Shown: piece by piece, positions 1-35,279 of the stretch | Numbering within the stretch: the first letter of the stretch is position 1 | Layout: every line of letters starts with the position of its first letter | IMG/VR virus record: IMGVR_UViG_3300029567_000036 | Coordinates: 1-35,279 of that record | Strand: one strand, 5' to 3' | DNA from: a virus | DNA length: 35,279 bases | Translations under genes and position numbers: made by a program | The notes under the pieces: generated by a model | The model's input: only the letters and a program-made list of their open reading frames with translations | Told to the model about the DNA's origin: nothing | Databases searched by the model: none

Positions 1-99
1 TGGAGCGGCGAGACGGTAGAAATACCCAAGTCTTACCTGCACGGCCGCAGCCGGGACGACTTCTTTGTGCTCTCTGTTAAAGGTGACAGTATGTACCCC
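1..99. repeat. Terminal direct repeat, copy A (identical to 35181..35279)
   Basis: Read directly: tggagcggcgagacgg...aggtgacagtatgtacccc occurs at both ends and is in frame with the repressor gene. This is most simply an assembly overlap of a circular or circularly permuted genome. Confidence 0.95.
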
Positions 100-351
100 C
101 AGTATATGGACGGCGACAAGGTGCTGATCCTGAAGCAGAGCACCATGAACCGCTCCGGTGAGATTGGAGCCATCATCTATGACGGCGATATGGCTACATT
201 GAAGAAGATAGAATATGTGGACGGTGAGGACTGGGTGAAGCTTATTCCTATCAACCCTGAGTACACCCCTAAGACCATCCGAAACGAGGACCTGGAGCAA
301 TGCCATGTTCTTGGCATCCCCCGCCTGCTGGTCCGCGAGATTGAACAGTAA
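1..351 (+). CDS. C-terminal part of the LexA/CI-like repressor (S24 peptidase domain); continuation of 34878..35279
   Basis: Frame 1 is open from base 1. It contains GDSMYP (catalytic Ser) and ATLKKI (Lys). It continues the frame that ends at 35279 through the repeat. The track's GTG start at 67 is internal. Confidence 0.9.
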   Translation, partial: WSGETVEIPKSYLHGRSRDDFFVLSVKGDSMYPQYMDGDKVLILKQSTMNRSGEIGAIIYDGDMATLKKIEYVDGEDWVKLIPINPEYTPKTIRNEDLEQCHVLGIPRLLVREIEQ

Positions 352-380
352 GAAAAGCAGAATAAAACCGATATATTATT

Positions 381-409
381 TTGACATACCGCAATTCTGC
401 GATATGAAT
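381..409 (+). promoter_or_regulatory. Sigma70-like promoter candidate upstream of the bPH gene
   Basis: TTGACA at 381..386, followed 16-17 nt later by TATGAAT at 403..409, lying in the AT-rich gap after the repressor stop. Confidence 0.4.
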
Positions 410-438
410 ATATTTATTTTCAGAGGAGAAAACAGAAA

Positions 439-957
439 ATGAAAAAGTACCTTCAAAAGAGCATGACCCCCAATGAGCAAGTCACACTGGAAGCCAAATT
501 CCACTGGATCGTCTATCTGCTGCCCGCTGTCTTATTTGTCCTGTTTTTTATCATGGGAATCTCCAGCGGCAAAGAGAATTTTGCAGGTTTCCTCATTTTG
601 GGCATTGTGCTGGCAGTTGTGGCTATGATCCCGGCCTTTAAGTACACCATGTTCAGTGAGCTTGCCGTGACCAACAAGAAGATTTACGGCAAGACCGGGT
701 TTATTAAGACCAACGAAATGGGTTCCCCCATTAAGCAAATCCAGAATGTTGCTGTCTCCAGCGGCCTGTTTGGCAAAATCTTTGGCTATGGCACTGTGGA
801 GGTAACGACCACTTCCGGTGCATATACCTTTCGGTATGTATCCAAGGCTAATGACTTCAAAAACACTGTAATGGCACAGATCGAAAACAGCGAAGAGAAC
901 AAAATGGATATGCACGCACAAAAGATTGCCGACGCTATCCATAACACCCAGGGCTAA
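439..957 (+). CDS. Membrane protein with a bacterial PH domain (bPH_2 / YdbS-YdbT-like)
   Basis: RBS GAGGAG lies upstream of the ATG. Two N-terminal hydrophobic helices (WIVYLLPAVLFVLFFIMGI, FAGFLILGIVLAVVAMIPAF) are followed by a beta-rich segment (ELAVTNKKIYGKTGF...GYGTVEVTTTSG..YTFRYV) typical of bPH_2. Confidence 0.6.
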   Translation: MKKYLQKSMTPNEQVTLEAKFHWIVYLLPAVLFVLFFIMGISSGKENFAGFLILGIVLAVVAMIPAFKYTMFSELAVTNKKIYGKTGFIKTNEMGSPIKQIQNVAVSSGLFGKIFGYGTVEVTTTSGAYTFRYVSKANDFKNTVMAQIENSEENKMDMHAQKIADAIHNTQG

Positions 958-992
958 ATAGCCTACCGGGCGCCGGCACTTGCTGCAAACGA

Positions 993-1661
993 ATGGTACA
1001 ACCTATGGACAAACTCTACAAACGAATTGCAAAAATCGGCCGGCAGTATGGCGCGGCCAAGGTGGTGCTTTACGGCTCCCGGGCGCGTGGTGACAGCCGG
1101 CAGCGCAGCGATATTGACCTGGCGGTGTACGGTATAGACGACCGAGGACGGCAGGCGCAGCTTGCCCAGGCCATTGAAGACCTGCCTACCCTGCTGGACT
1201 TTGACCTGGTTTTTGTCAGCCGGGACACAGACCCCAAACTGTTACAGAACATAGAAAAGGACGGTGTATCCTTAATGAGCAAATATGAAGAAAAGCGGGA
1301 CAAATTCAAAGACGCAGTGCAGCGCCTGGAGGAGGCCATTGCCGACTATGACAAGCTACCCAATTCCACCATGCGTGACGGTGTGATCCAGCGCTTTGAA
1401 TTCTGCACCGAGCTGGCGTGGAAAACCTGCCGTGAGTATCTGCTGGAGCAGGGCTATACGGAAGTGAACAGCCCCAAGCCGGTTATGCGCCAGGCTTTTG
1501 CTGACGGCCTTGTGGATAACGACCTGGTGTGGGTGGAGATCCTGAATGCCCGCAACCTGACCACGCACCTGTACGATGACGCAGAGGCCACCAAGATCTT
1601 TGAGGACATCAAAGACAACTATCTTCATCAATTCCAGGCGTTGGCCGGGAAGTTAGAGTAA
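993..1661 (+). CDS. Fused minimal nucleotidyltransferase (MNT) and HEPN (HI0074-type NTase substrate-binding) protein
   Basis: The N-terminus has LYGSRARGDSRQRSDIDLAV (GS-x10-DxD NTase motif). The C-terminus has QRFEFCTELAWK and ARNLTTHLY, which is R187-x4-H192-x-Y194 (RX4HXY, DNA 1551..1574). No clear SD precedes ATG 993 or ATG 1005, so the start is uncertain. Confidence 0.7.
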   Translation: MVQPMDKLYKRIAKIGRQYGAAKVVLYGSRARGDSRQRSDIDLAVYGIDDRGRQAQLAQAIEDLPTLLDFDLVFVSRDTDPKLLQNIEKDGVSLMSKYEEKRDKFKDAVQRLEEAIADYDKLPNSTMRDGVIQRFEFCTELAWKTCREYLLEQGYTEVNSPKPVMRQAFADGLVDNDLVWVEILNARNLTTHLYDDAEATKIFEDIKDNYLHQFQALAGKLE

Positions 1662-1764
1662 ATCACAACAAAATAAAAAAAGCCCTACCCTGCGCCAACA
1701 GGATAGAGCCGATAAGCAGGATATGCAGTACATAACCCACCCAACATTGGATATTGTACCACAT

Positions 1765-1795
1765 CCCTGCCGATAAATCAAGCAGGGCATTTTTG
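1765..1795 (+). terminator. Rho-independent terminator candidate after the MNT-HEPN gene
   Basis: Stem ccctgc (1765..1770) pairs with gcaggg (1782..1787), followed by catttttg. Confidence 0.45.
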
Positions 1796-1831
1796 CGCCC
1801 TTTTTTAAGTACAATCTATGGGAGTGGTACA

Positions 1832-3265
1832 ATGAAATATGCAGCGGCATATATCCGCGTAAGTGACGACCGGCAAGACGAGTACAGCCCGGACAGCCAG
1901 CTTAAACTCATTCGTGAGTACGCCGGCAGAAACGGCTACTGCGTGCCGGATGAATATGTATTCTATGACGATGGTATCTCCGGGCGTAGCGTAAAAAAGC
2001 GCAAGGCGTTCAATGATATGATCGCCTTTGCAAAAAGCAAGGAGCACCCATTCCAGGCAATTCTTGTATGGAAATTCAGCCGGTTTGCTCGGAACCAAGA
2101 AGAAAGCATCGTATATAAGTCCATGCTGCGGCGCATCGGCGTGTCGGTGATCTCCATATCCGAGACCATAGACGACTCGCCCTTTGCCCCGCTGATTGAA
2201 CGCATTATAGAATTCATGGACGAGTATTACAGCACACGCCTATCCCAGGAAGTGACTCGGGGCATGACGGAAAAGGCAAGCCGTGGCGAAGCCATGAGCG
2301 CCGGTGCCTTTGGCTATGACCTCCAAAACAAGGTATTCACACCCAACGAGGACGCACCCACCGTGCGGTACATCTTTAATGCTTTTCTGTCCGGCAAAGG
2401 CTACCGCAAGATTGCTATGGAGCTGAACGCCATGGGCGTAAAAACCTACCGAGGCAACCCACCGGACAACCGCTTTGTGGAGTATATACTGATGAACCCG
2501 GTGTATGCAGGTAAAATCCGCTGGAGCACAGACGGCAGAGCCTCCAGAGACCGGTACAAAGGCGATAACAGCAAGGTTATGTATGTGGACGGCAAGCACC
2601 AGCCGATCATAGATCAAGACACATTCGATCAAGTACAGGAGAAGATCATGGAACAGAAAAGACGGTATGGCAAATGGCAGCGCAAGGAGCAGCCTGTCAC
2701 ATTCATGCTGAAAGGACTTTTGCGCTGCGACACCTGCGGTGCCACGCTGACCTATATTGCCGCCAGGGATCCCGCCGTTCAATGCCACAACTACGCCCGG
2801 GGCAAGTGCAAGGTGTCCCACTACCTATCCATACGAAAGGCCAACGCTGCGGTGATTGCTGCCATAGAAAAATCTCTGAAGACCCTGGAATTCAATGTGC
2901 TTCCAAAGGAGCAGCTGCAAAATGAAGTGGTAGACTACTCGCTACTCATTCGCAAGGAAGAAGAAAAGATCAAGCGGGCCAGTGATGCCTACGATGCCGG
3001 GTATGACACACTGGAGGAATACGGCCGCAAAAAGCGAGCATTTCAAAACAAGATTGAAGCGCTCAAAGCCGAGCAGGTCAAGGTCGAGAAGTCACAGAGC
3101 GGCGAAATTCCGCCCCAGTTCGTCCAGCAAGCCAGTTTTGTGCTCAATTTGATAAAGTCTCCGGATACAGCGGAAAGCGTCAAGAACGAAGCCCTGCGCT
3201 CCATTGTAGATCACATCACATTCAAAAAGCCGGACAACACACTGGAGATATTCTACTATATTTGA
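1832..3265 (+). CDS. Large serine recombinase (phage integrase)
   Basis: MKYAAAYIRVSDDRQ (catalytic Ser) with a resolvase-like N-terminus, a recombinase domain, a Cys-rich zinc ribbon (CDTCGATL...CHNYARGKC) and a C-terminal coiled coil. ATG 1832 has RBS GGAG at 1821; the track's start at 1754 is an upstream extension. Confidence 0.9.
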   Translation: MKYAAAYIRVSDDRQDEYSPDSQLKLIREYAGRNGYCVPDEYVFYDDGISGRSVKKRKAFNDMIAFAKSKEHPFQAILVWKFSRFARNQEESIVYKSMLRRIGVSVISISETIDDSPFAPLIERIIEFMDEYYSTRLSQEVTRGMTEKASRGEAMSAGAFGYDLQNKVFTPNEDAPTVRYIFNAFLSGKGYRKIAMELNAMGVKTYRGNPPDNRFVEYILMNPVYAGKIRWSTDGRASRDRYKGDNSKVMYVDGKHQPIIDQDTFDQVQEKIMEQKRRYGKWQRKEQPVTFMLKGLLRCDTCGATLTYIAARDPAVQCHNYARGKCKVSHYLSIRKANAAVIAAIEKSLKTLEFNVLPKEQLQNEVVDYSLLIRKEEEKIKRASDAYDAGYDTLEEYGRKKRAFQNKIEALKAEQVKVEKSQSGEIPPQFVQQASFVLNLIKSPDTAESVKNEALRSIVDHITFKKPDNTLEIFYYI

Positions 3266-3356
3266 TGGATTTTTAGCCGCATTTTCCGCCACGAATTGAA
3301 AAATAAGTGCGATTTTTGGCTTAACGCCGTCATTGATTGTCCATATTTTTACTCTG

Positions 3357-3396
3357 TATCTAAATGCAATACAGGCCTCTTTATTGCATTTAGATA
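3357..3396. promoter_or_regulatory. Perfect 15-bp inverted repeat with a 10-bp spacer; candidate attP core
   Basis: tatctaaatgcaata (3357..3371), spacer caggcctctt, then tattgcatttagata (3382..3396). It lies in the noncoding gap 3' of the integrase. No flanking U-tract, so it does not look like a classic terminator. Confidence 0.4.
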
Positions 3397-3410
3397 TAAT
3401 TAGTATAGAT

Positions 3411-3446
3411 AAAGGCCGAACAGTCTTGTAAACTGCCCGGCCTTTT
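3411..3446. terminator. Hairpin between the convergent integrase and 54-aa ORF (terminator-like; better U-tract on the plus strand)
   Basis: aaaggccg (3411..3418) pairs with cggccttt (3438..3445), followed by tctc. Confidence 0.45.
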
Positions 3447-3447
3447 C

Positions 3448-3612
3448 TCACATCAGCATTGTCGATATTGGAATTATGCGGATAATGTCACCATTTTGGG
3501 CTTTAATGCCAACAGAAAGTTGTTTGTAACGCAGTCCATCATCCACTAAAACAGCTTCGATGATCACATAGTCCGCAGTTTCAACCAAATCTTTGGTATC
3601 TTCCACAATCAT
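3448..3612 (-). CDS. Hypothetical 54-aa protein (below the ORF-track cutoff); moron
   Basis: Hand translation gives MIVEDTKDLVETADYVIIEAVLVDDGLRYKQLSVGIKAQNGDIIRIIPISTMLM. A perfect RBS AGGAGG lies 8 nt upstream of ATG 3612. The ORF has its own promoter and is flanked by hairpins. Confidence 0.6.
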   Translation of the reverse strand: MIVEDTKDLVETADYVIIEAVLVDDGLRYKQLSVGIKAQNGDIIRIIPISTMLM

Positions 3613-3635
3613 TTTTCATTCCTCCTTTGTTTTTC

Positions 3636-3665
3636 GTTATACTACAACGAGACAATGATTGTCAA
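3636..3665 (-). promoter_or_regulatory. Near-consensus sigma70 promoter for the 54-aa ORF
   Basis: On the minus strand, TTGACA (plus 3660..3665), an 18-nt spacer, then TATAAC (plus 3636..3641). The -35 overlaps the palindrome gacaat-g-attgtc (3651..3663). Confidence 0.5.
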
Positions 3666-3696
3666 TACCTTTCACTAATATTAAGTAAAAAAAGCA

Positions 3697-3732
3697 TATA
3701 TGAAAAAGCCCATCGGATAACCGGTGGGCTTT
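3697..3732 (-). terminator. Rho-independent terminator after the endolysin gene
   Basis: On the minus strand, aaagcccaccgg, loop ttat, ccgatgggcttt, followed by ttcatatatgcttttttt. Confidence 0.7.
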
Positions 3733-3737
3733 CTGTT

Positions 3738-4655
3738 TCACTTAATAAATTTATGATTGTCTGCGCATTCCCAGATACACAGCCAGCCGGAGGGGCAGCG
3801 TGCCCACAGGTTGCCGGTGGACAGCAAACGAATATCCGTCAGGGTAACGGCGGTACCTTTCTTCAGATATGCGTCTGCTTTAGGATTAGACGCGGTAGCG
3901 TGGGCCTTGCCGTTCTCCGTCAATTTTCCCACGGTTTTTCGCCCACTGGCAGCGCCTGCGCCCTTGTAGATTCCCCGCACAGCTGTCAAATGATATGTGC
4001 CGGGTTTTACGGTGGGTGCCGTGGGCGCAGACTTGCGGTAATGTATATCCTGTGTGGAATACGCCAGGCGCACATCGCGCTTTGGGGTAAACAACCACAG
4101 GGAAAGCACATCGCCTTTCAAGTCAGCCGGGCGAACATACACCTCTCTGCCGTTTTTCACCCGCGTGTATTTGCGGCGTGCGGCAGTCAAAGTGAACTTG
4201 CCGTCATACCAATACGGGTCCAAAATAATTAAATTGCCGTTTTTGTCGATGCCTGCGGCCAGCACATAGTGCCCGCTGTTGGAAAAGAGCATTTTGCCTC
4301 CGCCGCTTACATTGATAATCGCCTTATAGCCCTGTTTCAGATGTGCCACCAGCCGGTCCATATCTGTGGTGATGGCGTAGTCCAGACCGTATTTTTCTTT
4401 CATATACCGGGCCACCACGGCCATATCCGTGCCTTCCGCCGCCCGGGCACCCATACCCAAGCAGCGATGGGTCCACTGCCGGGTATTGAACACTCGAGTG
4501 GTGGAATTGCGCAGCGCCATTAAGGAAGCACACACCCCACAACCGCTGGTATAAACGCAGCCGGAGGTGCCGTACCGATAAGGGTGGGCCTTACTGGGGT
4601 ACGGTATGCCCTTGCAGGCAGTGGTCGTCTGCCGGCAATAATAAAGTGCAGACAT
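3738..4655 (-). CDS. Endolysin: papain-like (C39-like) cysteine peptidase with a C-terminal SH3b-like wall-binding domain
   Basis: SGCGVCASLMA (candidate catalytic Cys) and GHYVLAAG...ILDPY (His/Asp). The C-terminus GTYHLTAVRGIY...GNLWARCPSGWLCIW is SH3b-like. The gene sits directly after the holin with a TGATG overlap. Confidence 0.65.
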   Translation of the reverse strand: MSALYYCRQTTTACKGIPYPSKAHPYRYGTSGCVYTSGCGVCASLMALRNSTTRVFNTRQWTHRCLGMGARAAEGTDMAVVARYMKEKYGLDYAITTDMDRLVAHLKQGYKAIINVSGGGKMLFSNSGHYVLAAGIDKNGNLIILDPYWYDGKFTLTAARRKYTRVKNGREVYVRPADLKGDVLSLWLFTPKRDVRLAYSTQDIHYRKSAPTAPTVKPGTYHLTAVRGIYKGAGAASGRKTVGKLTENGKAHATASNPKADAYLKKGTAVTLTDIRLLSTGNLWARCPSGWLCIWECADNHKFIK

Positions 4656-4942
4656 CAGTCACCCTCCTGTTCCAGGGTCTCCGCCACGCTCTCGTCCTCT
4701 GTGGCGCCCTCTTGTTGCAACACCCGCAGCACCTCATCTGCCTGGCGGGCGCAGCAGGTAAAGCTGTTATTCTTCCACCAGGCAGCCATGGAAGCCGCTA
4801 CTGCCACCACCGTTGACACGGCGGTGTAGACTTCATCGTCAGAAAAGGGCAAGGGGTTCTTGCCAAAGGCATTGAGCAATACATTCAGCAGAGATACCGC
4901 CAACACGGCGGTTCTTGCGATGGTTCCTGCGGTTACTTTCAT
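4655..4942 (-). CDS. Holin
   Basis: 95 aa with two TM segments, the motif AWWKNNSFT common in Firmicutes phage holins, and an acidic C-terminal tail. RBS AGGAGG is present and the gene precedes the endolysin. Confidence 0.75.
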   Translation of the reverse strand: MKVTAGTIARTAVLAVSLLNVLLNAFGKNPLPFSDDEVYTAVSTVVAVAASMAAWWKNNSFTCCARQADEVLRVLQQEGATEDESVAETLEQEGD

Positions 4943-4945
4943 TTT

Positions 4946-5296
4946 TTAGTCCTCCTTCTGCTCCTCCGGGAGCGCAATAATCTCATTATAAAATCTGGTC
5001 ATCATACCATTGCCGCCCAGGGCATGATATGCGTCATACACCTTGACCATGGCTTCCTTGGCGTACAGGGGGCAGTAGCCCCGCTCGGTATGCTTGTCGT
5101 GCTGCCGTATGATCTCGGCACGCAAAATGGATTGCAGGCCATTTTCAATGGCAATATACCGGGCTGTGGTGACTTCGTCAATTGCTTTTTTGCTTTTCCT
5201 CCTTGCGATCAGGGAAGCGATCACAGCGGACACAGCGCTGCCTACCACCGTGGACACGGCAGCAGTTAGGGCGGCCGTAACGAATGCACTATACAT
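4946..5296 (-). CDS. Hypothetical N-terminally membrane-anchored protein, possibly lysis-associated
   Basis: Preferred start [19 protein letters not shown]... (ATG 5296) gives an ATGTATAG overlap with the upstream stop. One N-terminal TM segment. Confidence 0.5.
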   Translation of the reverse strand: MYSAFVTAALTAAVSTVVGSAVSAVIASLIARRKSKKAIDEVTTARYIAIENGLQSILRAEIIRQHDKHTERGYCPLYAKEAMVKVYDAYHALGGNGMMTRFYNEIIALPEEQKED

Positions 5297-5471
5297 CGGT
5301 CTCACCCCCTTGCAGGGCGTTAATCTCCGCACGGTACGCAGCCCGCTGCCGGCGGATCGGCGCATATTCATCTTCGGACAGCGCACCGTCCGTGTACTTC
5401 AGACAGAGGTAATCCGTCTCCGCCAGCTCGGACTTCAAAAACGCAATGCGGCTTTCTGTCTCCACATTCAT
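5289..5471 (-). CDS. Hypothetical 60-aa protein downstream of the tail fibre
   Basis: ORF in the late-gene orientation whose start overlaps the fibre stop (ATGA-type coupling). Confidence 0.5.
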
Positions 5472-7204
5472 TTTGCCACCCCCAATATTTCAACTTGCGT
5501 GCCTGCGCCAATTGTTCGTCCATTGGTTGGGAAACCTAACGACTTAATCGCACCGTGAGCCTCCACATCCTTGAATATGTTGAAATTAACCTTGTTGCTA
5601 AGCCATATACAGCCTTTTTCCATGACATCAGCTGGGTTGAAGCCACTTGACTTATCTGATTTGTTTTGCATTACACGCACCATGTCAGCAGTCAATTCAA
5701 CCTCTGCAACAACGAAGCTTCCCTTATCTTTTGCAACATCGAAACGAAACGCATTGGGTATGTAAGTCTCAGATGTGTACGAATTCAAATATACAGTTTG
5801 GTCTCCGGCACTACTATTGGTAGTAGTTCCAACGCTAACCATGCGCAACTTAATTTTTCTGCACGGCTTAGACAAAATCCAGTTTTGCTTGTCCGTTGTA
5901 TCGGCGTCAAATGTCTTGGAAAACACAGGCTCCCAGGTCTCAGCAGAACCGGTTTTATCCGCAGTCAGCAGGGTGACCGTCCCGCTGCCGTCTGTCGCTC
6001 TGCGTAAGACGGCCAGGCCAAAATCAGATTGTGTGACTGTGGCACACTCCACGCCATCTTCTTCAAAGAAAGACACCAGCGCCCCACTGCGCAGGACTAA
6101 GGCATGATCGCCGCTTTTGGCATCGTCAGCGTGCAATGTAATGGTGCCATGTGTGTCATAATCCACATTCAGCACATAGGGGCAGAACTCAGAGATGTTC
6201 CACCATTCGTGTAAGGTGACCGCATCGCCTGACGCTTGTGCCAGAGTGCCCACCCAGCTGGTAAGTTTGGCTTGCAACTCATCACTTAACAGGTTCTCTG
6301 TGACCGTTTTTAGAGCCAGCCGCATGCCGGTTATTGTACGCGGCTTAATATGCTTGCCCTCCACAGACAGGGACTCGATCTTATCGCCGGTAACGGCACC
6401 GTCCGCCAGCTTGTTCGTAGTCACAGAGCTATCCGGGATCTCCACCTTGGCGGCAATGTCGGTTTTGTCCGTGTCCGTCAGCACATAGTCCTTGCCATCA
6501 GCGCCTGCAGGACCAGGATCACCTTTTGGTCCTTGTTCGCCCTGGGGGCCTTGCTCACCTTGTGGGCCTTGCGGGCCCTCTGCGCCCGGCTCCCCTTGGG
6601 AACCCTGTGGGCCCACTGCACCATCTTTTCCCGGTTCGCCCTGCGGTCCTCGCTCTCCATCTTTACCAGGAGCGCCCTGGGGACCCGTGTCACCCTTTGG
6701 GCCTTTAATGTTCACCGGTTCCGGGTTGTCCTTCCCGCCGTCATTGGTCCAGCTGATCTCGCCCGCTGCGGACACGCTGGGCGTATAAGTGGTGCCATTC
6801 ACACCCTTACCAATATCCTTGAGCAGTGCCTGCACCTTGGCGTAATAAGACTCCAACTCCGTTGGATCCGGTGCGTCCGTCTCCACAGCTGCCGGGTCAT
6901 AAGAACCAGGGCGCACATAAAACACGCACGGCTCCGGGCTTATACGCTGCACCAACTGCTCGCCATCCACGGCATAGCCGTAAACGCCCAGGCGGCACAT
7001 TCCCTCTTGCAGCGGCGGGGCGAAGCATTGTCCATCCACCACAGTGGCAAACTGGCCGTTCATGCACACCCGCACGACCAGATCGGCGTATGCCGGGTCC
7101 AGCTCTACCACACAGCGAATCTGATTGACATTCTCAGCTGTCACCGGGTCTTTGTTTTGTAAGATCACCGCCTGCTGGGTGACCTTAATATTTAATGTCT
7201 GCAT
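5468..7204 (-). CDS. Tail fibre / baseplate-associated protein with a collagen-like region
   Basis: RBS AGGAGG. 24 uninterrupted G-X-Y triplets (aa 168..239). The C-terminal part is visibly more AT-rich. Confidence 0.75.
6488..6703 (-). repeat. Collagen-like G-X-Y coding repeat (24 triplets)
   Basis: [72 protein letters not shown]. Confidence 0.9.
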
Positions 7205-7294
7205 AAAATCCTCCTTTTTGACATAAAAAAACAGCGTGTCTTAGCCGCCGTTTGCAGTTGACTGCAATTTGTATTTTACATGAGGCTCACCTCC

Positions 7295-7326
7295 AATAAA
7301 AAGGAGCAGGAATAGACACCTGCTCC
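7295..7326 (-). terminator. Rho-independent terminator ending the antirepressor operon
   Basis: On the minus strand, ggagcagg, loop tgtctatt, cctgctcc, followed by tttttatt. Confidence 0.7.
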
Positions 7327-7332
7327 AACTGA

Positions 7333-7566
7333 CTATTTTATTTTGCGTTCACGCACGGCTCGTGCGCCACTCAAAAAGCCCATTATGTAAACGCTCAAAA
7401 GCGATCGGCTGCATCTCCACTGCACATCTTCTGAACAATCGGAACGATATGCATCACGGTAACAAAGTCTCGCCCTTTCCAAAATGTCCACCGTTGCTAT
7501 ATCCGACAGGCGTATAGCCTCATCGATGTTGCAACGACAACTAAAATTCTCATGTGATTCCATCAT
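7333..7566 (-). CDS. Hypothetical 77-aa Cys-rich protein, coupled to the antirepressor
   Basis: RBS AGGAGG overlaps the ant stop codon (tgcataTAGGAGGccATGATG). Confidence 0.55.
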   Translation of the reverse strand: MMESHENFSCRCNIDEAIRLSDIATVDILERARLCYRDAYRSDCSEDVQWRCSRSLLSVYIMGFLSGARAVRERKIK

Positions 7567-7572
7567 GGCCTC

Positions 7573-8262
7573 CTATATGCATAACAGACGGAAGGTTTCT
7601 CTCCCCTTGGGTGTTACCAATGTTTGAGTGCCTGCCCATTTTGTTTTATCATTATAGGATTCTTTGATTTCAAACAATCCTGCATTCTTGTCCTCATACG
7701 GCATTAAGCGCCCGCGTTTATCACGGTATAAATATTTTTTGTCTAACAGGAATGCAATAAAGGTCTTAGGACCGATTCCCAGTTGCTTTGCGGTTTCCCG
7801 AAAATTCGTAAGCAAATTACGACTTACCAATTCATCAAAATATTCTGCCTTTGGTTGCATTGTTTGTACCGCCACCGTAAGTTTTGAATTCTCCTGCATA
7901 GCCGTTCTTAAATTCTGCTCCGCCATACGCAGCGCCCGGGACATTACCATTTCAGGCGTATTCCAAGCATTTTCCAGCTCGATAAAATACAAGCGTGCCT
8001 GTTTACCTCTATCATTGCGCTGGAGCATACAGAGCTCCTTAGCCATTTCAATGGTCAACTGCGCATCATTTCCCGGCCTACCGCGCTCGCCGGTATTTTC
8101 GCACAAAAATGTGCGAAAATCATTGCCCTCCACAAATCCATATTCGCACATTCTTGGAAACCAGTTGCGAAATGAGCTTTTCACTTCCAAGAATTTATGC
8201 AATTCTCTTGCCGACACCGTTGGCCTATCGCCATCGTAATTCACTTTGATTAGCTCGTTCAT
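7573..8262 (-). CDS. Phage antirepressor (AntA/AntB-like N-terminus plus KilAC/ANT-like C-terminus)
   Basis: MNELIKVNYDGDRPTVSARELHKFLEVKSSFRNWFPRMCEYGFVEGNDF... is typical of antirepressor N-domains. The C-terminal part contains AEYFDELV...LTNFRETAKQLGIGPKTFIAFL. ATG 8262 has RBS AAGGAG; the track's start at 8382 is an extension. Confidence 0.75.
   Translation of the reverse strand: MNELIKVNYDGDRPTVSARELHKFLEVKSSFRNWFPRMCEYGFVEGNDFRTFLCENTGERGRPGNDAQLTIEMAKELCMLQRNDRGKQARLYFIELENAWNTPEMVMSRALRMAEQNLRTAMQENSKLTVAVQTMQPKAEYFDELVSRNLLTNFRETAKQLGIGPKTFIAFLLDKKYLYRDKRGRLMPYEDKNAGLFEIKESYNDKTKWAGTQTLVTPKGRETFRLLCI
8095..8120. promoter_or_regulatory. 26-bp palindrome P1 (11-bp arms, aaaa centre) inside the ant coding sequence
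   Basis: attttcgcaca-aaaa-tgtgcgaaaat, a perfect dyad, encoding NDFRTFLCEN on the minus strand. Confidence 0.8.
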
Positions 8263-8426
8263 AAACAAAAACTCCTTACAAAATAATCTTGCAAGAGGCC
8301 CTCGTATTTGGTATAATAAATCTATCAGTGGAGAACCTCTGCTGCTGTTTAGGGATTTGCTTGTGCTTGGTCGTGTAAGCAAATCTCTTTTTTCTTTTCA
8401 AAAAACGCCACATAATGCCGTTTCCT

Positions 8427-8452
8427 ATTTTCGCCCAAAAATGGGCGAAAAT
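8427..8452. promoter_or_regulatory. 26-bp palindrome P2, sibling of P1 with a compensatory change
   Basis: attttcgccca-aaaa-tgggcgaaaat. It differs from P1 only at the two symmetric positions 9 and 18 (A/T to C/G). It lies in the gap between the small HTH gene and ant. Confidence 0.8.
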
Positions 8453-8458
8453 ACCGAT

Positions 8459-8638
8459 TCACATTTTTTGATCATCCAGTGCTGTAATTGCGTCCATAAC
8501 TTTTTGCGTTTCTTCTGCCGAAAAATCATAACGCAGTTTTTTAGAAAAAGTGCAATCGCTCATGCCCAGATAATCCGCGACTTGCCACAGTCGCAAACCA
8601 GAACGAATAATTGTACTTTTGATTTCTGACCCCTTCAT
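8459..8638 (-). CDS. Small HTH DNA-binding protein (59 aa), first gene of the ant operon (Arc/Cro-like position)
   Basis: MKGSEIKSTIIRSGLRLWQVADYLGMSDCTFSKKLR contains a helix-turn-helix. RBS AGGAGG lies 7 nt before ATG 8638. The track's start at 8671 would lie upstream of the predicted transcription start. Confidence 0.65.
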   Translation of the reverse strand: MKGSEIKSTIIRSGLRLWQVADYLGMSDCTFSKKLRYDFSAEETQKVMDAITALDDQKM

Positions 8639-8669
8639 TTTCGCACCTCCTTTCGCATTTGATGTCATC

Positions 8670-8698
8670 ATAATATCATTTTCGCAGTATTATGTCAA
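8670..8698 (-). promoter_or_regulatory. Near-consensus promoter of the ant operon
   Basis: On the minus strand, TTGACA (plus 8693..8698), a 17-nt spacer, then TATTAT (plus 8670..8675). The spacer contains the half-site attttcgcag (8678..8687). Confidence 0.6.
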
Positions 8699-8733
8699 CA
8701 ACATCAGCAAAATATTTTTTTGTCGTTTTATTG

Positions 8734-8762
8734 TTGACATATTCCCTCTTATGTGCTATTTT
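8734..8762 (+). promoter_or_regulatory. Divergent promoter for the XRE regulator
   Basis: TTGACA at 8734..8739, a 17-nt spacer ending in TGc, then TATTTT at 8757..8762. Its -35 block ttgttgacat is the exact reverse complement of atgtcaacaa (8692..8701) in the opposing promoter. Confidence 0.55.
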
Positions 8763-8801
8763 TAATTTAGACACAAAAACAATTATATTGAGGTGTTGAA
8801 A

Positions 8802-9344
8802 ATGACGAATATTAACTACAAGGAAGTTGGCAATAGATTAAAACGACTGATTGCAGAAAAAAATATGAACCAAATTGAGTTTGCAAAGCTCTGTAATGTG
8901 AGCGAAGCTACTTTGCGATTGCATATTCGCGGTGAAATAAAGAAAGGGATCAACTGTGATTGCTTATATGCATATAGCCGGGAACTCAATGTTTCAATGG
9001 AGTATCTACTTACAGGCGTTGAAACAAAGAAGCCCATTGCAATAAAGTATGTAGACATTATCAATGCAATCAACCTCTTGATCGATGCATTTGGGACCGA
9101 AATTATCAGCCCATGCAGTGAGGAGTTTGCGGACTGTTTATACATTGCAGATGAGGCTATCCAAACCTACTTGGAAAAAATCAGGCTTAACGGACATATT
9201 CGCGAAGATCTTGAAAGAATCAACGAGGGTGAAACATACAACAAAATGCGTAGAGAGTGGGCAGGATTATCTTGCAACAGATATAGTCACACTACAAAGA
9301 AGATCATCCCCTACGATGACGATGACGACAACTTGCCCTTCTAA
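8802..9344 (+). CDS. XRE-family HTH regulator (180 aa) with an SSB-tip-like acidic C-terminus (Mnt-like position)
   Basis: The N-terminus is LKRLIAEKNMNQIEFAKLCNVSEATLRLHIRGE (HTH_XRE). RBS GAGGTG lies 6 nt before ATG 8802. The C-terminus is ...IIPYDDDDDNLPF. Confidence 0.75.
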   Translation: MTNINYKEVGNRLKRLIAEKNMNQIEFAKLCNVSEATLRLHIRGEIKKGINCDCLYAYSRELNVSMEYLLTGVETKKPIAIKYVDIINAINLLIDAFGTEIISPCSEEFADCLYIADEAIQTYLEKIRLNGHIREDLERINEGETYNKMRREWAGLSCNRYSHTTKKIIPYDDDDDNLPF

Positions 9345-9352
9345 GTCAAAAA

Positions 9353-9391
9353 GGCTTTCGTCTACAAACAGACGAGGGCCTTTTTGTTTTT
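9353..9391 (+). terminator. Rho-independent terminator after the XRE gene
   Basis: ggctttcgtct, loop acaaac, agacgagggcc (two G-U pairs), followed by tttttgttttt. Confidence 0.7.
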
Positions 9392-9392
9392 C

Positions 9393-9421
9393 TTGCAATC
9401 TGCGGGGAAGTGTGGTATGGT
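9393..9421 (+). promoter_or_regulatory. Promoter candidate for the Thr-rich membrane protein
   Basis: TTGCAA at 9393..9398, a 17-nt spacer with TGg, then TATGGT at 9416..9421. Confidence 0.4.
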
Positions 9422-9444
9422 GGGGAGTGAAAGGAGAGATGGAG

Positions 9445-9966
9445 ATGAAGTCTAAGGCCAAAGTGTGGATCCTTGTTGTGACCGTTGTAATGGCGGTGGG
9501 GGTCGGTATCGGTGTGTGGGTGCACTATGATCGAGTGCATGATCAGGAGACAGCCAGTCTGGTAGATCACGCTGTATCCAGTGCACTGGCTGGTGTTACT
9601 ACACAGCCCACAGAGACCACTACAGAACCGGCAGCCACAGAGGCGACCGCAACCACAACAACTACAAAGCCCACAACCACTAAGAAGAAAAAGAAGAAGC
9701 ATACTACCACGCAACCGCAAGTAGTGTATCGCACCGAAAGGAATGGCACAGTAGCCCCAGCCGCAATAAGAGAAACAACCGAATCAACGGTGCCGAAGCG
9801 TCCTGCTGACGCGCACTTTGATCCCATACCTTCTGACGATGGATATTACTGGGACACAGCTTCTTCTCGAGACGATCCGTTAGAAGAAATATATGTCGAT
9901 GAAAGCGGCAGGCATTTCTATTTCAAAAAGGGCGATAAATCCACTCCAAGAATATATATTGACTAA
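9445..9966 (+). CDS. Single-pass membrane-anchored protein with a Thr/Pro-rich linker and a KKKKKK run
   Basis: MKSKAKVWILVVTVVMAVGVGIGVWV is a signal-anchor. The linker is TTQPTETTTEPAATEATATTTTTKPTTTKKKKKKHTTT. RBS AAGGAG lies 8 nt upstream. The track's start at 9085 overlaps the XRE gene and is rejected. Confidence 0.6.
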   Translation: MKSKAKVWILVVTVVMAVGVGIGVWVHYDRVHDQETASLVDHAVSSALAGVTTQPTETTTEPAATEATATTTTTKPTTTKKKKKKHTTTQPQVVYRTERNGTVAPAAIRETTESTVPKRPADAHFDPIPSDDGYYWDTASSRDDPLEEIYVDESGRHFYFKKGDKSTPRIYID

Positions 9967-9973
9967 TAACTCT

Positions 9974-10006
9974 AAAGCGGCTGTTCCAGTGCGGAGCAGC
10001 CGCTTT
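9974..10006. terminator. Bidirectional terminator hairpin between convergent genes
   Basis: aaagcggctg (9974..9983) pairs with cagccgcttt (9997..10006). Confidence 0.6.
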
Positions 10007-10011
10007 GCTGT

Positions 10012-12558
10012 TTATTGCAATTTTGCTTTCAGCGCGTCCACTGCGGCTTGCAAAGCGTCCAGTTGCTTCTTTTGATCTTGGATCAACTTAAGCATTGCCG
10101 GTATCATGATACGATCTTGCCAGCTTTCAGGTCTCCCTTCACTGTCATAGATCACTGCGTTGGGGTAATGCTTGTCCAGATCCTCTGCAATAACGCCGAT
10201 CTGCGTCCCGCTGACCAATTCGTTGTCCTTGTATTCTGGCTTGTAATTGTACTGGCACACCTGTACATCGTAAAGACCGTTTGGATCCAGCACAGCGTCT
10301 TCTACCGGTTTGATATTCTCTTTGTATCGTTTTGATGAGTTTGCGGTTGTAATAACGCCGCTTGTGTTTACAACCAGTGGAATGGTTCCGCTTGAAGATT
10401 TAAAACTCAGTCTAATATCGTCTTGTACCGTCAGTTTGCCTCTGATTGTCGTGGCGTTATCAATCCATATACTCTTCCCGACAAGGTATAAAACATTATC
10501 GCCACCATTCGCACTAAGCACAAACCCGCCTTTTGATTCAATCGTATCACGGTACGCAGTGCTTCCGCTAAGCGTCCAACTCACTTTAGACAGTACAAAT
10601 CTGGTTTCAACCGAATCTTTCGATCCCGCTTGTATACACAAGTTGCCATTCTGCTGCATTCTTAAGCAAATATCTCCGCCTTCTAAATATGTTTTGGCTC
10701 CGTGCTCATACTGACCGTATCCAATTACAAGGCTGTTACCACCAGATGCAGCATTAATGATTTCATATCCGGCAAGATCATATATTTTTTTGTAGAATTG
10801 TACATCGGCATCAAATTTGGTTTTCCCTTCCACCGATAGGGCCCCGCTCACATCTACCGAACCATTGCATACCATATCGCCGCCCATCGTTACATACCAT
10901 GTACCAGTATATGAACCGTTGCTGTTCTTTTTTTGTGCAGAAAACACCCAAGAGCCTTTGGTAGTTGGCTTTTGAATGTATGCACGATAACTACCCAAAT
11001 CCGCATACAGTTCTCGGTCGGTGATGTTCCACCCGGCGATCGTGCCTTTATCCGCAAGGATCTCAATACCGGAGAGTCTACCGGCTGAAATGTCCGTAGC
11101 ATTCAGGTAATACTGGTTGGTTTTTTTGTTGTAGTACACCGCAAAGTCCTTAAATGGGCCTTGCAGTCCGGTGGTAGAAACAGCCATGCCGTTCTTATTC
11201 AGCAGCAGGCAGCGTCCTTTGGTCTTGCCCTCCGCTGCCGGGTACTCTCCGATATAAAGCGCGTCTGACACACCATCGCCGTCCCGGTCGATCAAAGCAG
11301 CGTAACCACCAACTGCGTTCGTGATAGAATCCGTGGCGTCCTGAATGCGCTGCGCCAACGGCGCTGTGACCTGCTGCATAGCCTTAGAGATCATGCGGGA
11401 AAGAATGCTTCCGGCAGAGCTGCCCTCCTGTTCTGAACGGGCATGGGCGGCCACATCCATAGTGACGGAGCCATCATAATCATACTCCACACCCATCAAG
11501 GGGATATGGTGATCGCCGGTATCGTCCCGGTAAGTGATCACATCAAAACTATCCAGCGCCGGATTGGCCGTGAGCAATGTCATACTTCCCGGTCGGTACT
11601 GTATGCCCAGGTCAAATACAGTCTCACCCTGGTCGCCATCATCTATGTAGATCATATCGGATACAGCGTTAAATACTTTTTCCGCTTGGGCCTGGGTGGT
11701 GATCAGCGGATTGTCGAAATACAGCACCTCGCTGTTGACCGACAGACTATCTGGTGCAAGAATATTCTTATTCCCATTGTTGCAACTGATCCCCAGGTAG
11801 GTTTTGTCCGTCTCTGCCAGAGAGACCTCTGTGACTGTGTCGTCTGTCACCGTGTATTCTGCCGTACCATCATATACCTGGGCGAAAGTATCTACTCGCA
11901 ACTTGCCCTCTCGGTCAAAGACGGCAGCACAGCCGCAGAACCCAGCCACATAACCGATGGCATCATTCACATTATAGGCAGTGACCTGCTGCTTGCCGTC
12001 CTCGTCTGTTTCCGTACCGCAGAGCAAAGAAACATCTACCGTGCCAAAGCCGGAGACCTTGCTCTCCACGCCGGGAGCCAACTCAAAGTTACCCTGGCGT
12101 GCCAGGTCTTTTAAGATTGCCAAAGGGGTCTGCTGACCGCTGATGGCGGCAGAATACGGCATAGAAAGATCATACATGTGGTCGTACATTTCCAAAGTGG
12201 TACATTCGCCGGACCGAGTGACCTTTTCCGGATAAAACACGCCCATTGGCACCCACTCCACTGCACCGTTGACCATACAGCCAAAGTACACCACGGTTTT
12301 CTGCCCGCGAAGCACGGCACCGGCGGGCACAGCCCACAAAACGCAGTTACACCCACAGGAGTAGGATTTTGCCAGCGCGTAATCATCATGGCTGATACTG
12401 CGGTCAATATTCAGCTCCATAATGTTATTTTGCTCATTTGGGCTTGTAGGATCCGTCTCATCGTTGTAGCCAAAAATGAAATTGCCACATTTAACCTTCA
12501 CATAGATCCGTTCACCGTTTTTGATGGCTTGGTTAAACGCTGTGCTTGTCTTGTACAT
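10012..12558 (-). CDS. Tal-like tail tip/fibre protein with a C-terminal Peptidase_S74 intramolecular chaperone domain
   Basis: The gene follows the tape measure and a small tail protein. The C-terminal 109 aa, NSSKRYKENIKP...GVIAEDL...IPAMLKLIQDQKKQLDALQ, match the self-cleaving chaperone domain of endosialidase/tail-spike proteins. ATG 12558 has RBS AAGGAG. Confidence 0.75.
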   Translation of the reverse strand: MYKTSTAFNQAIKNGERIYVKVKCGNFIFGYNDETDPTSPNEQNNIMELNIDRSISHDDYALAKSYSCGCNCVLWAVPAGAVLRGQKTVVYFGCMVNGAVEWVPMGVFYPEKVTRSGECTTLEMYDHMYDLSMPYSAAISGQQTPLAILKDLARQGNFELAPGVESKVSGFGTVDVSLLCGTETDEDGKQQVTAYNVNDAIGYVAGFCGCAAVFDREGKLRVDTFAQVYDGTAEYTVTDDTVTEVSLAETDKTYLGISCNNGNKNILAPDSLSVNSEVLYFDNPLITTQAQAEKVFNAVSDMIYIDDGDQGETVFDLGIQYRPGSMTLLTANPALDSFDVITYRDDTGDHHIPLMGVEYDYDGSVTMDVAAHARSEQEGSSAGSILSRMISKAMQQVTAPLAQRIQDATDSITNAVGGYAALIDRDGDGVSDALYIGEYPAAEGKTKGRCLLLNKNGMAVSTTGLQGPFKDFAVYYNKKTNQYYLNATDISAGRLSGIEILADKGTIAGWNITDRELYADLGSYRAYIQKPTTKGSWVFSAQKKNSNGSYTGTWYVTMGGDMVCNGSVDVSGALSVEGKTKFDADVQFYKKIYDLAGYEIINAASGGNSLVIGYGQYEHGAKTYLEGGDICLRMQQNGNLCIQAGSKDSVETRFVLSKVSWTLSGSTAYRDTIESKGGFVLSANGGDNVLYLVGKSIWIDNATTIRGKLTVQDDIRLSFKSSSGTIPLVVNTSGVITTANSSKRYKENIKPVEDAVLDPNGLYDVQVCQYNYKPEYKDNELVSGTQIGVIAEDLDKHYPNAVIYDSEGRPESWQDRIMIPAMLKLIQDQKKQLDALQAAVDALKAKLQ

Positions 12559-12569
12559 AAAATACTCCT

Positions 12570-12938
12570 TTAGCGCTCGATGGCGTCTACTTTGTAGTTG
12601 ATGAAATACCGGCAATTCCTGGCACCGGAATAGGCTGTCCAACTGGGCGTACCAAAGTAGCAGTTGAACGAAAACACCGTATTCCCGGAAGTATCCTCCA
12701 GTTTAATAGAATGCCAGGGCTTACCCGCATTGTTGATCACGCCGTTTAGCTTGTCCAATTCCGCCCGGGTCAAGGGCGGAAAGGACAACTGCCTTGTTTT
12801 TTTGACCTGAACGATACTGCCGTTCATATAAGCTGACTTGGAGCGGCCCGTGTTAGAGGACCACACCTTTTCATCTGAACAGGATATGGCATTGAATGAT
12901 GGGTTTGGCATTTTTGTGCCGTCAATATATAGTGGCAT
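12570..12938 (-). CDS. Small tail protein in the distal-tail position (function assigned by position only)
   Basis: Lies between the tape measure and the Tal-like gene. RBS AGGAGGG. Confidence 0.4.
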   Translation of the reverse strand: MPLYIDGTKMPNPSFNAISCSDEKVWSSNTGRSKSAYMNGSIVQVKKTRQLSFPPLTRAELDKLNGVINNAGKPWHSIKLEDTSGNTVFSFNCYFGTPSWTAYSGARNCRYFINYKVDAIER

Positions 12939-12949
12939 ACCGTCCCTCC

Positions 12950-15739
12950 TTACGCTGTGGCCGTAACTGGGTCACGGCCTTTCTTTTCTGTTTGGTTCAC
13001 ATCGTCCAGCACCACCGTGCTTAAATGCTTACCGCCCACATATACCGGGATCGTTACATTGACCGCCTGCCCGCTGCTACCCAGCATTTGCACCATCATT
13101 GCAGCTACCTTGCTGATCCACTGGGTGTTTCGCTCCAAAGGCACAACAGCCTCGGCGCCTTTACCTTCCAGCAGACCGACCTGGCCTTTTTTCAGCACGC
13201 CGCCCTTTTCCAGCTCTGGGATAGTGGGTATAGAAAACAACTGGTACTGGCCGTTGGTCACGCTCACGCCCAGGGCGCTAAGCACATTAGACAGTGTGCT
13301 GCCAACGCTAATCAGCAGCTTGTCATTGATCTTGCCAACCATATTGTTGACCAGTTTGATCACACCGTTTAAGGGGCCTTTGAACGCATTGGTAAAGGTG
13401 GCTTTCAAATTCTTCAGGCCGTTCTTTAAGCCGGTCACGATCTTACCGCCAAGGCCGGTGACTTTTGATACAACGCCATTTTTCCCGGTAAAGAAATTAA
13501 CAACGCCGTCCTTAAATCCTTTGAATTTTTGGCTGACCTTTTTCCACAGATCGCCGATACCGTCAAACAGACCTTGGGAAATAAAGCCGCCCTGCTTTTT
13601 CATAACCTTAGACGGCGATTTGATCTCAAACGCTTTTTGGAAACCATTGATAAACGGTTGGAAAATGTGTTCCTTAACCCACTTCCATGCATCTCCAATG
13701 CCGTCAATGATGCCGTCCCAAATGCCCTGGGCCACATTGCCGCCGGCTTCTTTGATCTTGTCGCCAAAATAGGACTGTATACCGGACACAGCGTCAGAGA
13801 TAAGCTGTCCCAGGAATGCACACAGGCCGCCTAAAGCTGCACCAAGCGATTCAAACAGAGCGCTTGCCATTCCACCAAAATCAATACCGCCTATGAAGTT
13901 TTCCAGCGCTGTTGCAAGCCCGCGCCAGTCCAGGTTTTCCAGAAATCCGGAAATGATCTTGAACACACCGCTGATTGCATCGGACAGGGTCTTTGCCACC
14001 TGTCCCCAATCAATGGTGTTGAATATACCGTTCAGGTTTTTAGCAAAGCCTGCGCCAAGAGCTGCAAAATCGAATGTGGTCAGAAAGGTATCCAGCGCAC
14101 CGAATATGGTATTTACACCGTTGCCGACAATCTGTCCGGCGCCCTCCCAGTCGAAGTCACGGATGAAGCCGTTTAGGCTCTTGGCAATACCGCTGACAGC
14201 GCCGTTGACTTTGTCCTGTATGCCTTTCCAGTCCAGAGCGTTGATCTTGCTGATAATCTTATTGCAAGAACCGGCGATCTGTTCGCCGATCCCCTCAAAG
14301 TTGCCGCTTTTCCACAGGTTCTTGATCTTGTCCAGATATTGGGAAAACTTATCGGAAGCCGCAGGTGTGGCGGCGGCAGTGGATCCGGACGAAGCGTCAC
14401 TGTCCTGCTGGTCATCGCTTACCTTTGTGATTTGATCGAAGCCGTACAGCTCGTTTTTTGCTTTTGCCAGCTTTTTGGTTTCTTTCGTTGTTTTGCTTAC
14501 GGCGGTAGCCGTAGCATTCACTTGTGAAGCGATCCCCACAGAGGACAGCAAGCCGCTAATGGCATTAGCCACACTCATGGCATAGGGCATGAGCTTTTCA
14601 AACAGCCCCACAACCACATTGATGGCCGGTGCCAAAGCATTTGCAAAAGCATTTTTCAAGGCTTCTACACGGTTATTCAGAGCCTCGTTCTGACTTAAAT
14701 ATCCGGTGATCACCGAGCGCAGCTCGCCGAAAATGTTTTTACACACTTTCAGCCCCAACGATACCACACCTATACGGCGGATAGACTTGACCACATTCAA
14801 CAGGGACTTGCTGGCCGTACCGGAAGAAGCACGCATATTTTTCAGGTGACTATGCACCTTGCCGAAAGCGGCGCCCGCTGCAGATCCGATATTTCCAAAT
14901 ATGCCCTTTAACCCGGAGAAGCCCTTTTTCAGTTTCCCTGCTGCGGAAACATCACCGGTTTGCTTGAGCTGCTTGCTCATACTCTTAAGCGCAGGAGCAT
15001 TTCTGGATATAGACGATTTCAAGTTGGAAAAGCGGTTGCTTTCCGTTGCTATATCCGCATTGGTTTTGTTGATCTGTCCCGTGGTCTGTGCCATTGCACT
15101 CTTCGCTTTGAGAATCTGCGAAGAGGTTTTGCGGATTTCATTTTTCAGCTTGTCCAGCGTATCCGTTTTTAAATTATTCGGATTCAGGCCAACCTCTTTC
15201 AGCTCGCTGTCAAAGACTTCTAAATCGTTCTTTATACGATTGATAGCCGCCCGCTGCTGTTCAATCTGATTGATCGTCATGCCGCTGGTCGACGCTGTTT
15301 CCATTTTGTGGATCCAGTCTACCATCTCCTGATACTGACTGCTTACACCGGCGATGCCGTCCTTATAGGACTTCAAAAACTCCTGCTGTGCCCGGTAAGT
15401 GGCTGTTACCTCTTTTAAGCGGCTGGACAACTGCTTGTATGTTTCGTCCTGGCTGTGCAGCTGATCTTTCAGCTGTCTGGCTTTTGCCGTATACTCGGAT
15501 ATTTTCGCAGCACTGCTCATAGCGGCCTGCACATTGCGCTCTTGGCTCTTAATAAGCGTATCCACCTGCTTTCCCATCTTCCTTGTATCAGAAGAGGCGG
15601 AAGACATTGCCTTGGCAGTCACCGTCTTAATTTTATCCGTCACGCCGGACAGCTGCTTCAGCTCGGCTTGGAGAGAGGCCATGCTCTTTTTGTACTGGCT
15701 AATATCCGCAGTAAATCGTGTTACCAATTCCTGATCCAC
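12950..15739 (-). CDS. Tail tape measure protein
   Basis: 929 aa with a coiled-coil N-terminal half and Gly-rich/hydrophobic segments. It sits after the G/T chaperone pair. GTG start with RBS AGGAGGTG. Confidence 0.85.
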   Translation of the reverse strand: MDQELVTRFTADISQYKKSMASLQAELKQLSGVTDKIKTVTAKAMSSASSDTRKMGKQVDTLIKSQERNVQAAMSSAAKISEYTAKARQLKDQLHSQDETYKQLSSRLKEVTATYRAQQEFLKSYKDGIAGVSSQYQEMVDWIHKMETASTSGMTINQIEQQRAAINRIKNDLEVFDSELKEVGLNPNNLKTDTLDKLKNEIRKTSSQILKAKSAMAQTTGQINKTNADIATESNRFSNLKSSISRNAPALKSMSKQLKQTGDVSAAGKLKKGFSGLKGIFGNIGSAAGAAFGKVHSHLKNMRASSGTASKSLLNVVKSIRRIGVVSLGLKVCKNIFGELRSVITGYLSQNEALNNRVEALKNAFANALAPAINVVVGLFEKLMPYAMSVANAISGLLSSVGIASQVNATATAVSKTTKETKKLAKAKNELYGFDQITKVSDDQQDSDASSGSTAAATPAASDKFSQYLDKIKNLWKSGNFEGIGEQIAGSCNKIISKINALDWKGIQDKVNGAVSGIAKSLNGFIRDFDWEGAGQIVGNGVNTIFGALDTFLTTFDFAALGAGFAKNLNGIFNTIDWGQVAKTLSDAISGVFKIISGFLENLDWRGLATALENFIGGIDFGGMASALFESLGAALGGLCAFLGQLISDAVSGIQSYFGDKIKEAGGNVAQGIWDGIIDGIGDAWKWVKEHIFQPFINGFQKAFEIKSPSKVMKKQGGFISQGLFDGIGDLWKKVSQKFKGFKDGVVNFFTGKNGVVSKVTGLGGKIVTGLKNGLKNLKATFTNAFKGPLNGVIKLVNNMVGKINDKLLISVGSTLSNVLSALGVSVTNGQYQLFSIPTIPELEKGGVLKKGQVGLLEGKGAEAVVPLERNTQWISKVAAMMVQMLGSSGQAVNVTIPVYVGGKHLSTVVLDDVNQTEKKGRDPVTATA

Positions 15740-15770
15740 AAAATCACCTCCTTTTCTTGTTTTTCAATCG

Positions 15771-16151
15771 TTAAAACTGATCAAAGTAGGCCATTGCTTT
15801 GGCCGCTTGAATATCCAGCACATCATCCTTTGTCCAATAGGGGAAAAGGTCATACACTGCGCCCACATCCTCCCCGGCAACCGCAGCGGCGATAACCCCG
15901 GCTTGGATATAAGCGATTTGTGACAGGTTTTGATACTGCCTTTTCTCAAAATCACGATGGAACAGGATGTAACGCTTTAGTTCTCCATAGGTCATGGCGA
16001 GAATAACGGAGAACGACAAGCCATAAGCGTTGGCCTCCAGGATCATATCCTCCGTTGTGCAGTAATTACTCCCGAAAGGAAGTGGACGGCTTATCCTCAC
16101 TCTCTGTGGACTTCTCCACGCCGTCAAACGCAGCGTTGACCATCTTTTCAA
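15771..16151 (-). CDS. gpT-like frameshift extension of the tail assembly chaperone
   Basis: This open frame overlaps the 3' end of 16066..16506 by 86 nt and has no convincing start of its own. It is in the +1 frame relative to G. Confidence 0.55.
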   Translation of the reverse strand: MKRWSTLRLTAWRSPQRVRISRPLPFGSNYCTTEDMILEANAYGLSFSVILAMTYGELKRYILFHRDFEKRQYQNLSQIAYIQAGVIAAAVAGEDVGAVYDLFPYWTKDDVLDIQAAKAMAYFDQF

Positions 16152-16506
16152 TGCCGGCGGAGAGCTTCTCGGCCTGCGTATCGCTCAGTAGACCGGACAC
16201 ATTGGCCAGCTGAAAGAGAATGCTTGAAAATGCGTCCACGCCGCTAACGCCGCTATCCACCAGCGCGTCATACAACGCCTCACCGGTCAGATCGCCGTTG
16301 GGATCATCGTTAAAATGCAGTGCCTCATCCAGCACAGCCAGCAGCCGCTCCGGATCACTGGAAGCGCTCAGGATTACATCCAGGGCGTCCTCCTTAAATC
16401 TATTTTTCAGTCGCAGCTGGGCAGCTACAGTCAAACGCAGGTGCACAGTCTTGCCGCCATTCAGCTGCAAATCGTATGTTCTGGTTACAGTATGCTGATT
16501 ATTCAT
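16066..16506 (-). CDS. Tail assembly chaperone (gpG-like)
   Basis: Acidic 146-aa protein between the major tail protein and the tape measure. Confidence 0.65.
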   Translation of the reverse strand: MNNQHTVTRTYDLQLNGGKTVHLRLTVAAQLRLKNRFKEDALDVILSASSDPERLLAVLDEALHFNDDPNGDLTGEALYDALVDSGVSGVDAFSSILFQLANVSGLLSDTQAEKLSAGIEKMVNAAFDGVEKSTESEDKPSTSFRE

Positions 16507-16559
16507 TGCTTACCTCCTAAAAATGAGGGAGACGGTCTCCCGCCTCCCGAATAATCGAT

Positions 16560-17003
16560 TTACGCGGCGGGGAACTCTCTGCTCCAGTCGCCGTCCAGCT
16601 TGTAAGAGACAGTAGCCTCCATCAGGCTGTTTACGCCCGGTCCCTTAATCGTCAGGCTGGGCACCCCAGAGTTGTTAAACTTGGTGCCGTCCGGCAGCTT
16701 AACCATAATGGGTACGGACACACCGGCGTCCTCCAAAGTTGCCAGCACCCGATAATCCGATGTGGCGTCCTTTGCGTTGTACAGAAAAGTCACCTCAAAG
16801 GCGTCTGCTTTCTTGCGAATACCGGTAATGCTGTGTTCCACATCATCGTCATAGCAAGTGGCGTCCAGTTCTTCCCGTTCGCCCTTGGTCAGATCGCCGA
16901 TTTGGGTGGCGTAGTTCAGGCACTTGGCTGTGGGGCCGGTATAGTTGGGATATACCTCAATGCCTTTGGACGCAAGACCGCGTTCCGGCTTTGTTTCGTT
17001 CAT
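16560..17003 (-). CDS. Major tail protein
   Basis: 147 aa with RBS AGGAGG, in the canonical position upstream of the chaperones. Confidence 0.65.
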   Translation of the reverse strand: MNETKPERGLASKGIEVYPNYTGPTAKCLNYATQIGDLTKGEREELDATCYDDDVEHSITGIRKKADAFEVTFLYNAKDATSDYRVLATLEDAGVSVPIMVKLPDGTKFNNSGVPSLTIKGPGVNSLMEATVSYKLDGDWSREFPAA

Positions 17004-17015
17004 ATAAAATCCTCC

Positions 17016-17384
17016 TTAATCTATCAGTCGATTGGTTCTTGTGTCTACCCGACGGCCGTAACGCAATGATTTGCGCAAATAACCGCTGGGGTCGTGTAAG
17101 AGCGCGTCCGAGGACGCAAATTGCCGGATCAGGCCCAGCGAGGTCAAAGCCTCGTCTACCTTTTCCGTCAATTCCAACAGGTCCGGCAAGGTCATAAACC
17201 ACAGATCCACCTGATAGGCGATCACATCTACGCACGCCAGTTCCGTGCCTGTATTGGTGATCTCATAAAATGTGATCAGGTTACCTGTCGGTTTGCTCTC
17301 CGGAAATGCCATCTTAATGTCATAGGGAATGTCCGACTGTACGGATTTTAAGGTATCCCGGATCACTGCACGGTAGTTTTTCAC
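17016..17384 (-). CDS. Tail terminator / tail completion protein (by position)
   Basis: GTG start with RBS AGGAGG and a GTGA overlap with the upstream stop. Confidence 0.5.
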   Translation of the reverse strand: MKNYRAVIRDTLKSVQSDIPYDIKMAFPESKPTGNLITFYEITNTGTELACVDVIAYQVDLWFMTLPDLLELTEKVDEALTSLGLIRQFASSDALLHDPSGYLRKSLRYGRRVDTRTNRLID

Positions 17385-17851
17385 TTGATCGCCTCCTGTA
17401 TAGCGGTACCATAATGCTCTGCAATCACCGACTGCATTTCCTGCATGCCGTTATACATAAAGAGCGCCGGCAAGCGACCTTTTAGTCTGCGAAAACCGTA
17501 ACCTGGTATATACGCAGTCCAAGGCTCGTGCTTGCGCACAATACCCAGCTCACTGTCCAGCGGTGTACCCTTTTCGTCACCCACAGGCCCGGTTCCGAAT
17601 TCCACATAGGCCGCATACTGCATATTGGTACGGCTGCCTGCGGTCACCCGATCACCGTCACGCTCGCAAAAGGCGGCGATGGACTCCCGCAGCAGTCCGG
17701 TGTCCTCCGGGCAGTTGCTGCGCTGGCGGCCGGCCATATCCTCTGCGTCCTGCAGCATTTGCCGTTCCAAGTTGTCCAGCAGATGATCTGCGGTGCGTTG
17801 CAGCGTCTTGGCATAGGCACTCAGCTTTTCAATCTCAATGTTTGTTTCCAC
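17381..17851 (-). CDS. HK97 gp10-like tail component
   Basis: Contains MQYAAYVEFGTG, typical of the HK97 gp10 family. GTG 17851 with RBS GAGGAG is preferred over the track's ATG 17875, which lacks an RBS. Confidence 0.6.
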   Translation of the reverse strand: METNIEIEKLSAYAKTLQRTADHLLDNLERQMLQDAEDMAGRQRSNCPEDTGLLRESIAAFCERDGDRVTAGSRTNMQYAAYVEFGTGPVGDEKGTPLDSELGIVRKHEPWTAYIPGYGFRRLKGRLPALFMYNGMQEMQSVIAEHYGTAIQEAIK

Positions 17852-18188
17852 CGGGTGCTCTCCTCTCTGTGGCATTCGCTGTCAACAACCGATAATGCAG
17901 GAACTGCTGCACGGTCTCCACCTCCAGCCAGCCAATACCCTCTACCTGTACCAGGTCGCCGGGCTGCACGCCCACAGGGTCATACAACACGGCTTGATAC
18001 CCGGCAGACAGCACCCGCCCCCGCTCCTCAATAGGGGCAGAAGCAGATACCGGCTGCCAGCACAAATACAAAATGGCAGGTGTAGCACTGTATGTGTTCT
18101 GCTCAAAGTCGTAAGCACTGTCTCTGATCGTCTGTGCGGAGAAAATCCGTGATTTTACAGTCCACGACTTAGGCGTTTTTGCTTTCAC
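17835..18188 (-). CDS. Head closure / head-tail joining protein (by position)
   Basis: GTG 18188 is preceded by GGGAGGTG with a 7-nt spacing. The track's start at 18236 lacks an RBS. Confidence 0.5.
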   Translation of the reverse strand: MKAKTPKSWTVKSRIFSAQTIRDSAYDFEQNTYSATPAILYLCWQPVSASAPIEERGRVLSAGYQAVLYDPVGVQPGDLVQVEGIGWLEVETVQQFLHYRLLTANATERRAPGGNKH

Positions 18189-18567
18189 CGGTGCGCACCT
18201 CCCTGTATCTGTTGTACGGCTGGAGCAGGTCGGCAATGGCTGTCTCCTGCTCCGCAGGGGTGGTATAGGTCTCGCTCATAGATACGCTGCCCTCTGTATA
18301 GGACGCACTCTTTACACCGTAATCCCGATCCTGTATAAAGCAGTTCAGGTGCACAAAAGCCAGTTTGGCCAGTGTGGTGGCCGTTACCACCGGCGGCAGC
18401 TCTTGCGTGCCCAAATAGGTCAGGCAATCGTCCTCTGCCATGTCCAAAAACAGCTGTAAATCCAGCTCTTCACCGGCGTGTGCGTACCAGGTCTCGCATA
18501 TCTTGTCATATCGCCCGGCAGCGGCCCGCAGCAGCCGCAGGGCCTTACTTTTCATCTCATCAGTCAA
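18169..18567 (-). CDS. Head-tail connector/adaptor (gp6-like, by position)
   Basis: First gene after the capsid terminator. Confidence 0.5.
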   Translation of the reverse strand: MTDEMKSKALRLLRAAAGRYDKICETWYAHAGEELDLQLFLDMAEDDCLTYLGTQELPPVVTATTLAKLAFVHLNCFIQDRDYGVKSASYTEGSVSMSETYTTPAEQETAIADLLQPYNRYREVRTGESKNA

Positions 18568-18585
18568 AACATATCACCCCATAAG

Positions 18586-18614
18586 AAAAGGCGCCTTATT
18601 TGGCGCCCTTTTTT
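18586..18614. terminator. Hairpin terminator/attenuator after the capsid genes
   Basis: aaaaggcgcc, loop ttattt, ggcgcc, then cttttttg. It has U-tracts in both orientations and overlaps the stop of the 41-aa ORF. Confidence 0.6.
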
Positions 18615-18721
18615 GTATCCTCTTTTTCTTGCAGCTGCCAACCGGCATTCAAATAAGCCGGCAGACAACTCCGATCAATGACCACTTGGGTCTTGCCCTG
18701 TACAACGGTTACCTTTTCCAT
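18596..18721 (-). CDS. Hypothetical 41-aa protein after the major capsid gene (below the track cutoff)
   Basis: MEKVTVVQGKTQVVIDRSCLPAYLNAGWQLQEKEDTKKGAK, with RBS GGGGAGG 6 nt upstream. Confidence 0.5.
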   Translation of the reverse strand: MEKVTVVQGKTQVVIDRSCLPAYLNAGWQLQEKEDTKKGAK

Positions 18722-18737
18722 TTGTACCTCCCCGGGC

Positions 18738-19853
18738 TTAGCCCTGCACCTTGACGATCATATTCTTGTCCAGCGTGGTCACGCCGTACAGAATATCAAA
18801 GGATACGGTGTCGATCTTGTGGGTGCTGTCGTAGTCAAAGACCACACGCACACCCAGGCCGTCCGCAGAAGCCACATAGGCGTTCTTGTTACCCATCGGC
18901 AGATCCATAGGACGGGTCACCAGTGCCACGCCGTTGCGGTGGAACCCTACGGAAGTGGGTGCAGAAATCACCGTAGCGTCTTTGTTGGTCAGCGCGGCAT
19001 GGAGCGGCTGGTCAATAGCCACCTCGGCCACCGCGCCGCTGGCAGCCGTAGCATCTGCGGCAAAATGGTACACATAGCCGTCCACAATAAAGCAATCGCC
19101 CTTTTTCACCGTGGCAGTAGCAGCAGTCACAGAGGACAGCGCCACCTTGCTCTCACCGGCAGTACCACTGACCTTATAAGTCTTGGCAGTGCCAACGGCA
19201 TTGTCCAGATAACCGTAGGGATACGGTGCGTTCTGGCTCATGTAGGTGTCCATGGTGTACACCTTGCCCAGCTCTGCCTCACGCAGGGCGGTACCATCGC
19301 CGGCATAGGATACCTTGGACATATTGTCGTCCGTTGCATAGAGCACCTTGTGAGAGGGGTTCAGCACCAGGCGGCGGTTCTGTACCGGCACACCGGCAAA
19401 GTCCAGATAGCTGCCCACCTTGGCAATATCCTTAATGGGCTTGGTTGCGCTCTCTCCGGAAGCGGTCACGGTGCGACCGGCGCCCTCTACGGCAGTCGCC
19501 AATACATCTGCGTCCACCGCGCTGGCGATGGCGGTCATGGCCGGTTCGATCACCTGAGCAGAGAAGTCGCGCAGATCCAAGGACATTTCCTTAGAAGTGA
19601 TCTGCACAGTCACATCGCGCAGCCGGTCCATCTTCACGGGTACACCGCCCTCGTTCAGATCCTGGGGATCCACAGCGCCGGTAAAGTTCTTGGCTACAAA
19701 CTTGCTGGGGCGGCGGGCGGTAACCGTGTCGCCAACCTTCACAAATTCGTTCTCATAGTCCCGGTGGACCAGGTTAGCCATCACCAGGTTGTTTTTCAGT
19801 ACCATCAGTGCCTCATTGGCAATGACATTGGGTGTTAAAATCGTATTCGGCAT
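18738..19853 (-). CDS. Major capsid protein
   Basis: 371 aa with RBS AGGAGG, following the scaffold gene. The N-terminus MPNTILTPNVIANEALMVLKNNL resembles P22-coat-like capsid proteins. Confidence 0.8.
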   Translation of the reverse strand: MPNTILTPNVIANEALMVLKNNLVMANLVHRDYENEFVKVGDTVTARRPSKFVAKNFTGAVDPQDLNEGGVPVKMDRLRDVTVQITSKEMSLDLRDFSAQVIEPAMTAIASAVDADVLATAVEGAGRTVTASGESATKPIKDIAKVGSYLDFAGVPVQNRRLVLNPSHKVLYATDDNMSKVSYAGDGTALREAELGKVYTMDTYMSQNAPYPYGYLDNAVGTAKTYKVSGTAGESKVALSSVTAATATVKKGDCFIVDGYVYHFAADATAASGAVAEVAIDQPLHAALTNKDATVISAPTSVGFHRNGVALVTRPMDLPMGNKNAYVASADGLGVRVVFDYDSTHKIDTVSFDILYGVTTLDKNMIVKVQG

Positions 19854-19868
19854 TTCTTATTCCTCCTA

Positions 19869-20531
19869 TTAGCCGTTCTGTTTTCTCCACGCCTCATAGG
19901 CGCGGAAGTCTGTGGGCGGTACATTGTCGCCCGCTGCTTCCTTACCTGCCGGCGGCAAGTCCTTGCCCCGCAGGTTGGCGGTTGTGGCGGCCTGTACTGC
20001 CTCTTGAAATGCGGCGTCAAAAATCTCCAGGTTCTTTTGCGAGGCAGTGGCGTCATTCCCGGTCAGGATTGCGGCAAACTGCACAGGCAGCTTACGCTGG
20101 AGCAGCTCAGCCGCAACAGCCGTTTCCAGCTGCTTCTTGGCAAAGGCTGCCTTTTCCTGTTCAAATGCCTGGCGATCCTTGGCCAGGTTATACCGCTCTC
20201 GCTCCTCTTTGTTCATACTGGATAGTTTTTTGGCTTCGTCCGCCTGCTCTTTGGCGCTTTCTTCCCACTTGGCTCTGGCCGTGGCAAGCGCCTTGCTGAC
20301 CCTGCTGTCAAATTCACTTTGGAATTTTTTGTCTTTCAGCAGTTCGTCAAAGGTCGGAGTGGTGTTGCCCCCATCGGAGTTGGCGTCGGTGTCGCCCGCT
20401 GCCCCCTCTGCGTTGGTGTCTGCTCCATTTTCGCCGGTATCTTCGGCAAACAGCTGGAGGTTCAGCGGCAGGCGTGCGCACACCCGGCTCTGTTCTCTGC
20501 TGTTTTCCATCTCGGCATTGTGTTTTGTCAT
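19869..20531 (-). CDS. Scaffolding protein (DUF4355-like)
   Basis: Contains LNLQLFA and DELLKDKKFQSEFDSRVSKAL and is coiled-coil rich. ATG 20531 has RBS AAGGAG. Confidence 0.7.
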   Translation of the reverse strand: MTKHNAEMENSREQSRVCARLPLNLQLFAEDTGENGADTNAEGAAGDTDANSDGGNTTPTFDELLKDKKFQSEFDSRVSKALATARAKWEESAKEQADEAKKLSSMNKEERERYNLAKDRQAFEQEKAAFAKKQLETAVAAELLQRKLPVQFAAILTGNDATASQKNLEIFDAAFQEAVQAATTANLRGKDLPPAGKEAAGDNVPPTDFRAYEAWRKQNG

Positions 20532-20606
20532 TGCTGACTCCTTTCCCAAACCGTGCGCTGCCGGTTCGTTAAATGATATATCCCACAGGCATAGCCTGAA
20601 AATGGG

Positions 20607-20642
20607 TATAAAAAGAGCAGGGTCGCAATCTGCGACTCTGCT
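20607..20642 (-). terminator. Rho-independent terminator after the 56-aa ORF
   Basis: On the minus strand, agcagagtcgca, loop gat, tgcgaccctgct, followed by ctttttat. Confidence 0.6.
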
Positions 20643-20659
20643 TTCCGTGGATTATGATT

Positions 20660-20830
20660 TTATTCCATTGCATCCAGCCATTCCTCAGGGCATTTCCCGT
20701 CATAAAAAGTATCAATGGCTTCCTGTAGTATCTTTTTTCGCTCCTCTTTACTGATTTCTCTATGTCCAACTACCGTTGCCTGTGGCACATCATTCCAGCG
20801 TGGAGCGGTAAACAGCTTCTTTTCTTCCAT
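20660..20830 (-). CDS. Hypothetical 56-aa protein immediately after the MuF-ART gene (candidate immunity protein; not in the track)
   Basis: Hand translation gives MEEKKLFTAPRWNDVPQATVVGHREISKEERKKILQEAIDTFYDGKCPEEWLDAME. GGAG lies 7 nt before the ATG and overlaps the upstream TAG stop. A terminator follows. Confidence 0.6.
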   Translation of the reverse strand: MEEKKLFTAPRWNDVPQATVVGHREISKEERKKILQEAIDTFYDGKCPEEWLDAME

Positions 20831-20839
20831 AATTCACTC

Positions 20840-22342
20840 CTATATTTCACGCAAGAAAATTTTTACCATCTGTTCTTTCTGAACAACATTGAAAACTTCA
20901 AAACTACTATTCCGTTCATAGAGCACTTCCTGCTCATCTGAATTGACGGAACGAATATCCCGTCCGTTCTTGCTGTACGGAATATAGATCTGCACCCGCC
21001 CATCAGGATTATACACCTCTCCGCAAGTTGCGGCTATGTACTCGTTATAAGTAACTGTATTACCGACTGCGTGGGCTTTCACAAATTTCCTTACATCTTC
21101 CGGATCAGATATAGCCAAAGAACGCTTTAGTGGACCATTATATTTAGGAAATTTCACAAGTGCTTGATCTAAGTTAGTTATAGCCTTTTTTTCTTCGTTT
21201 GTCAATCCTATGCCGCGCCGCAACTTCTCATTGATAGCGTAAAAGTCACTGGACACCCAGCGATTGATTGCGTATTCTTCCTCTTCCGTCAAGCCCGGGT
21301 CTCTCTTCTCCACATACTTTTCATACCACTGGCTATAGGTCATATCTGCCGGTACGGTCATGGACTTGCCGGTTACCGGGTCCCTGGCCCAGCGGGTGCC
21401 TGTGCGGTTATTGGTCACCGGCACGGTAATACTGCGGCAGAAAGGGTGCATAGGCGGCAGGTTCTCGCCTGCTTTTGCCTCTTCCACCAAAAAGGTCTTG
21501 CCGTCCAGCTGGCGGCAGATGGCGGAGGTGCGCAAATCCAGGGTCGCCATAAACCGATACCGGGTAATGCCCGCTGCTTTATAGCCCTCTAAAAAGCCTT
21601 GGTTGGAGAAGTAGTTGACCTCTGTACGGATCAGGCGGCTGGCGCAATAGCGTTGCCCGCTGTCGCTATCTGCACCTATGCAGTCCTCCAGCAACCGCTC
21701 CTCCATATCGTGCAGGGTCATACCCGTCATACAACCCACCTCAATCGTGCGCTGCAAGCGCTTGCAAAAGGCGGCGTTATTCTTCCACACACGATCGGAA
21801 TAGTTTTTGCCGCTCCACTTATGGGTAAGTGCGGCCTGTACACGGCGGTCGCTGATCAAGCGGAAGTCATATAGACCATTCTGCTTTTGGTCGTTAAACA
21901 CAGTGCGATAGTACGCTTGTTTGAGTGTATCTGTCAGTCGCGCTTTCGCCAGCCGTTCCTCCCGCACGCCCATGGCTACGGCTTCCGCACGAATAGCGTT
22001 CTGTAAAGCCTGCAAACGGCTGATACGGTCCGCATAGGCCGGTGCGTCCAGCATAGCGATCAACTCCCGCCGTGCCTGTGGTTCCTTAGTCTGTTGTAGC
22101 TGTTCCAGCAGACGCTGGCGCTCCTCTGCGGTTTGGCCTGCGCTCAGCAGCTGCAAGGCATAAGCCTGGCTGATCTGACCGTTTTTAACATACCGGCGGA
22201 GAATACGCTCAATTTGCTCGTTGAGCTGCTCTACACCCTGGGCGTACATACGGTTGACCTCCACCATCGTAGCGGTGGTGCGTGCTTGCAGCAGGTGTTC
22301 CAGGTCAACCGTTCGCCTTTTCCAATACTCTGCTGCTTTCAT
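20840..22342 (-). CDS. Minor head protein (SPP1 gp7 / Mu F-like) fused to a C-terminal ADP-ribosyltransferase toxin domain
   Basis: MuF hallmark PPMHPFCRS at about aa 296..304. The C-terminal domain (aa 351..500, DNA 20843..21292) has YAINRWVSSDFYAINEKLRRG, LKRS (Arg) and DEQEVLYERNSSFEV (ExE). The canonical STS position reads ATC. Confidence 0.75.
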   Translation of the reverse strand: MKAAEYWKRRTVDLEHLLQARTTATMVEVNRMYAQGVEQLNEQIERILRRYVKNGQISQAYALQLLSAGQTAEERQRLLEQLQQTKEPQARRELIAMLDAPAYADRISRLQALQNAIRAEAVAMGVREERLAKARLTDTLKQAYYRTVFNDQKQNGLYDFRLISDRRVQAALTHKWSGKNYSDRVWKNNAAFCKRLQRTIEVGCMTGMTLHDMEERLLEDCIGADSDSGQRYCASRLIRTEVNYFSNQGFLEGYKAAGITRYRFMATLDLRTSAICRQLDGKTFLVEEAKAGENLPPMHPFCRSITVPVTNNRTGTRWARDPVTGKSMTVPADMTYSQWYEKYVEKRDPGLTEEEEYAINRWVSSDFYAINEKLRRGIGLTNEEKKAITNLDQALVKFPKYNGPLKRSLAISDPEDVRKFVKAHAVGNTVTYNEYIAATCGEVYNPDGRVQIYIPYSKNGRDIRSVNSDEQEVLYERNSSFEVFNVVQKEQMVKIFLREI

Positions 22343-22345
22343 AGG

Positions 22346-23899
22346 TTAAGCGTCCTTTTCTTTGTCTTGCTGTTCCTGATCTGCCGACTGTCCCTTTTCA
22401 TCAGCTTTGTCCTCCGCCTTGGCGGCAAAGCTGTCCATATATTGCTGCTGGTTCTCCTGCTTTTGCTGTTTCATGTTCTCCACAGCTTCCGCCGGGTCCT
22501 TAACGAACCATAGCAGGGACAGCAGCGTCTGATCGTCAACCAGTCCGGCATTCTTCAAGGTGCACACCATCTGCACGATCTGCGCCTCATCAATGGGCAG
22601 GGCCACAGTAAACACCATATCCACATCATCTACGGACACCGGGTCTATACCGTTATGGGCCAGCCAGTTGTTGTATAAGGTCCAGCGCTTTTTCAGCCCC
22701 GCCTCCATGGCGCTCATCTTGCTTTTCACCAGCAGGTGCAGGGCAAGCAGCTTGAGCTTTAACGCCACGCCGCTGGCATTACCGGCAAAGGCCTGGTCTG
22801 TCATATCCGGGGTTAGGGTCATCTTGTGAATATCCGATACCAAGGTATCGTCCAGCACCTTCATGGAGTTTTCGTCAAAGGTCTTTTGTATGTATTCCAA
22901 CCGGGCGTCCTGCGGAATGCCGTCAATGAGCCGGTCTCGCTTGGCTGCCTCCATGGTGTCCTGGGGCAGAACCGCGCCGAATGCTGCCAAGATGGAATTA
23001 ACAAATTTGCGCTTATCTGTAAGCCGATCAGACAGCAGCTCGTTTCTGGCGTCAATCAAGTTGGCCACCTGTTCAAAGTCGCCCTGCCGCTCCTCGTTGT
23101 TCTCATAACACACCACCGGCACCTCATCAAAGAAGTGTGGCACCGGTGCACCCACCGGGTTGTACACATAGTTTTCTTTATCCAGCGATGTGCTTTCGTA
23201 CTGCTGATACTGGGTAGCCGTATAGACTGTTACCGCATAGTACCGGCTGCGGTCTGTGCGCTCCCGCTGCTCAAACCACAGCGCAAACAGATCCTTATGC
23301 TCCACCGTGTCATCCTGCACCAGGACAATTTGATCCGGCGCATACACTGCGGATCGCGGGCGCGGCTGCTCCTCTGTGCTGGCATACAGCAGCTCGCAGC
23401 TTTCGCCGTATATACCCATGGCCTTGCCAATCCGCTGATCTATCGTAGCAATATTCTGACTGTGATAGGCAGCCATAACGGCAGAAATGTCAATTTCCTT
23501 GCTGCACAGATCGCACAGGCCGTCTTTGTTTTCGTCCACAGCGTTGTGCCGGATCAGGTTACCGCTTTCCCGATCCAGCTTTGCCTCCACCGTAGACACC
23601 AGGGACAGCTTGGCCTGGCTGTCTTTCTTGTCCTTGTCGTTACAGTCATACTTTACCGGCTCGCTCAGAAAATAGCCACGGATAATATCCACAATGTACT
23701 TGGCATAGTTAGCCTCGGCCCGCACATCGTTCTCGTCCTCTCCTCGGTGGATTTGCGGCACGCCAATATATCGGCCATAGAGGGCACGGCAGCGCCGCTC
23801 ATATTCGTTTGCCCGACCGACCACATAATCGATCACAGCAGACGGCAGTACGCCCTGTTCCGCCTCCGGCACATCCCGCCGGTTCATGTAAAGTATCAT
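22346..23899 (-). CDS. Portal protein
   Basis: 517 aa directly after TerL, with RBS AGGAGG. Size and position fit the SPP1-type portal. Confidence 0.8.
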   Translation of the reverse strand: MILYMNRRDVPEAEQGVLPSAVIDYVVGRANEYERRCRALYGRYIGVPQIHRGEDENDVRAEANYAKYIVDIIRGYFLSEPVKYDCNDKDKKDSQAKLSLVSTVEAKLDRESGNLIRHNAVDENKDGLCDLCSKEIDISAVMAAYHSQNIATIDQRIGKAMGIYGESCELLYASTEEQPRPRSAVYAPDQIVLVQDDTVEHKDLFALWFEQRERTDRSRYYAVTVYTATQYQQYESTSLDKENYVYNPVGAPVPHFFDEVPVVCYENNEERQGDFEQVANLIDARNELLSDRLTDKRKFVNSILAAFGAVLPQDTMEAAKRDRLIDGIPQDARLEYIQKTFDENSMKVLDDTLVSDIHKMTLTPDMTDQAFAGNASGVALKLKLLALHLLVKSKMSAMEAGLKKRWTLYNNWLAHNGIDPVSVDDVDMVFTVALPIDEAQIVQMVCTLKNAGLVDDQTLLSLLWFVKDPAEAVENMKQQKQENQQQYMDSFAAKAEDKADEKGQSADQEQQDKEKDA

Positions 23900-23900
23900 C

Positions 23901-25169
23901 CTATGTCCTCCTTGTTACGATCCGCCCCAGCGCCGTACTTACAAAGTAACGCATAGCGTCCATAGCGTGGTCGTCCTGTTTGACCGGTTCGTCCCGGCCC
24001 ACCTCCGCCGCTTTGTCATACCAACGGTAGGCGTAAAATTCCGCAATGGTACGGGTGCAGTCCTTGCTGAACAGCAGATCCGCCCGCTGCAATAGCGTAC
24101 ATACGGTACGGATTCCATCCAGCACCGCGTTATCCGCCTTTAATACCTTGAGCCCCCGCCTTTGCAGTTCTGTAATGAAAGAGGCCGCCGAAGGGTCAAC
24201 CACTACGCAGGTATACGGCGTATCGCCGATAAAGGCCATCATCTCGTCCGCATACTCTGCGTCCGTTCTTTGTTTATGGTTCTCTCGCCCGGAATAGTAA
24301 TATTCCTTGGTGCATAGCCATTTGCCATGGTATTTGCGCCACATCAGGAACACCGTAGGGTTTAGCGTACCGTAGTCCACACTGATATAGGCAGAACCTT
24401 GCAGTTCACTCTCCGGCGGCAGCGGAATACAGTGCCGCCTTTCGTCAAACATATCGTAGATCAGGCCCTCTGCCACTTTCCATTCGCCCAGGATATACCG
24501 AGCATAAAAAACGCCCGCGTACATCGTTCTGTACCGGGCTTTGACCTCCTCTGTCAAGGACAAGTTATCGTCCATCGTAAAGTGAAGGTAGAGTATTCGC
24601 TTTTCTTGCCGCTTCTCCGGCAGGATCCATTCTTCATAAAACCAGTGGTGTGGGTTATCCGGGTTGCAGTTGAACCAGAATTTTGCACCACTGACAGAGC
24701 ACCGGGCGGTGGCCTGCTGCACAAAGGACTGGGGCATTAAAGCCACCTCGTCAAAGAACACACCAGCCAGGGTCATACCCTGGATCAGATCCTGGCTGCT
24801 TTCGTCCTTGCCGCCAAAAATATAAAATGCGTTTTCCGTACCACCCCGCGTCACCACAAGCACATTGTCGCTACGGCTGTATTTTACCTGATACCCGCGA
24901 CTTTGCAGCATTGCAGGCAGAAAAGAAAGCACATTCCGGCGAAAGGAGCTGATCGTCTTACCGCACATGGCAAAGTTCATGCCGCTGTAGGTACTCATAG
25001 CCCACAGAATATAGCTAAGCGCCATACTCACCGTCTTACCGGATCGTATAGCGCCGTCTGCAATTATTCCGTTTTTGTCGCTCACAGGTGACGTTTTGCA
25101 CCACCAGGTGAGCACCTGGAGCTGCTTGGCGGAGAATGGCTGAAAATGAAAGGTACTTATTCTTCCCAT
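23901..25169 (-). CDS. terL: Terminase large subunit
   Basis: Walker A GAIRSGKT and PBSX-like TerL organisation. It overlaps the 3' end of terS. Confidence 0.85.
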   Translation of the reverse strand: MGRISTFHFQPFSAKQLQVLTWWCKTSPVSDKNGIIADGAIRSGKTVSMALSYILWAMSTYSGMNFAMCGKTISSFRRNVLSFLPAMLQSRGYQVKYSRSDNVLVVTRGGTENAFYIFGGKDESSQDLIQGMTLAGVFFDEVALMPQSFVQQATARCSVSGAKFWFNCNPDNPHHWFYEEWILPEKRQEKRILYLHFTMDDNLSLTEEVKARYRTMYAGVFYARYILGEWKVAEGLIYDMFDERRHCIPLPPESELQGSAYISVDYGTLNPTVFLMWRKYHGKWLCTKEYYYSGRENHKQRTDAEYADEMMAFIGDTPYTCVVVDPSAASFITELQRRGLKVLKADNAVLDGIRTVCTLLQRADLLFSKDCTRTIAEFYAYRWYDKAAEVGRDEPVKQDDHAMDAMRYFVSTALGRIVTRRT

Positions 25170-25570
25170 ACCTGTTCACCCGCTTTCTGCTCCAAGGCTT
25201 CCAAGAAGCCATCGTCCGTCTGTTCATCTTCATGCCCTCGGGCCAATTCAAAGTGACGCAGAAGCTCTGCCAGGGCTTTCACCCGATCAGAGGTATTCGG
25301 CGGCTTCGCCGTCTCTGCAAACCCGATGGAGCACAGTGCGTTCAGCACATCCGTTGCGGTGAAATCCAACTTGTCCAGCTTTCGCTTTTCCAGGTCAGCG
25401 ATAAATTTTTTTACCTTATCATTTCTTAGCAATCGGCTTGCTTGGCTTTCTGCGCTCCCGGGCGCCTTACAATTTGGGTAAGCAGCCTGGTAGGACCGTT
25501 TCCCATTATGGTCGAGCACATATTCATAACAGAACAACCTTTGTTTAGGTGTTAAGGTCTCTTTACCCAT
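25157..25570 (-). CDS. terS: Terminase small subunit
   Basis: LTPKQRLFCYEYVLDHNGKRSYQAAY...SQASRLL is typical of the Terminase_2 family. ATG 25570 lies 6 nt after AGGAGGTG. Confidence 0.8.
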   Translation of the reverse strand: MGKETLTPKQRLFCYEYVLDHNGKRSYQAAYPNCKAPGSAESQASRLLRNDKVKKFIADLEKRKLDKLDFTATDVLNALCSIGFAETAKPPNTSDRVKALAELLRHFELARGHEDEQTDDGFLEALEQKAGEQVWEE

Positions 25571-25610
25571 GCTGCTCACCTCCTTTGTAATAATTGCGGA
25601 TTATATGCTG

Positions 25611-26108
25611 TTATTTTTTCTGTTTGCTGTCTGGGAAAAATTCATCCAGTATTTCAAGCCGAATTCTATTTTTGCGGGTTGCTTTCTCAAAACACCGCTG
25701 GCAAATCAGTATAATCACTGCTGCTATTGCTGAAGCAACTACAACCACGCCGAATATCTCAATATGACTATTCTGAATGTCACTCATCTTCTGTTGTATC
25801 TTTTGAATTATTCCAGCATAGTTTGAGTATTCTTTAAGCAATGTTTGAAACTGATCTTTCAAAATGTCATAAATCTTACTTTGAAAGACTGCAAACCATG
25901 AAAATATCATCGATATTACAGAAATCGTCAAAGGAGTAGTGTTTATCGCGGTTTTCTCTTCGGCCTCTGCTAAAATGCGTTCGCGTCGGCGTTCCGCCGG
26001 AGAAAGGTTAGTCAGTTCCATCTTGATCTTTTCATACTCTCGAACTTTACGATTTTTCCGTTTCTTCTTCTGCTGCTTGCCTAAAGGTTTTTTAGAGCGT
26101 TTACGCAT
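25611..26108 (-). CDS. AT-rich hypothetical membrane protein with a highly basic N-terminus and two TM segments
   Basis: MRKRSKKPLGKQQKKKRKNRK... with TM segments TPLTISVISMIFSWFAVF and IFGVVVVASAIAAVIILIC. It has its own extended -10 promoter and a terminator upstream. It is visibly lower in GC than its neighbours. Confidence 0.6.
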   Translation of the reverse strand: MRKRSKKPLGKQQKKKRKNRKVREYEKIKMELTNLSPAERRRERILAEAEEKTAINTTPLTISVISMIFSWFAVFQSKIYDILKDQFQTLLKEYSNYAGIIQKIQQKMSDIQNSHIEIFGVVVVASAIAAVIILICQRCFEKATRKNRIRLEILDEFFPDSKQKK

Positions 26109-26139
26109 GTATTTGTTTTCCCCCCTTTCGCTCACCATA

Positions 26140-26148
26140 ATTATAGCA
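26140..26148 (-). promoter_or_regulatory. Extended -10 promoter (TGcTATAAT) for the membrane-protein gene
   Basis: The minus strand reads gatgTGcTATAATtatggtg. Confidence 0.45.
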
Positions 26149-26202
26149 CATCTGAAAACAGGCCTCGTAATAACCGCATTTTAGGAAGGGAAAGCACAAA
26201 TG

Positions 26203-26238
26203 CAAAAACCAAAGAGCGCACCGTTTGGAGCGCTCTTT
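26203..26238 (-). terminator. Rho-independent terminator between the late regulator and the packaging genes
   Basis: On the minus strand, aaagagcgc, loop tccaaacggt, gcgctcttt, followed by ggttttt. Confidence 0.7.
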
Positions 26239-26256
26239 CAATCTGTTTGGCAGTTT

Positions 26257-26293
26257 ATACTATAACACAGACGGCAACCTGCATACTATAACA
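26257..26293 (-). repeat. Two direct copies of TGTTATAGTAT (extended -10-like), 26 bp apart
   Basis: The plus strand has atactataaca at 26257..26267 and 26283..26293. On the minus strand each reads TGtTATAGT. Confidence 0.6.
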
Positions 26294-26319
26294 TCAACAT
26301 GCATTGCATAGTGGTTTTT

Positions 26320-26733
26320 TTAATTTTCGCATTCCAGCATATCCAGGGACTGCGGATGAATGCGAGAGACCAGGTGATTGTATGTAATATCTTCATCTAC
26401 AGCGATCTTCTCAAAAGTGTCACCGTTCAAATACCGCCGACGCAACACACGCCGGTGCAACGGACTGCGCACCTGCTCAATAGCAGTCTCAATTTCTGCC
26501 CGCTGCAACAGAGCAAGCTGGACTTGTTGGTCCAGCTTCTCTTTCAGTTCTATAATGCGATCTACCGTCAAGGTAAAATCTGCCCGCTGCCCGCCTCCCG
26601 GTGTGGGAGAGAGGGAAGCCGTGATCTTTTGCGCCCGGCTGTTCAGTTCTTCGATCTCCTGTTGTGTAATCTCAACCTCCGCCCAGCACTCCCGATAGCG
26701 TTGCAGCCATTCCTTCTTTTCGTTGTTCGTCAT
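26320..26733 (-). CDS. Putative late-gene transcriptional regulator (sigma-70 region-4-like; DUF1492/ArpU/RinA-like)
   Basis: Lies just upstream of the packaging genes. The C-terminal RRVLRRRYLNGDTFEKIAVDEDITYNHLVSRI resembles a region-4 HTH. RBS AGGAGG. Confidence 0.55.
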   Translation of the reverse strand: MTNNEKKEWLQRYRECWAEVEITQQEIEELNSRAQKITASLSPTPGGGQRADFTLTVDRIIELKEKLDQQVQLALLQRAEIETAIEQVRSPLHRRVLRRRYLNGDTFEKIAVDEDITYNHLVSRIHPQSLDMLECEN

Positions 26734-26757
26734 TTTTCCTCCTGCTTTTTATTCCGC

Positions 26758-26850
26758 TCATTTCTTAAAGTTCGGACCAAAGCCGATCACGCCGAAAAAT
26801 GCAACAATGACCGCCCCGGCCACAAGAATAATTTGTGCTGCTGTACACAT
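26758..26850 (-). CDS. 30-aa hydrophobic micropeptide translationally coupled to dut (not in the track)
   Basis: MCTAAQIILVAGAVIVAFFGVIGFGPNFKK. RBS GGGAGGTGA is formed by the last codons and the stop of dut. Confidence 0.5.
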   Translation of the reverse strand: MCTAAQIILVAGAVIVAFFGVIGFGPNFKK

Positions 26851-26855
26851 CCTGC

Positions 26856-27266
26856 TCACCTCCCTGTGCTCCCGAACCCGCCATTTCCGCGTTCGGTGTC
26901 TGCCAGCTTGTCCACCAGTACCAACTCCGGAGTGTCGATCTTGACCACCACCAGCTGGCTGATTTTGTCCCCACGGCGTACAGAGTAATCCATACCGCTG
27001 TGATTGTACAGCTTGACGGTAATGCTGCCGGTGTAGCCCACATCAACCACGCCCTCGCTGGTGATTCCGTATTTCATATTCAGTCCGCTTTTTGATTTGA
27101 GAAAGCCTGCTGTATTTGGCGGCAACTCAATATGTACGCCTGTGTCAATGGTCACCGCTCCGTGTGCTGGAATTACCGTGTCCACCGGTGACAGCAGGTC
27201 AAGCCCCGCATCCGTATCATGTGCTCTCACAGGCATTAACGCCTGCTTGTCAAGTTGAATGTTCAT
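26856..27266 (-). CDS. dut: dUTP diphosphatase (trimeric dUTPase)
   Basis: Contains AHDTDAGLDL, GVVDVGYTG, RGDKISQLV and ERGNGGFGSTGR. Confidence 0.9.
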   Translation of the reverse strand: MNIQLDKQALMPVRAHDTDAGLDLLSPVDTVIPAHGAVTIDTGVHIELPPNTAGFLKSKSGLNMKYGITSEGVVDVGYTGSITVKLYNHSGMDYSVRRGDKISQLVVVKIDTPELVLVDKLADTERGNGGFGSTGR

Positions 27267-27412
27267 TCTTCCACCTCGCTGTTAAGCCATTCTTCTATAA
27301 ATGGAATACATTCAGCACGTTCTTCAACATTGAGGCAACATGCAACTATCGAGTTAATGAGTTTTGCCATTTCCTCAATACTCATATTTTTGTTTCGCTC
27401 GTAATTTGTCAT
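27263..27412 (-). CDS. Hypothetical 49-aa protein (not in the track)
   Basis: MTNYERNKNMSIEEMAKLINSIVACCLNVEERAECIPFIEEWLNSEVEE, with RBS AGGAGG and an ATGA overlap with the dut start. Confidence 0.5.
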   Translation of the reverse strand: MTNYERNKNMSIEEMAKLINSIVACCLNVEERAECIPFIEEWLNSEVEE

Positions 27413-27528
27413 TTCTGTGCCTCCTTTCTTTTCCTAAAACAAGTCCATATTTCCGCATATTTTTCACAAGGTTTAAAGCCTTTGTTTTTACTGCACAGTT
27501 CATAATGAATACAATCTTTGCAAGTCAT
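27409..27528 (-). CDS. Hypothetical 39-aa Cys-rich protein (not in the track)
   Basis: MTCKDCIHYELCSKNKGFKPCEKYAEIWTCFRKRKEAQK, with an ATGA overlap with the next ORF. Confidence 0.45.
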   Translation of the reverse strand: MTCKDCIHYELCSKNKGFKPCEKYAEIWTCFRKRKEAQK

Positions 27529-27551
27529 TTTTCATTCATCCTTTCCAACGC

Positions 27552-28112
27552 TTATATCTCATCCCCAAAAGAGTTCCAGCCTTTTCGGGTGTTTCTTGCA
27601 AATAACTCCACCTTGGAACAGTTAGGGAACATATCTTCAATCATTTTGTAAGCGATTTCGGGCTTTTTGGAATGGCTTGTTGAGTGTTCTCGCAAAACAG
27701 TGGTATATTTGCCACGATATTCTTTGATTGGCATAAGAATTTTTCCTTTTTTGTAAAACCACAATAAATATTCGTGCGAGTATCTTACAGTAAACGCAGG
27801 AGCAACGCCGTTTTCTTTATCCCATATAATACGAGCGTGCAATTCATACCCTAACTCTCGCATAAATTTTTCCGTTTGCGGTAAAAACTTGTCAATCGTC
27901 CACATAAAGACATTGTGTTTTTCTGCGGTGTTATTAACGAGAAATTGTTTGTGCAGCTCTTTTATATCGCCGAGGTTCATGGTCTTATAATCAAGCTCTT
28001 TGCCTTGATTTGGTCTGCATTTTCTTGTATTGCCTTTTTTCTGCTGCCACGGCGGGTCGGAGTATATAATTTCATATTTTTCCGTATGTTTTTTTAGATT
28101 ATCAATAATCAC
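27552..28112 (-). CDS. MT-A70 family N6-adenine DNA methyltransferase
   Basis: Contains the IIYSDPPWQQKK (DPPW) motif. GTG start overlaps the mini-ORF stop (GTGA). Confidence 0.8.
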   Translation of the reverse strand: MIIDNLKKHTEKYEIIYSDPPWQQKKGNTRKCRPNQGKELDYKTMNLGDIKELHKQFLVNNTAEKHNVFMWTIDKFLPQTEKFMRELGYELHARIIWDKENGVAPAFTVRYSHEYLLWFYKKGKILMPIKEYRGKYTTVLREHSTSHSKKPEIAYKMIEDMFPNCSKVELFARNTRKGWNSFGDEI

Positions 28113-28177
28113 TCTTTTTCATCCTTTCCAAGTTTTAAGGCGTGCAGATACGCTATTTCAAAATCAAACTTTTTCAT
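28109..28177 (-). CDS. 22-aa mini-ORF upstream of the methylase, homologous to the C-terminus of the 33670..33975 product
   Basis: MKKFDFEIAYLHALKLGKDEKE, with AAGGAG 6 nt upstream. Compare ...DFDVAYLHALKLGKDNDNE. Confidence 0.35.
   Translation of the reverse strand: MKKFDFEIAYLHALKLGKDEKE
28122..28165. repeat. Dispersed 44-bp repeat, copy A (40/44 identical to 33686..33729)
   Basis: Shared 23-nt core agttttaaggcgtgcagatacgc (28131..28153 and 33695..33717). Confidence 0.85.
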
Positions 28178-28180
28178 TTT

Positions 28181-28408
28181 TTACTCCTTTAACTTCCTCG
28201 GCTGGTCTGGAAGCTCTCGCCAATGAGTAACAGACTCAATTTCTGCTCCACGCATATCGTGCCAAATTCGTGAAGCTGGGGCATACCAACCGCAATACAC
28301 TTCTCTTGTTTCAAGACACACAATTACATCTCTATATGAGTCCGGTAAACTCTCATTTATGCTGATCCAGCCGTCCGGCCGGTTAAAACTTGTCATTCCT
28401 GTACACAT
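28181..28408 (-). CDS. DUF551-like phage protein
   Basis: Contains GWISINESLP...VTHWRELPDQP, the typical DUF551 pattern. Confidence 0.6.
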   Translation of the reverse strand: MCTGMTSFNRPDGWISINESLPDSYRDVIVCLETREVYCGWYAPASRIWHDMRGAEIESVTHWRELPDQPRKLKE

Positions 28409-28420
28409 TGTCCGTCCCCC

Positions 28421-28795
28421 TTATCCGTCTACATGCAATAAAATGCAGGGCTTCCAGAAATCATCGTACTCATTGACTGTTTGTTCCACGAGGGTATTGA
28501 ATTCATCGTCTGACAGATCCCGGTACTGTTCTTCTCCAGCCAGAACATTTTCCACATCGTCTTCAAAGTCATCCCTGTCTGTGTAGCACTTACACTCGTC
28601 AATTTGCTGTCCGCAGTCAAGAAATTCTCCTTTTTTCGCACTTACATAGCTGCAACTCATATAAGAATAGTCACCGTTGTTCGCATTGTCTCCTGCAAAT
28701 ACCAAAATCGGCAAATCCGGGTTTTCTACAATGAGCTGTTTTAGTTCATCTGCTGAGTGCAGCAGACCGGTCGGTTTTCTTTCTTCGCGAGTCAT
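28421..28795 (-). CDS. Hypothetical strongly acidic 124-aa protein
   Basis: ATG 28795 has RBS AAGGAG. D/E-rich stretches include DRDDFEDDVENVLAGEEQYRDLSDDEF. Confidence 0.55.
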   Translation of the reverse strand: MTREERKPTGLLHSADELKQLIVENPDLPILVFAGDNANNGDYSYMSCSYVSAKKGEFLDCGQQIDECKCYTDRDDFEDDVENVLAGEEQYRDLSDDEFNTLVEQTVNEYDDFWKPCILLHVDG

Positions 28796-28808
28796 TATTT
28801 TTCTCCTT

Positions 28809-29120
28809 TCAATCTTCATACCACTTCTTGTGACAAACCGGGCAAAAGTCCGTGTCCAGCACAAACGGCTTACCGCAAACAGGGCAGTCCTCGTCAAACT
28901 GCACTAACATTACGCTGCGATGATCTTCCGGAGGTGTCCAATCGCCTCCAACAACACACGCCGTTGCATATACGCCCTCGGAGATAAACTGCCCAGTTGT
29001 TCTCGCAAGATCAGCAGCGTAATTTTTGATTTCAACCAGCGTTGGCTGCCTCTGGCTTCCGGTGAAGATGATTGCCGTGCCATCTTCATTCCATTCGTGC
29101 GTTATTTTGTTTTTTGCCAT
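28809..29120 (-). CDS. Hypothetical protein with a C-terminal zinc ribbon (CPVCG...CPVCH)
   Basis: ORF with two CPVC motifs. Confidence 0.55.
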   Translation of the reverse strand: MAKNKITHEWNEDGTAIIFTGSQRQPTLVEIKNYAADLARTTGQFISEGVYATACVVGGDWTPPEDHRSVMLVQFDEDCPVCGKPFVLDTDFCPVCHKKWYED

Positions 29121-29275
29121 TCCTTTTCCCTTCCATTCTCGCAGCTGTACTGCCCCCTGTGTATCGTCTTACCGTCCGGTGCCAGGTGTTTGCGGCAGCC
29201 ATATTCATTGCTGCCCAAGTTGCGGCCATACTGGCAGCGATCACAGCGCACATAGAATGCACATTGTTCAGCCAT
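29102..29275 (-). CDS. Hypothetical 57-aa Cys-rich protein
   Basis: MAEQCAFYVRCDRCQYGRNLG..., with RBS GGAGGG and an ATGGCTGA overlap with the rusA stop. Confidence 0.45.
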   Translation of the reverse strand: MAEQCAFYVRCDRCQYGRNLGSNEYGCRKHLAPDGKTIHRGQYSCENGREKEWQKTK

Positions 29276-29708
29276 CTGTCCGTGCCCTCCAGTTCCGCAG
29301 CTCGACCTCCACATAGCCATCCAAATCATAGGTCTTGAGCACTTGCAGCTCCACCACCTGCTTGTCATCCGGGTAGGCCAGGCCGTTCAATGCATCCAGC
29401 ACGATCTTGGCGATGTTGTCCGTGTCCGGCTTTTTGGTGGGCAGCACACTGCCGGCCATCATCTCCACCTTGCGCTTTTTGCTGGAACTCTTGGGAATGC
29501 CAAACGCTGCAATGATTGTTGCACTGACCGGCTCGTCCACAGCGAAGGCCATCAGATCTCCATATTCCTGCCGGTAGCAGAACCGCACCTCTTCCTCGTA
29601 GTCCTTGGTCTTCCTGGGCGTATATGTAGCAATATGGTCACCCCGGCACACAGCCCGGTGCCGTCCCTTGCCCTGGGGCTCTCCCGATATCGTCAATCGT
29701 ACCATCAT
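29268..29708 (-). CDS. rusA: RusA-family Holliday junction resolvase
   Basis: Contains ISGEPQGKGRHR, TYTPRKTKDYE and KPDTDNIAKIVLDALNG. Confidence 0.8.
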   Translation of the reverse strand: MMVRLTISGEPQGKGRHRAVCRGDHIATYTPRKTKDYEEEVRFCYRQEYGDLMAFAVDEPVSATIIAAFGIPKSSSKKRKVEMMAGSVLPTKKPDTDNIAKIVLDALNGLAYPDDKQVVELQVLKTYDLDGYVEVELRNWRARTDG

Positions 29709-30019
29709 CTTGCTGTCACCAGCCTTTCATAAATCTGCTGGGCCATTGCTGCCGTGGCCAGCTCTTCATCGCCGTGAGCGTTCAGCCGCTTGGCGTACCG
29801 CAGCAGCGGCTCCGGATTGTTCTCATCCACCAGCATGTACCCAAAGTCACCGGTGACGATGGGCACGCCCTGTTCCTGCATAGTCTTACGCTCCGATCTC
29901 AGATCCCGCTCGCTAATGCGCGTCCGCCGCGCTAACTCTTTGCCCCTCACCGGCATGCCGGGCGGGATCAGTGCGTCATAGATCAACGCCTGCCGTGGTG
30001 TCAGTTTGTTCAGTTCCAT
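29705..30019 (-). CDS. Hypothetical winged-helix-like DNA-binding protein
   Basis: LTPRQALIYDAL...VRGKELARRTRISERDLR is an HTH-like segment. Confidence 0.45.
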   Translation of the reverse strand: MELNKLTPRQALIYDALIPPGMPVRGKELARRTRISERDLRSERKTMQEQGVPIVTGDFGYMLVDENNPEPLLRYAKRLNAHGDEELATAAMAQQIYERLVTAR

Positions 30020-30028
30020 AGGCTCCTC

Positions 30029-30763
30029 CTAAAACTTGATGTCTGTGTTGTTCATGGTGTCCCGCTTGATCTGCTCCAGGTCGTAAGACGGCGGGCTTTG
30101 CAGTGCTCCGCTGTTCTTCCTGTCCTCTGCGCCCCACTTCTGCAAAACAGAGAAGTGGTCGTAATAGGTCTTGTGTGTGTTGTGAATGTGGAAGGACAAG
30201 TTTTTGATCAGTCGCTGCCAGTCAAGTGGGAATTGCTTTTTCAGCTTCGCATATTCCTCATCGGTTAATCGCACATTCTTAAACTCGCCATATAATTTTG
30301 CAGGCGTGCACGCGCTCGCGCGCTCTCTCCCTTCTCTCATTCTTTCATTCTTGCATTCTTGTTTATAGAAAGCGCTTGTTATTTGATTGTTATCTGTTTG
30401 TTGTTTGTTTGTTATTTGATTGTTATCTGTTTGTTGCCTATCGTTTTCCAACCCTTGATATTTGGCGTAGTTACGCAGAATAATAACGGTATTTTTGTTT
30501 GTTACATTCTTGAAAATCTCGCCAGTTTTTTGAAGGTGTTTCAGCGCCGTTCTCACTTGCATATCTGACAGCCCGCTACCGCTTGCCAAAGCGCTGATGG
30601 AGGTTACCACGGAGCCGCTGCTCAGCGTTTGGCCTCGCCATTGCTGCGGCTCCCTGTTGACGATAAGCAATAAATGCAAGAACAGCTTGAATGTGGGTAC
30701 ATCGGTGTACCACTCCCAATCCAGCAGTTGCCGGTAGGCTTTCACCCAACCCTGATTGCTCAT
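30029..30763 (-). CDS. Phage replisome organizer / replication initiator (DnaD-like N-terminal winged helix)
   Basis: Contains GWVKAYRQLLDWEWYTDVPTFKLFLHLLL...LSDMQVRTALKHLQKTGEI, plus an internal tandem repeat. Confidence 0.65.
   Translation of the reverse strand: MSNQGWVKAYRQLLDWEWYTDVPTFKLFLHLLLIVNREPQQWRGQTLSSGSVVTSISALASGSGLSDMQVRTALKHLQKTGEIFKNVTNKNTVIILRNYAKYQGLENDRQQTDNNQITNKQQTDNNQITSAFYKQECKNERMREGRERASACTPAKLYGEFKNVRLTDEEYAKLKKQFPLDWQRLIKNLSFHIHNTHKTYYDHFSVLQKWGAEDRKNSGALQSPPSYDLEQIKRDTMNNTDIKF
30378..30436. repeat. Tandem iteron-like repeat (26-nt exact repeat, 33-bp period) inside the replication gene; candidate origin
   Basis: gttatttgattgttatctgtttgttg occurs at 30378..30403 and 30411..30436. 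It is flanked by three cattctt 8-mers (about 30338..30361) and an alternating CG block (30305..30325). Confidence 0.6.
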
Positions 30764-30772
30764 ATCTACTCC

Positions 30773-31183
30773 TTAAAACGGCAGGTCGTCGTCATCATCA
30801 ATGGGCTCAAACTCTGCGTCATCTGCCGGTGCGCTGCCTGTGGTCGCCTGTGCGCCACTCTCTGCCTTTGAGCCGCAGAAGGACACCTGGCTGGCCACCA
30901 GCTGCACGCTCTTGCGTTTCTCGCCGTTCTGGTCCGTATAGTTGTCTGTCTGCAAAGAACCCTCAACGGCGATCATAGAGCCTTTATGGAAGTATTTGCA
31001 CACAAATTCTGCCGTCTGCCGCCAGGCGGTGCAGTCAATAAAGTCCGTCTTGCGCTCCTCGCCGGCCCGCTGAAAGTTGCGGTCCACAGCTACCTGAAAA
31101 CGCACGACAGAAACGCCTGTGGGCGTGGCTCTCAGCTCCGGTTCGTAGGTCAGTCGACCCATAATTACAACGCTGTTAATCAT
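30773..31183 (-). CDS. ssb: Single-stranded DNA-binding protein
   Basis: OB-fold N-terminus (VVIMGRLTYEPELR...FIDCTAWRQTAE) and the C-terminal tip DDDDDLPF. Confidence 0.9.
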   Translation of the reverse strand: MINSVVIMGRLTYEPELRATPTGVSVVRFQVAVDRNFQRAGEERKTDFIDCTAWRQTAEFVCKYFHKGSMIAVEGSLQTDNYTDQNGEKRKSVQLVASQVSFCGSKAESGAQATTGSAPADDAEFEPIDDDDDLPF

Positions 31184-31464
31184 AGATAATTCCTCCCAAA
31201 AATAGATATAAAGTCCTTGTCCGGGTAGGCAGCTTCAAAAGCCTGCTGCCCAACCCGGTGTAAATAGTCCATCGTCTGCTTGCAGTGGTGTGCACCTCTC
31301 GGCGGCTCGTTGTGGCAATTATGGCACAGGAGCACCGTCAAGCCGTATTTCTCGCTTTTCCGTCTGTTATATGCCCCAAATACATGGTGTCGCTCCAGGG
31401 CCCGCACAGAGCCGCACAGGTAGCACTGCCGCTGCTCTTCCGGCTGAATAATGCTCTTCTTCAC
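31180..31464 (-). CDS. HNH-like zinc-binding nuclease-family protein
   Basis: Contains CYLCG...HHVFG...LCHNCH. GTG 31464 gives a GTGA overlap with the upstream stop and is preceded by GGGAGG. The track's start at 31482 is TTG. Confidence 0.45.
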   Translation of the reverse strand: MKKSIIQPEEQRQCYLCGSVRALERHHVFGAYNRRKSEKYGLTVLLCHNCHNEPPRGAHHCKQTMDYLHRVGQQAFEAAYPDKDFISIFGRNYL

Positions 31465-31982
31465 TGTTTCCGTTCCTCCCAAGCAGACATCAGCTGCGCA
31501 AGCTCCGCCGGCGGCATAGTCTCAATGCCCAGTGCTTTGCAGTCCTGCACCACAGCGTCTATCAGCCTGGCCATACGCTTCGTCCCGTAGCAACTGGTGC
31601 CGTAATAGAACCGCACCAGCGAGGTGCGCGGGTAGATTCCATCATCCACTTTCTCCGCTGTCCAGCCCAGGCCGTTTCTCCCCCATGATTTCGTCATGGC
31701 ATTCACGGCACTGTCCGGCAGTTGGTAGTCCACAGACTTGCCATACTGCCGCACATAGCCCTGGTAAATCTCGTCCTTGGTGATCTGCGGGTCGTTCTTG
31801 GCCAACTCCGCTTGAAGCTTGCCGATCAACGCCCACATGTAGGCGTTAGCATCCAGGCTCCGGCGTTTCGGCTTTGGCTTAATCTCCAGCACATAGTCCT
31901 TTTGCTCTGCCAGGGAGCCTATGAACGCCCCCACCTTGGCCATAGTGGGAACCAGGTCAGCTTTTTTGAATTCGATTTTCAT
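31461..31982 (-). CDS. NinB/Orf-like recombination protein
   Basis: RRSLDANAYMWALIGKL resembles the RSLDQN..LW motif of lambda NinB. Confidence 0.45.
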   Translation of the reverse strand: MKIEFKKADLVPTMAKVGAFIGSLAEQKDYVLEIKPKPKRRSLDANAYMWALIGKLQAELAKNDPQITKDEIYQGYVRQYGKSVDYQLPDSAVNAMTKSWGRNGLGWTAEKVDDGIYPRTSLVRFYYGTSCYGTKRMARLIDAVVQDCKALGIETMPPAELAQLMSAWEERKQ

Positions 31983-31983
31983 C

Positions 31984-32613
31984 TTATAGCCCCAGCTTCA
32001 TAAAGATTTTGTCCGCCTGCTGACGGCTCAGGTCCTCAATGCGGCTGACCTTGTAATAGGCCAGCGCCTTTTTCAGTCGCTCGTTTTCAGCGTTTTCCTT
32101 AAGGATTGCCACTTGGTCCGGGCTGATTTTTTCCGCTGCCTGCTGCCGTGCCTGTTCTTTCTTCGCGTCCTGGGGCTGCACCTGCTGGTACTTTGTCCGA
32201 TCAGCTGCCCAGTACACATCTGCACCGAACCCTAACATCTTGCAGCACACCGACAGAGCGTCCGTATAAGCCATCTTGTAGCACTCATCGGAGGTGTACA
32301 GGCCGCTACGCTCCTTAGCCACCAACGAGGAACCGCCAATACCCGGAATAGGGGCGCTCCATTCATCGTTGTACTTCACATAGAGCAGCAGTTGCACATA
32401 CACAGTCACCACGCCATCCGCACCCTGATCTTGCCATGTGCGGCTGACTTCCACCTTCCAACCGATACCACAAGGGCCAAACTGCTCCGTCAGTGCCTTG
32501 ATACGCCACATTGGGTTAATATCAGTCATGCCCTTTAAGCGGCCTGCGCTAATGTTCTTCTTGGCGCTGTCCGGAACCTTGCGCACCGCCTCATATATCT
32601 TCATGTTCTCCAT
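31984..32613 (-). CDS. Rad52/Sak-like single-strand annealing protein
   Basis: Contains DINPMWRIKALTEQFGPCGIGW. ATG 32613 lies 6 nt after GAGGTG. Confidence 0.5.
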   Translation of the reverse strand: MENMKIYEAVRKVPDSAKKNISAGRLKGMTDINPMWRIKALTEQFGPCGIGWKVEVSRTWQDQGADGVVTVYVQLLLYVKYNDEWSAPIPGIGGSSLVAKERSGLYTSDECYKMAYTDALSVCCKMLGFGADVYWAADRTKYQQVQPQDAKKEQARQQAAEKISPDQVAILKENAENERLKKALAYYKVSRIEDLSRQQADKIFMKLGL

Positions 32614-32623
32614 TCCATTCACC

Positions 32624-33103
32624 TCACTTGATCACGCAGCCGGGGGTCTCAATCAGTGCCGCACCGGCTACCGTCTCCCCCGCCAACAGAGCTTTTCGGA
32701 TAGACGCCTTGTCCACCTTGGGCGGCTGGGGCTGCATGTATTCCGCCGGCACCGCTGCCAGATTGAACACATCCACCGACTTGCTCGATGTACTGGTCAG
32801 CACGAACCGTCCGGCCTGCACCTTATCCTGCTGGGTGGCAGCCAGGTACTGTGCCAGGGTCTTCTTCATGCGCTTAATGGCGTTGTCCGCCCGCTTCTGT
32901 TTTTCAGCGAAGAAGTCCTTTTCTCGCTTGTAGTCCTCCGCATCCGCCGTCAGCTGCCGGATCACCATACCGTAGTCCTCCAGCTTCTCCGGCACCATCA
33001 TGCTGTCCAGTGTGTCCTGGACCGTCTGTTCATCAATCTCTCCGGCTTCCAGCAGCTCCATCAGCTGGGCTGCCTGGCCGGTCAGTTCATACAGTGTCGC
33101 CAT
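32624..33103 (-). CDS. Siphovirus Gp157-family protein
   Basis: Contains MATLYELTGQAAQLMELLEAGEID...PKVDKASIRKALLAGETVAGAAL. Confidence 0.65.
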   Translation of the reverse strand: MATLYELTGQAAQLMELLEAGEIDEQTVQDTLDSMMVPEKLEDYGMVIRQLTADAEDYKREKDFFAEKQKRADNAIKRMKKTLAQYLAATQQDKVQAGRFVLTSTSSKSVDVFNLAAVPAEYMQPQPPKVDKASIRKALLAGETVAGAALIETPGCVIK

Positions 33104-33221
33104 ATCGTTCTCCTTTGTCTATATTCAATACAATGCGGGCCTTTGCCCGCTCCTCCGGGTCGCAGTCTTGGGGGCAAAAGCCGTAGTCCTGCACAAACTT
33201 GTCCATCTCTGCGTTGGTCAT
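33087..33221 (-). CDS. Hypothetical 44-aa protein
   Basis: MTNAEMDKFVQDYGFCPQDCDPEERAKARIVLNIDKGERYGDTV, with a TGATG overlap and RBS GGGGGTG. Confidence 0.4.
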   Translation of the reverse strand: MTNAEMDKFVQDYGFCPQDCDPEERAKARIVLNIDKGERYGDTV

Positions 33222-33448
33222 CAGATCACCCCCAGGTCGTAGCAGCTGCGAAGCCAGTTTTCGCTGCGCCGTACAATGGTCACTTCCTTGTTGTTCTCGT
33301 CCAGCAGCTGCTCCAACTTCTCGCAAGCACATTCCCAGCAGTAGCTGCCGCTGGGCTCATCGTTGCCTGCACCGATGGAGAACCCATAGCCCTCAATAGC
33401 AATGTCGCAGCTGTCACAGGCGATCACGCCCGCCTCTTTGTCATACAT
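33221..33448 (-). CDS. Hypothetical 75-aa zinc-ribbon protein (CxxC...CxxC)
   Basis: MYDKEAGVIACDSCDIAIEG...YCWECACEKL, with RBS AGGAGG. An alternative ATG at 33454 is possible. Confidence 0.5.
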   Translation of the reverse strand: MYDKEAGVIACDSCDIAIEGYGFSIGAGNDEPSGSYCWECACEKLEQLLDENNKEVTIVRRSENWLRSCYDLGVI

Positions 33449-33683
33449 CGGCATTCTCCTCCTGCTTGTCTTCGTCATACACCAGCGGGCGAACAAACCC
33501 ATACGCCTTAGGCAGCGTCAGCAGAGCCTCGCTCACAGGTACAGACACAGCCTCCAACACATCGTATGTACAGCCCTGCACGGCCACTCTGTAACCGGAC
33601 TGTATATCGCTGAACCCAGGAGCACGGCACACCTTGCCGTTGGTCATGATCACCAAATCCATATATTCATTACTCATTGTCAT
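33441..33683 (-). CDS. Hypothetical 80-aa protein
   Basis: ORF in the early operon that overlaps its neighbours. Confidence 0.5.
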   Translation of the reverse strand: MTMSNEYMDLVIMTNGKVCRAPGFSDIQSGYRVAVQGCTYDVLEAVSVPVSEALLTLPKAYGFVRPLVYDEDKQEENADV

Positions 33684-33975
33684 TGTCCTTTCCCAGTTTT
33701 AAGGCGTGCAGATACGCCACATCAAAATCTGTCAGCGGCGCCAGCAGCACCACTCTATCCTTATCATCTTCAACCACCAGCTGCTTGTCCTGTCGGAGCT
33801 CGTCCTCGTCCTTGGGTAGTACGAACACTGCCAGGGCGATCAGTGCGCAGCCGGTGCCACTGATTACAACGGACACCCACCAGTACGGATTATCCGCCAC
33901 AAGGCAACAACCCAACATCACCAGCAGAAAGCCGGTGATCACCAGCACTATCCCTGCCTTTTCTCTTTTCGTCAT
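33670..33975 (-). CDS. Hypothetical two-TM membrane protein
   Basis: TM segments AGIVLVITGFLLVMLGCCLV and WWVSVVISGTGCALIALAVFVL. The C-terminus AYLHALKLGKD is shared with the mini-ORF 28109..28177. Confidence 0.55.
   Translation of the reverse strand: MTKREKAGIVLVITGFLLVMLGCCLVADNPYWWVSVVISGTGCALIALAVFVLPKDEDELRQDKQLVVEDDKDRVVLLAPLTDFDVAYLHALKLGKDNDNE
33686..33729. repeat. Dispersed 44-bp repeat, copy B
   Basis: See 28122..28165. Confidence 0.85.
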
Positions 33976-34154
33976 ATCTTCGCCAACTCCTTAACCTCGT
34001 CCGGGTGCTGGGCGTAGTAGTCGCTCATGCTCTCTGTGAGCCGGTGCGCCATCGCCGCCAGCATGCGGCTGTGTTCTTCTTCCGTCAAGTCCTCCAAGGG
34101 CTTAACCTTGCCATCCACCATAACCATGATCACGGTGGTCAGTTCTTTCTTCAT
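33972..34154 (-). CDS. Hypothetical 60-aa protein, first ORF after the noncoding gap of the early operon
   Basis: RBS GAGGTG lies 5 nt upstream of the ATG. Confidence 0.55.
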   Translation of the reverse strand: MKKELTTVIMVMVDGKVKPLEDLTEEEHSRMLAAMAHRLTESMSDYYAQHPDEVKELAKI

Positions 34155-34201
34155 TTCGTCACCTCAATTAAAGTTACGCAAGGCCGGATTGTCCGTATGC
34201 C

Positions 34202-34230
34202 TTGACTTTTTTTCTCTCAACGCCTATACT
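34202..34230 (+). promoter_or_regulatory. Near-consensus sigma70 promoter pointing against the early operon
   Basis: TTGACT at 34202..34207, a 17-nt spacer, then TATACT at 34225..34230. Confidence 0.55.
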
Positions 34231-34236
34231 ATAGGT

Positions 34237-34314
34237 GTTGATAATTGTGTTTACTCATTATATTAAGCTTATCAACTCCTTCGACCGACTGTTCCCGCAG
34301 TCGGTCCTTTTTAT
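34237..34314 (+). ncRNA. Candidate small RNA of about 78 nt, antisense to the early transcript
   Basis: The predicted transcript starts with the stem gttgataa (34237..34244) pairing with ttatcaac (34269..34276). It ends in a terminator hairpin. There is no credible ORF. Confidence 0.45.
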
Positions 34315-34316
34315 TT
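34283..34316 (+). terminator. Rho-independent terminator (plus strand only)
   Basis: gaccgactg, loop ttcccg, cagtcggtc, followed by ctttttattt. There is no U-tract in the minus-strand reading. Confidence 0.7.
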
Positions 34317-34383
34317 GCCAGCCCTTAAATCAGCAGCAGACCGCCCGCTGCGATAAATGTGATGTTGGGTGGGGCGGGCGTGC

Positions 34384-34431
34384 GGGAAATCAAAAAAGAA
34401 AAGAAAAAAGAAAGAAAGAGAAATGAAAAAA
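34384..34431. repeat. Polypurine/polypyrimidine tract
   Basis: gggaaatcaaaaaagaaaagaaaaaagaaagaaagagaaatgaaaaaa. The stretch 34392..34423 is 32 consecutive purines. Confidence 0.9.
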
Positions 34432-34488
34432 TATTTCCCCGCTGCCTGCTGCTTATCTAAAGGCTGGCCGCTCCTGCTCGCCGTCTCA

Positions 34489-34707
34489 TTATTGGGACAC
34501 CTTGCACAAAAAAATATCGACTTTATCAGCCGCTTTCGTAATTTGCAGGACGCTGCAAATTCGTTCAATTTCTCCGGTCTTGAAGTCACTTCTATTGTTA
34601 ATTTTAAGGCTCAATGTGTCCTTGTTCATGCCTATTTTCTGTGCAAGGCTTGTCTGTGTTAAACCCGCACTGGCAATAAAACCTAATAGACGATTCTTAT
34701 TAACCAA
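34489..34707 (-). CDS. Cro-like XRE HTH regulator
   Basis: Contains LLGFIASAGLTQTSLAQKIGMNKDTLSLKINNRSDF. TTG start lies 5 nt after AGGAGGTG. The gene is divergent from the CI-like gene. Confidence 0.75.
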   Translation of the reverse strand: MVNKNRLLGFIASAGLTQTSLAQKIGMNKDTLSLKINNRSDFKTGEIERICSVLQITKAADKVDIFLCKVSQ

Positions 34708-34739
34708 GCTAACACCTCCTTTTGTCTTGCTTTTCGTTC

Positions 34740-34753
34740 CATTTTTGGGACGA
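34740..34753. promoter_or_regulatory. Operator repeat O-a (CATTTTTGGGACGA)
   Basis: Identical 14-mer to 34788..34801. It overlaps the predicted start site of the Cro promoter. Confidence 0.6.
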
Positions 34754-34757
34754 CTTA

Positions 34758-34786
34758 ATCATACCACACCAAGAAACCGATGTCAA
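34758..34786 (-). promoter_or_regulatory. Early lytic promoter (Cro)
   Basis: On the minus strand, TTGACA (plus 34781..34786), a 17-nt spacer ending in TGg, then TATGAT (plus 34758..34763). Confidence 0.6.
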
Positions 34787-34787
34787 G

Positions 34788-34801
34788 CATTTTTGGGACG
34801 A
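34788..34801. promoter_or_regulatory. Operator repeat O-b (CATTTTTGGGACGA)
   Basis: Lies immediately upstream of the Cro -35. Confidence 0.6.
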
Positions 34802-34826
34802 TTTTTTGATTTTCTCCGATTTATCC

Positions 34827-34855
34827 TTGCTTTTTTGGGACGCTTGTGTTATTAT
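34827..34855 (+). promoter_or_regulatory. Repressor maintenance promoter candidate
   Basis: TTGCTT at 34827..34832, a 17-nt spacer ending in TGt, then TATTAT at 34850..34855. Confidence 0.5.
34830..34843. promoter_or_regulatory. Operator repeat O-c (CTTTTTTGGGACGC)
   Basis: Shares the 11-nt core TTTTTGGGACG and lies in the spacer of the repressor promoter. Confidence 0.55.
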
Positions 34856-34877
34856 CATTTTGCAGAGGTGATAATTT

Positions 34878-35279
34878 ATGAACGAAATTGCCGAACGATT
34901 ACTTGATCTCATTAATCGAAACAACGCAACTTACGGCGAATTATCAAAACAAACTGGAATACCTAAATCCGCTATCCAAAGATATGCCACTGGAGAAACG
35001 GAAAAGATACCTATTACAAGAATAGAACTACTCGCCAAAGCACTCCATTCAAGTGCAGCCTATCTTATGGGTTGGGAAGAACCCACCTCTCTCCGTGCCC
35101 CGGAAGTAACAGAAGATACGGTGATCTTCCCGGTAATCGGTGAGATTGCCGCAGGGTATGACTACCCTGCGTACGAGGACTGGAGCGGCGAGACGGTAGA
35201 AATACCCAAGTCTTACCTGCACGGCCGCAGCCGGGACGACTTCTTTGTGCTCTCTGTTAAAGGTGACAGTATGTACCCC
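34878..35279 (+). CDS. N-terminal part of the LexA/CI-like repressor (XRE HTH plus the start of the S24 domain); continues at 1..351 across the circular junction
   Basis: RBS GAGGTG lies 7 nt before the ATG. Contains LSKQTGIPKSAIQRYATGE (HTH) and an Ala-Gly cleavage-site candidate in GEIAAGYD. The frame is open to the window end. The joined product is about 217 aa. Confidence 0.9.
   Translation, partial: MNEIAERLLDLINRNNATYGELSKQTGIPKSAIQRYATGETEKIPITRIELLAKALHSSAAYLMGWEEPTSLRAPEVTEDTVIFPVIGEIAAGYDYPAYEDWSGETVEIPKSYLHGRSRDDFFVLSVKGDSMYP
35181..35279. repeat. Terminal direct repeat, copy B (identical to 1..99)
   Basis: See 1..99. Confidence 0.95.

Follow-up and report, generated by a model that had tools for sequence, protein, structure and literature searches.

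A fused MNT–HEPN gene, probably a self-silenced toxin–antitoxin module, carried as an optional moron by a temperate phage of gut Clostridia

Can a single phage protein hold both halves of an HEPN/MNT toxin–antitoxin (TA) pair, and does it work together with the membrane protein encoded beside it? Both questions are raised by the repressor–integrase region of IMG/VR record IMGVR_UViG_3300029567_000036, whose 35,279 nt are the stretch of DNA analyzed here (the window). The original prediction had placed a single-chain MNT–HEPN fusion (993..1661) and a two-transmembrane (TM) bPH_2-like protein (439..957) between a CI-like repressor and a serine integrase, all on the repressor strand of a temperate phage. 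This layout was borne out by Pfam matches, with the repressor, the bPH_2 gene, the MNT–HEPN gene and the serine recombinase all on the + strand. The window is a circular contig, in which bases 1–99 recur at 35181–35279, and represents a complete phage in which tape measure, major head, portal and TerL genes are all present; this phage is a temperate siphophage of gut Clostridia whose circular genome spans 35.2 kb. The repressor gene starts at 34879, crosses the contig junction and continues into 1..351, and its full-length homologue in two related loci (L001 and L002) has 230 aa with HTH and S24 parts. Among GenBank phages, positions 1–3300 of the window had no nucleotide match, and protein-level relatives were found there only in four unannotated fecal 'Bacteriophage sp.' records. 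The region comprises the following features:

34879..35279, + strand: CI-like repressor, N-terminal (HTH) part (ATG at 34879; 35181–35279 repeat bases 1–99)
1..351, + strand: CI-like repressor, C-terminal Peptidase_S24 part (Pfam Peptidase_S24, E 4.2e-15)
381..409, + strand: possible sigma-70-type promoter for the moron genes (TTGACA, 16–17 nt spacer, weak −10; read from the sequence)
439..957, + strand: two-TM bPH_2 membrane protein, 172 aa (bPH_2 8.8e-12; PHROG 3707)
1005..1661, + strand: fused MNT–HEPN gene (Pfam, NCBIfam, homologue alignments, AF2 model, PDB fold matches)
1784..1807, + strand: intrinsic terminator at the boundary between moron slot and integrase (AGGGC-loop-GCCCT plus T-run; consensus scan)
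1832..3265, + strand: large serine integrase (Resolvase 1.2e-25, Recombinase 1.3e-21, Zn_ribbon_recom 3.5e-6)

The mechanical ORF of the fusion begins at ATG 993 and has 222 codons for amino acids. The likely start is ATG 1005, which gives 218 aa, because homologues begin at a conserved MxxLY, many of them with a good Shine–Dalgarno (SD) sequence, and because a gene caller returned 218 aa on an identical locus. The SD of the window copy is weak, in line with the earlier remark that no clear one precedes the fusion ORF. Profile searches with 993..1661 supported the predicted fusion above the curated cut-offs of both Pfam and NCBIfam. Matches were obtained to Polbeta (PF18765; aa 11–99, E 5.7e-16, 58.9 bits, cut-off 26.9), NTP_transf_2 (PF01909; 9e-8, 32.8 bits, cut-off 21), NTase_sub_bind (PF08780; aa 103–221, E 1.4e-34, 119.2 bits, cut-off 31.8) and TIGR01987 (HI0074; 6.7e-28, 97.2 bits, cut-off 55.8). 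Judged by these curated thresholds, the C-terminal half is a HEPN domain of the HI0074 family. PF08780 dominates over the HepT-like PF01934, which scored below its cut-off (20.3 versus 23.5 bits), and the NCBIfam models MntA_antitoxin (51.2 versus 60) and HepT_toxin (25.6 versus 60) also stayed below theirs. Instead of two adjacent genes with MNT upstream of HEPN, a single ORF spans both domains, and neither a stop nor an internal start separates them. NTP_transf_2, NTase_sub_bind and bPH_2, the families that the original prediction had named for HMM searches, thus all matched above their cut-offs.

Both active-site motifs were confirmed on the translation with the residue numbers originally given, and a further site was located by alignment to the Legionella HEPN structure:

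1074..1118, + strand: NTase motif G28-S29-x10-D40-x-D42 (G24, S25, D36 and D38 in 218-aa numbering; invariant in 115 aligned sequences)
1389..1400, + strand: Q133-R-F-E136 (by residue alignment to 8xdj, the predicted equivalent of the Mg2+-binding catalytic Q44/E47 of Legionella HEPN)
1551..1574, + strand: R187-x4-H192-x-Y194 (RNLTTHLY; R, H and Y invariant in 115 sequences)

Of 119 close homologues, 118 have both the NTase and the R-x4-H-x-Y motif intact, as do 59 of 63 fused ORFs taken from different species. At the Q133/E136 site, the glutamate is invariant and the glutamine near-invariant in the homologue alignment, and Q-x-F-E is present in 62/63 fused ORFs. R187, H192 and Y194 align with R98, H103 and Y105 of the Legionella protein, and Y194 is predicted to be the AMP acceptor. 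C138 (within FEFC) is invariant in close relatives and present in 33 of the 63 species-level fused ORFs; C146 is not conserved.

The AF2 model of the protein (pLDDT 93.3, pTM 0.85) agrees with these assignments. Its HEPN half superimposes on the Legionella HEPN toxin with a TMt of 0.92 and an rmsd of 1.1 Å, and its MNT half on the Legionella MNT antitoxin with a TMt of 0.80. Across 8xdj, 8xeh and 1wty, the all-helical HEPN fold gave TMt values of 0.88–0.94 (rmsd 1.1–1.3 Å), compared with 0.75–0.78 for 1jog. In the model, the last MNT strand (88–92) runs straight into the first HEPN helix (93–117), and there is no distinct linker.

Globally, the fused architecture turned out to be common. The family comprises more than 1000 clusters at 90% identity, about 43 of the best 150 representatives at 50% identity are fused, and fused and split forms are interleaved within it. 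In at least six phage lineages, the gene sits between a repressor and an integrase of the serine or tyrosine type, and in 8 of 60 species-level contexts the next gene downstream encodes a recombinase. Beyond the closest clade, only a minority of contexts are prophage lysogeny modules, and many family members reside outside prophages, beside housekeeping, restriction-modification or Fic genes. Among sibling phages built on the same backbone, some carry MNT–HEPN without bPH, others bPH with Abi_2 in place of MNT–HEPN, and others neither; the slot in the window phage's close relatives is occupied by an Abi_2 abortive-infection gene or a DUF4041-T5orf172 protein. As the siblings vary in this way and the pairing with bPH is not conserved, we view MNT–HEPN as an optional single-gene moron of the repressor–integrase slot. 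Its position in this variable slot also means that MNT–HEPN is most likely expressed by the lysogen.

The upstream gene had been proposed as a sensor or partner of the fusion. Its description as a two-TM bPH_2-like protein stands: the product of 439..957 matches bPH_2, a YdbS/YdbT-like bacterial PH domain (8.8e-12, 45.5 bits, cut-off 22), and PHROG 3707, a 'membrane-flanked domain' of the category moron (5e-19), and has two hydrophobic helices (~aa 23–41 and 48–67) ahead of the bPH domain. In a two-gene defence system, this membrane protein would sense infection and control the RNase. Such an arrangement is suggested by the two genes being adjacent, co-directional and 35–47 nt apart, in the window as well as in a single metagenomic locus identical to it, and by both being of moron type in a slot that elsewhere holds Abi_2. 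Co-occurrence argues against it. When a family HMM built for the window's bPH was run against all ORFs of ~100 MNT–HEPN loci, reaching ~4–5 kb, no relative was found (0/100), and bPH_2 was not among the recurrent upstream neighbors in 61 species-level contexts (Pfam counts). Twelve phage contigs with 91–98% identical MNT–HEPN have other genes upstream. Conversely, bPH homologues without MNT–HEPN (L102–L105) share the same slot with Abi_2 or stand alone before a tyrosine integrase, accounting for two of the three distinct arrangements examined. We therefore rejected the partnership: the two-gene system is largely refuted and highly improbable. The bPH_2 protein is an independent moron rather than a conserved partner of MNT–HEPN, and probably functions at the cell envelope.

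Of the two regulatory elements originally proposed to flank the moron genes, the promoter at 381..409 retains a perfect TTGACA at 381–386; its −10 is poor (TATGAA/ATGAAT), and a consensus promoter scan reported nothing at 381..409. The terminator had been placed at 1765..1795 and had to be moved, since the scan locates a + strand stem at 1784–1801 followed by a T-run to ~1807. This terminator is kept in a diverged relative (L022), with a C-G to U-G change, and belongs to a backbone element that is also found in phages without MNT–HEPN. A conserved candidate small RNA lies in the same intergenic region, on the minus strand and a short way upstream of the integrase gene:

1671..1746, − strand: candidate small RNA, ~75 nt, two hairpins (the second a Rho-independent terminator, 1710–1681 plus U-run)
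1753..1781, − strand: promoter-like site for the candidate small RNA (TTGATT, 17 nt, TGg-TACAAT, i.e. an extended −10; consensus scan)

The candidate folds with an MFE of −32.2 kcal/mol (z −5.4), and its terminator was detected by the scan. Variants were folded one by one, as RNAalifold on the whole element mixed promoter DNA with transcript. All 18 sequence variants retain the fold, with compensatory changes in the stems, and fold much better on the minus strand; the −35, TG and −10 of the promoter-like site are invariant or near-invariant among them, including in L022. The candidate is present in 14 phage contigs that lack MNT–HEPN and belongs to the phage backbone rather than to the MNT–HEPN cassette. 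Accordingly, the 135-nt conserved stretch past the MNT–HEPN stop was rejected as a cassette component such as an antisense antitoxin RNA, because in these 14 contigs the element comes after unrelated genes. A search for a trans target gave a lone 11-nt complementary match (34363), which is at chance level, and an encoded peptide was dismissed since the ATG-led frame of the window copy is absent in L022. Rfam returned nothing above the gathering score in positions 1–4000.

What, then, might the fusion do? By analogy with characterized relatives, the likeliest answer is an RNase that keeps itself silent and has its role in abortive infection or in maintaining the prophage. As a whole, the explanation that we favor, with a probability of roughly 60%, is that 1005..1661 encodes a single-polypeptide, type VII-like TA module that is self-silenced and carried as an optional phage moron. 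In this protein, an N-terminal MNT (minimal nucleotidyltransferase) domain of the HI0073/MntA type is fused directly to a C-terminal HEPN domain of the HI0074 type, the predicted ribonuclease. Using ATP, the MNT domain would AMPylate or oligoAMPylate Tyr194 in the Y-loop of the HEPN domain in cis, and the covalent tethering may additionally hinder HEPN dimerization, so that the RNase would be kept silent. Silencing could be lost if AMPylation failed or was reversed, if the MNT half was degraded or if a trigger protein was bound. The released HEPN domains would then dimerize and cut RNA (rRNA or mRNA), leading to growth arrest, and as a result either a superinfecting phage would have its infection aborted or loss of the prophage would be penalized. 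For the window gene, cis-silencing is carried over from characterized relatives, namely the Legionella system, which has ~30% identity and the two-gene form, or FhepTA of Shewanella oneidensis, whose HEPN is of the HepT type and thus of another HEPN family.

The purpose of such a module can be read in more than one way. Genomic context suggests defence, and we tentatively consider a phage-borne one-protein module for abortive infection or superinfection immunity, which would be kept silent through Tyr AMPylation in cis, freed by a specific cue of the incoming phage as a CapRel-like sensor-effector based on type VII TA chemistry, and traded among temperate Clostridia phages as a one-gene cassette at the Abi_2 slot; this more specific version is possible, at clearly less than even odds. 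Rather unlikely, in our view, is a fused TA that serves selfish prophage maintenance, or a general stress or ATP-level switch, with no anti-phage role. Its biochemistry would be identical to that of the favored explanation, FhepTA is regulated by ATP, redox state and proteolysis in a study that shows no phage defence (PMC13000451), and the many non-prophage family members near housekeeping, restriction-modification or Fic genes are compatible with it. Yet toxin and antitoxin in one chain are equally abundant and cannot diverge after gene loss unless MNT is selectively degraded, which makes classical post-segregational killing less straightforward, and a slot common to Abi_2 and T5orf172 genes fits defence cargo.

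The protein might also be no toxin at all, and instead a domesticated nucleotidyltransferase that uses HEPN as a substrate-binding domain to modify a small molecule (e.g. an antibiotic), a protein or a nucleic acid. HI0074 was first named 'nucleotidyltransferase substrate-binding subunit', a label that databases give to homologues, and a 2013 survey states that catalytic residues are typically missing from HEPN domains when these occur fused to MNT in multidomain proteins. The two-domain layout is, moreover, common to aminoglycoside nucleotidyltransferases, a caveat that had accompanied the original prediction. We consider this reading improbable, as the family retains R-x4-H-x-Y and Q-x-F-E almost without exception and the nearest characterized HEPN is a toxic RNase. 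The aminoglycoside caveat can be set aside: there was no Pfam or NCBIfam match to ANT, KNTase or AadA families and none to KNTase_C, DUF4111 or resistance models, and in Foldseek the whole chain aligned to the AAD(9), ANT(3'')(9) and AadA folds with a TM of only ~0.3, an rmsd of ~17 Å and 12–14% identity. Two comparisons with described defence systems were likewise negative. PADLOC yielded only MNT-domain matches to the candidate PDC-S09, and the Hailong HalB model NF051895 scored 27.2 bits against a cut-off of 190, through a 20-residue motif match, with a fold TM of ~0.23.

For the favored self-silenced module, the solved structures that most resemble its two halves (HEPN: E 2.7e-17, TMt 0.92; MNT: TMt 0.80) are those of the type VII HEPN–MNT system of Legionella pneumophila (PDB 8xdj, 8xeh, 8xeo and 8yuf; Jin et al., Nat Commun 2024, PMC11586414). 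There, the MNT poly-AMPylates Y105 of HEPN, which is a toxic, Mg-dependent RNase, mutational data identify Q44 and E47 as Mg2+-binding and catalytic, and the GS-x10-DxD motif of the MNT is essential for AMPylation (PMC11586414). The window protein shares the RX4HXY Y-loop, the Q/E Mg site and a short MNT without the long C-terminal helix. Unlike the window gene, to which identity is ~30%, the Legionella system is chromosomal and consists of two genes whose proteins form hetero-oligomers. The best PDB sequence match is TTHA0048 of Thermus (7.5e-21, 42% identity), which, like HI0073/HI0074 of Haemophilus influenzae, represents the TIGR01987/PF08780 family of the C-terminal half; TTHA0048 and HI0074 are stand-alone HEPN subunits beside a separate MNT gene and are known from structures alone. 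CapRel(SJ46), as cited in PMC13000451, offers a conceptual parallel only: it is a fused toxSAS TA that senses a phage capsid protein, and likewise a prophage-borne single chain of toxin and antitoxin with the potential to be sensor and effector. Its folds and chemistry (tRNA pyrophosphorylation) are unrelated, and a trigger and defence phenotype are demonstrated for CapRel.

The nearest precedent in architecture is FhepTA (SO_1440), a fused MNT–HEPN TA from the S. oneidensis prophage CP4So (Yao et al., Nucleic Acids Res 2026, PMC13000451). Full-length FhepTA is non-toxic and its HEPN alone is toxic; the protein undergoes intramolecular self-oligoAMPylation of Tyr, and its MNT domain blocks HEPN dimerization (PMC13000451). 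The 'self-inhibited RNase' first suggested for the window gene thus has a demonstrated counterpart, which makes the same behavior plausible here by analogy. Conversely, the impression that the arrangement was new has to be corrected, as fused MNT–HEPN proteins had been noted in the 2013 HEPN survey and were characterized with FhepTA. Architecture, chemistry and prophage location are therefore already in the literature, and no new principle is involved. Both FhepTA and the window gene encode a single polypeptide with N-terminal MNT and C-terminal HEPN on a prophage or mobile element, with intact GS-x10-DxD and R-x4-H-x-Y motifs and close split two-gene relatives within the same family. They differ in length (276 versus 218 aa), in host (Gammaproteobacteria versus gut Clostridia) and in HEPN type, FhepTA being HepT-related (34% identical to SO_3166) by the description in the paper and the window HEPN of the HI0074/PF08780 type. 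FhepTA further requires an 8-residue hydrophobic linker for intramolecular AMPylation, which is not evident in the window gene model, and has a two-cysteine HEPN redox switch, which is not evident in the window gene, where only C138 is conserved, in close relatives only. If the inferred function holds, gut Clostridia phages that differ by MNT–HEPN, Abi_2 in its place or an empty slot would be a natural setting in which to test the biological role of the abundant, functionally obscure HEPN/MNT class, and the recently described fused form would be known from the HI0074 lineage in addition to the HepT lineage of Shewanella.

Both halves of the predicted MNT-HEPN fusion were recovered from a single chain by profile searches, the first check proposed in the original prediction. 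The N-terminal half matched a minimal nucleotidyltransferase (Polbeta PF18765, aa 11–99, E 5.7e-16; NTP_transf_2, 9e-8) and the C-terminal half an HI0074-type HEPN domain (NTase_sub_bind PF08780, aa 103–221, E 1.4e-34; TIGR01987, 6.7e-28). All four matches exceeded the curated Pfam/NCBIfam cut-offs, and HepT-like PF01934 and the NCBIfam MntA and HepT equivalogs scored under their own cut-offs for this ORF. Counting residues in the translation (222-aa form) confirmed G28-S29-x10-D40-x-D42 and R187-x4-H192-x-Y194.

Protein-coding features of the slot between the repressor and integrase genes
439–957, plus strand: bPH gene, ATG-led ORF, 172 aa
993–1661, plus strand: MNT-HEPN gene, ATG-led ORF, 222 aa

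The ORF itself stood as predicted, with its start codon likely to be ATG 1005 rather than 993, since homologues open with a conserved MxxLY 21 residues ahead of LYGSR and an identical gene elsewhere was called at 218 aa. Many homologues have a strong Shine–Dalgarno (SD) motif here; it is only weak in the window and in the copies closely related to it. The promoter placed at 381–409 has a perfect −35 element (381–386), but its −10 is weak and the consensus scan did not report the site.

The fused architecture turned out to be common and conserved. A word-indexed search with MNT-HEPN returned 1055 clusters at 90% identity, and nearly all of the 120 clusters listed were 216–224 aa long with the same three Pfam domains. 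Among 1.84 billion 50%-identity representatives, there were 5017 matches at E≤1e-3, 1255 at E≤1e-10 and 45 at E≤1e-30; the best 150 included ∼43 full-length fusions, down to ∼30% identity, and stand-alone HEPN (∼130 aa) and MNT (∼95 aa) proteins were interleaved with the fusions. At least 497 relatives were found when one genome per species was scanned. Ten residues were invariant or nearly so in a 115-sequence alignment (G24, S25, D36, D38, D67, Q129, E132, R183, H188 and Y190, 218-aa numbering), and of 119 close homologues 118 kept both motifs, as did 59 of 63 fused ORFs taken from distinct species. The family also includes split gene pairs (L093–L095), in which an MNT gene of ∼100 aa is followed by a HEPN gene of ∼135 aa, the HEPN half being 46–51% identical. 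Fused and split forms interconvert, as in Shewanella.

The contig is circular, with bases 1–99 recurring at 35181–35279 (identical over 99 nt), giving a closed phage genome of ∼35,180 bp in which the repressor gene, starting at 34879, spans the contig junction. Tape-measure, major head, portal, large terminase and DnaD-like genes lie on the minus strand. Given the circular ends, the structural genes on the minus strand and the repressor and integrase, the window is a complete temperate siphophage genome of ∼35.2 kb. The lysogeny strand carries the repressor, bPH, MNT-HEPN and integrase genes; with the S24 half of the CI-like repressor upstream of bPH and a large serine recombinase downstream of MNT-HEPN, the predicted placement was correct. 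Related host contigs belong to gut Clostridia (Oscillospiraceae, Faecalibacterium, Agathobaculum and others). A 305-aa minus-strand ORF, located where a lysin gene would be expected (3738–4655), had no PHROG match at E≤1e-5. In integrated copies, a Mn-catalase gene or fragment directly follows the serine integrase (L101, 6923–7030; L102–L104, ∼7350–7800), which suggests that the phage integrates into or beside this gene; attP would then lie at ∼3266–3450 in the window.

In several unrelated prophages MNT-HEPN recurs directly upstream of the integrase gene, mostly with the repressor ahead of it, and precedes either a tyrosine (P0096, P0011, L009, L022) or a serine integrase (the window, P0101, P0013). 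The next gene was a recombinase in 8 of 60 species-level contexts, and neighbours elsewhere included Fic, DUF4143, specificity subunits of restriction-modification systems and housekeeping genes. As MNT-HEPN recurs before integrases while phages of the same backbone go without it (L122, L128, L135; L120, L123, L134), the repressor-integrase slot holds it as an optional, mobile cargo of a single gene. In temperate phages of Gram-positive bacteria, genes for exclusion or abortive infection that the lysogen expresses are common in this slot. In sibling phages (L102–L104, 4735–5695, minus strand; L009, 2509–3957; L120, L123, L134) it contains a DUF4041-T5orf172 protein or, behind a bPH gene of 74% identity, an Abi_2 gene. 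The slot is thereby marked out as a site of variable cargo that includes genes of defence type.

The bPH gene was correctly recognized as encoding a two-TM protein: two hydrophobic helices are followed by a bPH_2 domain (8.8e-12, profile search), and the ORF falls within PHROG 3707 ('membrane-flanked domain', category moron). Its proposed partnership with MNT-HEPN did not hold up. The gene was absent from all 12 IMG/VR contigs with a 91–98% identical MNT-HEPN, and a family HMM made from 31 bPH relatives had no match among all ORFs of 100 MNT-HEPN loci. On the same backbone (repressor and serine integrase ∼99% identical), MNT-HEPN was preceded by two other membrane proteins (L001) or had one Xre-type HTH domain, or two, fused to it in frame (L002, P0002). 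Where the backbone was a different one, with a tyrosine integrase, the upstream position was either empty or taken by a DUF4041-T5orf172 protein. Across 61 species-level contexts the upstream neighbours were diverse (HTH_3 in 5, S24 in 3), with no recurrence of bPH_2. Conversely, a 99% identical bPH relative had the window's arrangement, the 74% relative in the same phage slot had Abi_2 next to it in place of MNT-HEPN, and a 55% relative stood alone ahead of a tyrosine integrase. The bPH gene is not a partner of MNT-HEPN.

In the in-frame fusions (L002, 3539–4681; L006; P0002, 310 aa), the HTH is N-terminal to a 96% identical MNT-HEPN and the fused gene is preceded by a strong SD. In P0002 an Ile replaces the usual start Met, which makes this protein a genuine three-domain one that is possibly autoregulated. 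Upstream of MNT-HEPN, L008–L011 have a sequence resembling a remnant of the HTH linker.

The ∼135 nt from the MNT-HEPN stop to the integrase start (1672–1808) were almost the same throughout 24 IMG/VR phage contigs. Fourteen of these contigs lack MNT-HEPN and have the element after unrelated genes; the integrase that follows it is a serine or a tyrosine one.

Predicted features of the ∼135-nt element
1781–1753, minus strand: promoter-like TTGATT, 17 nt, TGg-TACAAT (extended −10) (consensus scan)
3′ of the promoter-like site, minus strand: 5′ hairpin region, ∼35 nt (fold)
1710–1681, minus strand: terminator hairpin, 13 bp, plus U-run (scan, fold)
about 1746–1671, minus strand: candidate transcript, ∼75 nt (promoter, fold)
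1784–1807, plus strand: intrinsic terminator between moron slot and integrase, stem 1784–1801 plus T-run (consensus scan)

The plus-strand terminator thus differs from the one predicted at 1765–1795. The promoter and two-hairpin fold were kept in 18 sequence variants, including the diverged element of L022, which adjoins a 61% identical MNT-HEPN, and the stems showed compensatory changes (UAUGU/ACAUA, UAUGC/GCAUA, AUGUG/CACAU, AUUGU/ACAAU, GGUGU/ACACC). Folding energies of all 18 variants were −30 to −38 kcal/mol for the minus-strand RNA versus −12 to −26 kcal/mol for the plus strand. Rfam has no family for the element. We regard it as encoding a candidate ∼75-nt small RNA that would be antisense to the slot-to-integrase transcript at its 3′ end. 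On the plus strand, a hairpin at 1767–1789 shares bases with the terminator stem (1784–1801), and the two could be mutual alternatives. Hairpins with the loop (T)GTTGGCGCA, unrelated stems and an A-run ahead follow MNT-HEPN genes in several unrelated species (window 1681–1710; just past the stop in L040, L050, L062 and L094; L121, 3826–3855). The loop of the window-type element occurs in either orientation, TTGGCG being on the minus strand in the window and on the plus strand in L121. A window-type copy also precedes the MNT-HEPN gene of L022.

In the AF2 model of MNT-HEPN (pLDDT 93.3, pTM 0.85), the predicted HEPN half superposed on the Legionella pneumophila HEPN toxin (8xdj/8xeh/8yuf; TMt ∼0.9, rmsd 1.1–1.3 Å), TTHA0048 and HI0074, and the predicted MNT half on the Legionella MNT antitoxin (8xeo, TMt 0.80), Shewanella MntA and HI0073. 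Whole-chain matches of the model to aminoglycoside nucleotidyltransferases were poor (TM ∼0.3, rmsd ∼17 Å), and this identity was rejected. Legionella HEPN is a toxic, Mg-dependent RNase with Q44/E47, not the RX4H residues, as catalytic residues; its MNT poly-AMPylates Y105 of RX4HXY, for which GS-x10-DxD is essential (PMC11586414). Residue-level alignment matched these catalytic and acceptor positions to Q133/E136 and R187/H192/Y194, so that, judged by its residues, the candidate catalytic site is intact whichever site is used.

MNT-HEPN is thus a conserved single chain with intact NTase site, acceptor Tyr and candidate RNase sites, on the lysogeny strand of a temperate phage. The motifs agree with the self-silenced RNase of the original prediction and, by analogy with the relatives' biochemistry, the MNT half would AMPylate Y194 using ATP and hinder HEPN dimerization; once this control was lost, HEPN dimers would cut RNA and arrest the cell. 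By association the gene may have a defence role, with which Abi_2 in the same slot of a sibling phage agrees. Prophage maintenance or a stress switch would also fit, being compatible with the same biochemistry. As sibling phages differ only in slot content, the fused MNT-HEPN is best used as a natural test bed.

The original prediction did not recognize the two-gene arrangement as a described system; as for the fusion itself, a 2013 HEPN survey had noted that the PF08780/PF01934 group is 'occasionally fused to MNT', and FhepTA, a fused MNT-HEPN of Shewanella prophage CP4So, was characterized in 2026 (PMC13000451). There, HEPN alone is toxic and the full-length protein non-toxic, the Tyr beside the RNase motif receives three AMPs in an intramolecular, linker-dependent reaction, the MNT domain blocks HEPN dimerization, and two cysteines form a redox switch; no phage-defence test is reported (PMC13000451). 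Since FhepTA has this switch, Cys138 of the window protein (FEFC, 1404–1406) may be regulatory; it lies two residues past the Mg-site Glu, is invariant among 119 close homologues and is kept by just 33 of the 63 fused ORFs that are more distant. The Legionella and Thermus proteins have Thr at this position. FhepTA depends on its linker, whereas the window protein has no evident one, its modelled strand 88–92 running straight into helix 93–117. The window protein is also shorter (218 versus 276 aa) and of the HI0074 lineage, whereas FhepTA is of the HepT lineage by its paper's own description.

Follow-up and report, generated by a model that had tools for sequence, protein, structure and literature searches.

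The window analysed here, a 35,279-nt stretch of viral DNA, raises the question of why a phage with its own lysis-lysogeny switch should hold a second set of repressor- and antirepressor-like genes inside its tail module. Its primary switch, of the S24-type CI/Cro kind, lies at 34489..351, with the CI gene split between the window ends because the window has a 99-bp terminal overlap. CI contains an S24 domain together with AAG, GDSM and Lys, in agreement with the RecA-sensitive motifs (Ala-Gly, Ser/Lys) that an earlier note had read from the sequence. That note took the second gene set for a secondary immunity island at 7295-9966, mirroring immI of phage P22. We find a cassette that is real, mobile and common, an 'ant moron' that is analogous, not homologous, to P22 immI.

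Extent of the cassette in the tail module

As claimed, AT-rich DNA (GC 0.35-0.43 across 7500-9000 versus ~0.5 elsewhere) lies between the end of the Tal-like/S74 gene at 10012 and the start of the collagen fibre gene at 7204. Presence or absence of the cassette was mapped by tblastn over 39 loci. The cassette is absent from 27 related viral contigs, in which the gap between the membrane gene and the fibre gene is 142-144 bp, supporting an insertion inside the tail module. In empty-site relatives (L010, L006, L027 and L017), homology with the window breaks off after 7294 and restarts at 9388, the two flanks being separated by 2 nt. The cassette therefore comprises 7295..9387 (2093 bp) rather than 7295..9966. 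Comparison with island-free relatives thus upholds the insertion but moves its right end to 9387 and leaves the membrane gene as a resident. The cassette contains XRE180, HTH59, Ant (AntA+KilAC) and the 77-aa p77, with its own terminators at both ends:

7295..9387, no strand: inserted cassette ('ant moron'), from junctions against cassette-free relatives and the 39-locus tblastn map
7303..7326, minus: predicted intrinsic terminator of the ant operon, GGAGCAGG...CCTGCTCC then TTTTTATTGG
7333..7566, minus: p77, 77 aa, three-helix, last gene of the ant operon, from the ORF list
7573..8262, minus: Ant, 229 aa, Pfam AntA/AntB 3.6e-24 (N-terminal) and ANT/KilAC 2e-24 (C-terminal), phrog_63 8e-52
8095..8120, no strand: palindrome O2, ATTTTCGCACAAAAATGTGCGAAAAT, perfect over 26 bp, within the ant coding sequence
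8289..8317, plus: predicted antisense promoter Pas, TTGCAA-17-TATAAT with TG, in the HTH59-ant spacer and directed away from ant
8324..8398, plus: predicted antisense RNA, ~75 nt, 5' hairpin, terminator hairpin (8351-8388) and U tract
8427..8452, no strand: palindrome O1, ATTTTCGCCCAAAAATGGGCGAAAAT, just past the HTH59 stop codon
8459..8638, minus: HTH59, 59 aa, first gene of the ant operon, Cro-type helix-turn-helix by sequence relatives
8698..8670, minus: predicted promoter Pant, TTGACA-17-TATTAT, 11/12, TG
8734..8762, plus: predicted promoter Pxre, TTGACA-17-TATTTT, 10/12, TG
8802..9344, plus: XRE180, 180 aa, Pfam HTH_26 1.2e-5
9347..9386, plus: predicted XRE180 terminator, from the terminator scan; marks the cassette right end by junction mapping
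9445..9966, plus: resident membrane-anchored protein, outside the insertion, present in cassette-free relatives
9973..10007, plus: hairpin at the membrane-gene/Tal convergence, from the terminator scan; conserved in relatives

The membrane gene, thought to complete the block, does appear to have a promoter of its own, predicted by eye (TTGCAA 9393-9398 / TATGGT 9416-9421), but is retained in cassette-free relatives. Its product has an N-terminal TM helix, a Thr-rich linker and, across aligned alleles, a variable C-terminal domain of ~70 aa; homologues of like architecture occur in L043 and L044 (introduced below). The hairpin beyond it had been described as a bidirectional terminator (9974..10006), but it passes the terminator scan on the plus strand only, and bidirectionality is not supported because the minus-strand (late-gene) stem then runs into GAGTTATTAGTC. 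The late operon was already interrupted before the cassette arrived, since the opposite-strand membrane gene and this hairpin are found in all relatives. The cassette's own contribution to the late strand is a good predicted minus-strand terminator at 7326..7303, 98 bp upstream of the fibre ATG.

Regulators, effector and conserved layout

Inside these limits the earlier description largely stands. HTH59, the AntA/KilAC Ant, the 77-aa ORF and the terminator at 7326..7303 follow in order on the minus strand, XRE180 has its own terminator, and near-consensus promoter matches lie back to back at 8670..8698 and 8734..8762. In a 4.5-kb scan for sigma-70 matches Pant ranked first and Pxre joint second; together their -35 regions make up an extended inverted repeat, and half-sites ATTTTCGCA lie around Pant at 8678 and 8637. 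Promoter-like sites numbered 14, against 7.2 +/- 3.4 in shuffles, and terminator-like sites 12, against 4.2 +/- 1.8.

HTH59 gave no HTH match in a Pfam search; the claimed HTH protein is Cro-like by its 33% identity to the phage's own Cro-like protein and by distant relatives that hold the cro position in int / cI-like | HTH / xis-like / replication modules of other prophages. XRE180 has an N-terminal Cro/C1-type HTH followed by a C-terminal domain, and neither an S24 peptidase domain nor a recognisable signal-sensing or autocleavage domain was found in it. Only 5 homologues were recovered in a search of 5.8 billion proteins. Two large Ruminococcus phages encode close homologues of Ant (59% identity) amid their replication genes, with no annotated repressor within the ~10-kb stretches viewed. 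The exact Ant protein occurs in 1003 blocks of the assembly collection, within prophages on 0.2-0.6 Mb contigs. For p77, neither Pfam nor PHROG gave a match, and its AF2 model (pLDDT 89) found none in a fold search; the family is small (23 representatives at E<=1e-3 among 1.8 billion), and one relative lies 3' of a Bro-N gene in an ordinary early operon.

A like layout beside a Tal-like S74 gene occurs in an independent, diverged lineage (L043, L044 and L045), and this conservation is the strongest argument against chance. There, the 62-aa counterparts of HTH59 are 69-72% identical, the 212-aa counterparts of XRE180 are 62-64% identical over the N-terminal ~95-100 residues, and the L043 Ant is 74% identical. 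Pant reaches 12/12 consensus in all three, the Pxre hexamers TTGACA/TATTTT are unchanged, and the stem sequence of the ant-operon terminator is shared. The regulatory part is constant while the effector varies (AntA-KilAC, Bro-N-KilAC or Bro-N). p77 accompanies the KilAC-bearing Ant in L043 and L045 and is missing from L044, where Bro-N without KilAC sits on the shared regulatory part. The L043 cassette is at another site and inverted, so the cassette should not depend on late-gene read-through to work.

Between contigs the cassette retains 97.6-99.9% identity, compared with 28-92% for Tal, 61-98% for the membrane protein and 80-99.8% for the fibre. Its genes are intact and, judged by their codon changes, evolving under purifying selection: synonymous and nonsynonymous changes number 12 and 3-4 in Ant between haplotypes and 3 and 0 in HTH59, and synonymous changes also predominate in XRE180.

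The palindromes O1 and O2 were considered as operators common to both lineages. O2 has zero expected copies in shuffles and an extra half-site at 8140-8150. O1 is invariant across 10 contigs, folds as RNA into a hairpin (-18.4 kcal/mol, z -5.1) and sits in a 26-nt stretch missing from the L043 lineage. The recognition-helix regions of XRE180 and HTH59 are conserved between the lineages while O1 and O2 are confined to that of the window, which rules them out as the shared operators.

The spacer between HTH59 and ant contains a further predicted unit. Pas was not listed in the earlier note; by alignment, the equivalent position in L043, L044 and L045 is a 12/12 match (TTGACA-17-TATAAT), and the downstream terminator is likewise present in that lineage. 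The predicted RNA folds at -25.5 kcal/mol (z -4.3), and its counterparts in L043 and L044 adopt the identical two-hairpin shape (z -4.9 and -4.3); no Rfam family matched. Its predicted start lies ~60 nt before the ant start codon, and its complementarity to the ant leader stops short of the ant ribosome-binding site.

Parallels with known immunity systems

The order in P22 is 16(+), sieA (-, own promoter), mnt(-), Pmnt/Pant, arc(+), sar(-), ant(+), terminator, gene 9(+) (annotated record; PMC2629481). Read along its minus strand, the window gives Tal, membrane protein (opposite strand, own promoter), XRE180 (opposite strand), Pxre/Pant, HTH59, predicted antisense RNA, Ant, terminator and fibre. 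The proposed mirror of immI therefore holds one for one in gene order and orientation, including the unit at the sar position, but the proteins are unrelated: P22 Ant, Arc, Mnt and SieA showed no sequence similarity to the window proteins. Both modules sit inside a late operon directly upstream of the receptor-binding protein gene, adjoin a separately promoted membrane protein gene on the opposite strand, and set a maintenance repressor gene divergent from a small-repressor and ant operon. Each has a small antisense unit (predicted in the window) between small repressor gene and ant, and a terminator 3' of ant; in each, presence varies among otherwise syntenic relatives. The window differs in its CI/Cro-type HTH regulators (ribbon-helix-helix in P22), in promoters that do not overlap as in P22 but stand back to back, their -35 boxes 35 bp apart, and in the additional gene p77. 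Its host is a Gram-positive gut anaerobe and its virion that of a siphovirus. The antisense promoter lies inside ant in P22 and upstream of the ant ribosome-binding site in the window, so the predicted RNA, unlike sar, would be unable to mask that site.

In the immI region of P1/P7 (c4 antisense RNA, icd, ant), which confers secondary immunity, an antisense RNA holds down an AntA/KilAC-type antirepressor, a combination also predicted in the window. The P1 RNA repressor is processed from the same transcript, with translational coupling through icd. To our knowledge, P1 immI has neither the divergent protein repressor pair nor the location among tail genes seen in the window.

Primary switches of Firmicutes phages offer another parallel. 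In C. difficile phiCDKH01 an XRE repressor has been shown to bind the intergenic DNA and to silence the promoter serving a small regulator and a KilAC 'antirepressor' (PMC11172241). The window has a similar arrangement, in which an XRE repressor gene diverges from a small HTH gene and the KilAC 'antirepressor' gene behind it, and relatives of HTH59 and p77 are found in such early regions. In contrast to these switches, the window module is a second, truncated copy with a terminator after p77, lies apart from the integrase and replication genes, embedded in the tail module, and coexists with a separate S24-type CI/Cro switch.

Proposed role and competing explanations

We propose, at a probability of roughly 0.5, that an AntA-KilAC regulator acts on lysis-lysogeny circuitry under a miniature CI/Cro-type switch and an antisense RNA. 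In the lysogen, XRE180 made from Pxre, which would read in the direction of the adjacent prophage-expressed gene, would keep Pant shut, as Mnt does in P22. Pant would fire once XRE180 is absent, as in a fresh infection, or inactivated, yielding HTH59 and then Ant and p77. The Cro-type HTH59 would feed back on the promoter pair and limit the burst, as Arc does in P22. The ~75-nt Pas RNA would oppose the Pant transcript between HTH59 and ant, by convergent transcription and/or an RNA duplex, keeping ant expression below that of HTH59 in a sar-like role that leaves the ribosome-binding site uncovered. Ant, possibly with p77, would then act in trans on the circuitry. Our committed guess is that it neutralises a CI-type repressor, either that of a co-resident prophage or, as we purely infer, the phage's own.

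A possible but doubtful alternative is that Ant works as an AriS-like effector, its KilAC domain damping host RecA/SOS and its AntA domain tuning phage transcription, so that the module, instead of inactivating a repressor, stabilises or times induction, both of the S24-type CI prophage and of its neighbours. In Listeria phage phi10403S, AriS inhibits SOS by way of its KilAC domain and also tunes phage transcription; neither CI binding nor action on a CI-like repressor was reported in that study, which also shows that A118 gp42 blocks mitomycin-induced lysis as AriS does (PMC9043618). Ant has exactly their Pfam architecture (AntA/AntB + ANT/KilAC), and its AntA domain is 37% identical to that of A118 gp42 (E 2e-14), although the BLAST alignment covers the AntA halves only. 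The same study names P1/P7 Ant1/Ant2 as carriers of AntA/KilAC-type domains and reports swaps of AntA, Bro-N or pRha before a constant KilAC (PMC9043618); the AntA/Bro-N alternation in the window, L045 and L044 matches this pattern. Since the primary repressor is of RecA-dependent type, an SOS damper would have a target. AriS, however, belongs to an early lytic module and has no dedicated repressor pair, whereas Ant has one and is insulated in the tail region; and SOS damping is not the cassette's general job, because the L044 effector lacks KilAC.

It is improbable that XRE180 acts as a sensor, released when a phage replication or recombination protein docks on its SSB-like C-terminal tip, in the manner of SaPI Stl. 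The partner would come from an incoming phage or from the phage's own replication, and Ant would then serve prophage escape or a counter-attack on the intruder. XRE180, lacking an S24 domain, needs some other release mechanism, and its end, YDDDDDNLPF, is invariant across 10 contigs and resembles that of the phage's own SSB, IDDDDDLPF. The C-terminal hexapeptide of SSB is known to act as a docking motif (PMC5872125), and release of Stl repressors by phage recombinases or dUTPases provides a precedent (PMC11846896, PMC6695447). Against this, the 212-aa homologues in the second lineage lack the tail, an acidic tail with an aromatic last residue can arise by chance, and the single-sequence AF2 model of XRE180 is poor (pLDDT 51).

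Most improbable is an inert passenger, an early-region cI / cro-ant fragment of another phage now functionless in a permissive gap: the gene set (cI-like | cro-like, ant, p77) is typical of ordinary early regions and the Tal-fibre gap is a mosaic joint already tolerating a foreign gene, but all four ORFs are intact in >20 independent contigs, with the excess of synonymous changes noted above, promoters at or near consensus in two lineages 26-38% apart in homologous protein regions, terminators at both ends and a cassette more conserved than its flanks.

We retain the reading of Ant as a switch-controlled regulator of lysis-lysogeny circuitry. The prophage type that hosts the cassette is common in the human gut. 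Most relatives retrieved via the Tal gene are without the cassette, which is therefore dispensable for the basic life cycle. Jointly with the proposed mechanism, and at the same even odds, 7295..9387 would be a self-contained, horizontally exchanged accessory module.

Genome context and insertion of the cassette

The window comprises the full genome of a temperate siphovirus, opened within its repressor gene. Its first 99 positions (1-99) recur at its end (35181-35279), within the CI gene, so the window represents a circularly assembled genome with CI split across its ends. Read across the junction, the primary CI is an S24-type protein of 217 aa in which AAG, GDSM and the Lys are all present, bearing out the earlier note's description of a RecA-sensitive-type repressor. 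Downstream of CI, the plus strand encodes a bPH-domain protein, a nucleotidyltransferase (MNT/HEPN-like) and a serine integrase. The minus strand carries the endolysin, an SPP1-type holin, a collagen-repeat fibre (5468-7204), the cassette region, a Tal-like gene (10012-12558) whose product has an S74 chaperone domain, then genes for the tape measure, head and terminase, and an early region with a Cro-like gene (34489-34707) at its end. The two genes between CI and the integrase (window 439-1661) are on the prophage-expressed strand; the MNT-HEPN-like gene encodes a fused nucleotidyltransferase/substrate-binding protein that matches the PADLOC candidate system PDC-S09, and the pair is possibly a defence or toxin-antitoxin pair expressed in the lysogen.

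No close relative was found in the annotated phage collection. Gut metagenome assemblies show the phage inserted into a Mn-catalase gene, on contigs of 0.06-0.68 Mb (loci L108-L127), with a 143-164-aa piece of the catalase beyond the endolysin end and a 35-aa piece beyond the serine integrase; attP is expected in the stretch that separates integrase and endolysin (window 3266-3737). Some of the host contigs (L114, L115) also encode dockerin proteins. CI lies about 25 kb from the cassette region in these integrated prophages. Many relatives (L119-L123, L126 and L127 at about 14.2-15.7 kb; L010 at 15742-17150) carry an extra insertion after the endolysin gene, missing from the window, which encodes a SecB-like chaperone, an HTH_3 protein and a Gp49 (HigB-like) toxin and looks like a toxin-antitoxin-chaperone module.

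All genes, promoters and terminators that the earlier note had named in the tail module were recovered:

7500-9000: low-GC block, GC 0.35-0.43 against about 0.5 elsewhere
7326..7303, minus strand: ant-operon terminator
7333-7566, minus strand: p77, a 77-aa protein
7573-8262, minus strand: Ant (AntA 3.6e-24, KilAC 2e-24, phrog_63 8e-52)
8459-8638, minus strand: HTH59, a 59-aa Cro-type HTH protein
8698..8670, minus strand: Pant, predicted promoter of the HTH59-Ant-p77 operon, 11/12 with TG
8734..8762, plus strand: Pxre, predicted promoter of XRE180, 10/12 with TG
8802-9344, plus strand: XRE180, a 180-aa XRE regulator
9347..9386, plus strand: XRE180 terminator
9445-9966, plus strand: membrane-anchored protein

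Across the 4.5 kb scanned, Pant is the best and Pxre the joint second-best sigma-70 match.

The Tal protein, used as query, matched 37 viral contigs, onto all of which the island and flanking proteins were mapped. In 27 contigs the membrane gene is followed by the fibre gene 142-144 bp on, without XRE180, HTH59, Ant or p77, and all four cassette genes were found in 2 viral contigs of this set. Further carriers came from a pattern scan and a metagenome scan: a short viral contig and seven from metagenomes. In four relatives free of the cassette, the match to the window runs to 7294 and resumes at 9388, with 2 bases between; the inserted block is thus 7295..9387, 2093 bp, with its own terminator at each end. 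Synteny with island-free relatives, one of the checks proposed by the earlier note, confirms insertion in the tail module and fixes the exact junctions. The note had drawn the island as 7295-9966, including the membrane protein; the true right boundary is 9387, and the membrane-protein gene, with its promoter, belongs to the lineage itself, being kept without the cassette.

A moron is an independently expressed block that is seen as inserted when related phages are compared (PMC2629481). The cassette fits this definition by its insertion among relatives, its own promoters, its flanking terminators and its GC content (0.35-0.43 vs about 0.5). Among carriers it is 97.6-99.9% identical, and the flanks vary more (Tal 28-92%, membrane protein 61-98%, fibre 80-99.8%); either the cassette spread by recombination, or receptor-binding genes were swapped around it. 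Nor is it rare, since the exact Ant protein occurs in 1003 blocks of the assembly collection. Synonymous versus nonsynonymous codon changes between the two haplotypes number 12 vs 3-4 in Ant, 3 vs 0 in HTH59 and 8 vs 5-6 in XRE180.

Regulators and exchangeable effectors

As in a CI/Cro-type switch, the two HTH regulators diverge from a shared control region. The LexA-like autocleavage feature of such a switch is missing: Pfam gave no Peptidase_S24 in XRE180, whose domain matches are HTH_26, HTH_19 and HTH_3. A single-sequence AF2 model of XRE180 was too poor for a fold search (pLDDT 51). HTH59 shares 33% identity with the Cro-like protein of the same phage, and its distant relatives (37-48%) occupy the cro position of modules with integrase, cI-like, HTH, xis-like and replication genes. 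The p77 family is small; one relative sits after a Bro-N gene in an ordinary early operon with cI and cro. The AF2 model of p77 is a confident three-helix fold, for which Foldseek against PDB and BFVD matched only p77 itself. A PDB sequence search gave no match for Ant, HTH59, XRE180 or p77, and NCBIfam and PADLOC gave no informative family for the cassette proteins, the PADLOC matches being generic HTH ones for XRE180 (PDC-M69A, HTH_VI) and none for Ant, HTH59 or p77. The cassette is a shortened Firmicutes lysis-lysogeny switch (cI-like gene, then cro-like, ant and p77), closed by terminators and placed among tail genes; the phage retains a separate S24-CI/Cro switch elsewhere.

A large protein search yielded five XRE180 homologues, three of which are 212 aa long and 62-64% identical across the N-terminal ~95-100 residues. 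These three are encoded in cassettes of the same design that adjoin a Tal-like S74 gene in other phages, at three loci of a diverged second lineage (L043, L044 and L045), where the HTH protein is 69-72% identical to HTH59. The effector differs between these loci: L043 encodes an AntA+KilAC protein 74% identical to Ant, L045 a Bro-N+KilAC protein, each with a p77 homologue (48%), and L044 a Bro-N protein with another C-terminus and two other small ORFs in place of a p77 homologue. The neighbour is again a membrane protein of the same architecture; the L043 cassette is on the opposite flank of the membrane gene and inverted relative to the late genes. A genome contig scan matched the second lineage in one uncultured Clostridia MAG, and found none there for the window's lineage. 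Judged from these arrangements, the cassette is an autonomous unit with a constant regulatory part and exchangeable cargo, since the three loci keep the regulators and swap the effectors, and L043 holds the unit inverted elsewhere. One regulator and promoter frame combined with AntA-KilAC, Bro-N-KilAC or Bro-N offers a route to asking what the often annotated, little understood 'antirepressor' domains do.

Antisense unit, palindromes and late transcription

The 196-nt spacer between HTH59 and ant contains a predicted plus-strand promoter, Pas (8289..8317, TTGCAA-17-TATAAT with TG, promoter scan), with a plus-strand terminator downstream (8351..8388, terminator scan). At the aligned position, all three second-lineage loci (3/3) have a perfect TTGACA-17-TATAAT, followed ~70-100 nt later by a plus-strand terminator hairpin that overlaps the HTH stop codon. 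The predicted antisense RNAs of both lineages are 75-100 nt long, with a 5' hairpin and a terminator hairpin (z -4.3 to -4.9); that of the window spans 8324 to ~8398. An Rfam scan of 7000-10200 at E<=1 gave no known RNA family, the sole match above noise being a sub-threshold one of ctRNA_p42d to the XRE terminator hairpin (25 bits vs a gathering score of 50). The RNA is directed away from ant, with its 5' end ~60 nt upstream of the ant start codon, and so cannot mask the ant ribosome-binding site; it could act by convergent transcription or as a leader duplex.

A perfect 26-bp palindrome, ATTTTCGCNCAAAAATGNGCGAAAAT, occurs in two copies, O1 (8427-8452) after the HTH59 stop and O2 (8095-8120) within ant, and half-site copies at <=1 mismatch all fall inside 8095-8647. 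O1 is unchanged in ten contigs and lies in a 26-nt stretch missing from the second lineage. The recognition regions of both regulators, including the recognition helices, are kept between the lineages, so the palindromes were rejected as common operators; they may be lineage-specific operators, roadblocks or RNA hairpins. Three direct repeats of TTTTTGGGACG, at spacings of 48 and 42 bp, lie in the primary CI/Cro control region (34739-34856). Of the three genomic copies of the 10-mer CATTTTTGGG, two are in these repeats and one is in O1 (8434-8443, minus strand). This sharing may reflect cross-talk of the primary repressor with the ant operon, and could also arise by chance, at about 1 in 10.

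The earlier note had the late operon interrupted by a 'bidirectional' terminator at 9974..10006. In the terminator scan the hairpin (9973..10007) qualifies on the plus strand alone and, with no U tract on the late strand, gives no support for 'bidirectional'. The late operon was interrupted before the cassette, because every relative has both the membrane gene on the opposite strand and this hairpin. To this the cassette adds a good terminator on the minus strand, 98 bp before the fibre start. The promoter scan found no sigma-70-like promoter in 7205-7294, and no convincing late-promoter motif was common to 7205-7300 and the other intergenic regions of the minus strand that were compared with it. 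The phage encodes a 137-aa protein (26320-26733) that is weakly sigma-70-region-4-like. Directly downstream of its gene, TGTTATAGTAT occurs twice, 26 bp apart (~26257-26293, minus strand), in an intergenic site before a 175-aa gene and the small terminase gene; TGTTATAGTAT, a candidate late-promoter or regulator site, was not found upstream of the fibre gene. Read-through, antitermination and a non-canonical late promoter are all possible means of expressing the late genes past the cassette; P22 copes by antiterminated read-through (PMC2629481).

In the resident membrane protein the TM helix and a Thr/Lys-rich linker are near-constant, and the C-terminal ~70 residues fall into several allelic types (P0032-P0043). 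Its gene and the Tal gene are convergent, and the Tal end that it faces is the variable C-terminal one. The PADLOC and NCBIfam matches of the protein are due to the low-complexity linker, and by analogy with sieA a part in superinfection exclusion would be compatible with these features. In one prophage with the cassette (L121, 8426-8917) a 163-aa opposite-strand gene is called where the others have the membrane-protein gene, which could be a rearrangement or a calling artefact.

Likeness to P22 immI and the possible action of Ant

Secondary immunity regions have been worked out for the enterobacterial phages P22 and P1, and a narrow literature search found no description of one inside a Gram-positive phage tail module. 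The P22 repressors Arc and Mnt are ribbon-helix-helix proteins, whereas XRE180 and HTH59 are HTH proteins. BLASTP of Ant against P22 Ant was not significant (E = 3.7); BLAST gave no match to P22 Arc and nothing significant to Mnt or SieA. The earlier note's comparison with immI holds for layout, position and insertion, and fails for protein similarity, with no homologous match.

In P22 the order is gene 16, sieA (opposite strand, own promoter), mnt, Pmnt/Pant, arc, sar, ant, a terminator and the tailspike gene (PMC2629481, annotated P22 record). Read on its minus strand, the window has the same order and orientations as the P22 stretch from 16 to the tailspike. In both, a maintenance repressor diverges from an operon of a small repressor then ant, with closely apposed promoters, an arrangement conserved in the second lineage (L043-L045); the promoters stand back to back in the window but overlap in P22. 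Both blocks sit in the late operon, directly upstream of a receptor-binding protein gene and beside a prophage-expressed membrane gene in the sie position. In the spacer between small repressor and ant, the window has an antisense-strand promoter and terminator that are conserved in both lineages and predicted to yield a well-folded RNA; P22 sar covers the ant ribosome-binding site, and the window's RNA would not. P22-like phages likewise vary in the presence or absence of the block (PMC2629481). The resemblance to immI is one of design and position, not descent. It argues that phages have arrived more than once at placing an antirepressor beside receptor-binding genes, controlled by two repressors and an antisense RNA.

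Ant carries PF08346 at residues 16-83 (3.6e-24) and PF03374 at 132-225 (2e-24), both above gathering scores, giving the AntA/AntB plus ANT/KilAC architecture in the order of the Listeria protein AriS. The AriS gene is located in the early lytic module; the Ant gene lies in the tail module. In AriS, KilAC inhibits the SOS response and AntA tunes phage transcription, and the N-terminal domain of KilAC proteins alternates between AntA, Bro-N and pRha (PMC9043618). The AntA half of Ant shows 37% identity to A118 gp42, which the same study also tested (PMC9043618), and the closest annotated homologues of Ant (59%) are found in large Ruminococcus phages, in the midst of replication genes. In phiCDKH01, the promoter of a small regulator and KilAC genes is shut by an XRE repressor (PMC11172241); by analogy, this case supports the regulatory half of our model, not the target of Ant.

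We favour, with a probability of about 0.5, a regulated 'ant moron' that acts on repressor circuitry. The same regulated module with an AriS-like effector is a tentative alternative, which the domain order of Ant would suit and its place in the tail module would not, and we consider it rather unlikely. XRE180 might instead be a sensor repressor of the SaPI-Stl kind. Its C-terminus (9314-9344), YDDDDDNLPF, resembles the SSB docking tip of the phage, IDDDDDLPF (30773-30800, minus strand), and is no recent DNA copy of it, since the codons differ; the tail is invariant in 10 contigs and absent from the 212-aa second-lineage homologues. That this mimic baits an SSB-binding replication or recombination protein is improbable. 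If it did, the cassette would detect phage DNA replication or superinfection and respond by releasing Ant, and control of a transcription repressor through an SSB-tail mimic would give phage switches an input of a new kind. An inert passenger, too, is given little weight. The earlier observation was essentially right, its interpretation being correct on design and insertion, wrong on the right boundary and unproven on the target.

The interest of the cassette lies in its convergence with P22, its conserved antisense unit, its exchangeable effector and its natural plus and minus variants. An XRE/HTH/Ant cluster in a tail module need not mean a second prophage or a misassembly. Otherwise nearly identical prophages with and without the cassette are natural controls, in which induction and the interference between prophages in the gut could be compared. 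The logic and genomic position of P22 immI recur, built from unrelated parts, in a very common human-gut prophage, a case of convergence.

Follow-up and report, generated by a model that had tools for sequence, protein, structure and literature searches.

Antirepressors set prophage awakening and their expression must stay very low; so far they are known to be controlled by repressors, by LexA and by antisense RNAs, for instance sar of phage P22 and c4 of phage P1. The viral DNA analyzed here (IMG/VR record IMGVR_UViG_3300029567_000036, positions 1 to 35,279, referred to below as the window) encodes an antirepressor gene, ant, that contains one perfect palindrome, P1, and is preceded by a second, nearly identical one, P2. 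The locus raises the question of whether these palindromes are binding sites for a regulator, structures formed by the nucleic acid itself, or sequences with no function at all.

Results

The ant gene (7573 to 8262, minus strand) encodes an antirepressor of 229 aa in which an AntA domain (Pfam PF08346, 3.6e-24) is followed by a KilAC domain (PF03374, 2e-24), and the protein matches PHROG 63 (anti-repressor Ant) at 8e-52. The ant operon opens with a gene (8459 to 8638, minus strand) for a 59-aa protein that has no Pfam match and for which a Cro/XRE-type helix-turn-helix (HTH) fold is predicted; its AlphaFold2 model (pLDDT 92.6) has four helices, and the best structural matches are XRE-type HTH proteins, among them ClgR and the C-proteins of restriction-modification systems (TM about 0.65 to 0.70). 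A sequence search returned no solved structure of either Ant or the 59-aa protein. The predicted operon promoter (8670 to 8698, minus strand; TTGACA-17-TATTAT plus a TG extension) agrees with the consensus at 11 of 12 positions, and in a second haplotype both its -10 box and a half-site in its spacer, discussed below, are altered. A divergent, repressor-like gene for a 180-aa protein of the Cro/C1 HTH type (8802 to 9344, plus strand; promoter at 8734 to 8762) matches Pfam HTH_26 at 1.2e-5 and PHROG transcriptional repressor families. Opposite the 5′ untranslated region of ant lies a candidate antisense small RNA of about 70 to 75 nt (8289 to 8398, plus strand), with a putative promoter at 8289 to 8317 (TTGCAA-17-TATAAT; 10 of 12 consensus positions, with TG), a putative terminator formed by a stem at 8351 to 8388 and a following T-run, and a predicted fold of -25.5 kcal/mol (z = -4.0); P2 lies 30 to 40 nt further on. 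Positions 8325 to 8405 were invariant across 10 relatives. A search of Rfam with positions 7000 to 10000 of the window gave a single match, a weak ctRNA hit on the terminator of the repressor gene.

P1 (ATTTTCGCACAAAAATGTGCGAAAAT; 8095 to 8120, minus strand) is a perfect 26-bp palindrome inside ant, with 11-bp arms and a 4-nt centre, and codes for D48 to N56 of the protein (DFRTFLCEN). P2 (8426 to 8453, minus strand) is intergenic and lies 5 nt past the stop codon of the 59-aa gene and 163 nt ahead of the ant ATG. A first-pass annotation of this DNA had given both elements an 11-bp stem. Its coordinates and sequences proved correct when re-checked, and the stem length holds for P1, but the arms of P2 reach 12 bp, making it a perfect 28-bp palindrome around the 26-bp core ATTTTCGCCCAAAAATGGGCGAAAAT (8427 to 8452). 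The same annotation had observed that P1 and P2 differ only at two mirror positions; we verified this (8103/8112 versus 8435/8444, A..T versus C..G), and the difference reflects maintained complementarity. The two elements are the longest perfect palindromes of the 35-kb window, are direct as well as inverted repeats of each other, and were its only matches to the 26-mer pattern even when as many as 3 mismatches were allowed (0 expected). Because the genes here are all on the minus strand, the transcript loop of both palindromes is UUUU. The predicted RNA hairpins have energies of -14.6 kcal/mol for P1 (z = -5.4) and -17.9 kcal/mol for P2, with z about -5.5 for the two hairpins, and no conservation of the 4-bp outer extension CGGT...ACCG was found in relatives. 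In agreement with the first-pass annotation, neither palindrome is a standard terminator: in both, and on either strand, a T-run stands before the stem and an A-run after it, no T-run follows the stem, and a terminator scan was silent.

P1 falls within the variable loop of the AntA domain (8047 to 8133, minus strand), between the conserved YGF and MAKE motifs. When the corresponding segment of roughly 90 nt was delimited in homologous genes by anchors placed with hmmalign, a strong stem was present in 166 of 212 distinct AntA ORFs (about 78%), while about 20% of AntA genes had no stem. Stem density reached 8.6 per kb in the segment, 34-fold above the 0.26 per kb of the remaining parts of these ORFs. 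The family repeat always falls within this segment, just past a conserved D-F/Y, has arms of 9 to 12 bp and an A/T-rich centre of 2 to 8 nt, and is carried by phages of Clostridia (including C. perfringens), Streptococcus, Lactococcus, Paenibacillus, Fusobacterium, Moraxella, Vibrio and E. coli. Between these groups the arm sequences are unrelated; what is conserved instead is the complementarity of the arms. Homologues of ant with 58 to 65% identity, for example, have other palindromes in the same place (CTATTCGACATTTTTGTCGAATAG, TTTTACTCAATTTTGAGTAAAA and CGTTTTCTAAAATTTTAGAAAACG), and each Ant subfamily retains its own repeat sequence, down to an A·A mismatch conserved across Streptococcus species. 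The loop peptide encoded at the repeat is highly variable in both sequence and length. In three complete phages the ant hairpin was present in a single copy and without clustered half-sites. Judged from these comparisons, P1 is this phage's copy of a hairpin-forming inverted repeat of the AntA family. Rfam searches at P1, P2 and the homologous hairpins of the window and seven other phages gave no match at E <= 1, and a literature search on hairpins or palindromes within ant/AntA genes found nothing relevant. The 24B_1/d_ant micro-RNA of Stx phages was considered and set aside as unrelated, as far as the text describing it shows. For similar palindromes in Faecousia genomes, an origin as tRNA or tmRNA fragments was rejected, as ARAGORN and Rfam gave only the neighbouring tRNA-Pro.

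The pairing of the arms surpasses what the protein sequence imposes. The mean best-stem score was 7.8 versus 4.75 in synonymous-codon randomizations, and 75% of 142 sequences exceeded at least 95 of their 100 randomizations. In a set of 28 distinct sequences with a fixed codon register, 92% of the cells were paired versus 77% in shuffles; cells altered on both sides numbered 38 against 10.5 expected, which 0 of 500 shuffles equalled, and pairing was about 40% in a control in which the partner was slid by 1 to 3 columns. Three pairs occurred in three or four Watson-Crick types each, and one internal position (columns 8/23) accepted any mismatch. Changes on both sides were seen at 5 pairs, and RNAalifold independently predicted the same stem. 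Synonymous sites gave a concordant picture when 65 distinct genes of the Streptococcus type were compared: at 7 of the 8 hairpin codons scored, the relative synonymous entropy was 0 to 0.26, the exception being F47 (0.94), against about 0.5 to 1.0 at most other scored codons. Among the frozen codons were GAC (65/65), TCA (43/43), TTT (40/40), TTG (58/58), AAA (40/40) and AGT (57/58). Gut-Clostridia and enterobacterial groups had the same synonymous dip at the hairpin, and the bases of the loop or centre were also invariant within a group. The covariation and the synonymous constraint across the family place the repeat under selection at the level of the nucleic acid, be it DNA or RNA.

A second copy of the hairpin was found solely in the phage lineage of the window, where P2 was invariant in 10 members; P2 is an extra copy of the P1 hairpin confined to this lineage. 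The relatives found for the 59-aa gene form only four protein clusters, and none of those outside the lineage had P2. One further relative, L106, which shares 70 to 95% amino acid identity over the genes at 26.7 to 33.1 kb of the window, has the same short hairpin, in the A-T version of the covarying pair; there it follows a stop codon by 12 nt and precedes the small terminase gene terS by about 80 nt. P2 and the L106 element have the common flanks T...A(A)GGAAAC. In L121, an identical 26-mer, around which the translation reads ...EDFRTFLCENPGG..., looks like a remnant of an AntA gene on the strand opposite to the neighbouring gene. In L106 and L121, the 26-mer is perfect, longer-armed and outside any ant mRNA, and its arms are lengthened by different bases in each context, to 12, 13 or 14 bp. 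A derivation of P2 from a relic of a second AntA gene was rejected, the translation around P2 being AntA-like at the palindrome alone. A scan of viral contigs for the shared 3′ flank yielded 97 stretches and no further P2-type elements, 0 of the 94 matches examined in newly fetched loci having the hairpin.

The level at which the arms pair was then considered through the mismatches that the stems tolerate. In a tally of roughly 110 distinct hairpin variants, single mismatches comprised about 13 G·T, 11 A·C and 27 of the transversion type, and tolerance of G·U over A·C was not seen. With G·T no commoner than A·C, the mismatches fit pairing in DNA at least as well as in RNA. The palindrome may also be read as a hairpin or cruciform formed by the DNA, or as a symmetric target of a gene-linked protein, for example Ant regulating its own gene, with P2 and the L106 copy as further sites for the same putative factor and with the origins of lambda in gene O and of phiX174 in gene A as parallels; overall, we consider this rather unlikely. 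The maintenance of Watson-Crick pairs alone speaks for it, with G·T mismatches no commoner than A·C or transversion-type ones, as do the invariably A/T-rich centre, which would favour extrusion, the frozen centre bases and the subfamily-specific sequences with their conserved A·A mismatch, and the recurrence of the 26-mer in intergenic DNA of L106 and, in L121, next to an ant gene on the opposite strand. However, uncontacted positions of a protein site should lose symmetry, whereas each variable position here remains complementary across three or four pair types, and the bases that extend the arms differ with the context. The single copy in three complete phages also argues against a repeated operator in general.

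The first-pass annotation had listed, as one of two possible roles, an operator function, in which P1, P2 and the ATTTTCGC half-sites are bound by the 59-aa or the 180-aa protein and the two palindromes serve as roadblocks or, as we extend the idea, looping sites near the 5′ region of ant. The half-site motif is indeed over-represented, since the 8-mer occurs 9 times in the window versus 1.67 expected and 0 of 100 shuffles reach 9, and it is clustered, with 6 of the 9 exact 8-mers and 8 of 12 near 10-mers inside 600 bp. The copies reported at 8637 and 8678, and the TTTCGCA at 8651 to 8657, were all recovered. The first (ATTTTCGCAC, 8637 to 8646, plus strand; ATTTTCGCA at 8637 to 8645) overlaps the start codon of the 59-aa gene and the spacer between its RBS and ATG, and the second (ATTTTCGCAG, 8678 to 8687, plus strand; ATTTTCGCA at 8678 to 8686) lies inside the 17-nt promoter spacer. 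An 11-nt direct repeat, TCATTTTCGCA, joins the 8637 region and 8674 to 8685, 40 bp apart. These positions favour operators, as does the predicted XRE/C-protein-like fold of the 59-aa protein, since such proteins bind palindromes, and remote operators inside downstream genes are known from temperate phages (O_D of TP901-1 and O_R3 of phi105).

Nevertheless, only isolated half-sites, directly oriented, stand at the promoter spacer and the start codon (8678, 8637), and the motif forms no dyad there. Four relatives (L088, L089, L091 and L093) have no copy of ATTTTCGC or GCGAAAAT and no P2, although their small proteins retain the TFSKKLRYDFS of the 59-aa protein, a stretch that covers the predicted third helix. 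L088 is identical over SDCTFSKKLRYDFS, its repressor HTH is about 80% identical over residues 22 to 72 by our own count, and its homologous RBS-ATG spacer reads GATAAAAT. Within the lineage itself, 5 of 10 near-identical members (L006, L114, L119, L120 and L122) have G8685A in the promoter half-site and one (L006) has C8643T in the start-codon half-site, while P1 and P2 are unaltered. In addition, the position of P1 is fixed by the AntA gene family, whatever the neighbouring regulators; the ant hairpin of the three complete phages stands alone; and arms that stay complementary while their sequence changes wholly are a signature of intra-strand pairing, not of protein contacts. An operator role for the 59-aa or 180-aa HTH protein is therefore unlikely, the motif being missing in relatives with matching recognition helices and mutated in near-identical ones. 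Inspection by eye against the boxes of host regulators (LexA/Cheo, CodY, Rex, cre and Spo0A) gave no convincing match.

A near copy of the half-site that had escaped the earlier list of sites, ATATTCGCAC (8140 to 8149), bears on how the arms arise. It is part of ATATTCGCACATT (8140 to 8152, plus strand), which lies in the conserved M-C-E-Y codons of ant and, on the transcript, can pair at 12 of its 13 positions with the 5′ arm of P1 and two bases of the loop; an alternative fold of a 68-nt stretch that pairs the near copy with the P1 arm has a predicted energy of -21.2 kcal/mol. The near copy is possibly the template for the P1 sequence. Template switching is a documented route for the one-step creation and repair of perfect stems (PMC8794818), and it raises the prospect that the repeats have no function and are self-perpetuating by-products of the template-switch correction of near-palindromes in a sequence-tolerant protein loop, with P2 and the others as chance copies. 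The perfect Watson-Crick arms without wobble bias, the clean double substitutions that separate P2 from P1 and from the L106 copy, the context-specific bases that lengthen the arms, the inverse copy of nearby conserved codons in the 5′ arm and the highly variable encoded peptide would all suit such an origin. Mutational bias alone is insufficient, however, to freeze synonymous sites and the unpaired centre in 65 distinct genes in which the remaining codons are saturated or nearly so, and the repeat keeps one fixed place in phages whose hosts span at least three bacterial phyla, at a stem density 34-fold above the rest of the same ORFs. We thus regard an absence of function as very unlikely.

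An inverton, with P1 and P2 as inverted repeats that bound an invertible segment of 332 bp and a site-specific recombinase that switches ant ON or OFF, is highly improbable: the palindromes do flank the ant start, the ant RBS and the antisense promoter, and a large serine recombinase is encoded at 1754 to 3265, but that enzyme is of the phage integrase type, inversion would destroy the ant reading frame, the hybrid arms ATTTTCGCACA....TGGGCGAAAAT were not found in viral, genome and metagenome scans with a pattern able to match them, the recovered lineage contigs with both palindromes were all collinear with the window, and the outer 4-bp extension is not conserved.

Discussion

The reading we favour, to which we give about an even chance, is that P1 and P2 act by intra-strand base pairing, most likely as RNA stem-loops that restrain or process ant expression. 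Both would lie on a single transcript from the promoter at 8698 to 8670. P2 would then be an intercistronic hairpin ahead of ant that marks, stabilizes or processes the message of the small gene at its 3′ end, and P1 an intragenic brake, or a determinant of processing or stability, that keeps Ant output low. The complementarity of the arms is probably upheld by template-switch-type mutation, in which arm is copied from arm, together with purifying selection, which would also account for the clean A-T to C-G double change between P1 and P2. We infer RNA as the active form, an effect of the hairpins on expression and template switching as the route of mutation; in present-day sequences, the P1/P2 and P2/L106 double changes and the 12/13 inverse copy of the M-C-E-Y codons are consistent with the last.

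Several findings weigh against this reading. The first-pass annotation had also suggested hairpins in the ant mRNA, and this option is compatible with the conserved pairing, but the stems have no wobble preference, so a requirement for perfect Watson-Crick pairing or for a DNA-level structure fits at least equally well. A pure structure model does not require frozen loop bases, and the persistence of the 26-mer outside ant mRNA in L106 and L121 speaks against a role in that message. No U-tract is present, and hence no known termination mechanism applies. The stemless AntA genes (about 20%) stand against it, and the ATTTTCGC half-sites clustered at the promoter and start codon are not covered by it.

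On a wider scale, it is an evenly balanced proposition that the AntA genes of tailed phages of Firmicutes, Proteobacteria and Fusobacteria carry, in a variable loop of the domain, a previously undescribed cis-acting stem-loop or palindrome that is strongly selected at the nucleotide level and required for antirepressor control or a DNA transaction at the gene, of which P2 would be a duplicate and the L106 element a copy placed before the packaging genes. If this is true, a hairpin in most AntA-type coding sequences would add a gene-intrinsic layer of control, conserved alike in phages of pathogens and of gut commensals, and would be a portable regulatory module recognized by something common to these phages. 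The AntA hairpin would also offer a clean natural case of co-evolution, within one set of bases, between a nucleic acid structure and a protein loop, and its strict Watson-Crick-only pattern may inform how perfect stems are kept, by template switching or by stepwise compensation. For annotation, the gene family should be checked before palindromes inside ant genes are called operators.

Among known systems, the immI region of Salmonella phage P22 comprises mnt, arc, ant and the sar antisense RNA. The window holds a secondary immunity island that likewise sits among late/tail genes, with a divergent repressor gene (the 180-aa HTH gene at 8802 to 9344), a gene for a small DNA-binding protein first (59 aa) and ant second, and a predicted candidate (8289 to 8398) in the place of the roughly 70-nt antisense RNA that, with a promoter and terminator of its own, occupies the small-gene/ant gap. 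The module thus appears to have a P22-type immI architecture, in which the antisense RNA is a prediction. It differs in that Arc and Mnt are ribbon-helix-helix proteins, whereas both regulators of the window are of the XRE-type HTH class, and in that the candidate small RNA leaves the ant RBS uncovered. P22 is not known to have a hairpin within ant or a P2-like element.

Looping between OL and OR of lambda, O_D of TP901-1 and O_R3 of phi105 provide precedents for remote or intragenic repressor operators, and the dyads described here resemble them in lying downstream of an early promoter, one of them in coding sequence, with related motifs near the promoter. In contrast to those operators, the site in the window keeps to one codon position within a gene family, even between immunity systems that are unrelated, and its sequence is not conserved with the regulator and is absent where recognition helices match.

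RNase III processing hairpins lie between the early genes of T7. Promoter-early stem-loop cassettes are repeated in the intergenic regions of T4-type phages (PMC2839356). Only two intergenic copies are known here and no promoter is attached to them, but P2 and the L106 element are, like those cassettes, short hairpins behind stop codons at module boundaries. Perfect inverted repeats with both arms translated are found in the mitochondrial genes of Nematomorpha (PMC6649704); those palindromes are numerous, reach 284 bp and occupy conserved protein regions in a single clade, whereas the AntA repeat is a single short one in one variable loop of one domain family across several phyla. Template switching (PMC8794818) fits the double substitutions, the Watson-Crick-only arms, the arm extension and the inverse codon copy; it is a mutational route and not a function, and does not account for the frozen loop bases and the fixed position.

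A further class is that of cis-elements embedded in coding sequence. The lambda origin lies inside gene O and that of phiX174 inside gene A. Structured elements of this kind have been detected in coding sequences by excess synonymous constraint, as in FRESCo-type signals (PMC4376164). The AntA element is a single short hairpin, not a set of iterons or a multi-helix RNA, and has no Rfam family; it shares with this class the overlap with an ORF, the local collapse of synonymous variation, the covariation and the inheritance with its host gene.

Two perfect palindromes in the ant operon

The antirepressor gene ant (8262..7573), which encodes AntA (PF08346) and KilAC (PF03374) domains, is transcribed together with a gene for a 59-aa HTH protein (8638..8459) from a strong promoter, TTGACA-17-TATTAT (8698..8670). 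All the genes concerned lie on the minus strand, and the 59-aa gene comes first in the operon, followed by palindrome P2 and then by ant. A Pfam search with the 59-aa protein gave no match, and structure prediction confidently models it as an XRE/Cro-type protein with four helices (pLDDT 92.6). Divergently oriented to these is a repressor-like gene (8802-9344) whose 180-aa product has an HTH of the Cro/C1 type. The resulting island (7333-9966) is flanked by a collagen-repeat tail-fibre gene (5468-7204) and by tail genes from 10012 onward (10012-12642). At L088, a comparison locus, the same island adjoins a Peptidase_S74 tail-fibre gene, but its ant is of the Bro-N type.

The coordinates and sequences of the palindromes described in the first-pass annotation were confirmed. 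P1 (8095-8120, ATTTTCGCACAAAAATGTGCGAAAAT) is a perfect palindrome that encodes residues D48-N56 of Ant, and P2 (8427-8452, ATTTTCGCCCAAAAATGGGCGAAAAT) is likewise perfect, with 12-bp arms spanning 8426-8453; the two mismatch at two mirror positions only. When the window was searched with the pattern of the full palindrome, allowing up to 3 mismatches, only P1 and P2 matched, and no other perfect palindrome in the 35 kb is as long as these two. The half-site ATTTTCGC is present in 9 copies against 1.67 expected, a number reached in 0 of 100 shuffles. Hairpin energies were −14.6 (P1) and −17.9 kcal/mol (P2) as RNA and −11.5 and −12.7 kcal/mol, respectively, as DNA, and a terminator scan found no U-tract at either palindrome. 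In two independent assemblies (L001/L004, IMGVR_UViG_3300029518_000049; L116/L118, ERZ780137 NODE-204), the contig is interrupted within a few bases after P1 by a gap of 10 bases, against 2 bases in the window; this could reflect a disturbance of sequencing or assembly by the palindrome, or masking.

P1 belongs to a stem-forming repeat intrinsic to AntA genes

We collected 80 viral contigs encoding Ant relatives and found that homologues with only 58 to 65% identity carry perfect palindromes at the codon position of P1 whose sequences are very different (for example, CTATTCGACATTTTTGTCGAATAG, TTTTACTCAATTTTGAGTAAAA, and CGTTTTCTAAAATTTTAGAAAACG). Among GenBank phages, a palindrome occupies the equivalent place in those of Streptococcus (ACTTTAGCTCA-TTTT-TGAGCAAAAGT), Paenibacillus, Lactococcus (GTTTTGAAC-AAAAAA-GTTCAAAAC), Fusobacterium, C. 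perfringens, Moraxella (CTTTTTCGGAA-AA-TTCCGAAAAAG), E. coli (the Stx-phage relative TL-2011c, TTTTCGCCAA-AT-TTGGCGAAAA), and Vibrio. Four further scans brought the number of distinct hairpin variants to about 110.

The stem falls in a segment of about 90 nt bounded by the conserved YGF and MAKE motifs, which we placed as anchors with hmmalign. A strong stem was present in this segment in 166 of 212 distinct AntA ORFs, at a density of 8.6 per kb, compared to 0.26 per kb elsewhere in the same ORFs; about one-fifth of AntA genes lack it. Since the peptides encoded by the stem differ widely (RTFLC, CSFLS, STFLS, YSILS, SPNLAK, TQKRVT, EQKSS, and others), the repeat is not dictated by the protein sequence. 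In line with this, the mean best-stem score fell from 7.8 to 4.75 after synonymous-codon randomisation, and 75% of 142 sequences exceeded at least 95 of 100 such randomisations. No Rfam family matched P1, P2, or the homologous hairpins, and we found no description in the literature of a hairpin or palindrome in ant or AntA genes. We conclude that P1 belongs to a stem-forming repeat, intrinsic to AntA genes, that is undescribed, widely conserved, and under selection.

A full-length match to the Rfam family sRNA-Xcc1 (RF02221; 74.5 bits, gathering score 53) was noted in E. coli phage TL-2011c (L103:115-200), on the strand of the AntA-type antirepressor gene and 40 nt ahead of it.

Covariation and synonymous constraint in the stem

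For covariation analysis, we used 28 distinct sequences in a fixed codon register, chosen regardless of pairing. Paired cells made up 92% of the total, compared to 77% in shuffles, and both sides had changed in 38 cells against 10.5 expected, a count that none of 500 shuffles equalled. Controls in which the partner was slid by 1 to 3 columns gave about 40% pairing. Three or four Watson-Crick types were seen at each of three stem pairs, and RNAalifold independently recovered the same stem, with one internal position tolerating mismatch.

Synonymous-site constraint provides the strongest argument for function. Across 65 distinct Streptococcus-type AntA genes, relative synonymous entropy was about 0.5 to 1.0 at most codons of the AntA domain and 0 to 0.26 at 7 of the 8 scored hairpin codons, the exception being F47 (0.94). 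Codon counts within the hairpin included Asp GAC in 65/65, Ser TCA in 43/43, Phe TTT in 40/40, Leu TTG in 58/58, Lys AAA in 40/40, and Ser AGT in 57/58. The dip in synonymous entropy was also seen in the gut-Clostridia and enterobacterial groups. Beyond the hairpin of the Streptococcus-type genes (L205-L284), the first Gly codon of a conserved T-G-G-R-P motif is GGA in 52 of 58, which gives a Shine-Dalgarno-like GGAGG 5 to 6 bases past the stem, while adjacent codons vary freely.

P2 is a rare transposed copy

A second copy of the hairpin is confined to the lineage of the window. When 43 distinct ant loci were examined, with 3 kb on either side, for a near copy of the hairpin that each carries, this locus alone had one, barring a partial match with 4 mismatches at L020. 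Javan465, Mcat2, and Redbud each carry the ant hairpin just once in their complete genomes and lack clustered half-sites. Relatives of the 59-aa gene are few; the one at L088 is 74% identical and is followed by the Bro-N-type ant across a differently structured spacer that lacks P2. The lineage itself comprises ten members from viral and metagenome collections that are 97 to 100% identical, a divergence too low for the invariance of P1 and P2 among them to carry much weight. Two haplotypes are distinguishable (at 8672, 8685, and other sites), the second having a weaker −10 box, TATCAT in place of TATTAT, together with G8685A in the adjacent half-site, and one contig (L114) is a recombinant of the two.

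The exact P1 26-mer was found at two other loci, L106 (contig CAVIFY010000022.1, 4624-4653, 13-bp arms) and L121 (5547-5578, 14-bp arms). L106 belongs to a phage related to that of the window, with 70 to 95% amino acid identity to the genes at 26.7-33.1 kb. Its element lies 12 nt past the stop codon of a small Cys-rich ORF and about 80 nt ahead of terS, and shares the flanks T...A(A)GGAAAC with P2. Given this position and these flanks, P2 and its L106 counterpart represent one short, portable intergenic element, two homologous copies of which are separated by the A-T/C-G double change. The L106 copy has a GC-rich hairpin and then TATTT behind it; at the equivalent place, the window instead encodes an ArpU-like regulator (26320-26733), with two TGTTATAGTAT repeats after the gene. 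At L121, a Bro-N/KilAC ant gene precedes the palindrome by 47 nt. Because the opposite strand reads ...EDFRTFLCENPGG..., this palindrome is probably the remnant of an AntA gene whose N-terminal domain has been replaced. P2, in sum, is a rare transposed copy.

Faecousia genome bins (L107:4054-4079; L108:278-303 and 1281-1306) also contain palindromes whose outer arms are the same (ATTTTCGC...GCGAAAAT) and after which comes GCAAA(T)CGAATCCC. In L107, the palindrome is flanked by tRNA-Pro and a murT-like gene, and L108 carries a 50-nt unit twice, 1 kb apart, one copy within a palindrome with 18-bp arms. ARAGORN and Rfam searches rejected their identity as tRNA or tmRNA. In unrelated matches to the pattern, the free mirror positions were complementary in 8 of 9.

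Possible modes of action of P1 and P2

The palindromes are real and meaningful, though probably not as operators. Complementarity is kept at every variable stem position, and the flanking bases that lengthen the arms change from one context to the next; both observations fit intra-strand pairing and not protein contacts. We favor action through such pairing, likeliest as hairpins in the ant transcript, a reading in which we place about half of our confidence. The hairpins would limit or process antirepressor expression. Palindromes in coding sequence are known elsewhere (PMC6649704).

The main rival, which we consider rather unlikely, is a role at the DNA level, as a DNA hairpin or cruciform. 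By our tally, single mismatches in otherwise good stems numbered roughly 13 (G·T), 11 (A·C), and 27 (transversion type); with no preference for wobble pairs on the coding strand, the classic signature of RNA structure is missing. Moreover, the centres are always A/T-rich and are frozen within a group, as would suit hairpin or cruciform formation in DNA or copying by template switching. Template switching is a documented route to such perfect, covarying arms (PMC8794818).

The first-pass annotation had proposed, as one possibility, that P1, P2, and the half-sites are operators for the 59-aa or 180-aa protein, and its clustering of half-sites is real: 8 of 12 near-matches to ATTTTCGCAC fall within 8095-8687, with copies of ATTTTCGC at 8678 in the promoter spacer and at 8637, where the 59-aa gene has its start codon, and a near copy at 8140 in the M-C-E-Y codons of ant. 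The expectation that related islands conserve the motif was not borne out. The small proteins of L088, L089, L091, and L093 have TFSKKLRYDFS in common, spanning the predicted third helix; at L088, the identity extends over all of SDCTFSKKLRYDFS, and the repressor HTH is close to identical as well (about 80% over residues 22-72, by our count). Despite these matching regulators, the four loci contain zero copies of ATTTTCGC and GCGAAAAT. Within the lineage, 5 of 10 members carry G8685A in the promoter half-site plus a change in the −10 box, and 1 carries C8643T in the start-codon half-site. Finally, the homologous RBS spacer of L088 differs, reading GATAAAAT. Together, these three results make operators improbable. 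The M-C-E-Y codons (8140-8156) repeat the 3′ arm of P1 (8104-8120; TGTGCGAATAT versus TGTGCGAAAAT) in a lineage-specific manner, so the 5′ arm can pair with either; in the transcript, it is complementary to these upstream codons at 12 of 13 positions, with an alternative fold of −21 kcal/mol. This suggests that the particular sequence of P1 was templated from neighbouring conserved codons, and the complementarity may also bear on the half-sites.

In principle, P1 and P2 could be the repeats of an invertible segment, and a large serine recombinase is encoded on the plus strand (1754-3265; a phage integrase of the serine type, given its PHROG integrase match at 6e-110), but the viral, genome, and metagenome collections searched held neither hybrid arms nor an inverted arrangement. 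Furthermore, the 4-bp extension outside the arms lacks conservation, and ant would be disrupted by an inversion.

The ant island resembles immI of phage P22

Opposite the ant leader, in the 5′ untranslated region, we predicted an antisense RNA of about 70 nt on the plus strand (8289-8398). The candidate has a TTGCAA-17-TATAAT promoter with a TG extension (8289-8317), two hairpins, and a terminator stem (8351-8388) with a T-run behind it; its fold has an energy of −25.5 kcal/mol (z = −4.0), and 8325-8405 is invariant across 10 relatives. The ant RBS lies outside its span and is itself predicted to be sequestered in a hairpin. Behind the repressor gene, a hairpin with a 17-bp stem and T-runs following on both strands forms a bidirectional terminator (9347-9392); a sub-threshold Rfam match there to ctRNA_p42d (25 bits against 50) probably reflects mere likeness to a terminator.

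The island shares its layout with P22 immI, where ant, surrounded by late genes, is accompanied by a divergently transcribed repressor gene, a gene for a small regulator, and an antisense RNA. In the island, the HTH regulators are non-homologous to those of P22 and the antisense RNA is a prediction. That RNA resembles P22 sar, except that it leaves the ant RBS uncovered.

Follow-up and report, generated by a model that had tools for sequence, protein, structure and literature searches.

The repressor of a small antirepressor island in a temperate phage ends in a peptide, YDDDDDNLPF, that resembles the acidic docking tip of bacterial SSBs. This tail is probably a working regulatory device of an undescribed kind, since distant relatives that appear to control tiny mobile elements also keep it. 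Its most likely role, as read from the sequence, is mimicry of SSB-tip docking, which would couple repression to SSB-tip-binding proteins. Genome maintenance in bacteria has the SSB tip, DDDIPF in E. coli and DDDLPF in Firmicutes, as its central docking peptide, and to our knowledge this tip has been described on ssDNA-binding proteins but not on transcription factors. The first-pass annotation of this DNA had stated that no described regulator of this kind was known to it, and a full-text literature search found none. The window, meaning the whole stretch of 35,279 nucleotides that was analysed, is a complete circular temperate phage, and its features of interest are collected in Table 1.

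Table 1. Features of the antirepressor island and of the SSB region in the window
Feature	Position	Strand	Basis
Antirepressor Ant, AntA N-terminal and KilAC domains; presumed target of repression	7573..8262	-	Pfam, PHROG
Small Cro/Arc-like gene, ~60-70 aa, first of the divergent operon	8459..8671	-	phrog_17740
Divergent promoter/operator region, predicted	8670..8762	.	Promoter scan, inverted repeat
XRE-family repressor gene with SSB-tip-like C-terminus, 180 aa	8802..9344	+	ORF list, Pfam, PHROG
Cro/C1-type helix-turn-helix (HTH) DNA-binding domain, residues 10-73	8829..9020	+	Pfam, AF2, Foldseek
Family-specific folded C-terminal domain, residues 83-170	9048..9311	+	Alignment, AF2 model
Tail YDDDDDNLPF, residues 171-180: acidic run, then terminal L-P-F	9312..9341	+	Sequence, AF2, family conservation
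Intrinsic-terminator-like hairpin and T-run, directly after the regulator stop	9347..9386	+	Terminator scan, 17-pair stem
Downstream gene, 173-aa predicted membrane protein with Thr/Lys-rich segment	9445..9966	+	Translation
Phage OB-fold SSB	30773..31183	-	PF00436 at 5e-33
NinB/Orf-family recombination mediator, candidate SSB-tip binder	31461..31982	-	phrog_72 2.4e-25, weak Pfam NinB match

The tailed regulator and its C-terminal peptide

The regulator gene starts at an ATG at 8802, with a GAGGTG ribosome-binding site 8 nt earlier, and stops at a TAA (9342..9344). Its product is identical to the database protein P0074 (DAD76739.1), whose exact sequence is present on 572 contigs of metagenome assemblies, some of them longer than 800 kb. 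The first-pass assignment to the XRE type, in an island with an antirepressor, agrees with both Pfam and PHROG. The Pfam matches of the protein are HTH_26 (E=1.2e-5, above the cut-off), HTH_19 and HTH_3, with no other, and it falls in PHROG families of transcriptional repressors. The HTH domain is modelled by AF2 with pLDDT >90, and its Foldseek matches are the DNA-binding domains of P22 c2, SinR, 434 Cro and ImmR. The domain that follows consists of three helices and a beta-hairpin in the AF2 model, and the family alignment reveals in it a conserved helix of the ITPxDIxxAINxLIxAYG type. A structure search of the PDB returned no match beyond the HTH, and in BFVD this domain had weak matches only, apart from the protein's own entry. 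Pfam finds no S24 match in the regulator, which thus lacks the peptidase of the autocleavable repressors of the LexA/CI type. Membership of the SSB family (PF00436) was ruled out, as Pfam detects the HTH only and the AF2 model is all-helical with one hairpin and has no OB fold.

The protein ends ...KKIIPYDDDDDNLPF, and the stretch 9312..9344, where the first-pass annotation had placed an SSB-tip mimic, corresponds to residues Y171-F180 plus the stop codon of the ORF 8802..9344(+). At the level of sequence the resemblance is borne out, with the extreme C-terminal position, the acidic run and the L-P-F all present. The TAA comes directly after DDDDDNLPF, leaving a terminal Phe with a free carboxylate; five Asp occupy positions -5 to -9 and an Asn position -4; and the last 10 residues, which come after a confidently folded domain, have a mean pLDDT of 57 and no secondary structure in the AF2 model, as is expected of a flexibly presented peptide. 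The phage's own SSB carries a tip of the same kind, ending ...EFEPIDDDDDLPF (IDDDDDLPF), with DDDDDLPF encoded at 30776..30799. Essentially the same peptide had been claimed for the two proteins, which needs a small correction: they are similar but not identical, the regulator's Asp run being separated from LPF by an Asn. At -4, where the window tail carries this Asn, SSBs usually carry Asp. The main difference from an SSB C-terminus (SSB-Ct) lies in the carrier, which here is a double-strand-DNA-binding HTH repressor and not an ssDNA-binding protein, and the binding of SSB partners is in this case a prediction. A recent DNA copy of the 3′ end of the SSB gene was ruled out as the origin of the tail, because the codons of the two differ (gat gac gat gac gac aac ttg ccc ttc in the regulator, gat gat gac gac gac ctg ccg ttt in the SSB); there is no flanking similarity either.

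The antirepressor island

The island lies between the tail-fibre genes 5471..7204 and 10012..12642 and is AT-rich, with a GC content of 0.36-0.45 versus ~0.52. It is set apart from the main repressor of the phage, which spans the window junction and shows the AAG...GDSM motifs typical of S24, LexA-like proteins, as identified by eye. Two divergent promoters are predicted from consensus matches, P(-) from 8698 to 8670 (TTGACA-17-TATTAT) and P(+) from 8734 to 8762 (TTGACA-17-TATTTT), and both -35 boxes are within the inverted repeat TATGTCAACAA / TTGTTGACATA. Judged by these consensus matches, the region combines what is expected around the repressor of a mobile element, namely divergent near-consensus promoters and a palindromic candidate operator. 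The antirepressor is matched by PF08346 (3.6e-24), PF03374 (2e-24) and phrog_63 (8e-52), whereas the product of 9445..9966 has no Pfam or PHROG match. This last gene has its own terminator at 9973..10007, found by the terminator scan, and is possibly an exclusion-type gene expressed from the prophage.

The closest known arrangement is the immI region of phage P22, an ant moron with mnt, arc-ant and sieA in the late operon (PMC2629481). In both cases an independently expressed island in the late/tail region holds a maintenance repressor divergent from a small repressor and ant, with a membrane-protein gene alongside and the main CI-type repressor elsewhere in the genome. However, Mnt and Arc are ribbon-helix-helix proteins and Mnt has no SSB-like tail, whereas both window regulators are of the HTH type. 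The window island is an analogue of P22 immI and not a homologue, because its regulator is an HTH protein and its small gene matches phrog_17740. In terms of gene content it is an ant moron, since ant is found within the late operon with a divergent repressor and a small co-transcribed repressor gene, their control being predicted. A satellite embedded in one of its helper's late genes (HE-PICI; PMC10111431) was also considered and set aside: the island has no integrase or replication gene, nor does an integrase adjoin the regulator, and an ant moron describes it better.

Conservation of the tail in the family

A homologue search retrieved 72 proteins, of which ~50 share only the HTH and 22 share the C-terminal domain. 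An [LIVM]PF terminus is found in 15 of the 72, all of them (15/15) with the family C-terminal domain, and in none of the ~50 HTH-only matches. The 15 distinct tailed members are 25-40% identical. In their tails F(-1) and P(-2) never vary and position -3 is L in 14 and I in one. D/E fills 48% of positions -4 to -9 versus 16% over the remaining protein sequence (Fisher p=1e-11), and K/R fills 3% versus 12.5%. Some members have a weak acidic run (KFVLPF, SDGLPF, DEKLPF), and the distance from the domain to the tip ranges in the alignment from a few residues to ~45. At closer range, all 13 members listed for the cluster at 90% identity, 11 of which are full length, retain DDDDDNLPF despite several other variable positions. 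The common architecture is thus that of an HTH domain and a helical C-terminal domain, joined through a linker of variable length to an acidic [LI]PF-COOH tip. Retrieval driven by the tail itself was ruled out as a source of this pattern, given that the alignment of most tailed matches stops near query residue 157. In the background, among 794 ORFs from the first 25 loci and the window, a terminal [LIVM]PF is confined to this family, SSBs and a single further ORF; on the strength of these counts and of the family conservation, a chance resemblance was rejected. The first-pass annotation had made conservation of the tail among homologues one test of its reading, and the tail is indeed kept across a divergent family.

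On the other hand, 7 of the 22 domain-sharing relatives have no terminal tip. Among those without a tail are P0003-P0005, the closest phage-borne relatives, which reside in an equivalent phage Ant module, and in P0013 a DVDDIPF is followed by 9 further residues. Because some members, P0003-P0005 included, do without it, the tail is, on these comparisons, dispensable for basic repressor function. The tailless relatives would also fit a tail with no function at all, either a chance resemblance or the remnant of an ancient fusion to the 3′ end of an SSB. This explanation is strongly disfavoured and borders on the implausible, given a tail that is kept in 15 such divergent members and absent from the HTH-only relatives, the significance of its acidic enrichment, and codons unlike those of the SSB gene.

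No member of the family was found in GenBank phages or PLSDB plasmids, a viral scan with a 6-sequence alignment gave HTH-level matches only, and a profile search through a word-indexed protein database added almost no members. The metagenome scan yielded one true locus (L017), and a candidate from the genome-collection scan with the 6-sequence alignment (L010) proved to be a false positive, a WADIDNCIF inside a large surface protein.

The conservation pattern also bears on the idea that the tail is a proteolysis tag, in which ClpXP would read the C-terminal LPF, probably via an adaptor, and the repressor would be short-lived or degraded on a signal, setting the switch. The resemblance to SSB would then arise because in some Firmicutes SSB bears this degron too. 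The switches of mobile elements commonly have unstable repressors, and LPF forms the invariant core of the family tails, the acidic part being variable. Moreover, GFP-LPF and SsbA/SsbB are lost in a clpX-dependent manner in S. mutans UA159, where LPF alone suffices (PMC5143411), and the terminal tripeptide and its extreme C-terminal position are identical to those found here. However, recognition of LPF is strain-dependent within S. mutans, was lacking in E. coli and in S. gordonii, and could not be reproduced in vitro (PMC5143411). The motif is known from some S. mutans strains, in vivo only, and needs no acidic residues, whereas the family tails are strongly acid-enriched, and a bare LPF leaves the wealth of acidic and the scarcity of basic residues at -4 to -9 unaccounted for. 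Since a bare LPF suffices for the degron (PMC5143411), the acidic enrichment favours a mimic of the SSB tip, and a proteolysis tag is an unlikely explanation, although it is the strongest competitor of the docking model.

An acidic tail on a flexible linker of variable length could also act inside its own protein chain or on the partner chain in a dimer, as a DNA mimic that folds onto the basic surface of the HTH and tunes its affinity for the operator. The SSB tip itself folds back on the OB fold, which lends this idea a precedent. Nevertheless, an internal contact does not account for a P-F kept so strictly at the extreme terminus, and a domain-to-tip distance that varies so widely suits a tether better than a fixed contact, so that we consider an intramolecular role improbable.

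Distant homologues in mini-elements

The distant tailed genes lie directly upstream of a tyrosine integrase gene and are divergent from genes for a Cro-like protein, an excisionase-like HTH protein and a DnaD-like replisome organizer. These elements measure 4-5 kb, are either flanked by direct repeats or assembled into a circle, and show no S24 or ImmA-type induction device. Adjacency to the integrase, with divergence from the excision/replication operon, holds for the distant homologues L003, L017, L022 and L023, not for the window copy. A small gene of 57-68 aa occupies the same place at L003, L004, L006, L008, L018, L022 and L023, and the small Cro/Arc-like family co-occurs with the tailed repressor in the distant elements; phrog_17740 matches both the small ORF of the window and that of L017. 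Judging from gene order, the distant homologues would be the repressors of mini-elements built on an integrase and a replisome organizer.

This layout resembles that of the Stl repressors of SaPIs and PICIs, HTH proteins encoded next to the integrase gene and divergent from the excision/replication operon. What relieves repression by Stl is the binding of conserved phage proteins rather than cleavage mediated by RecA. In the case of SaPI2, four unrelated phage recombinases lift repression by Stl, and Sak without its 3′ region escapes (PMC5779228); the C-terminal domain of Sak works with the SSB acidic tail (PMC11846896), and the SaPI2 inducers are recombinases that work with that tail. However, Stl has no detectable relation in sequence or fold to the window regulator beyond the HTH, and Stl2 reportedly mimics the quaternary architecture of its targets (rings, filaments), not an SSB-tip peptide (PMC5779228, PMC11846896). 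The mini-elements are also much smaller than SaPIs and are candidate satellites.

The pairing of the tailed protein with a DnaD-like replisome organizer in these elements raises the alternative that the tail is a recruitment handle and not a sensor: the DNA-bound regulator would bring host SSB partners such as PriA, primosome components or a helicase to the control or origin region, aiding replication or recombination of the element. In Firmicutes the helicase is loaded by the PriA-DnaD pathway, and almost all other phage carriers of the tip are DNA-bound replication or recombination proteins. Yet the gene sits in the position of a repressor, by the integrase, divergent and with its own promoter, and not in the replication operon; the window module is predicted to control Ant, far from the replication genes; and no origin-like repeats were identified. 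Recruitment is accordingly a rather improbable function for the tail.

Candidate partners and a model of derepression

In the window phage the gene of the NinB/Orf-like mediator adjoins that of the SSB, and a DnaD-like protein is encoded at 30029..30763. The Orf homologue YbcN requires the SSB C-tail for SSB binding, and Redbeta also binds the SSB tip (PMC6393309). For a neighbouring ORF (31984..32622), an identity as a Rad52-type annealase was not established, as PHROG labels it 'exonuclease' only and it has no significant BLASTP match to a Rad52-like protein and no PDB sequence match. In IMG/VR the same tip occurs on gp32-like, DUF3127, DUF669, Rad52-like, DUF968 and SpoVG-like proteins, which suggests that it is a portable module on unrelated folds. 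These non-OB carriers end in the same DDDLPF-COOH module and are mostly ssDNA-binding or recombination proteins, unlike the HTH regulator; no HTH transcription regulator was present among 120 sampled IMG/VR tip carriers.

With these partners in mind, we tentatively favour a model in which the gene product acts as maintenance repressor in a second immunity module, with a tip that mimics the SSB docking peptide, senses SSB-tip binders and responds by derepression. The features of the sequence, their conservation in the family, the exposed and disordered tip and a gene order typical of repressors are observed; docking in SSB-tip pockets, the partner and the derepression are what we infer here. 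In the lysogen, the repressor would sit on the palindromic operator that overlaps the two divergent promoters, keeping the operon of the Cro/Arc-like gene and Ant off. As SSB-tip-binding proteins grow abundant, they would capture the tail, the tip inserting its terminal Phe and carboxylate into the pockets used for SSB-tip docking. Candidate captors include the NinB/Orf-like mediator, an annealase and other phage recombination or replication proteins or, alternatively, host SSB partners freed or induced in replication stress. The captured repressor would be titrated off the operator or destabilised on it, with the release of Ant in the window phage and of the excision/replication operon in the mini-elements. 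Against such a sensor, host SSB partners are always present, and therefore a simple bait would meet a constant background.

A broader proposal, possible but more doubtful, is that master repressors of mobile elements use the SSB-tip mimic as a generic bait, so that any phage or host protein that docks on SSB, be it an annealase, an Orf-like mediator or a helicase loader, would lift repression. If so, mini-elements and ant morons could sense phage replication through an interaction that the phage cannot easily mutate away.

Conclusions

A conserved SSB tip on the repressors of mini-elements and prophage modules would offer a simple answer to how non-cleavable repressors are induced, and it would extend to peptide mimicry the logic of pirating conserved phage functions known from SaPI Stl. 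Transcription factors would, in addition, join the SSB interactome. As the protein is common in metagenome assemblies, the finding is likely to be relevant to abundant prophages. If the broader bait proposal is true, the tail would represent a new input channel for the lysis-lysogeny decision and for satellite induction, tying the control of transcription to the SSB interactome.

An HTH regulator with an SSB-like tip

The XRE-family regulator of 180 aa encoded in the window, which matches Cro/C1-type HTH models at residues 10-73 and is probably translated from the ATG at 8802 (with GAGGTG in front), ends in ...TTKKIIPYDDDDDNLPF. The SSB of the same phage (PF00436, E=5e-33) ends in ...EFEPIDDDDDLPF; the regulator tip has one inserted Asn, and the codons of the two tips differ, which rules out that the tail was recently copied from the end of the SSB gene. 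The coordinates, the HTH match, the tail and the phage SSB end thus all agree with the first-pass annotation, which had proposed an HTH regulator with an SSB-like tip at 9312-9344. The protein is identical to the database protein P0074 (GenBank DAD76739.1, Myoviridae sp. ctdxI18), carried by 572 contigs (the largest of 845 kb), and its sole annotation is "helix-turn-helix domain protein".

The single-chain AlphaFold2 model obtained with the family alignment (mean pLDDT 87.5) shows an HTH domain (residues 1-71), a short linker, a C-terminal domain made of helices 83-97, 118-139 and 143-154 plus a hairpin (159-170), and a last decapeptide that is unstructured (pLDDT 57). Foldseek searches against the PDB retrieved P22 c2, SinR, 434 Cro and ImmR through the HTH domain only; for the C-terminal domain, nothing informative was retrieved. 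Across the family, the spacing between domain and tip ranges from a few residues up to about 45, resembling the variable disordered linker of SSB. There is a slim chance that the tail acts intramolecularly, as an autoinhibitor of the HTH.

Conservation of the tip

Among 1.84 billion representative proteins, searched exhaustively with HMMER, there were 68 matches. About twenty of them, at 25-40% identity, have the complete architecture, in which the HTH is followed by a C-terminal domain that contains the conserved helix ITPxDIxxAINxLIxAYG. The majority of these relatives carry an acidic-[LI]PF tip at their C-terminal end (NLDDDDDLPF, ILDDDLPF, DDNEELPF, NSDDLPF, FNDDLPF, LDGDLPF, YEDELPF, ENESLPF, VENEIPF, EPDSLPF, FSELPF, SDGLPF, KFVLPF, and IDEKLPF in locus L017), an ending found in 0 of the roughly 50 HTH-only matches. 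The alignments of most tailed matches end near query residue 157, so the tail was not the cause of their retrieval. Conservation of the tail among homologues, on which the proposal of the first-pass annotation depended, holds for the 15 distinct tails, where F(-1) and P(-2) are invariant, position -3 is L in 14 and I in one, and positions -4 to -9 are enriched in Asp/Glu (48% vs 16% elsewhere; Fisher p=1e-11) and poorer in Lys/Arg (3% vs 12.5% elsewhere). DDDDDNLPF is also kept by 13/13 listed members (11 full length) of the 90%-identity cluster, despite differences at several positions. On the other hand, seven domain-sharing relatives lack a terminal tip (P0003-P0005, P0008, P0020, P0053 and P0013), and the tip is therefore a selected yet dispensable feature; a tail devoid of function is very improbable. 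The family is small and comes from metagenome assemblies only, mostly as short contigs, with no members found in GenBank phages or PLSDB plasmids.

Some individual sequences deserve mention. P0013 (216 aa) has DVDDIPF followed by nine further residues, which would bury the terminal carboxylate, and P0008 (211 aa) ends in VSDDLVWE; both may be natural loss-of-tip variants, with the tip internal or degraded. P0002 (208 aa; Logan contig) is identical to the regulator through residue 126 and then follows a different reading frame, as a frameshifted copy without domain end and tail that is either a sequencing error or a pseudogene.

The invariant LPF core of the family would also agree with a ClpXP degron, given that in S. 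mutans UA159 a C-terminal LPF alone makes GFP, SsbA and SsbB clpX-dependent substrates (PMC5143411). Such recognition is confined to some S. mutans strains; E. coli and S. gordonii lack it, and in vitro assays did not reproduce it (PMC5143411). A degron, which we consider unlikely, does not account for the acidic enrichment.

Other carriers of the tip

Canonical OB-fold SSBs are only 39 of the 120 IMG/VR ORFs ending in DDDLPF (loci L026-L145, from a DDDLPF-TAA scan), the other carriers being gp32-like (19), DUF3127 (11), DUF669 (7), Rad52-like (L140), DUF968 (L087) and SpoVG-like (L086) proteins, together with about 20 clusters without Pfam match; no HTH regulator was found among the 120. Phages shuffle the SSB tip widely as a module, and this census suggests that the tail could recruit host SSB partners to the bound DNA, a rather improbable role for the regulator. 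A further non-SSB ORF of 369 aa, with no assigned family, is found at L013 11992..13101(+) and has an SSB-tip-like end, ...ELSDDAGGDLPF. A full-text literature search found no described transcription regulator with an SSB tip, in keeping with the novelty claimed in the first annotation. XRE repressors, ant morons, Stl-type sensing and SSB-Ct are known parts, and what is new is their combination.

The phage and its ant island

The 99-bp exact terminal direct repeat indicates a circular assembly of 35,180 bp, and by gene content the window is a complete temperate phage, with integrase, holin and tail-fibre genes, structural genes on the minus strand and a replication/recombination block (Gp157, NinB/Orf-like mediator, HNH-like gene, SSB, DnaD-like helicase loader, RusA and methylase). 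The main repressor crosses the window junction and shows an HTH and, after it, the AAG...GDSM motifs that typify the S24 LexA/CI-type autocleavage domain, with a Cro-like gene opposite. The tailed regulator lies in a separate island of lower GC (0.36-0.45 vs about 0.52) between tail genes, where two near-consensus divergent promoters have both -35 boxes within an inverted repeat, TATGTCAACAA/TTGTTGACATA; promoters, operator and att sites were assigned by pattern matching.

Features of the window phage and its ant island
Feature	Position	Strand	Remarks
Terminal direct repeat	1..99 and 35181..35279		99 bp, exact
Serine integrase	1754..3265	+	Convergent with holin and putative lysin genes, as expected of an unintegrated circle
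AT-richer gap	3266..3737		Presumably attP
Holin and putative lysin genes	3738..4942	-	
Tail-fibre gene	5471..7204		Island flank
Island	about 7570..10010		
Ant	7573..8262	-	AntA + KilAC domains
Cro/Arc-like gene	8459..8671	-	Roughly 70 aa
Tailed XRE gene	8802..9344	+	Own terminator, 9347..9386
Last ten residues and stop codon	9312..9344	+	
Small membrane-protein gene	9445..9966	+	173 aa; own terminator, second of island
Tail gene	10012..12642		Island flank
SSB	30773..31183	-	
HNH-like gene	31180..31482	-	100 aa, Cys/His-rich; phrog_7566; weak HNH endonuclease families; between SSB and NinB-like genes
Cro-like gene	34489..34707	-	

The island follows the logic of P22 immunity I, or "ant moron", where the maintenance repressor gene mnt is divergent from arc-ant, with a superinfection-exclusion gene alongside, the whole unit being inserted in the late operon, adjoining the tailspike gene (PMC2629481). 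However, P22 Mnt and Arc are ribbon-helix-helix proteins, which makes the island an analogue and not a homologue. The membrane-protein gene takes the position of P22 sieA; its product, with no family match found, has a hydrophobic helix at the N-terminus and a low-complexity stretch rich in Thr and Lys, TTTTTKPTTTKKKKKKHTTT.

The same module is also present in other prophages. In one of them, P0006 (FSELPF end) accompanies a Bro-N/ANT gene upstream of terminase; the collection indexes P0006 in 86 blocks, with contigs reaching 555 kb, and the SSB of its prophage ends in DDDDDLPF. In another, the tailless P0005 likewise lies between tail-fibre genes. One variant of the P0006 prophage (L020) has a reverse transcriptase (RVT_1, 9840..11447(-)), a bAvd-like gene and DUF6273 genes beside the Ant module, a region that looks like a diversity-generating retroelement.

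Distant homologues in mini-elements

In loci L001, L003, L004, L006, L007, L017, L021, L022 and L023-L025, a tyrosine integrase gene follows the tailed gene on the same strand within about 15-20 nt. Where the upstream flank was recovered, the tailed gene is divergent from three or four genes, which encode a protein of 57-68 aa (assigned in L017 to phrog_17740, as is the small gene of the window), an excisionase-like HTH_17 protein, one or two small products, and a DnaD-like replisome organizer or replication initiator. L003 (1507..5564) and L023 (192..5176) are bounded by direct repeats (31 nt, 4.03 kb apart, and 22 nt, 4.96 kb apart, respectively), with the second copy right after the integrase, and the whole of L017 (JGI Ga0326513_10017301) assembled as a circle of 5,119 bp whose ends overlap by 127 bp. 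This arrangement, together with the bounded or circular loci, identifies the tailed family as the predicted master repressor of integrative, replicative mini-elements of 4-5 kb, whose layout resembles the int-stl / str-xis-rep region of SaPIs; L017, L003 and L023 may represent very small satellites or integrative plasmids of a new class. Neither an S24 domain nor an ImmA-type protease was found in the mini-elements, so another induction input is needed, for which the tail is the obvious candidate.

A proposed docking mimic on a repressor

The partners of SSB hold its tip by a hydrophobic pocket, which takes the terminal Phe, and a basic rim, which contacts the carboxylate and the Asp residues. 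The regulator tail is exposed and has every sequence feature required for such binding. Recombination proteins of phages are among the binders of the tip. Redbeta binds the nine-residue SSB-Ct peptide in an F177-dependent manner, and the Orf homologue YbcN requires the SSB C-tail (PMC6393309). Efficient annealing depends both on the C-terminal domain of Sak and on the last seven residues of the SSB of phage 80alpha (PMC11846896). Four unrelated recombinases (Sak, Sak4, Erf and Redbeta) derepress SaPI2 Stl, and in an Stl escape phage the 3' region of sak is lost (PMC5779228). In the window phage itself, a gene for a NinB/Orf-like protein lies two genes upstream of SSB, so a candidate partner for the tail exists.

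The best-supported reading, though still a tentative one, sees the tail as a docking mimic of the SSB tip, through which SSB-tip-binding proteins would act on the repressor; beyond the look of the tail and its placement, we infer every step. In its most likely form, the repressor tail would be captured, and repression lifted, once such proteins are produced, either by the phage itself following partial induction or by a phage that infects the cell. In the window phage, Ant would thereby be set free and drive the prophage, or prophages co-resident with it, into lytic growth; in the mini-elements, the same event would lead to excision and replication.

Follow-up and report, generated by a model that had tools for sequence, protein, structure and literature searches.

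The stretch of DNA analysed here, hereafter the window, comprises 35,279 nt from a virus (IMGVR_UViG_3300029567_000036:1-35279) and represents a temperate phage or prophage, the genes between ~3.7 kb and 34.7 kb being carried mainly on the minus strand. At its right end a plus-strand cI-like repressor gene and a minus-strand PR-like early promoter face each other (Table 1), the promoter being set among three TTTTTGGGACG operator repeats that a repeat search recovered in the cI–cro intergenic region. The repressor gene apparently also has its own promoter (TTGCTT-17-TATTAT with a TG extension), which was read from the sequence and had been missed by the promoter scan. After cro the early operon continues with a 334-bp gap, ORF60, a membrane protein (ORF101), Gp157 and a NinB-like gene, the last assigned on a weak, sub-threshold match. 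ORF60 belongs to a narrow family of 16 clusters, and its AF2 model is confident (pLDDT 89.8) and shows a beta-hairpin plus two helices, for which a Foldseek search of the PDB gave no match and Pfam has no family. The nearest TerL relatives are those of Streptococcus, Geobacillus, Lactobacillus and Clostridium phages (≤59% identity) and the ribosome-binding sites of the window are rich in GGAG, so that a Firmicutes host is probable and promoters with a sigma-A-type consensus are a reasonable expectation. A DNA search against the annotated phages of INPHARED produced no usable match.

A fourth operator-like copy, TCATTATTGGGACACCTT, lies on the cro stop codon (34485-34503), ~250 bp from the three TTTTTGGGACG operators (34739-34856). 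Phages of other immunity types carry an inverted repeat of their own at the cro stop, beside a common GCAAAAAAAT that codes for the cro C-terminal DIFL, which suggests that these copies act as a distal operator for repressor looping.

Table 1. Features of the post-cro region, its early-operon neighbours and the second unit.
Feature	Coordinates	Strand	Basis or remark
cI-like repressor gene	34878..35279, truncated by window end	+	HTH_26 plus Peptidase_S24
PR-like early promoter, TTGACA-17-TATGAT, TG extension	34758..34786	-	11/12 consensus; predicted source of target transcript
cro-like HTH gene, upstream early-operon neighbour	34489..34707	-	HTH_26 and DUF739
Y-shaped imperfect hairpin in early mRNA, 152 nt	34317..34468	-	adjoins sRNA terminator; conserved
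Predicted sRNA, ~76 nt	34237..34312	+	start placed 7 nt past -10, 3' end placed in U-tract
-35 hexamer of sRNA promoter, TTGACT	34202..34207	+	promoter scan; invariant in 17/17 unique ORF60-anchored sequences
-10 hexamer, TATACT, 17 nt past -35	34225..34230	+	invariant in 46 unique module sequences
12+12 palindrome centred on -10, TCAACGCCTATA c TATAGGTGTTGA	34217..34241		inverted-repeat search
5' stem-loop, arms GUUGAUAA / UUAUCAAC, 24-nt loop 34245-34268	34237..34276	+	fold, alignment
Single-stranded linker, CUCCUU(Y)	34277..34282	+	fold; invariant in ORF60-anchored set
Terminator hairpin, GACCGACUG(U) / (G)CAGUCGGUC	34283..34306	+	9-10 bp, GC-rich
U-tract, CUUUUUAUUU (DNA CTTTTTATTT)	34307..34316	+	directly after terminator hairpin
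Putative cis target: early-transcript leader, from 152-nt hairpin to ORF60 RBS	34237..34312	-	perfect sRNA complement
Hairpin CAAGGC...GCCUUG, just upstream of ORF60 RBS	34179..34204	-	+ strand 3' arm overlaps sRNA -35
ORF60, first gene past target, presumed regulated gene	33972..34154	-	phrog_26314, function unknown
Second unit of same design (context 7573-9344)	8289-8400	+	TTGCAA-17-TATAAT, 8-bp 5' hairpin, 16-bp terminator with UUUUUUCUUUU

A predicted promoter, stem-loop and terminator unit between cro and ORF60

The initial annotation had proposed a promoter, a stem-loop and a terminator on the plus strand of a 334-bp non-coding gap in the early operon, and each of these elements was recovered. 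The gap spans 34155-34488; TTGACT-17-TATACT is present on the plus strand at 34202..34230; the 8-bp stem is formed by GTTGATAA (34237-34244) and TTATCAAC (34269-34276) around the 24-nt loop; and the 9-bp GC-rich hairpin pairs GACCGACTG (34283-34291) with CAGTCGGTC (34298-34306) and is followed by CTTTTTATTT in the plus orientation only, since on the minus side the hairpin precedes GAAGGAGUUGAU and so lacks a U-tract. The promoter matches the consensus at 10 of 12 positions and ranks second among the promoter-like sites of 33000-35279, without a TG extension. The predicted RNA is held wholly within the gap and overlaps neither an ORF nor a ribosome-binding site, its 5' end at 34237 lying ~70 nt from the ORF60 Shine–Dalgarno sequence (GAGGUG, ~34162-34167). 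The scan called neither a promoter nor a terminator on the minus strand of the gap, so that transcription from PR should continue across it.

An 81-nt RNA from this region folds at -24.2 kcal/mol, compared with -8.5 ± 2.2 kcal/mol for shuffled sequences (z = -7.1; 0/200 shuffles as good). When the whole window was scanned for promoters of at least 10/12 followed by a same-strand terminator 30-200 nt downstream, three such pairs were found, all on the plus strand, against 0.07 in first-order Markov simulations. A mechanical plus-strand ORF with a GTG start (34235..34426, 63 aa) is not plausible, since the loop lengths of relatives differ by values that are not multiples of three (e.g. 7 nt) and break every frame, which bears out the earlier statement that no plausible ORF fits. 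Opposite the linker CUCCUU the early mRNA has an orphan SD-like GAAGGAG; the linker is unconserved in two divergent loci (L003 and L004) described below. A small ORF following this orphan SD was considered and rejected, there being no start codon at a workable spacing and the frames differing by loop type.

The palindrome centred on the -10 is a possible operator, its 5' arm CAACGCC being conserved despite serving as promoter spacer, and short inverted repeats surround the -10 in L003 and L004 too (ATTTGcTATAATCAAAT in L004). No further copy of the palindrome occurs in the window and no CI operator was found near the sRNA promoter. ORF60 was discarded as its binder, since one relative (L028) keeps the palindrome with another first gene, and the protein has no Foldseek PDB or Pfam match and a PHROG of unknown function. 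Equally, a minus-strand promoter using the palindromic -10 was rejected on reading the sequence, its -35 being poor and unconserved across loop types.

Conservation among close relatives

The unit was found in about 75 human-gut phage and prophage contigs, those of prophage-bearing strains measuring 243-769 kb. Copies came from 23 IMG/VR contigs, two MAG contigs (uninformative on the host), three contigs reached via proteins and a scan of human-gut metagenomes that returned 52 matches, ~49 of them homologous, with a pattern in which only the -35 and the linker were fixed. The resulting set comprised 20 different sequences of the sRNA and 46 of the module. In the metagenome subset the pattern itself imposes the constancy of the -35 and linker, which is an independent observation only in the ORF60-anchored subset; the -10 was left free in the metagenome pattern and was fixed in the MAG-contig pattern and in one IMG/VR pattern.

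Among the 46 module sequences none of the six columns of either the -35 or the -10 varies, and the terminator arms are nearly as constant (0/9 variable columns in the 5' arm, 1/9 in the 3' arm), as are both arms of stem 1, each of which varies at one of its eight columns, in the innermost pair only. Variation is found instead in the promoter spacer (7/17), the terminator loop (3/6), the U-tract (5/10, with differing length) and above all loop 1 (22/24); in ORF60, 64 of 183 columns vary with a bias to third codon positions. At least four consecutive T are kept in the U-tract of every intact copy, and at least five in all except L068. At 34302, the only polymorphic position of the terminator 3' arm, C alternates with U in several backgrounds; the change makes a G.U pair in a plus-strand RNA and an A.C mismatch in a minus-strand one. 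Such a distribution of variable sites is what a functional promoter, a pair of structural hairpins and a terminator would be expected to show.

Three unrelated alleles of loop 1 occur, 24-26, 17-19 and 21 nt long, together with recombinants; all of these assort freely with the immunity type and with the type of the large 152-nt hairpin. The homology of the relatives ends exactly at the base of that hairpin, beyond which at least seven unrelated cro/immunity modules are found, so that the sRNA unit belongs to a common post-cro early module and not to the immunity module. L028 (CAVIFY010000084.1, 2100-2500) has another first gene (MREKEGFRDNLERID...) behind the same unit and RBS. A natural deletion in L022/L048 (IMGVR_UViG_3300045988_147960; ~2850-2870 of L022) has brought the terminator 3' arm (CAGTGGGAC) directly against the PR operator region and removed the U-tract, the large hairpin and all of cro; here the sRNA promoter would read straight into the repressor gene, and the prophage is possibly locked in.

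Hairpins of the neighbouring early mRNA

In 30 of 33 unique sequences the minus-strand form of the 152-nt hairpin is the more stable one (mean -68.6 vs -63.3 kcal/mol). It occurs as two sequence types, between which the outer stem is kept through many compensatory changes; L028 has a recombinant with a type 2 5' half and a type 1 3' half, in which outer stem pairing is incomplete. Its loop is a ~45-nt polypyrimidine stretch on the mRNA (polypurine on the plus strand) with length differences not divisible by three, and the hairpin also carries an invariant 23-nt block, GCGATAAATGTGATGTTGGGTGG. The hairpin has no Rfam match and may be an RNase III site or a rut-like element. It travels with the sRNA unit and is missing from L004, and is a neighbour and not a requirement. 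Pairing of the sRNA 5' arm with the invariant loop of this hairpin (GAUAAUUGUG vs GAUAAAUGUG) was judged to be due to chance and is missing from loop type C. The hairpin at 34179-34204 preceding the ORF60 RBS, shortened in L028 to CAAGGC-AUAC-GCCUUG, is followed only by a weakly U-rich tail, CGUAACUUUAAUU.

Divergent and additional units

In two further loci the cro protein is 79% (L003) and 68% (L004) identical to that of the window, and blastn detects no similarity to the unit or the gap. Directly after cro, on the opposite strand, both nevertheless have TTGATT-17-TATAAT, here extended by TG, followed by a 5' stem-loop (UUGAUGU/ACAUCAA in L003) and a 9-bp GC-rich terminator with a U-tract, which in L004 abuts the cro stop; their first downstream gene differs from that of the window. 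A profile scan for more cro relatives returned only the same five loci.

A consensus fold of the family together with L003 and L004 has 17 pairs, with 97.5% of cells paired (RNAalifold, pair counts). Four pairs have changed on both sides (e.g. A-U to G-C at two terminator positions), which 0/500 shuffles reach, these compensatory changes all coming from the two outgroup sequences, the homology of which is arguable. L003 and L004 add three more wobbles, each a G.U pair when read as sRNA and an A.C mismatch when read as mRNA, and all internal wobbles of the aligned set are valid on the sRNA strand only. A covariance model built on the alignment scored the window at 84 bits (34237-34314) and found one copy per related locus, as well as one extra copy in L061 (30.8 bits). 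This extra unit (4731-4845, plus strand) consists of TTGACT-17-TATAAT, a GC-rich 5' hairpin and a terminator GTCGACTGG/CAGTCGGC plus TTTTTCTTTTTG, and lies ~800 nt deeper in the early operon, in a ~400-nt gap before a 250-aa gene that is missing from the window.

Within the window a second unit of the same design folds at -25.5 kcal/mol (z = -4.0). It is antisense between a 70-aa gene (8671..8459; HTH-like by eye, with no Pfam match) and an AntA/KilAC antirepressor gene (8262..7573), and starts ~45 nt from the ant SD, with a repressor-like HTH_26 gene in divergent orientation nearby (8793..9344). Its conservation is uninformative, since only three near-identical relatives were found.

The third and weaker plus-strand pair of the scan (12905-12985: TTGGCA-17-TATAGT, a GGCCGT/ACGGCC hairpin, TTTCTTTTCT) spans the junction of two minus-strand structural genes and would be antisense to the RBS of the 122-aa gene. 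It may be due to chance.

Comparison with known antisense RNAs

Rfam 15 searched at gathering thresholds with the whole window plus five related loci gave no match, and an E-value scan of 34100-34900 returned chance-level hits only (MicF at 23 bits vs 79, sar at 17.5 vs 43); the sar model (RF00262), with a gathering score of 43, reached its 17.5 bits (E = 1.4) on the unit by covering the terminator hairpin only. A description of this sRNA family was not found in a literature search. In sequence the unit has the general make-up of an intrinsically terminated, sigma-70/sigma-A-dependent sRNA gene: the 17-nt spacing of its promoter falls in the usual 16-18 nt, its GC-rich hairpin and U-tract follow on the same strand in the usual range of 50-300 nt, and no reading frame is conserved.

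In Firmicutes, small constitutive stem-loop antisense RNAs directed against an untranslated leader are familiar from the plasmids pT181 (RNAI) and pIP501 (RNAIII), where the countertranscript acts by inducing a terminator in the nascent leader. The window may differ in this respect, the scan having called no terminator on the minus strand from the pairing region to ORF60, where the pre-RBS hairpin has only its weakly U-rich tail.

Among phage RNAs the closest parallels are lambda OOP (77 nt, RNase III-dependent) and P22 sar (68/69 nt) (PMC12197685). Like OOP, the unit has its own promoter inside the rightward early operon, directed against the PR transcript, and an intrinsic terminator (PMC12197685, PMC7067206); it is also of similar length (~76 vs 77 nt), and by analogy would be expected to act via a long perfect duplex and RNase III. 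It differs in lying directly after cro and not after cII, with no cII-like gene adjoining and hence no cII overlap, in lacking any sequence or Rfam similarity, and in a host that is probably a Firmicute. Like sar, it would be an antisense RNA of two hairpins between a small repressor gene (arc in P22) and the next gene (ant), and since sar of P22 damps a lytic-promoting gene a comparable effect may be envisaged here. The placement itself corresponds, in that the unit lies on the opposite strand between cro and ORF60 and the second unit between the HTH-like gene and ant, a layout around 8289-8400 that recalls P22 immI (mnt / arc-sar-ant). Sar, however, covers the ant RBS, whereas both window units stop short of one, the sRNA promoter abutting the RBS. 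The designation 'OOP/sar-like' given in the initial annotation is therefore apt for logic and size and inapt for family, given the Rfam results and the lack of cII, RBS and ORF overlap.

A third precedent, STnc6030 of the Salmonella prophage BTP1, is likewise a prophage antisense RNA; it is expressed in lysogens and excludes superinfecting phages with complementary sequence, which escape by point changes in the paired region (PMC7067206). It differs in being >500 nt long and antisense to late genes (DNA injection, tailspike), and is not a compact early-region unit. In Streptococcus pyogenes, RNA-seq has revealed prophage sRNAs and asRNAs that have no assigned function (PMC4829319).

Discussion

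Our preferred reading, to which we give a probability of roughly 0.55, is that the unit is a free-standing sRNA gene whose independently transcribed product would be cis-antisense to the leader of the post-cro early genes. It draws on sequence features, the conservation pattern, the strand specificity of the hairpin and the recurrence of the design, and the unit most likely constitutes a new sequence family within an already known class of phage regulators. The original proposal of a plus-strand small-RNA unit antisense to the early operon thus gains backing from the variation pattern, the plus-only wobbles and the recurrence of the design in other sequence contexts.

The functional steps are modelled on the OOP and sar precedents (PMC12197685, PMC7067206). 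Transcription would start at ~34237 from the near-consensus sigma-A-type promoter (34202-34230), synthesis being either constitutive or regulated through the palindrome; that palindrome over the -10, for which the model gives no further account, hints at control beyond its reach. The 5' stem-loop would guard the RNA from the 5' exonuclease activity of Firmicutes, and polymerase would pass the CUCCUU linker and stop at the strong intrinsic terminator at ~34312. The presumed target is the untranslated leader within the transcript that runs from the PR-like promoter through cro to ORF60 and the replication and recombination genes. Pairing of the two would yield a ~75-bp duplex, a potential substrate for host RNase III, cleavage of which could uncouple the post-cro genes from the rest of the early mRNA or make their message less stable. 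Neither cro nor the repressor gene should be affected, as the terminator would halt antisense transcription before cro, and strong PR transcription might occlude the sRNA promoter, since the two promoters face each other. Such a promoter pair could make the lysis–lysogeny switch sharper and, in lysogens, suppress leaky transcription of the early genes. The RNA could not control translation as sar does, because its 5' end is ~70 nt from the ORF60 SD and it overlaps no ORF or RBS. More speculatively, the linker might mask the orphan SD-like GAAGGAG, which could stabilise processed mRNA, although this element is unconserved in L003 and L004. The variability of loop 1 counts against a role for the sRNA, in that it could mean that most of the RNA sequence is unimportant.

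That same freedom of loop 1 to change would suit a transcriptional gate, in which the face-to-face promoter matters and its RNA product does not: polymerase would collide with, or block, weak PR read-through into the post-cro genes, and the terminator would only shield cro and cI. The convergent arrangement with the PR-like promoter ~520 bp away and the strong terminator immediately before cro in every relative are in keeping with this. Collision models need no structured product, however, and the stem-1 arms are invariant around a hypervariable loop, while a 5' hairpin is kept in L003, L004 and the second unit, which points to the RNA, for instance its stability, as the object of selection; we regard the gate as unlikely. 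Selection could alternatively fall on the early mRNA, as a minus-strand leader element with processing sites, a 5' stabiliser or the orphan SD, the plus-strand promoter and terminator being by-products. The gap is indeed highly structured on the minus strand too, where the 152-nt hairpin folds better, and GAAGGAG on the early mRNA resembles a stabiliser SD of the STAB-SD or SP82 polypurine type. But in a minus-strand RNA the terminator wobbles do not pair, neither the conserved U-tract nor the two invariant hexamers (-35, -10) has a role there, and the same promoter/terminator logic recurs in unrelated sequence, so that this explanation seems very unlikely.

An sRNA acting in trans, through pairing of the single-stranded anti-Shine–Dalgarno linker CUCCUU or of the loop with the RBS of other phage or host mRNAs, would account for a linker that is invariant and predicted to be unpaired, and a 9-nt identity, CAACTCCTT, does occur at the ORF101 RBS (33984-33992). 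Yet a duplex scan of 61 minus-strand translation-initiation regions did no better than shuffled sRNAs (73% of shuffles as good), a k-mer search of ~800 kb of related loci found only sporadic 10-11-mers and no loop-specific complement, and the linker is unconserved in L003 and L004; trans action is in our view quite unlikely. Read-through past the terminator, antisense across cro into the repressor gene as from a PRE-like establishment promoter, had been raised as the alternative in the initial annotation. The promoter does point towards cro and cI, and the L022/L048 deletion fuses it to the PR operator region upstream of cI; nevertheless, the 9-10-bp GC-rich hairpin and U-tract form a strong terminator that is conserved in every intact copy, no alternative antiterminator pairing is evident in the leader by inspection, the promoter is near-consensus and not activator-dependent, cI apparently has its own promoter, and the unit serves at least seven different immunity modules. 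Taken together these observations disfavour it, and we rate it as highly improbable. Least probable of all is an RNA antitoxin of a type I toxin-antitoxin pair, which the prophage location, the small antisense RNA and the nearby membrane protein ORF101 might bring to mind: the sRNA has no small hydrophobic ORF overlapping it or next to it, ORF60 is hydrophilic, and the first downstream gene differs in L028, L003 and L004.

A rather unlikely extension of the cis-antisense reading would make loop 1 the specificity determinant of RNA-based cross-immunity: when a relative with a different cI/cro immunity and the same post-cro module superinfects, the sRNA of the resident prophage would silence its early operon. 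The three loop alleles, assorting freely with at least seven immunity types, would then stem from escape and diversifying selection, for which the antisense-RNA incompatibility groups of plasmids offer a parallel and STnc6030 a precedent for loop alleles as specificity or escape variants. In a wider form of this idea, such sRNA gates would precede several key genes, namely the ORF60 operon, the antirepressor and the gene behind the extra L061 copy.

Nearly all the regulatory sRNAs known from phages belong to those of Proteobacteria, and a 2025 review of the subject never uses the term 'Gram-positive' (PMC12197685). The present unit would add a well-defined and widely distributed family from uncultivated human-gut phages of Firmicutes, with an architecture that is simple and recurs often enough for a systematic search: a small HTH gene, an antisense promoter-hairpin-terminator unit and the RBS of the next gene. 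If the reading is right, it would place an RNA layer in the genetic switch that is common to heteroimmune phages, with implications for prophage stability, cross-immunity in the gut and synthetic switch design in Firmicutes.
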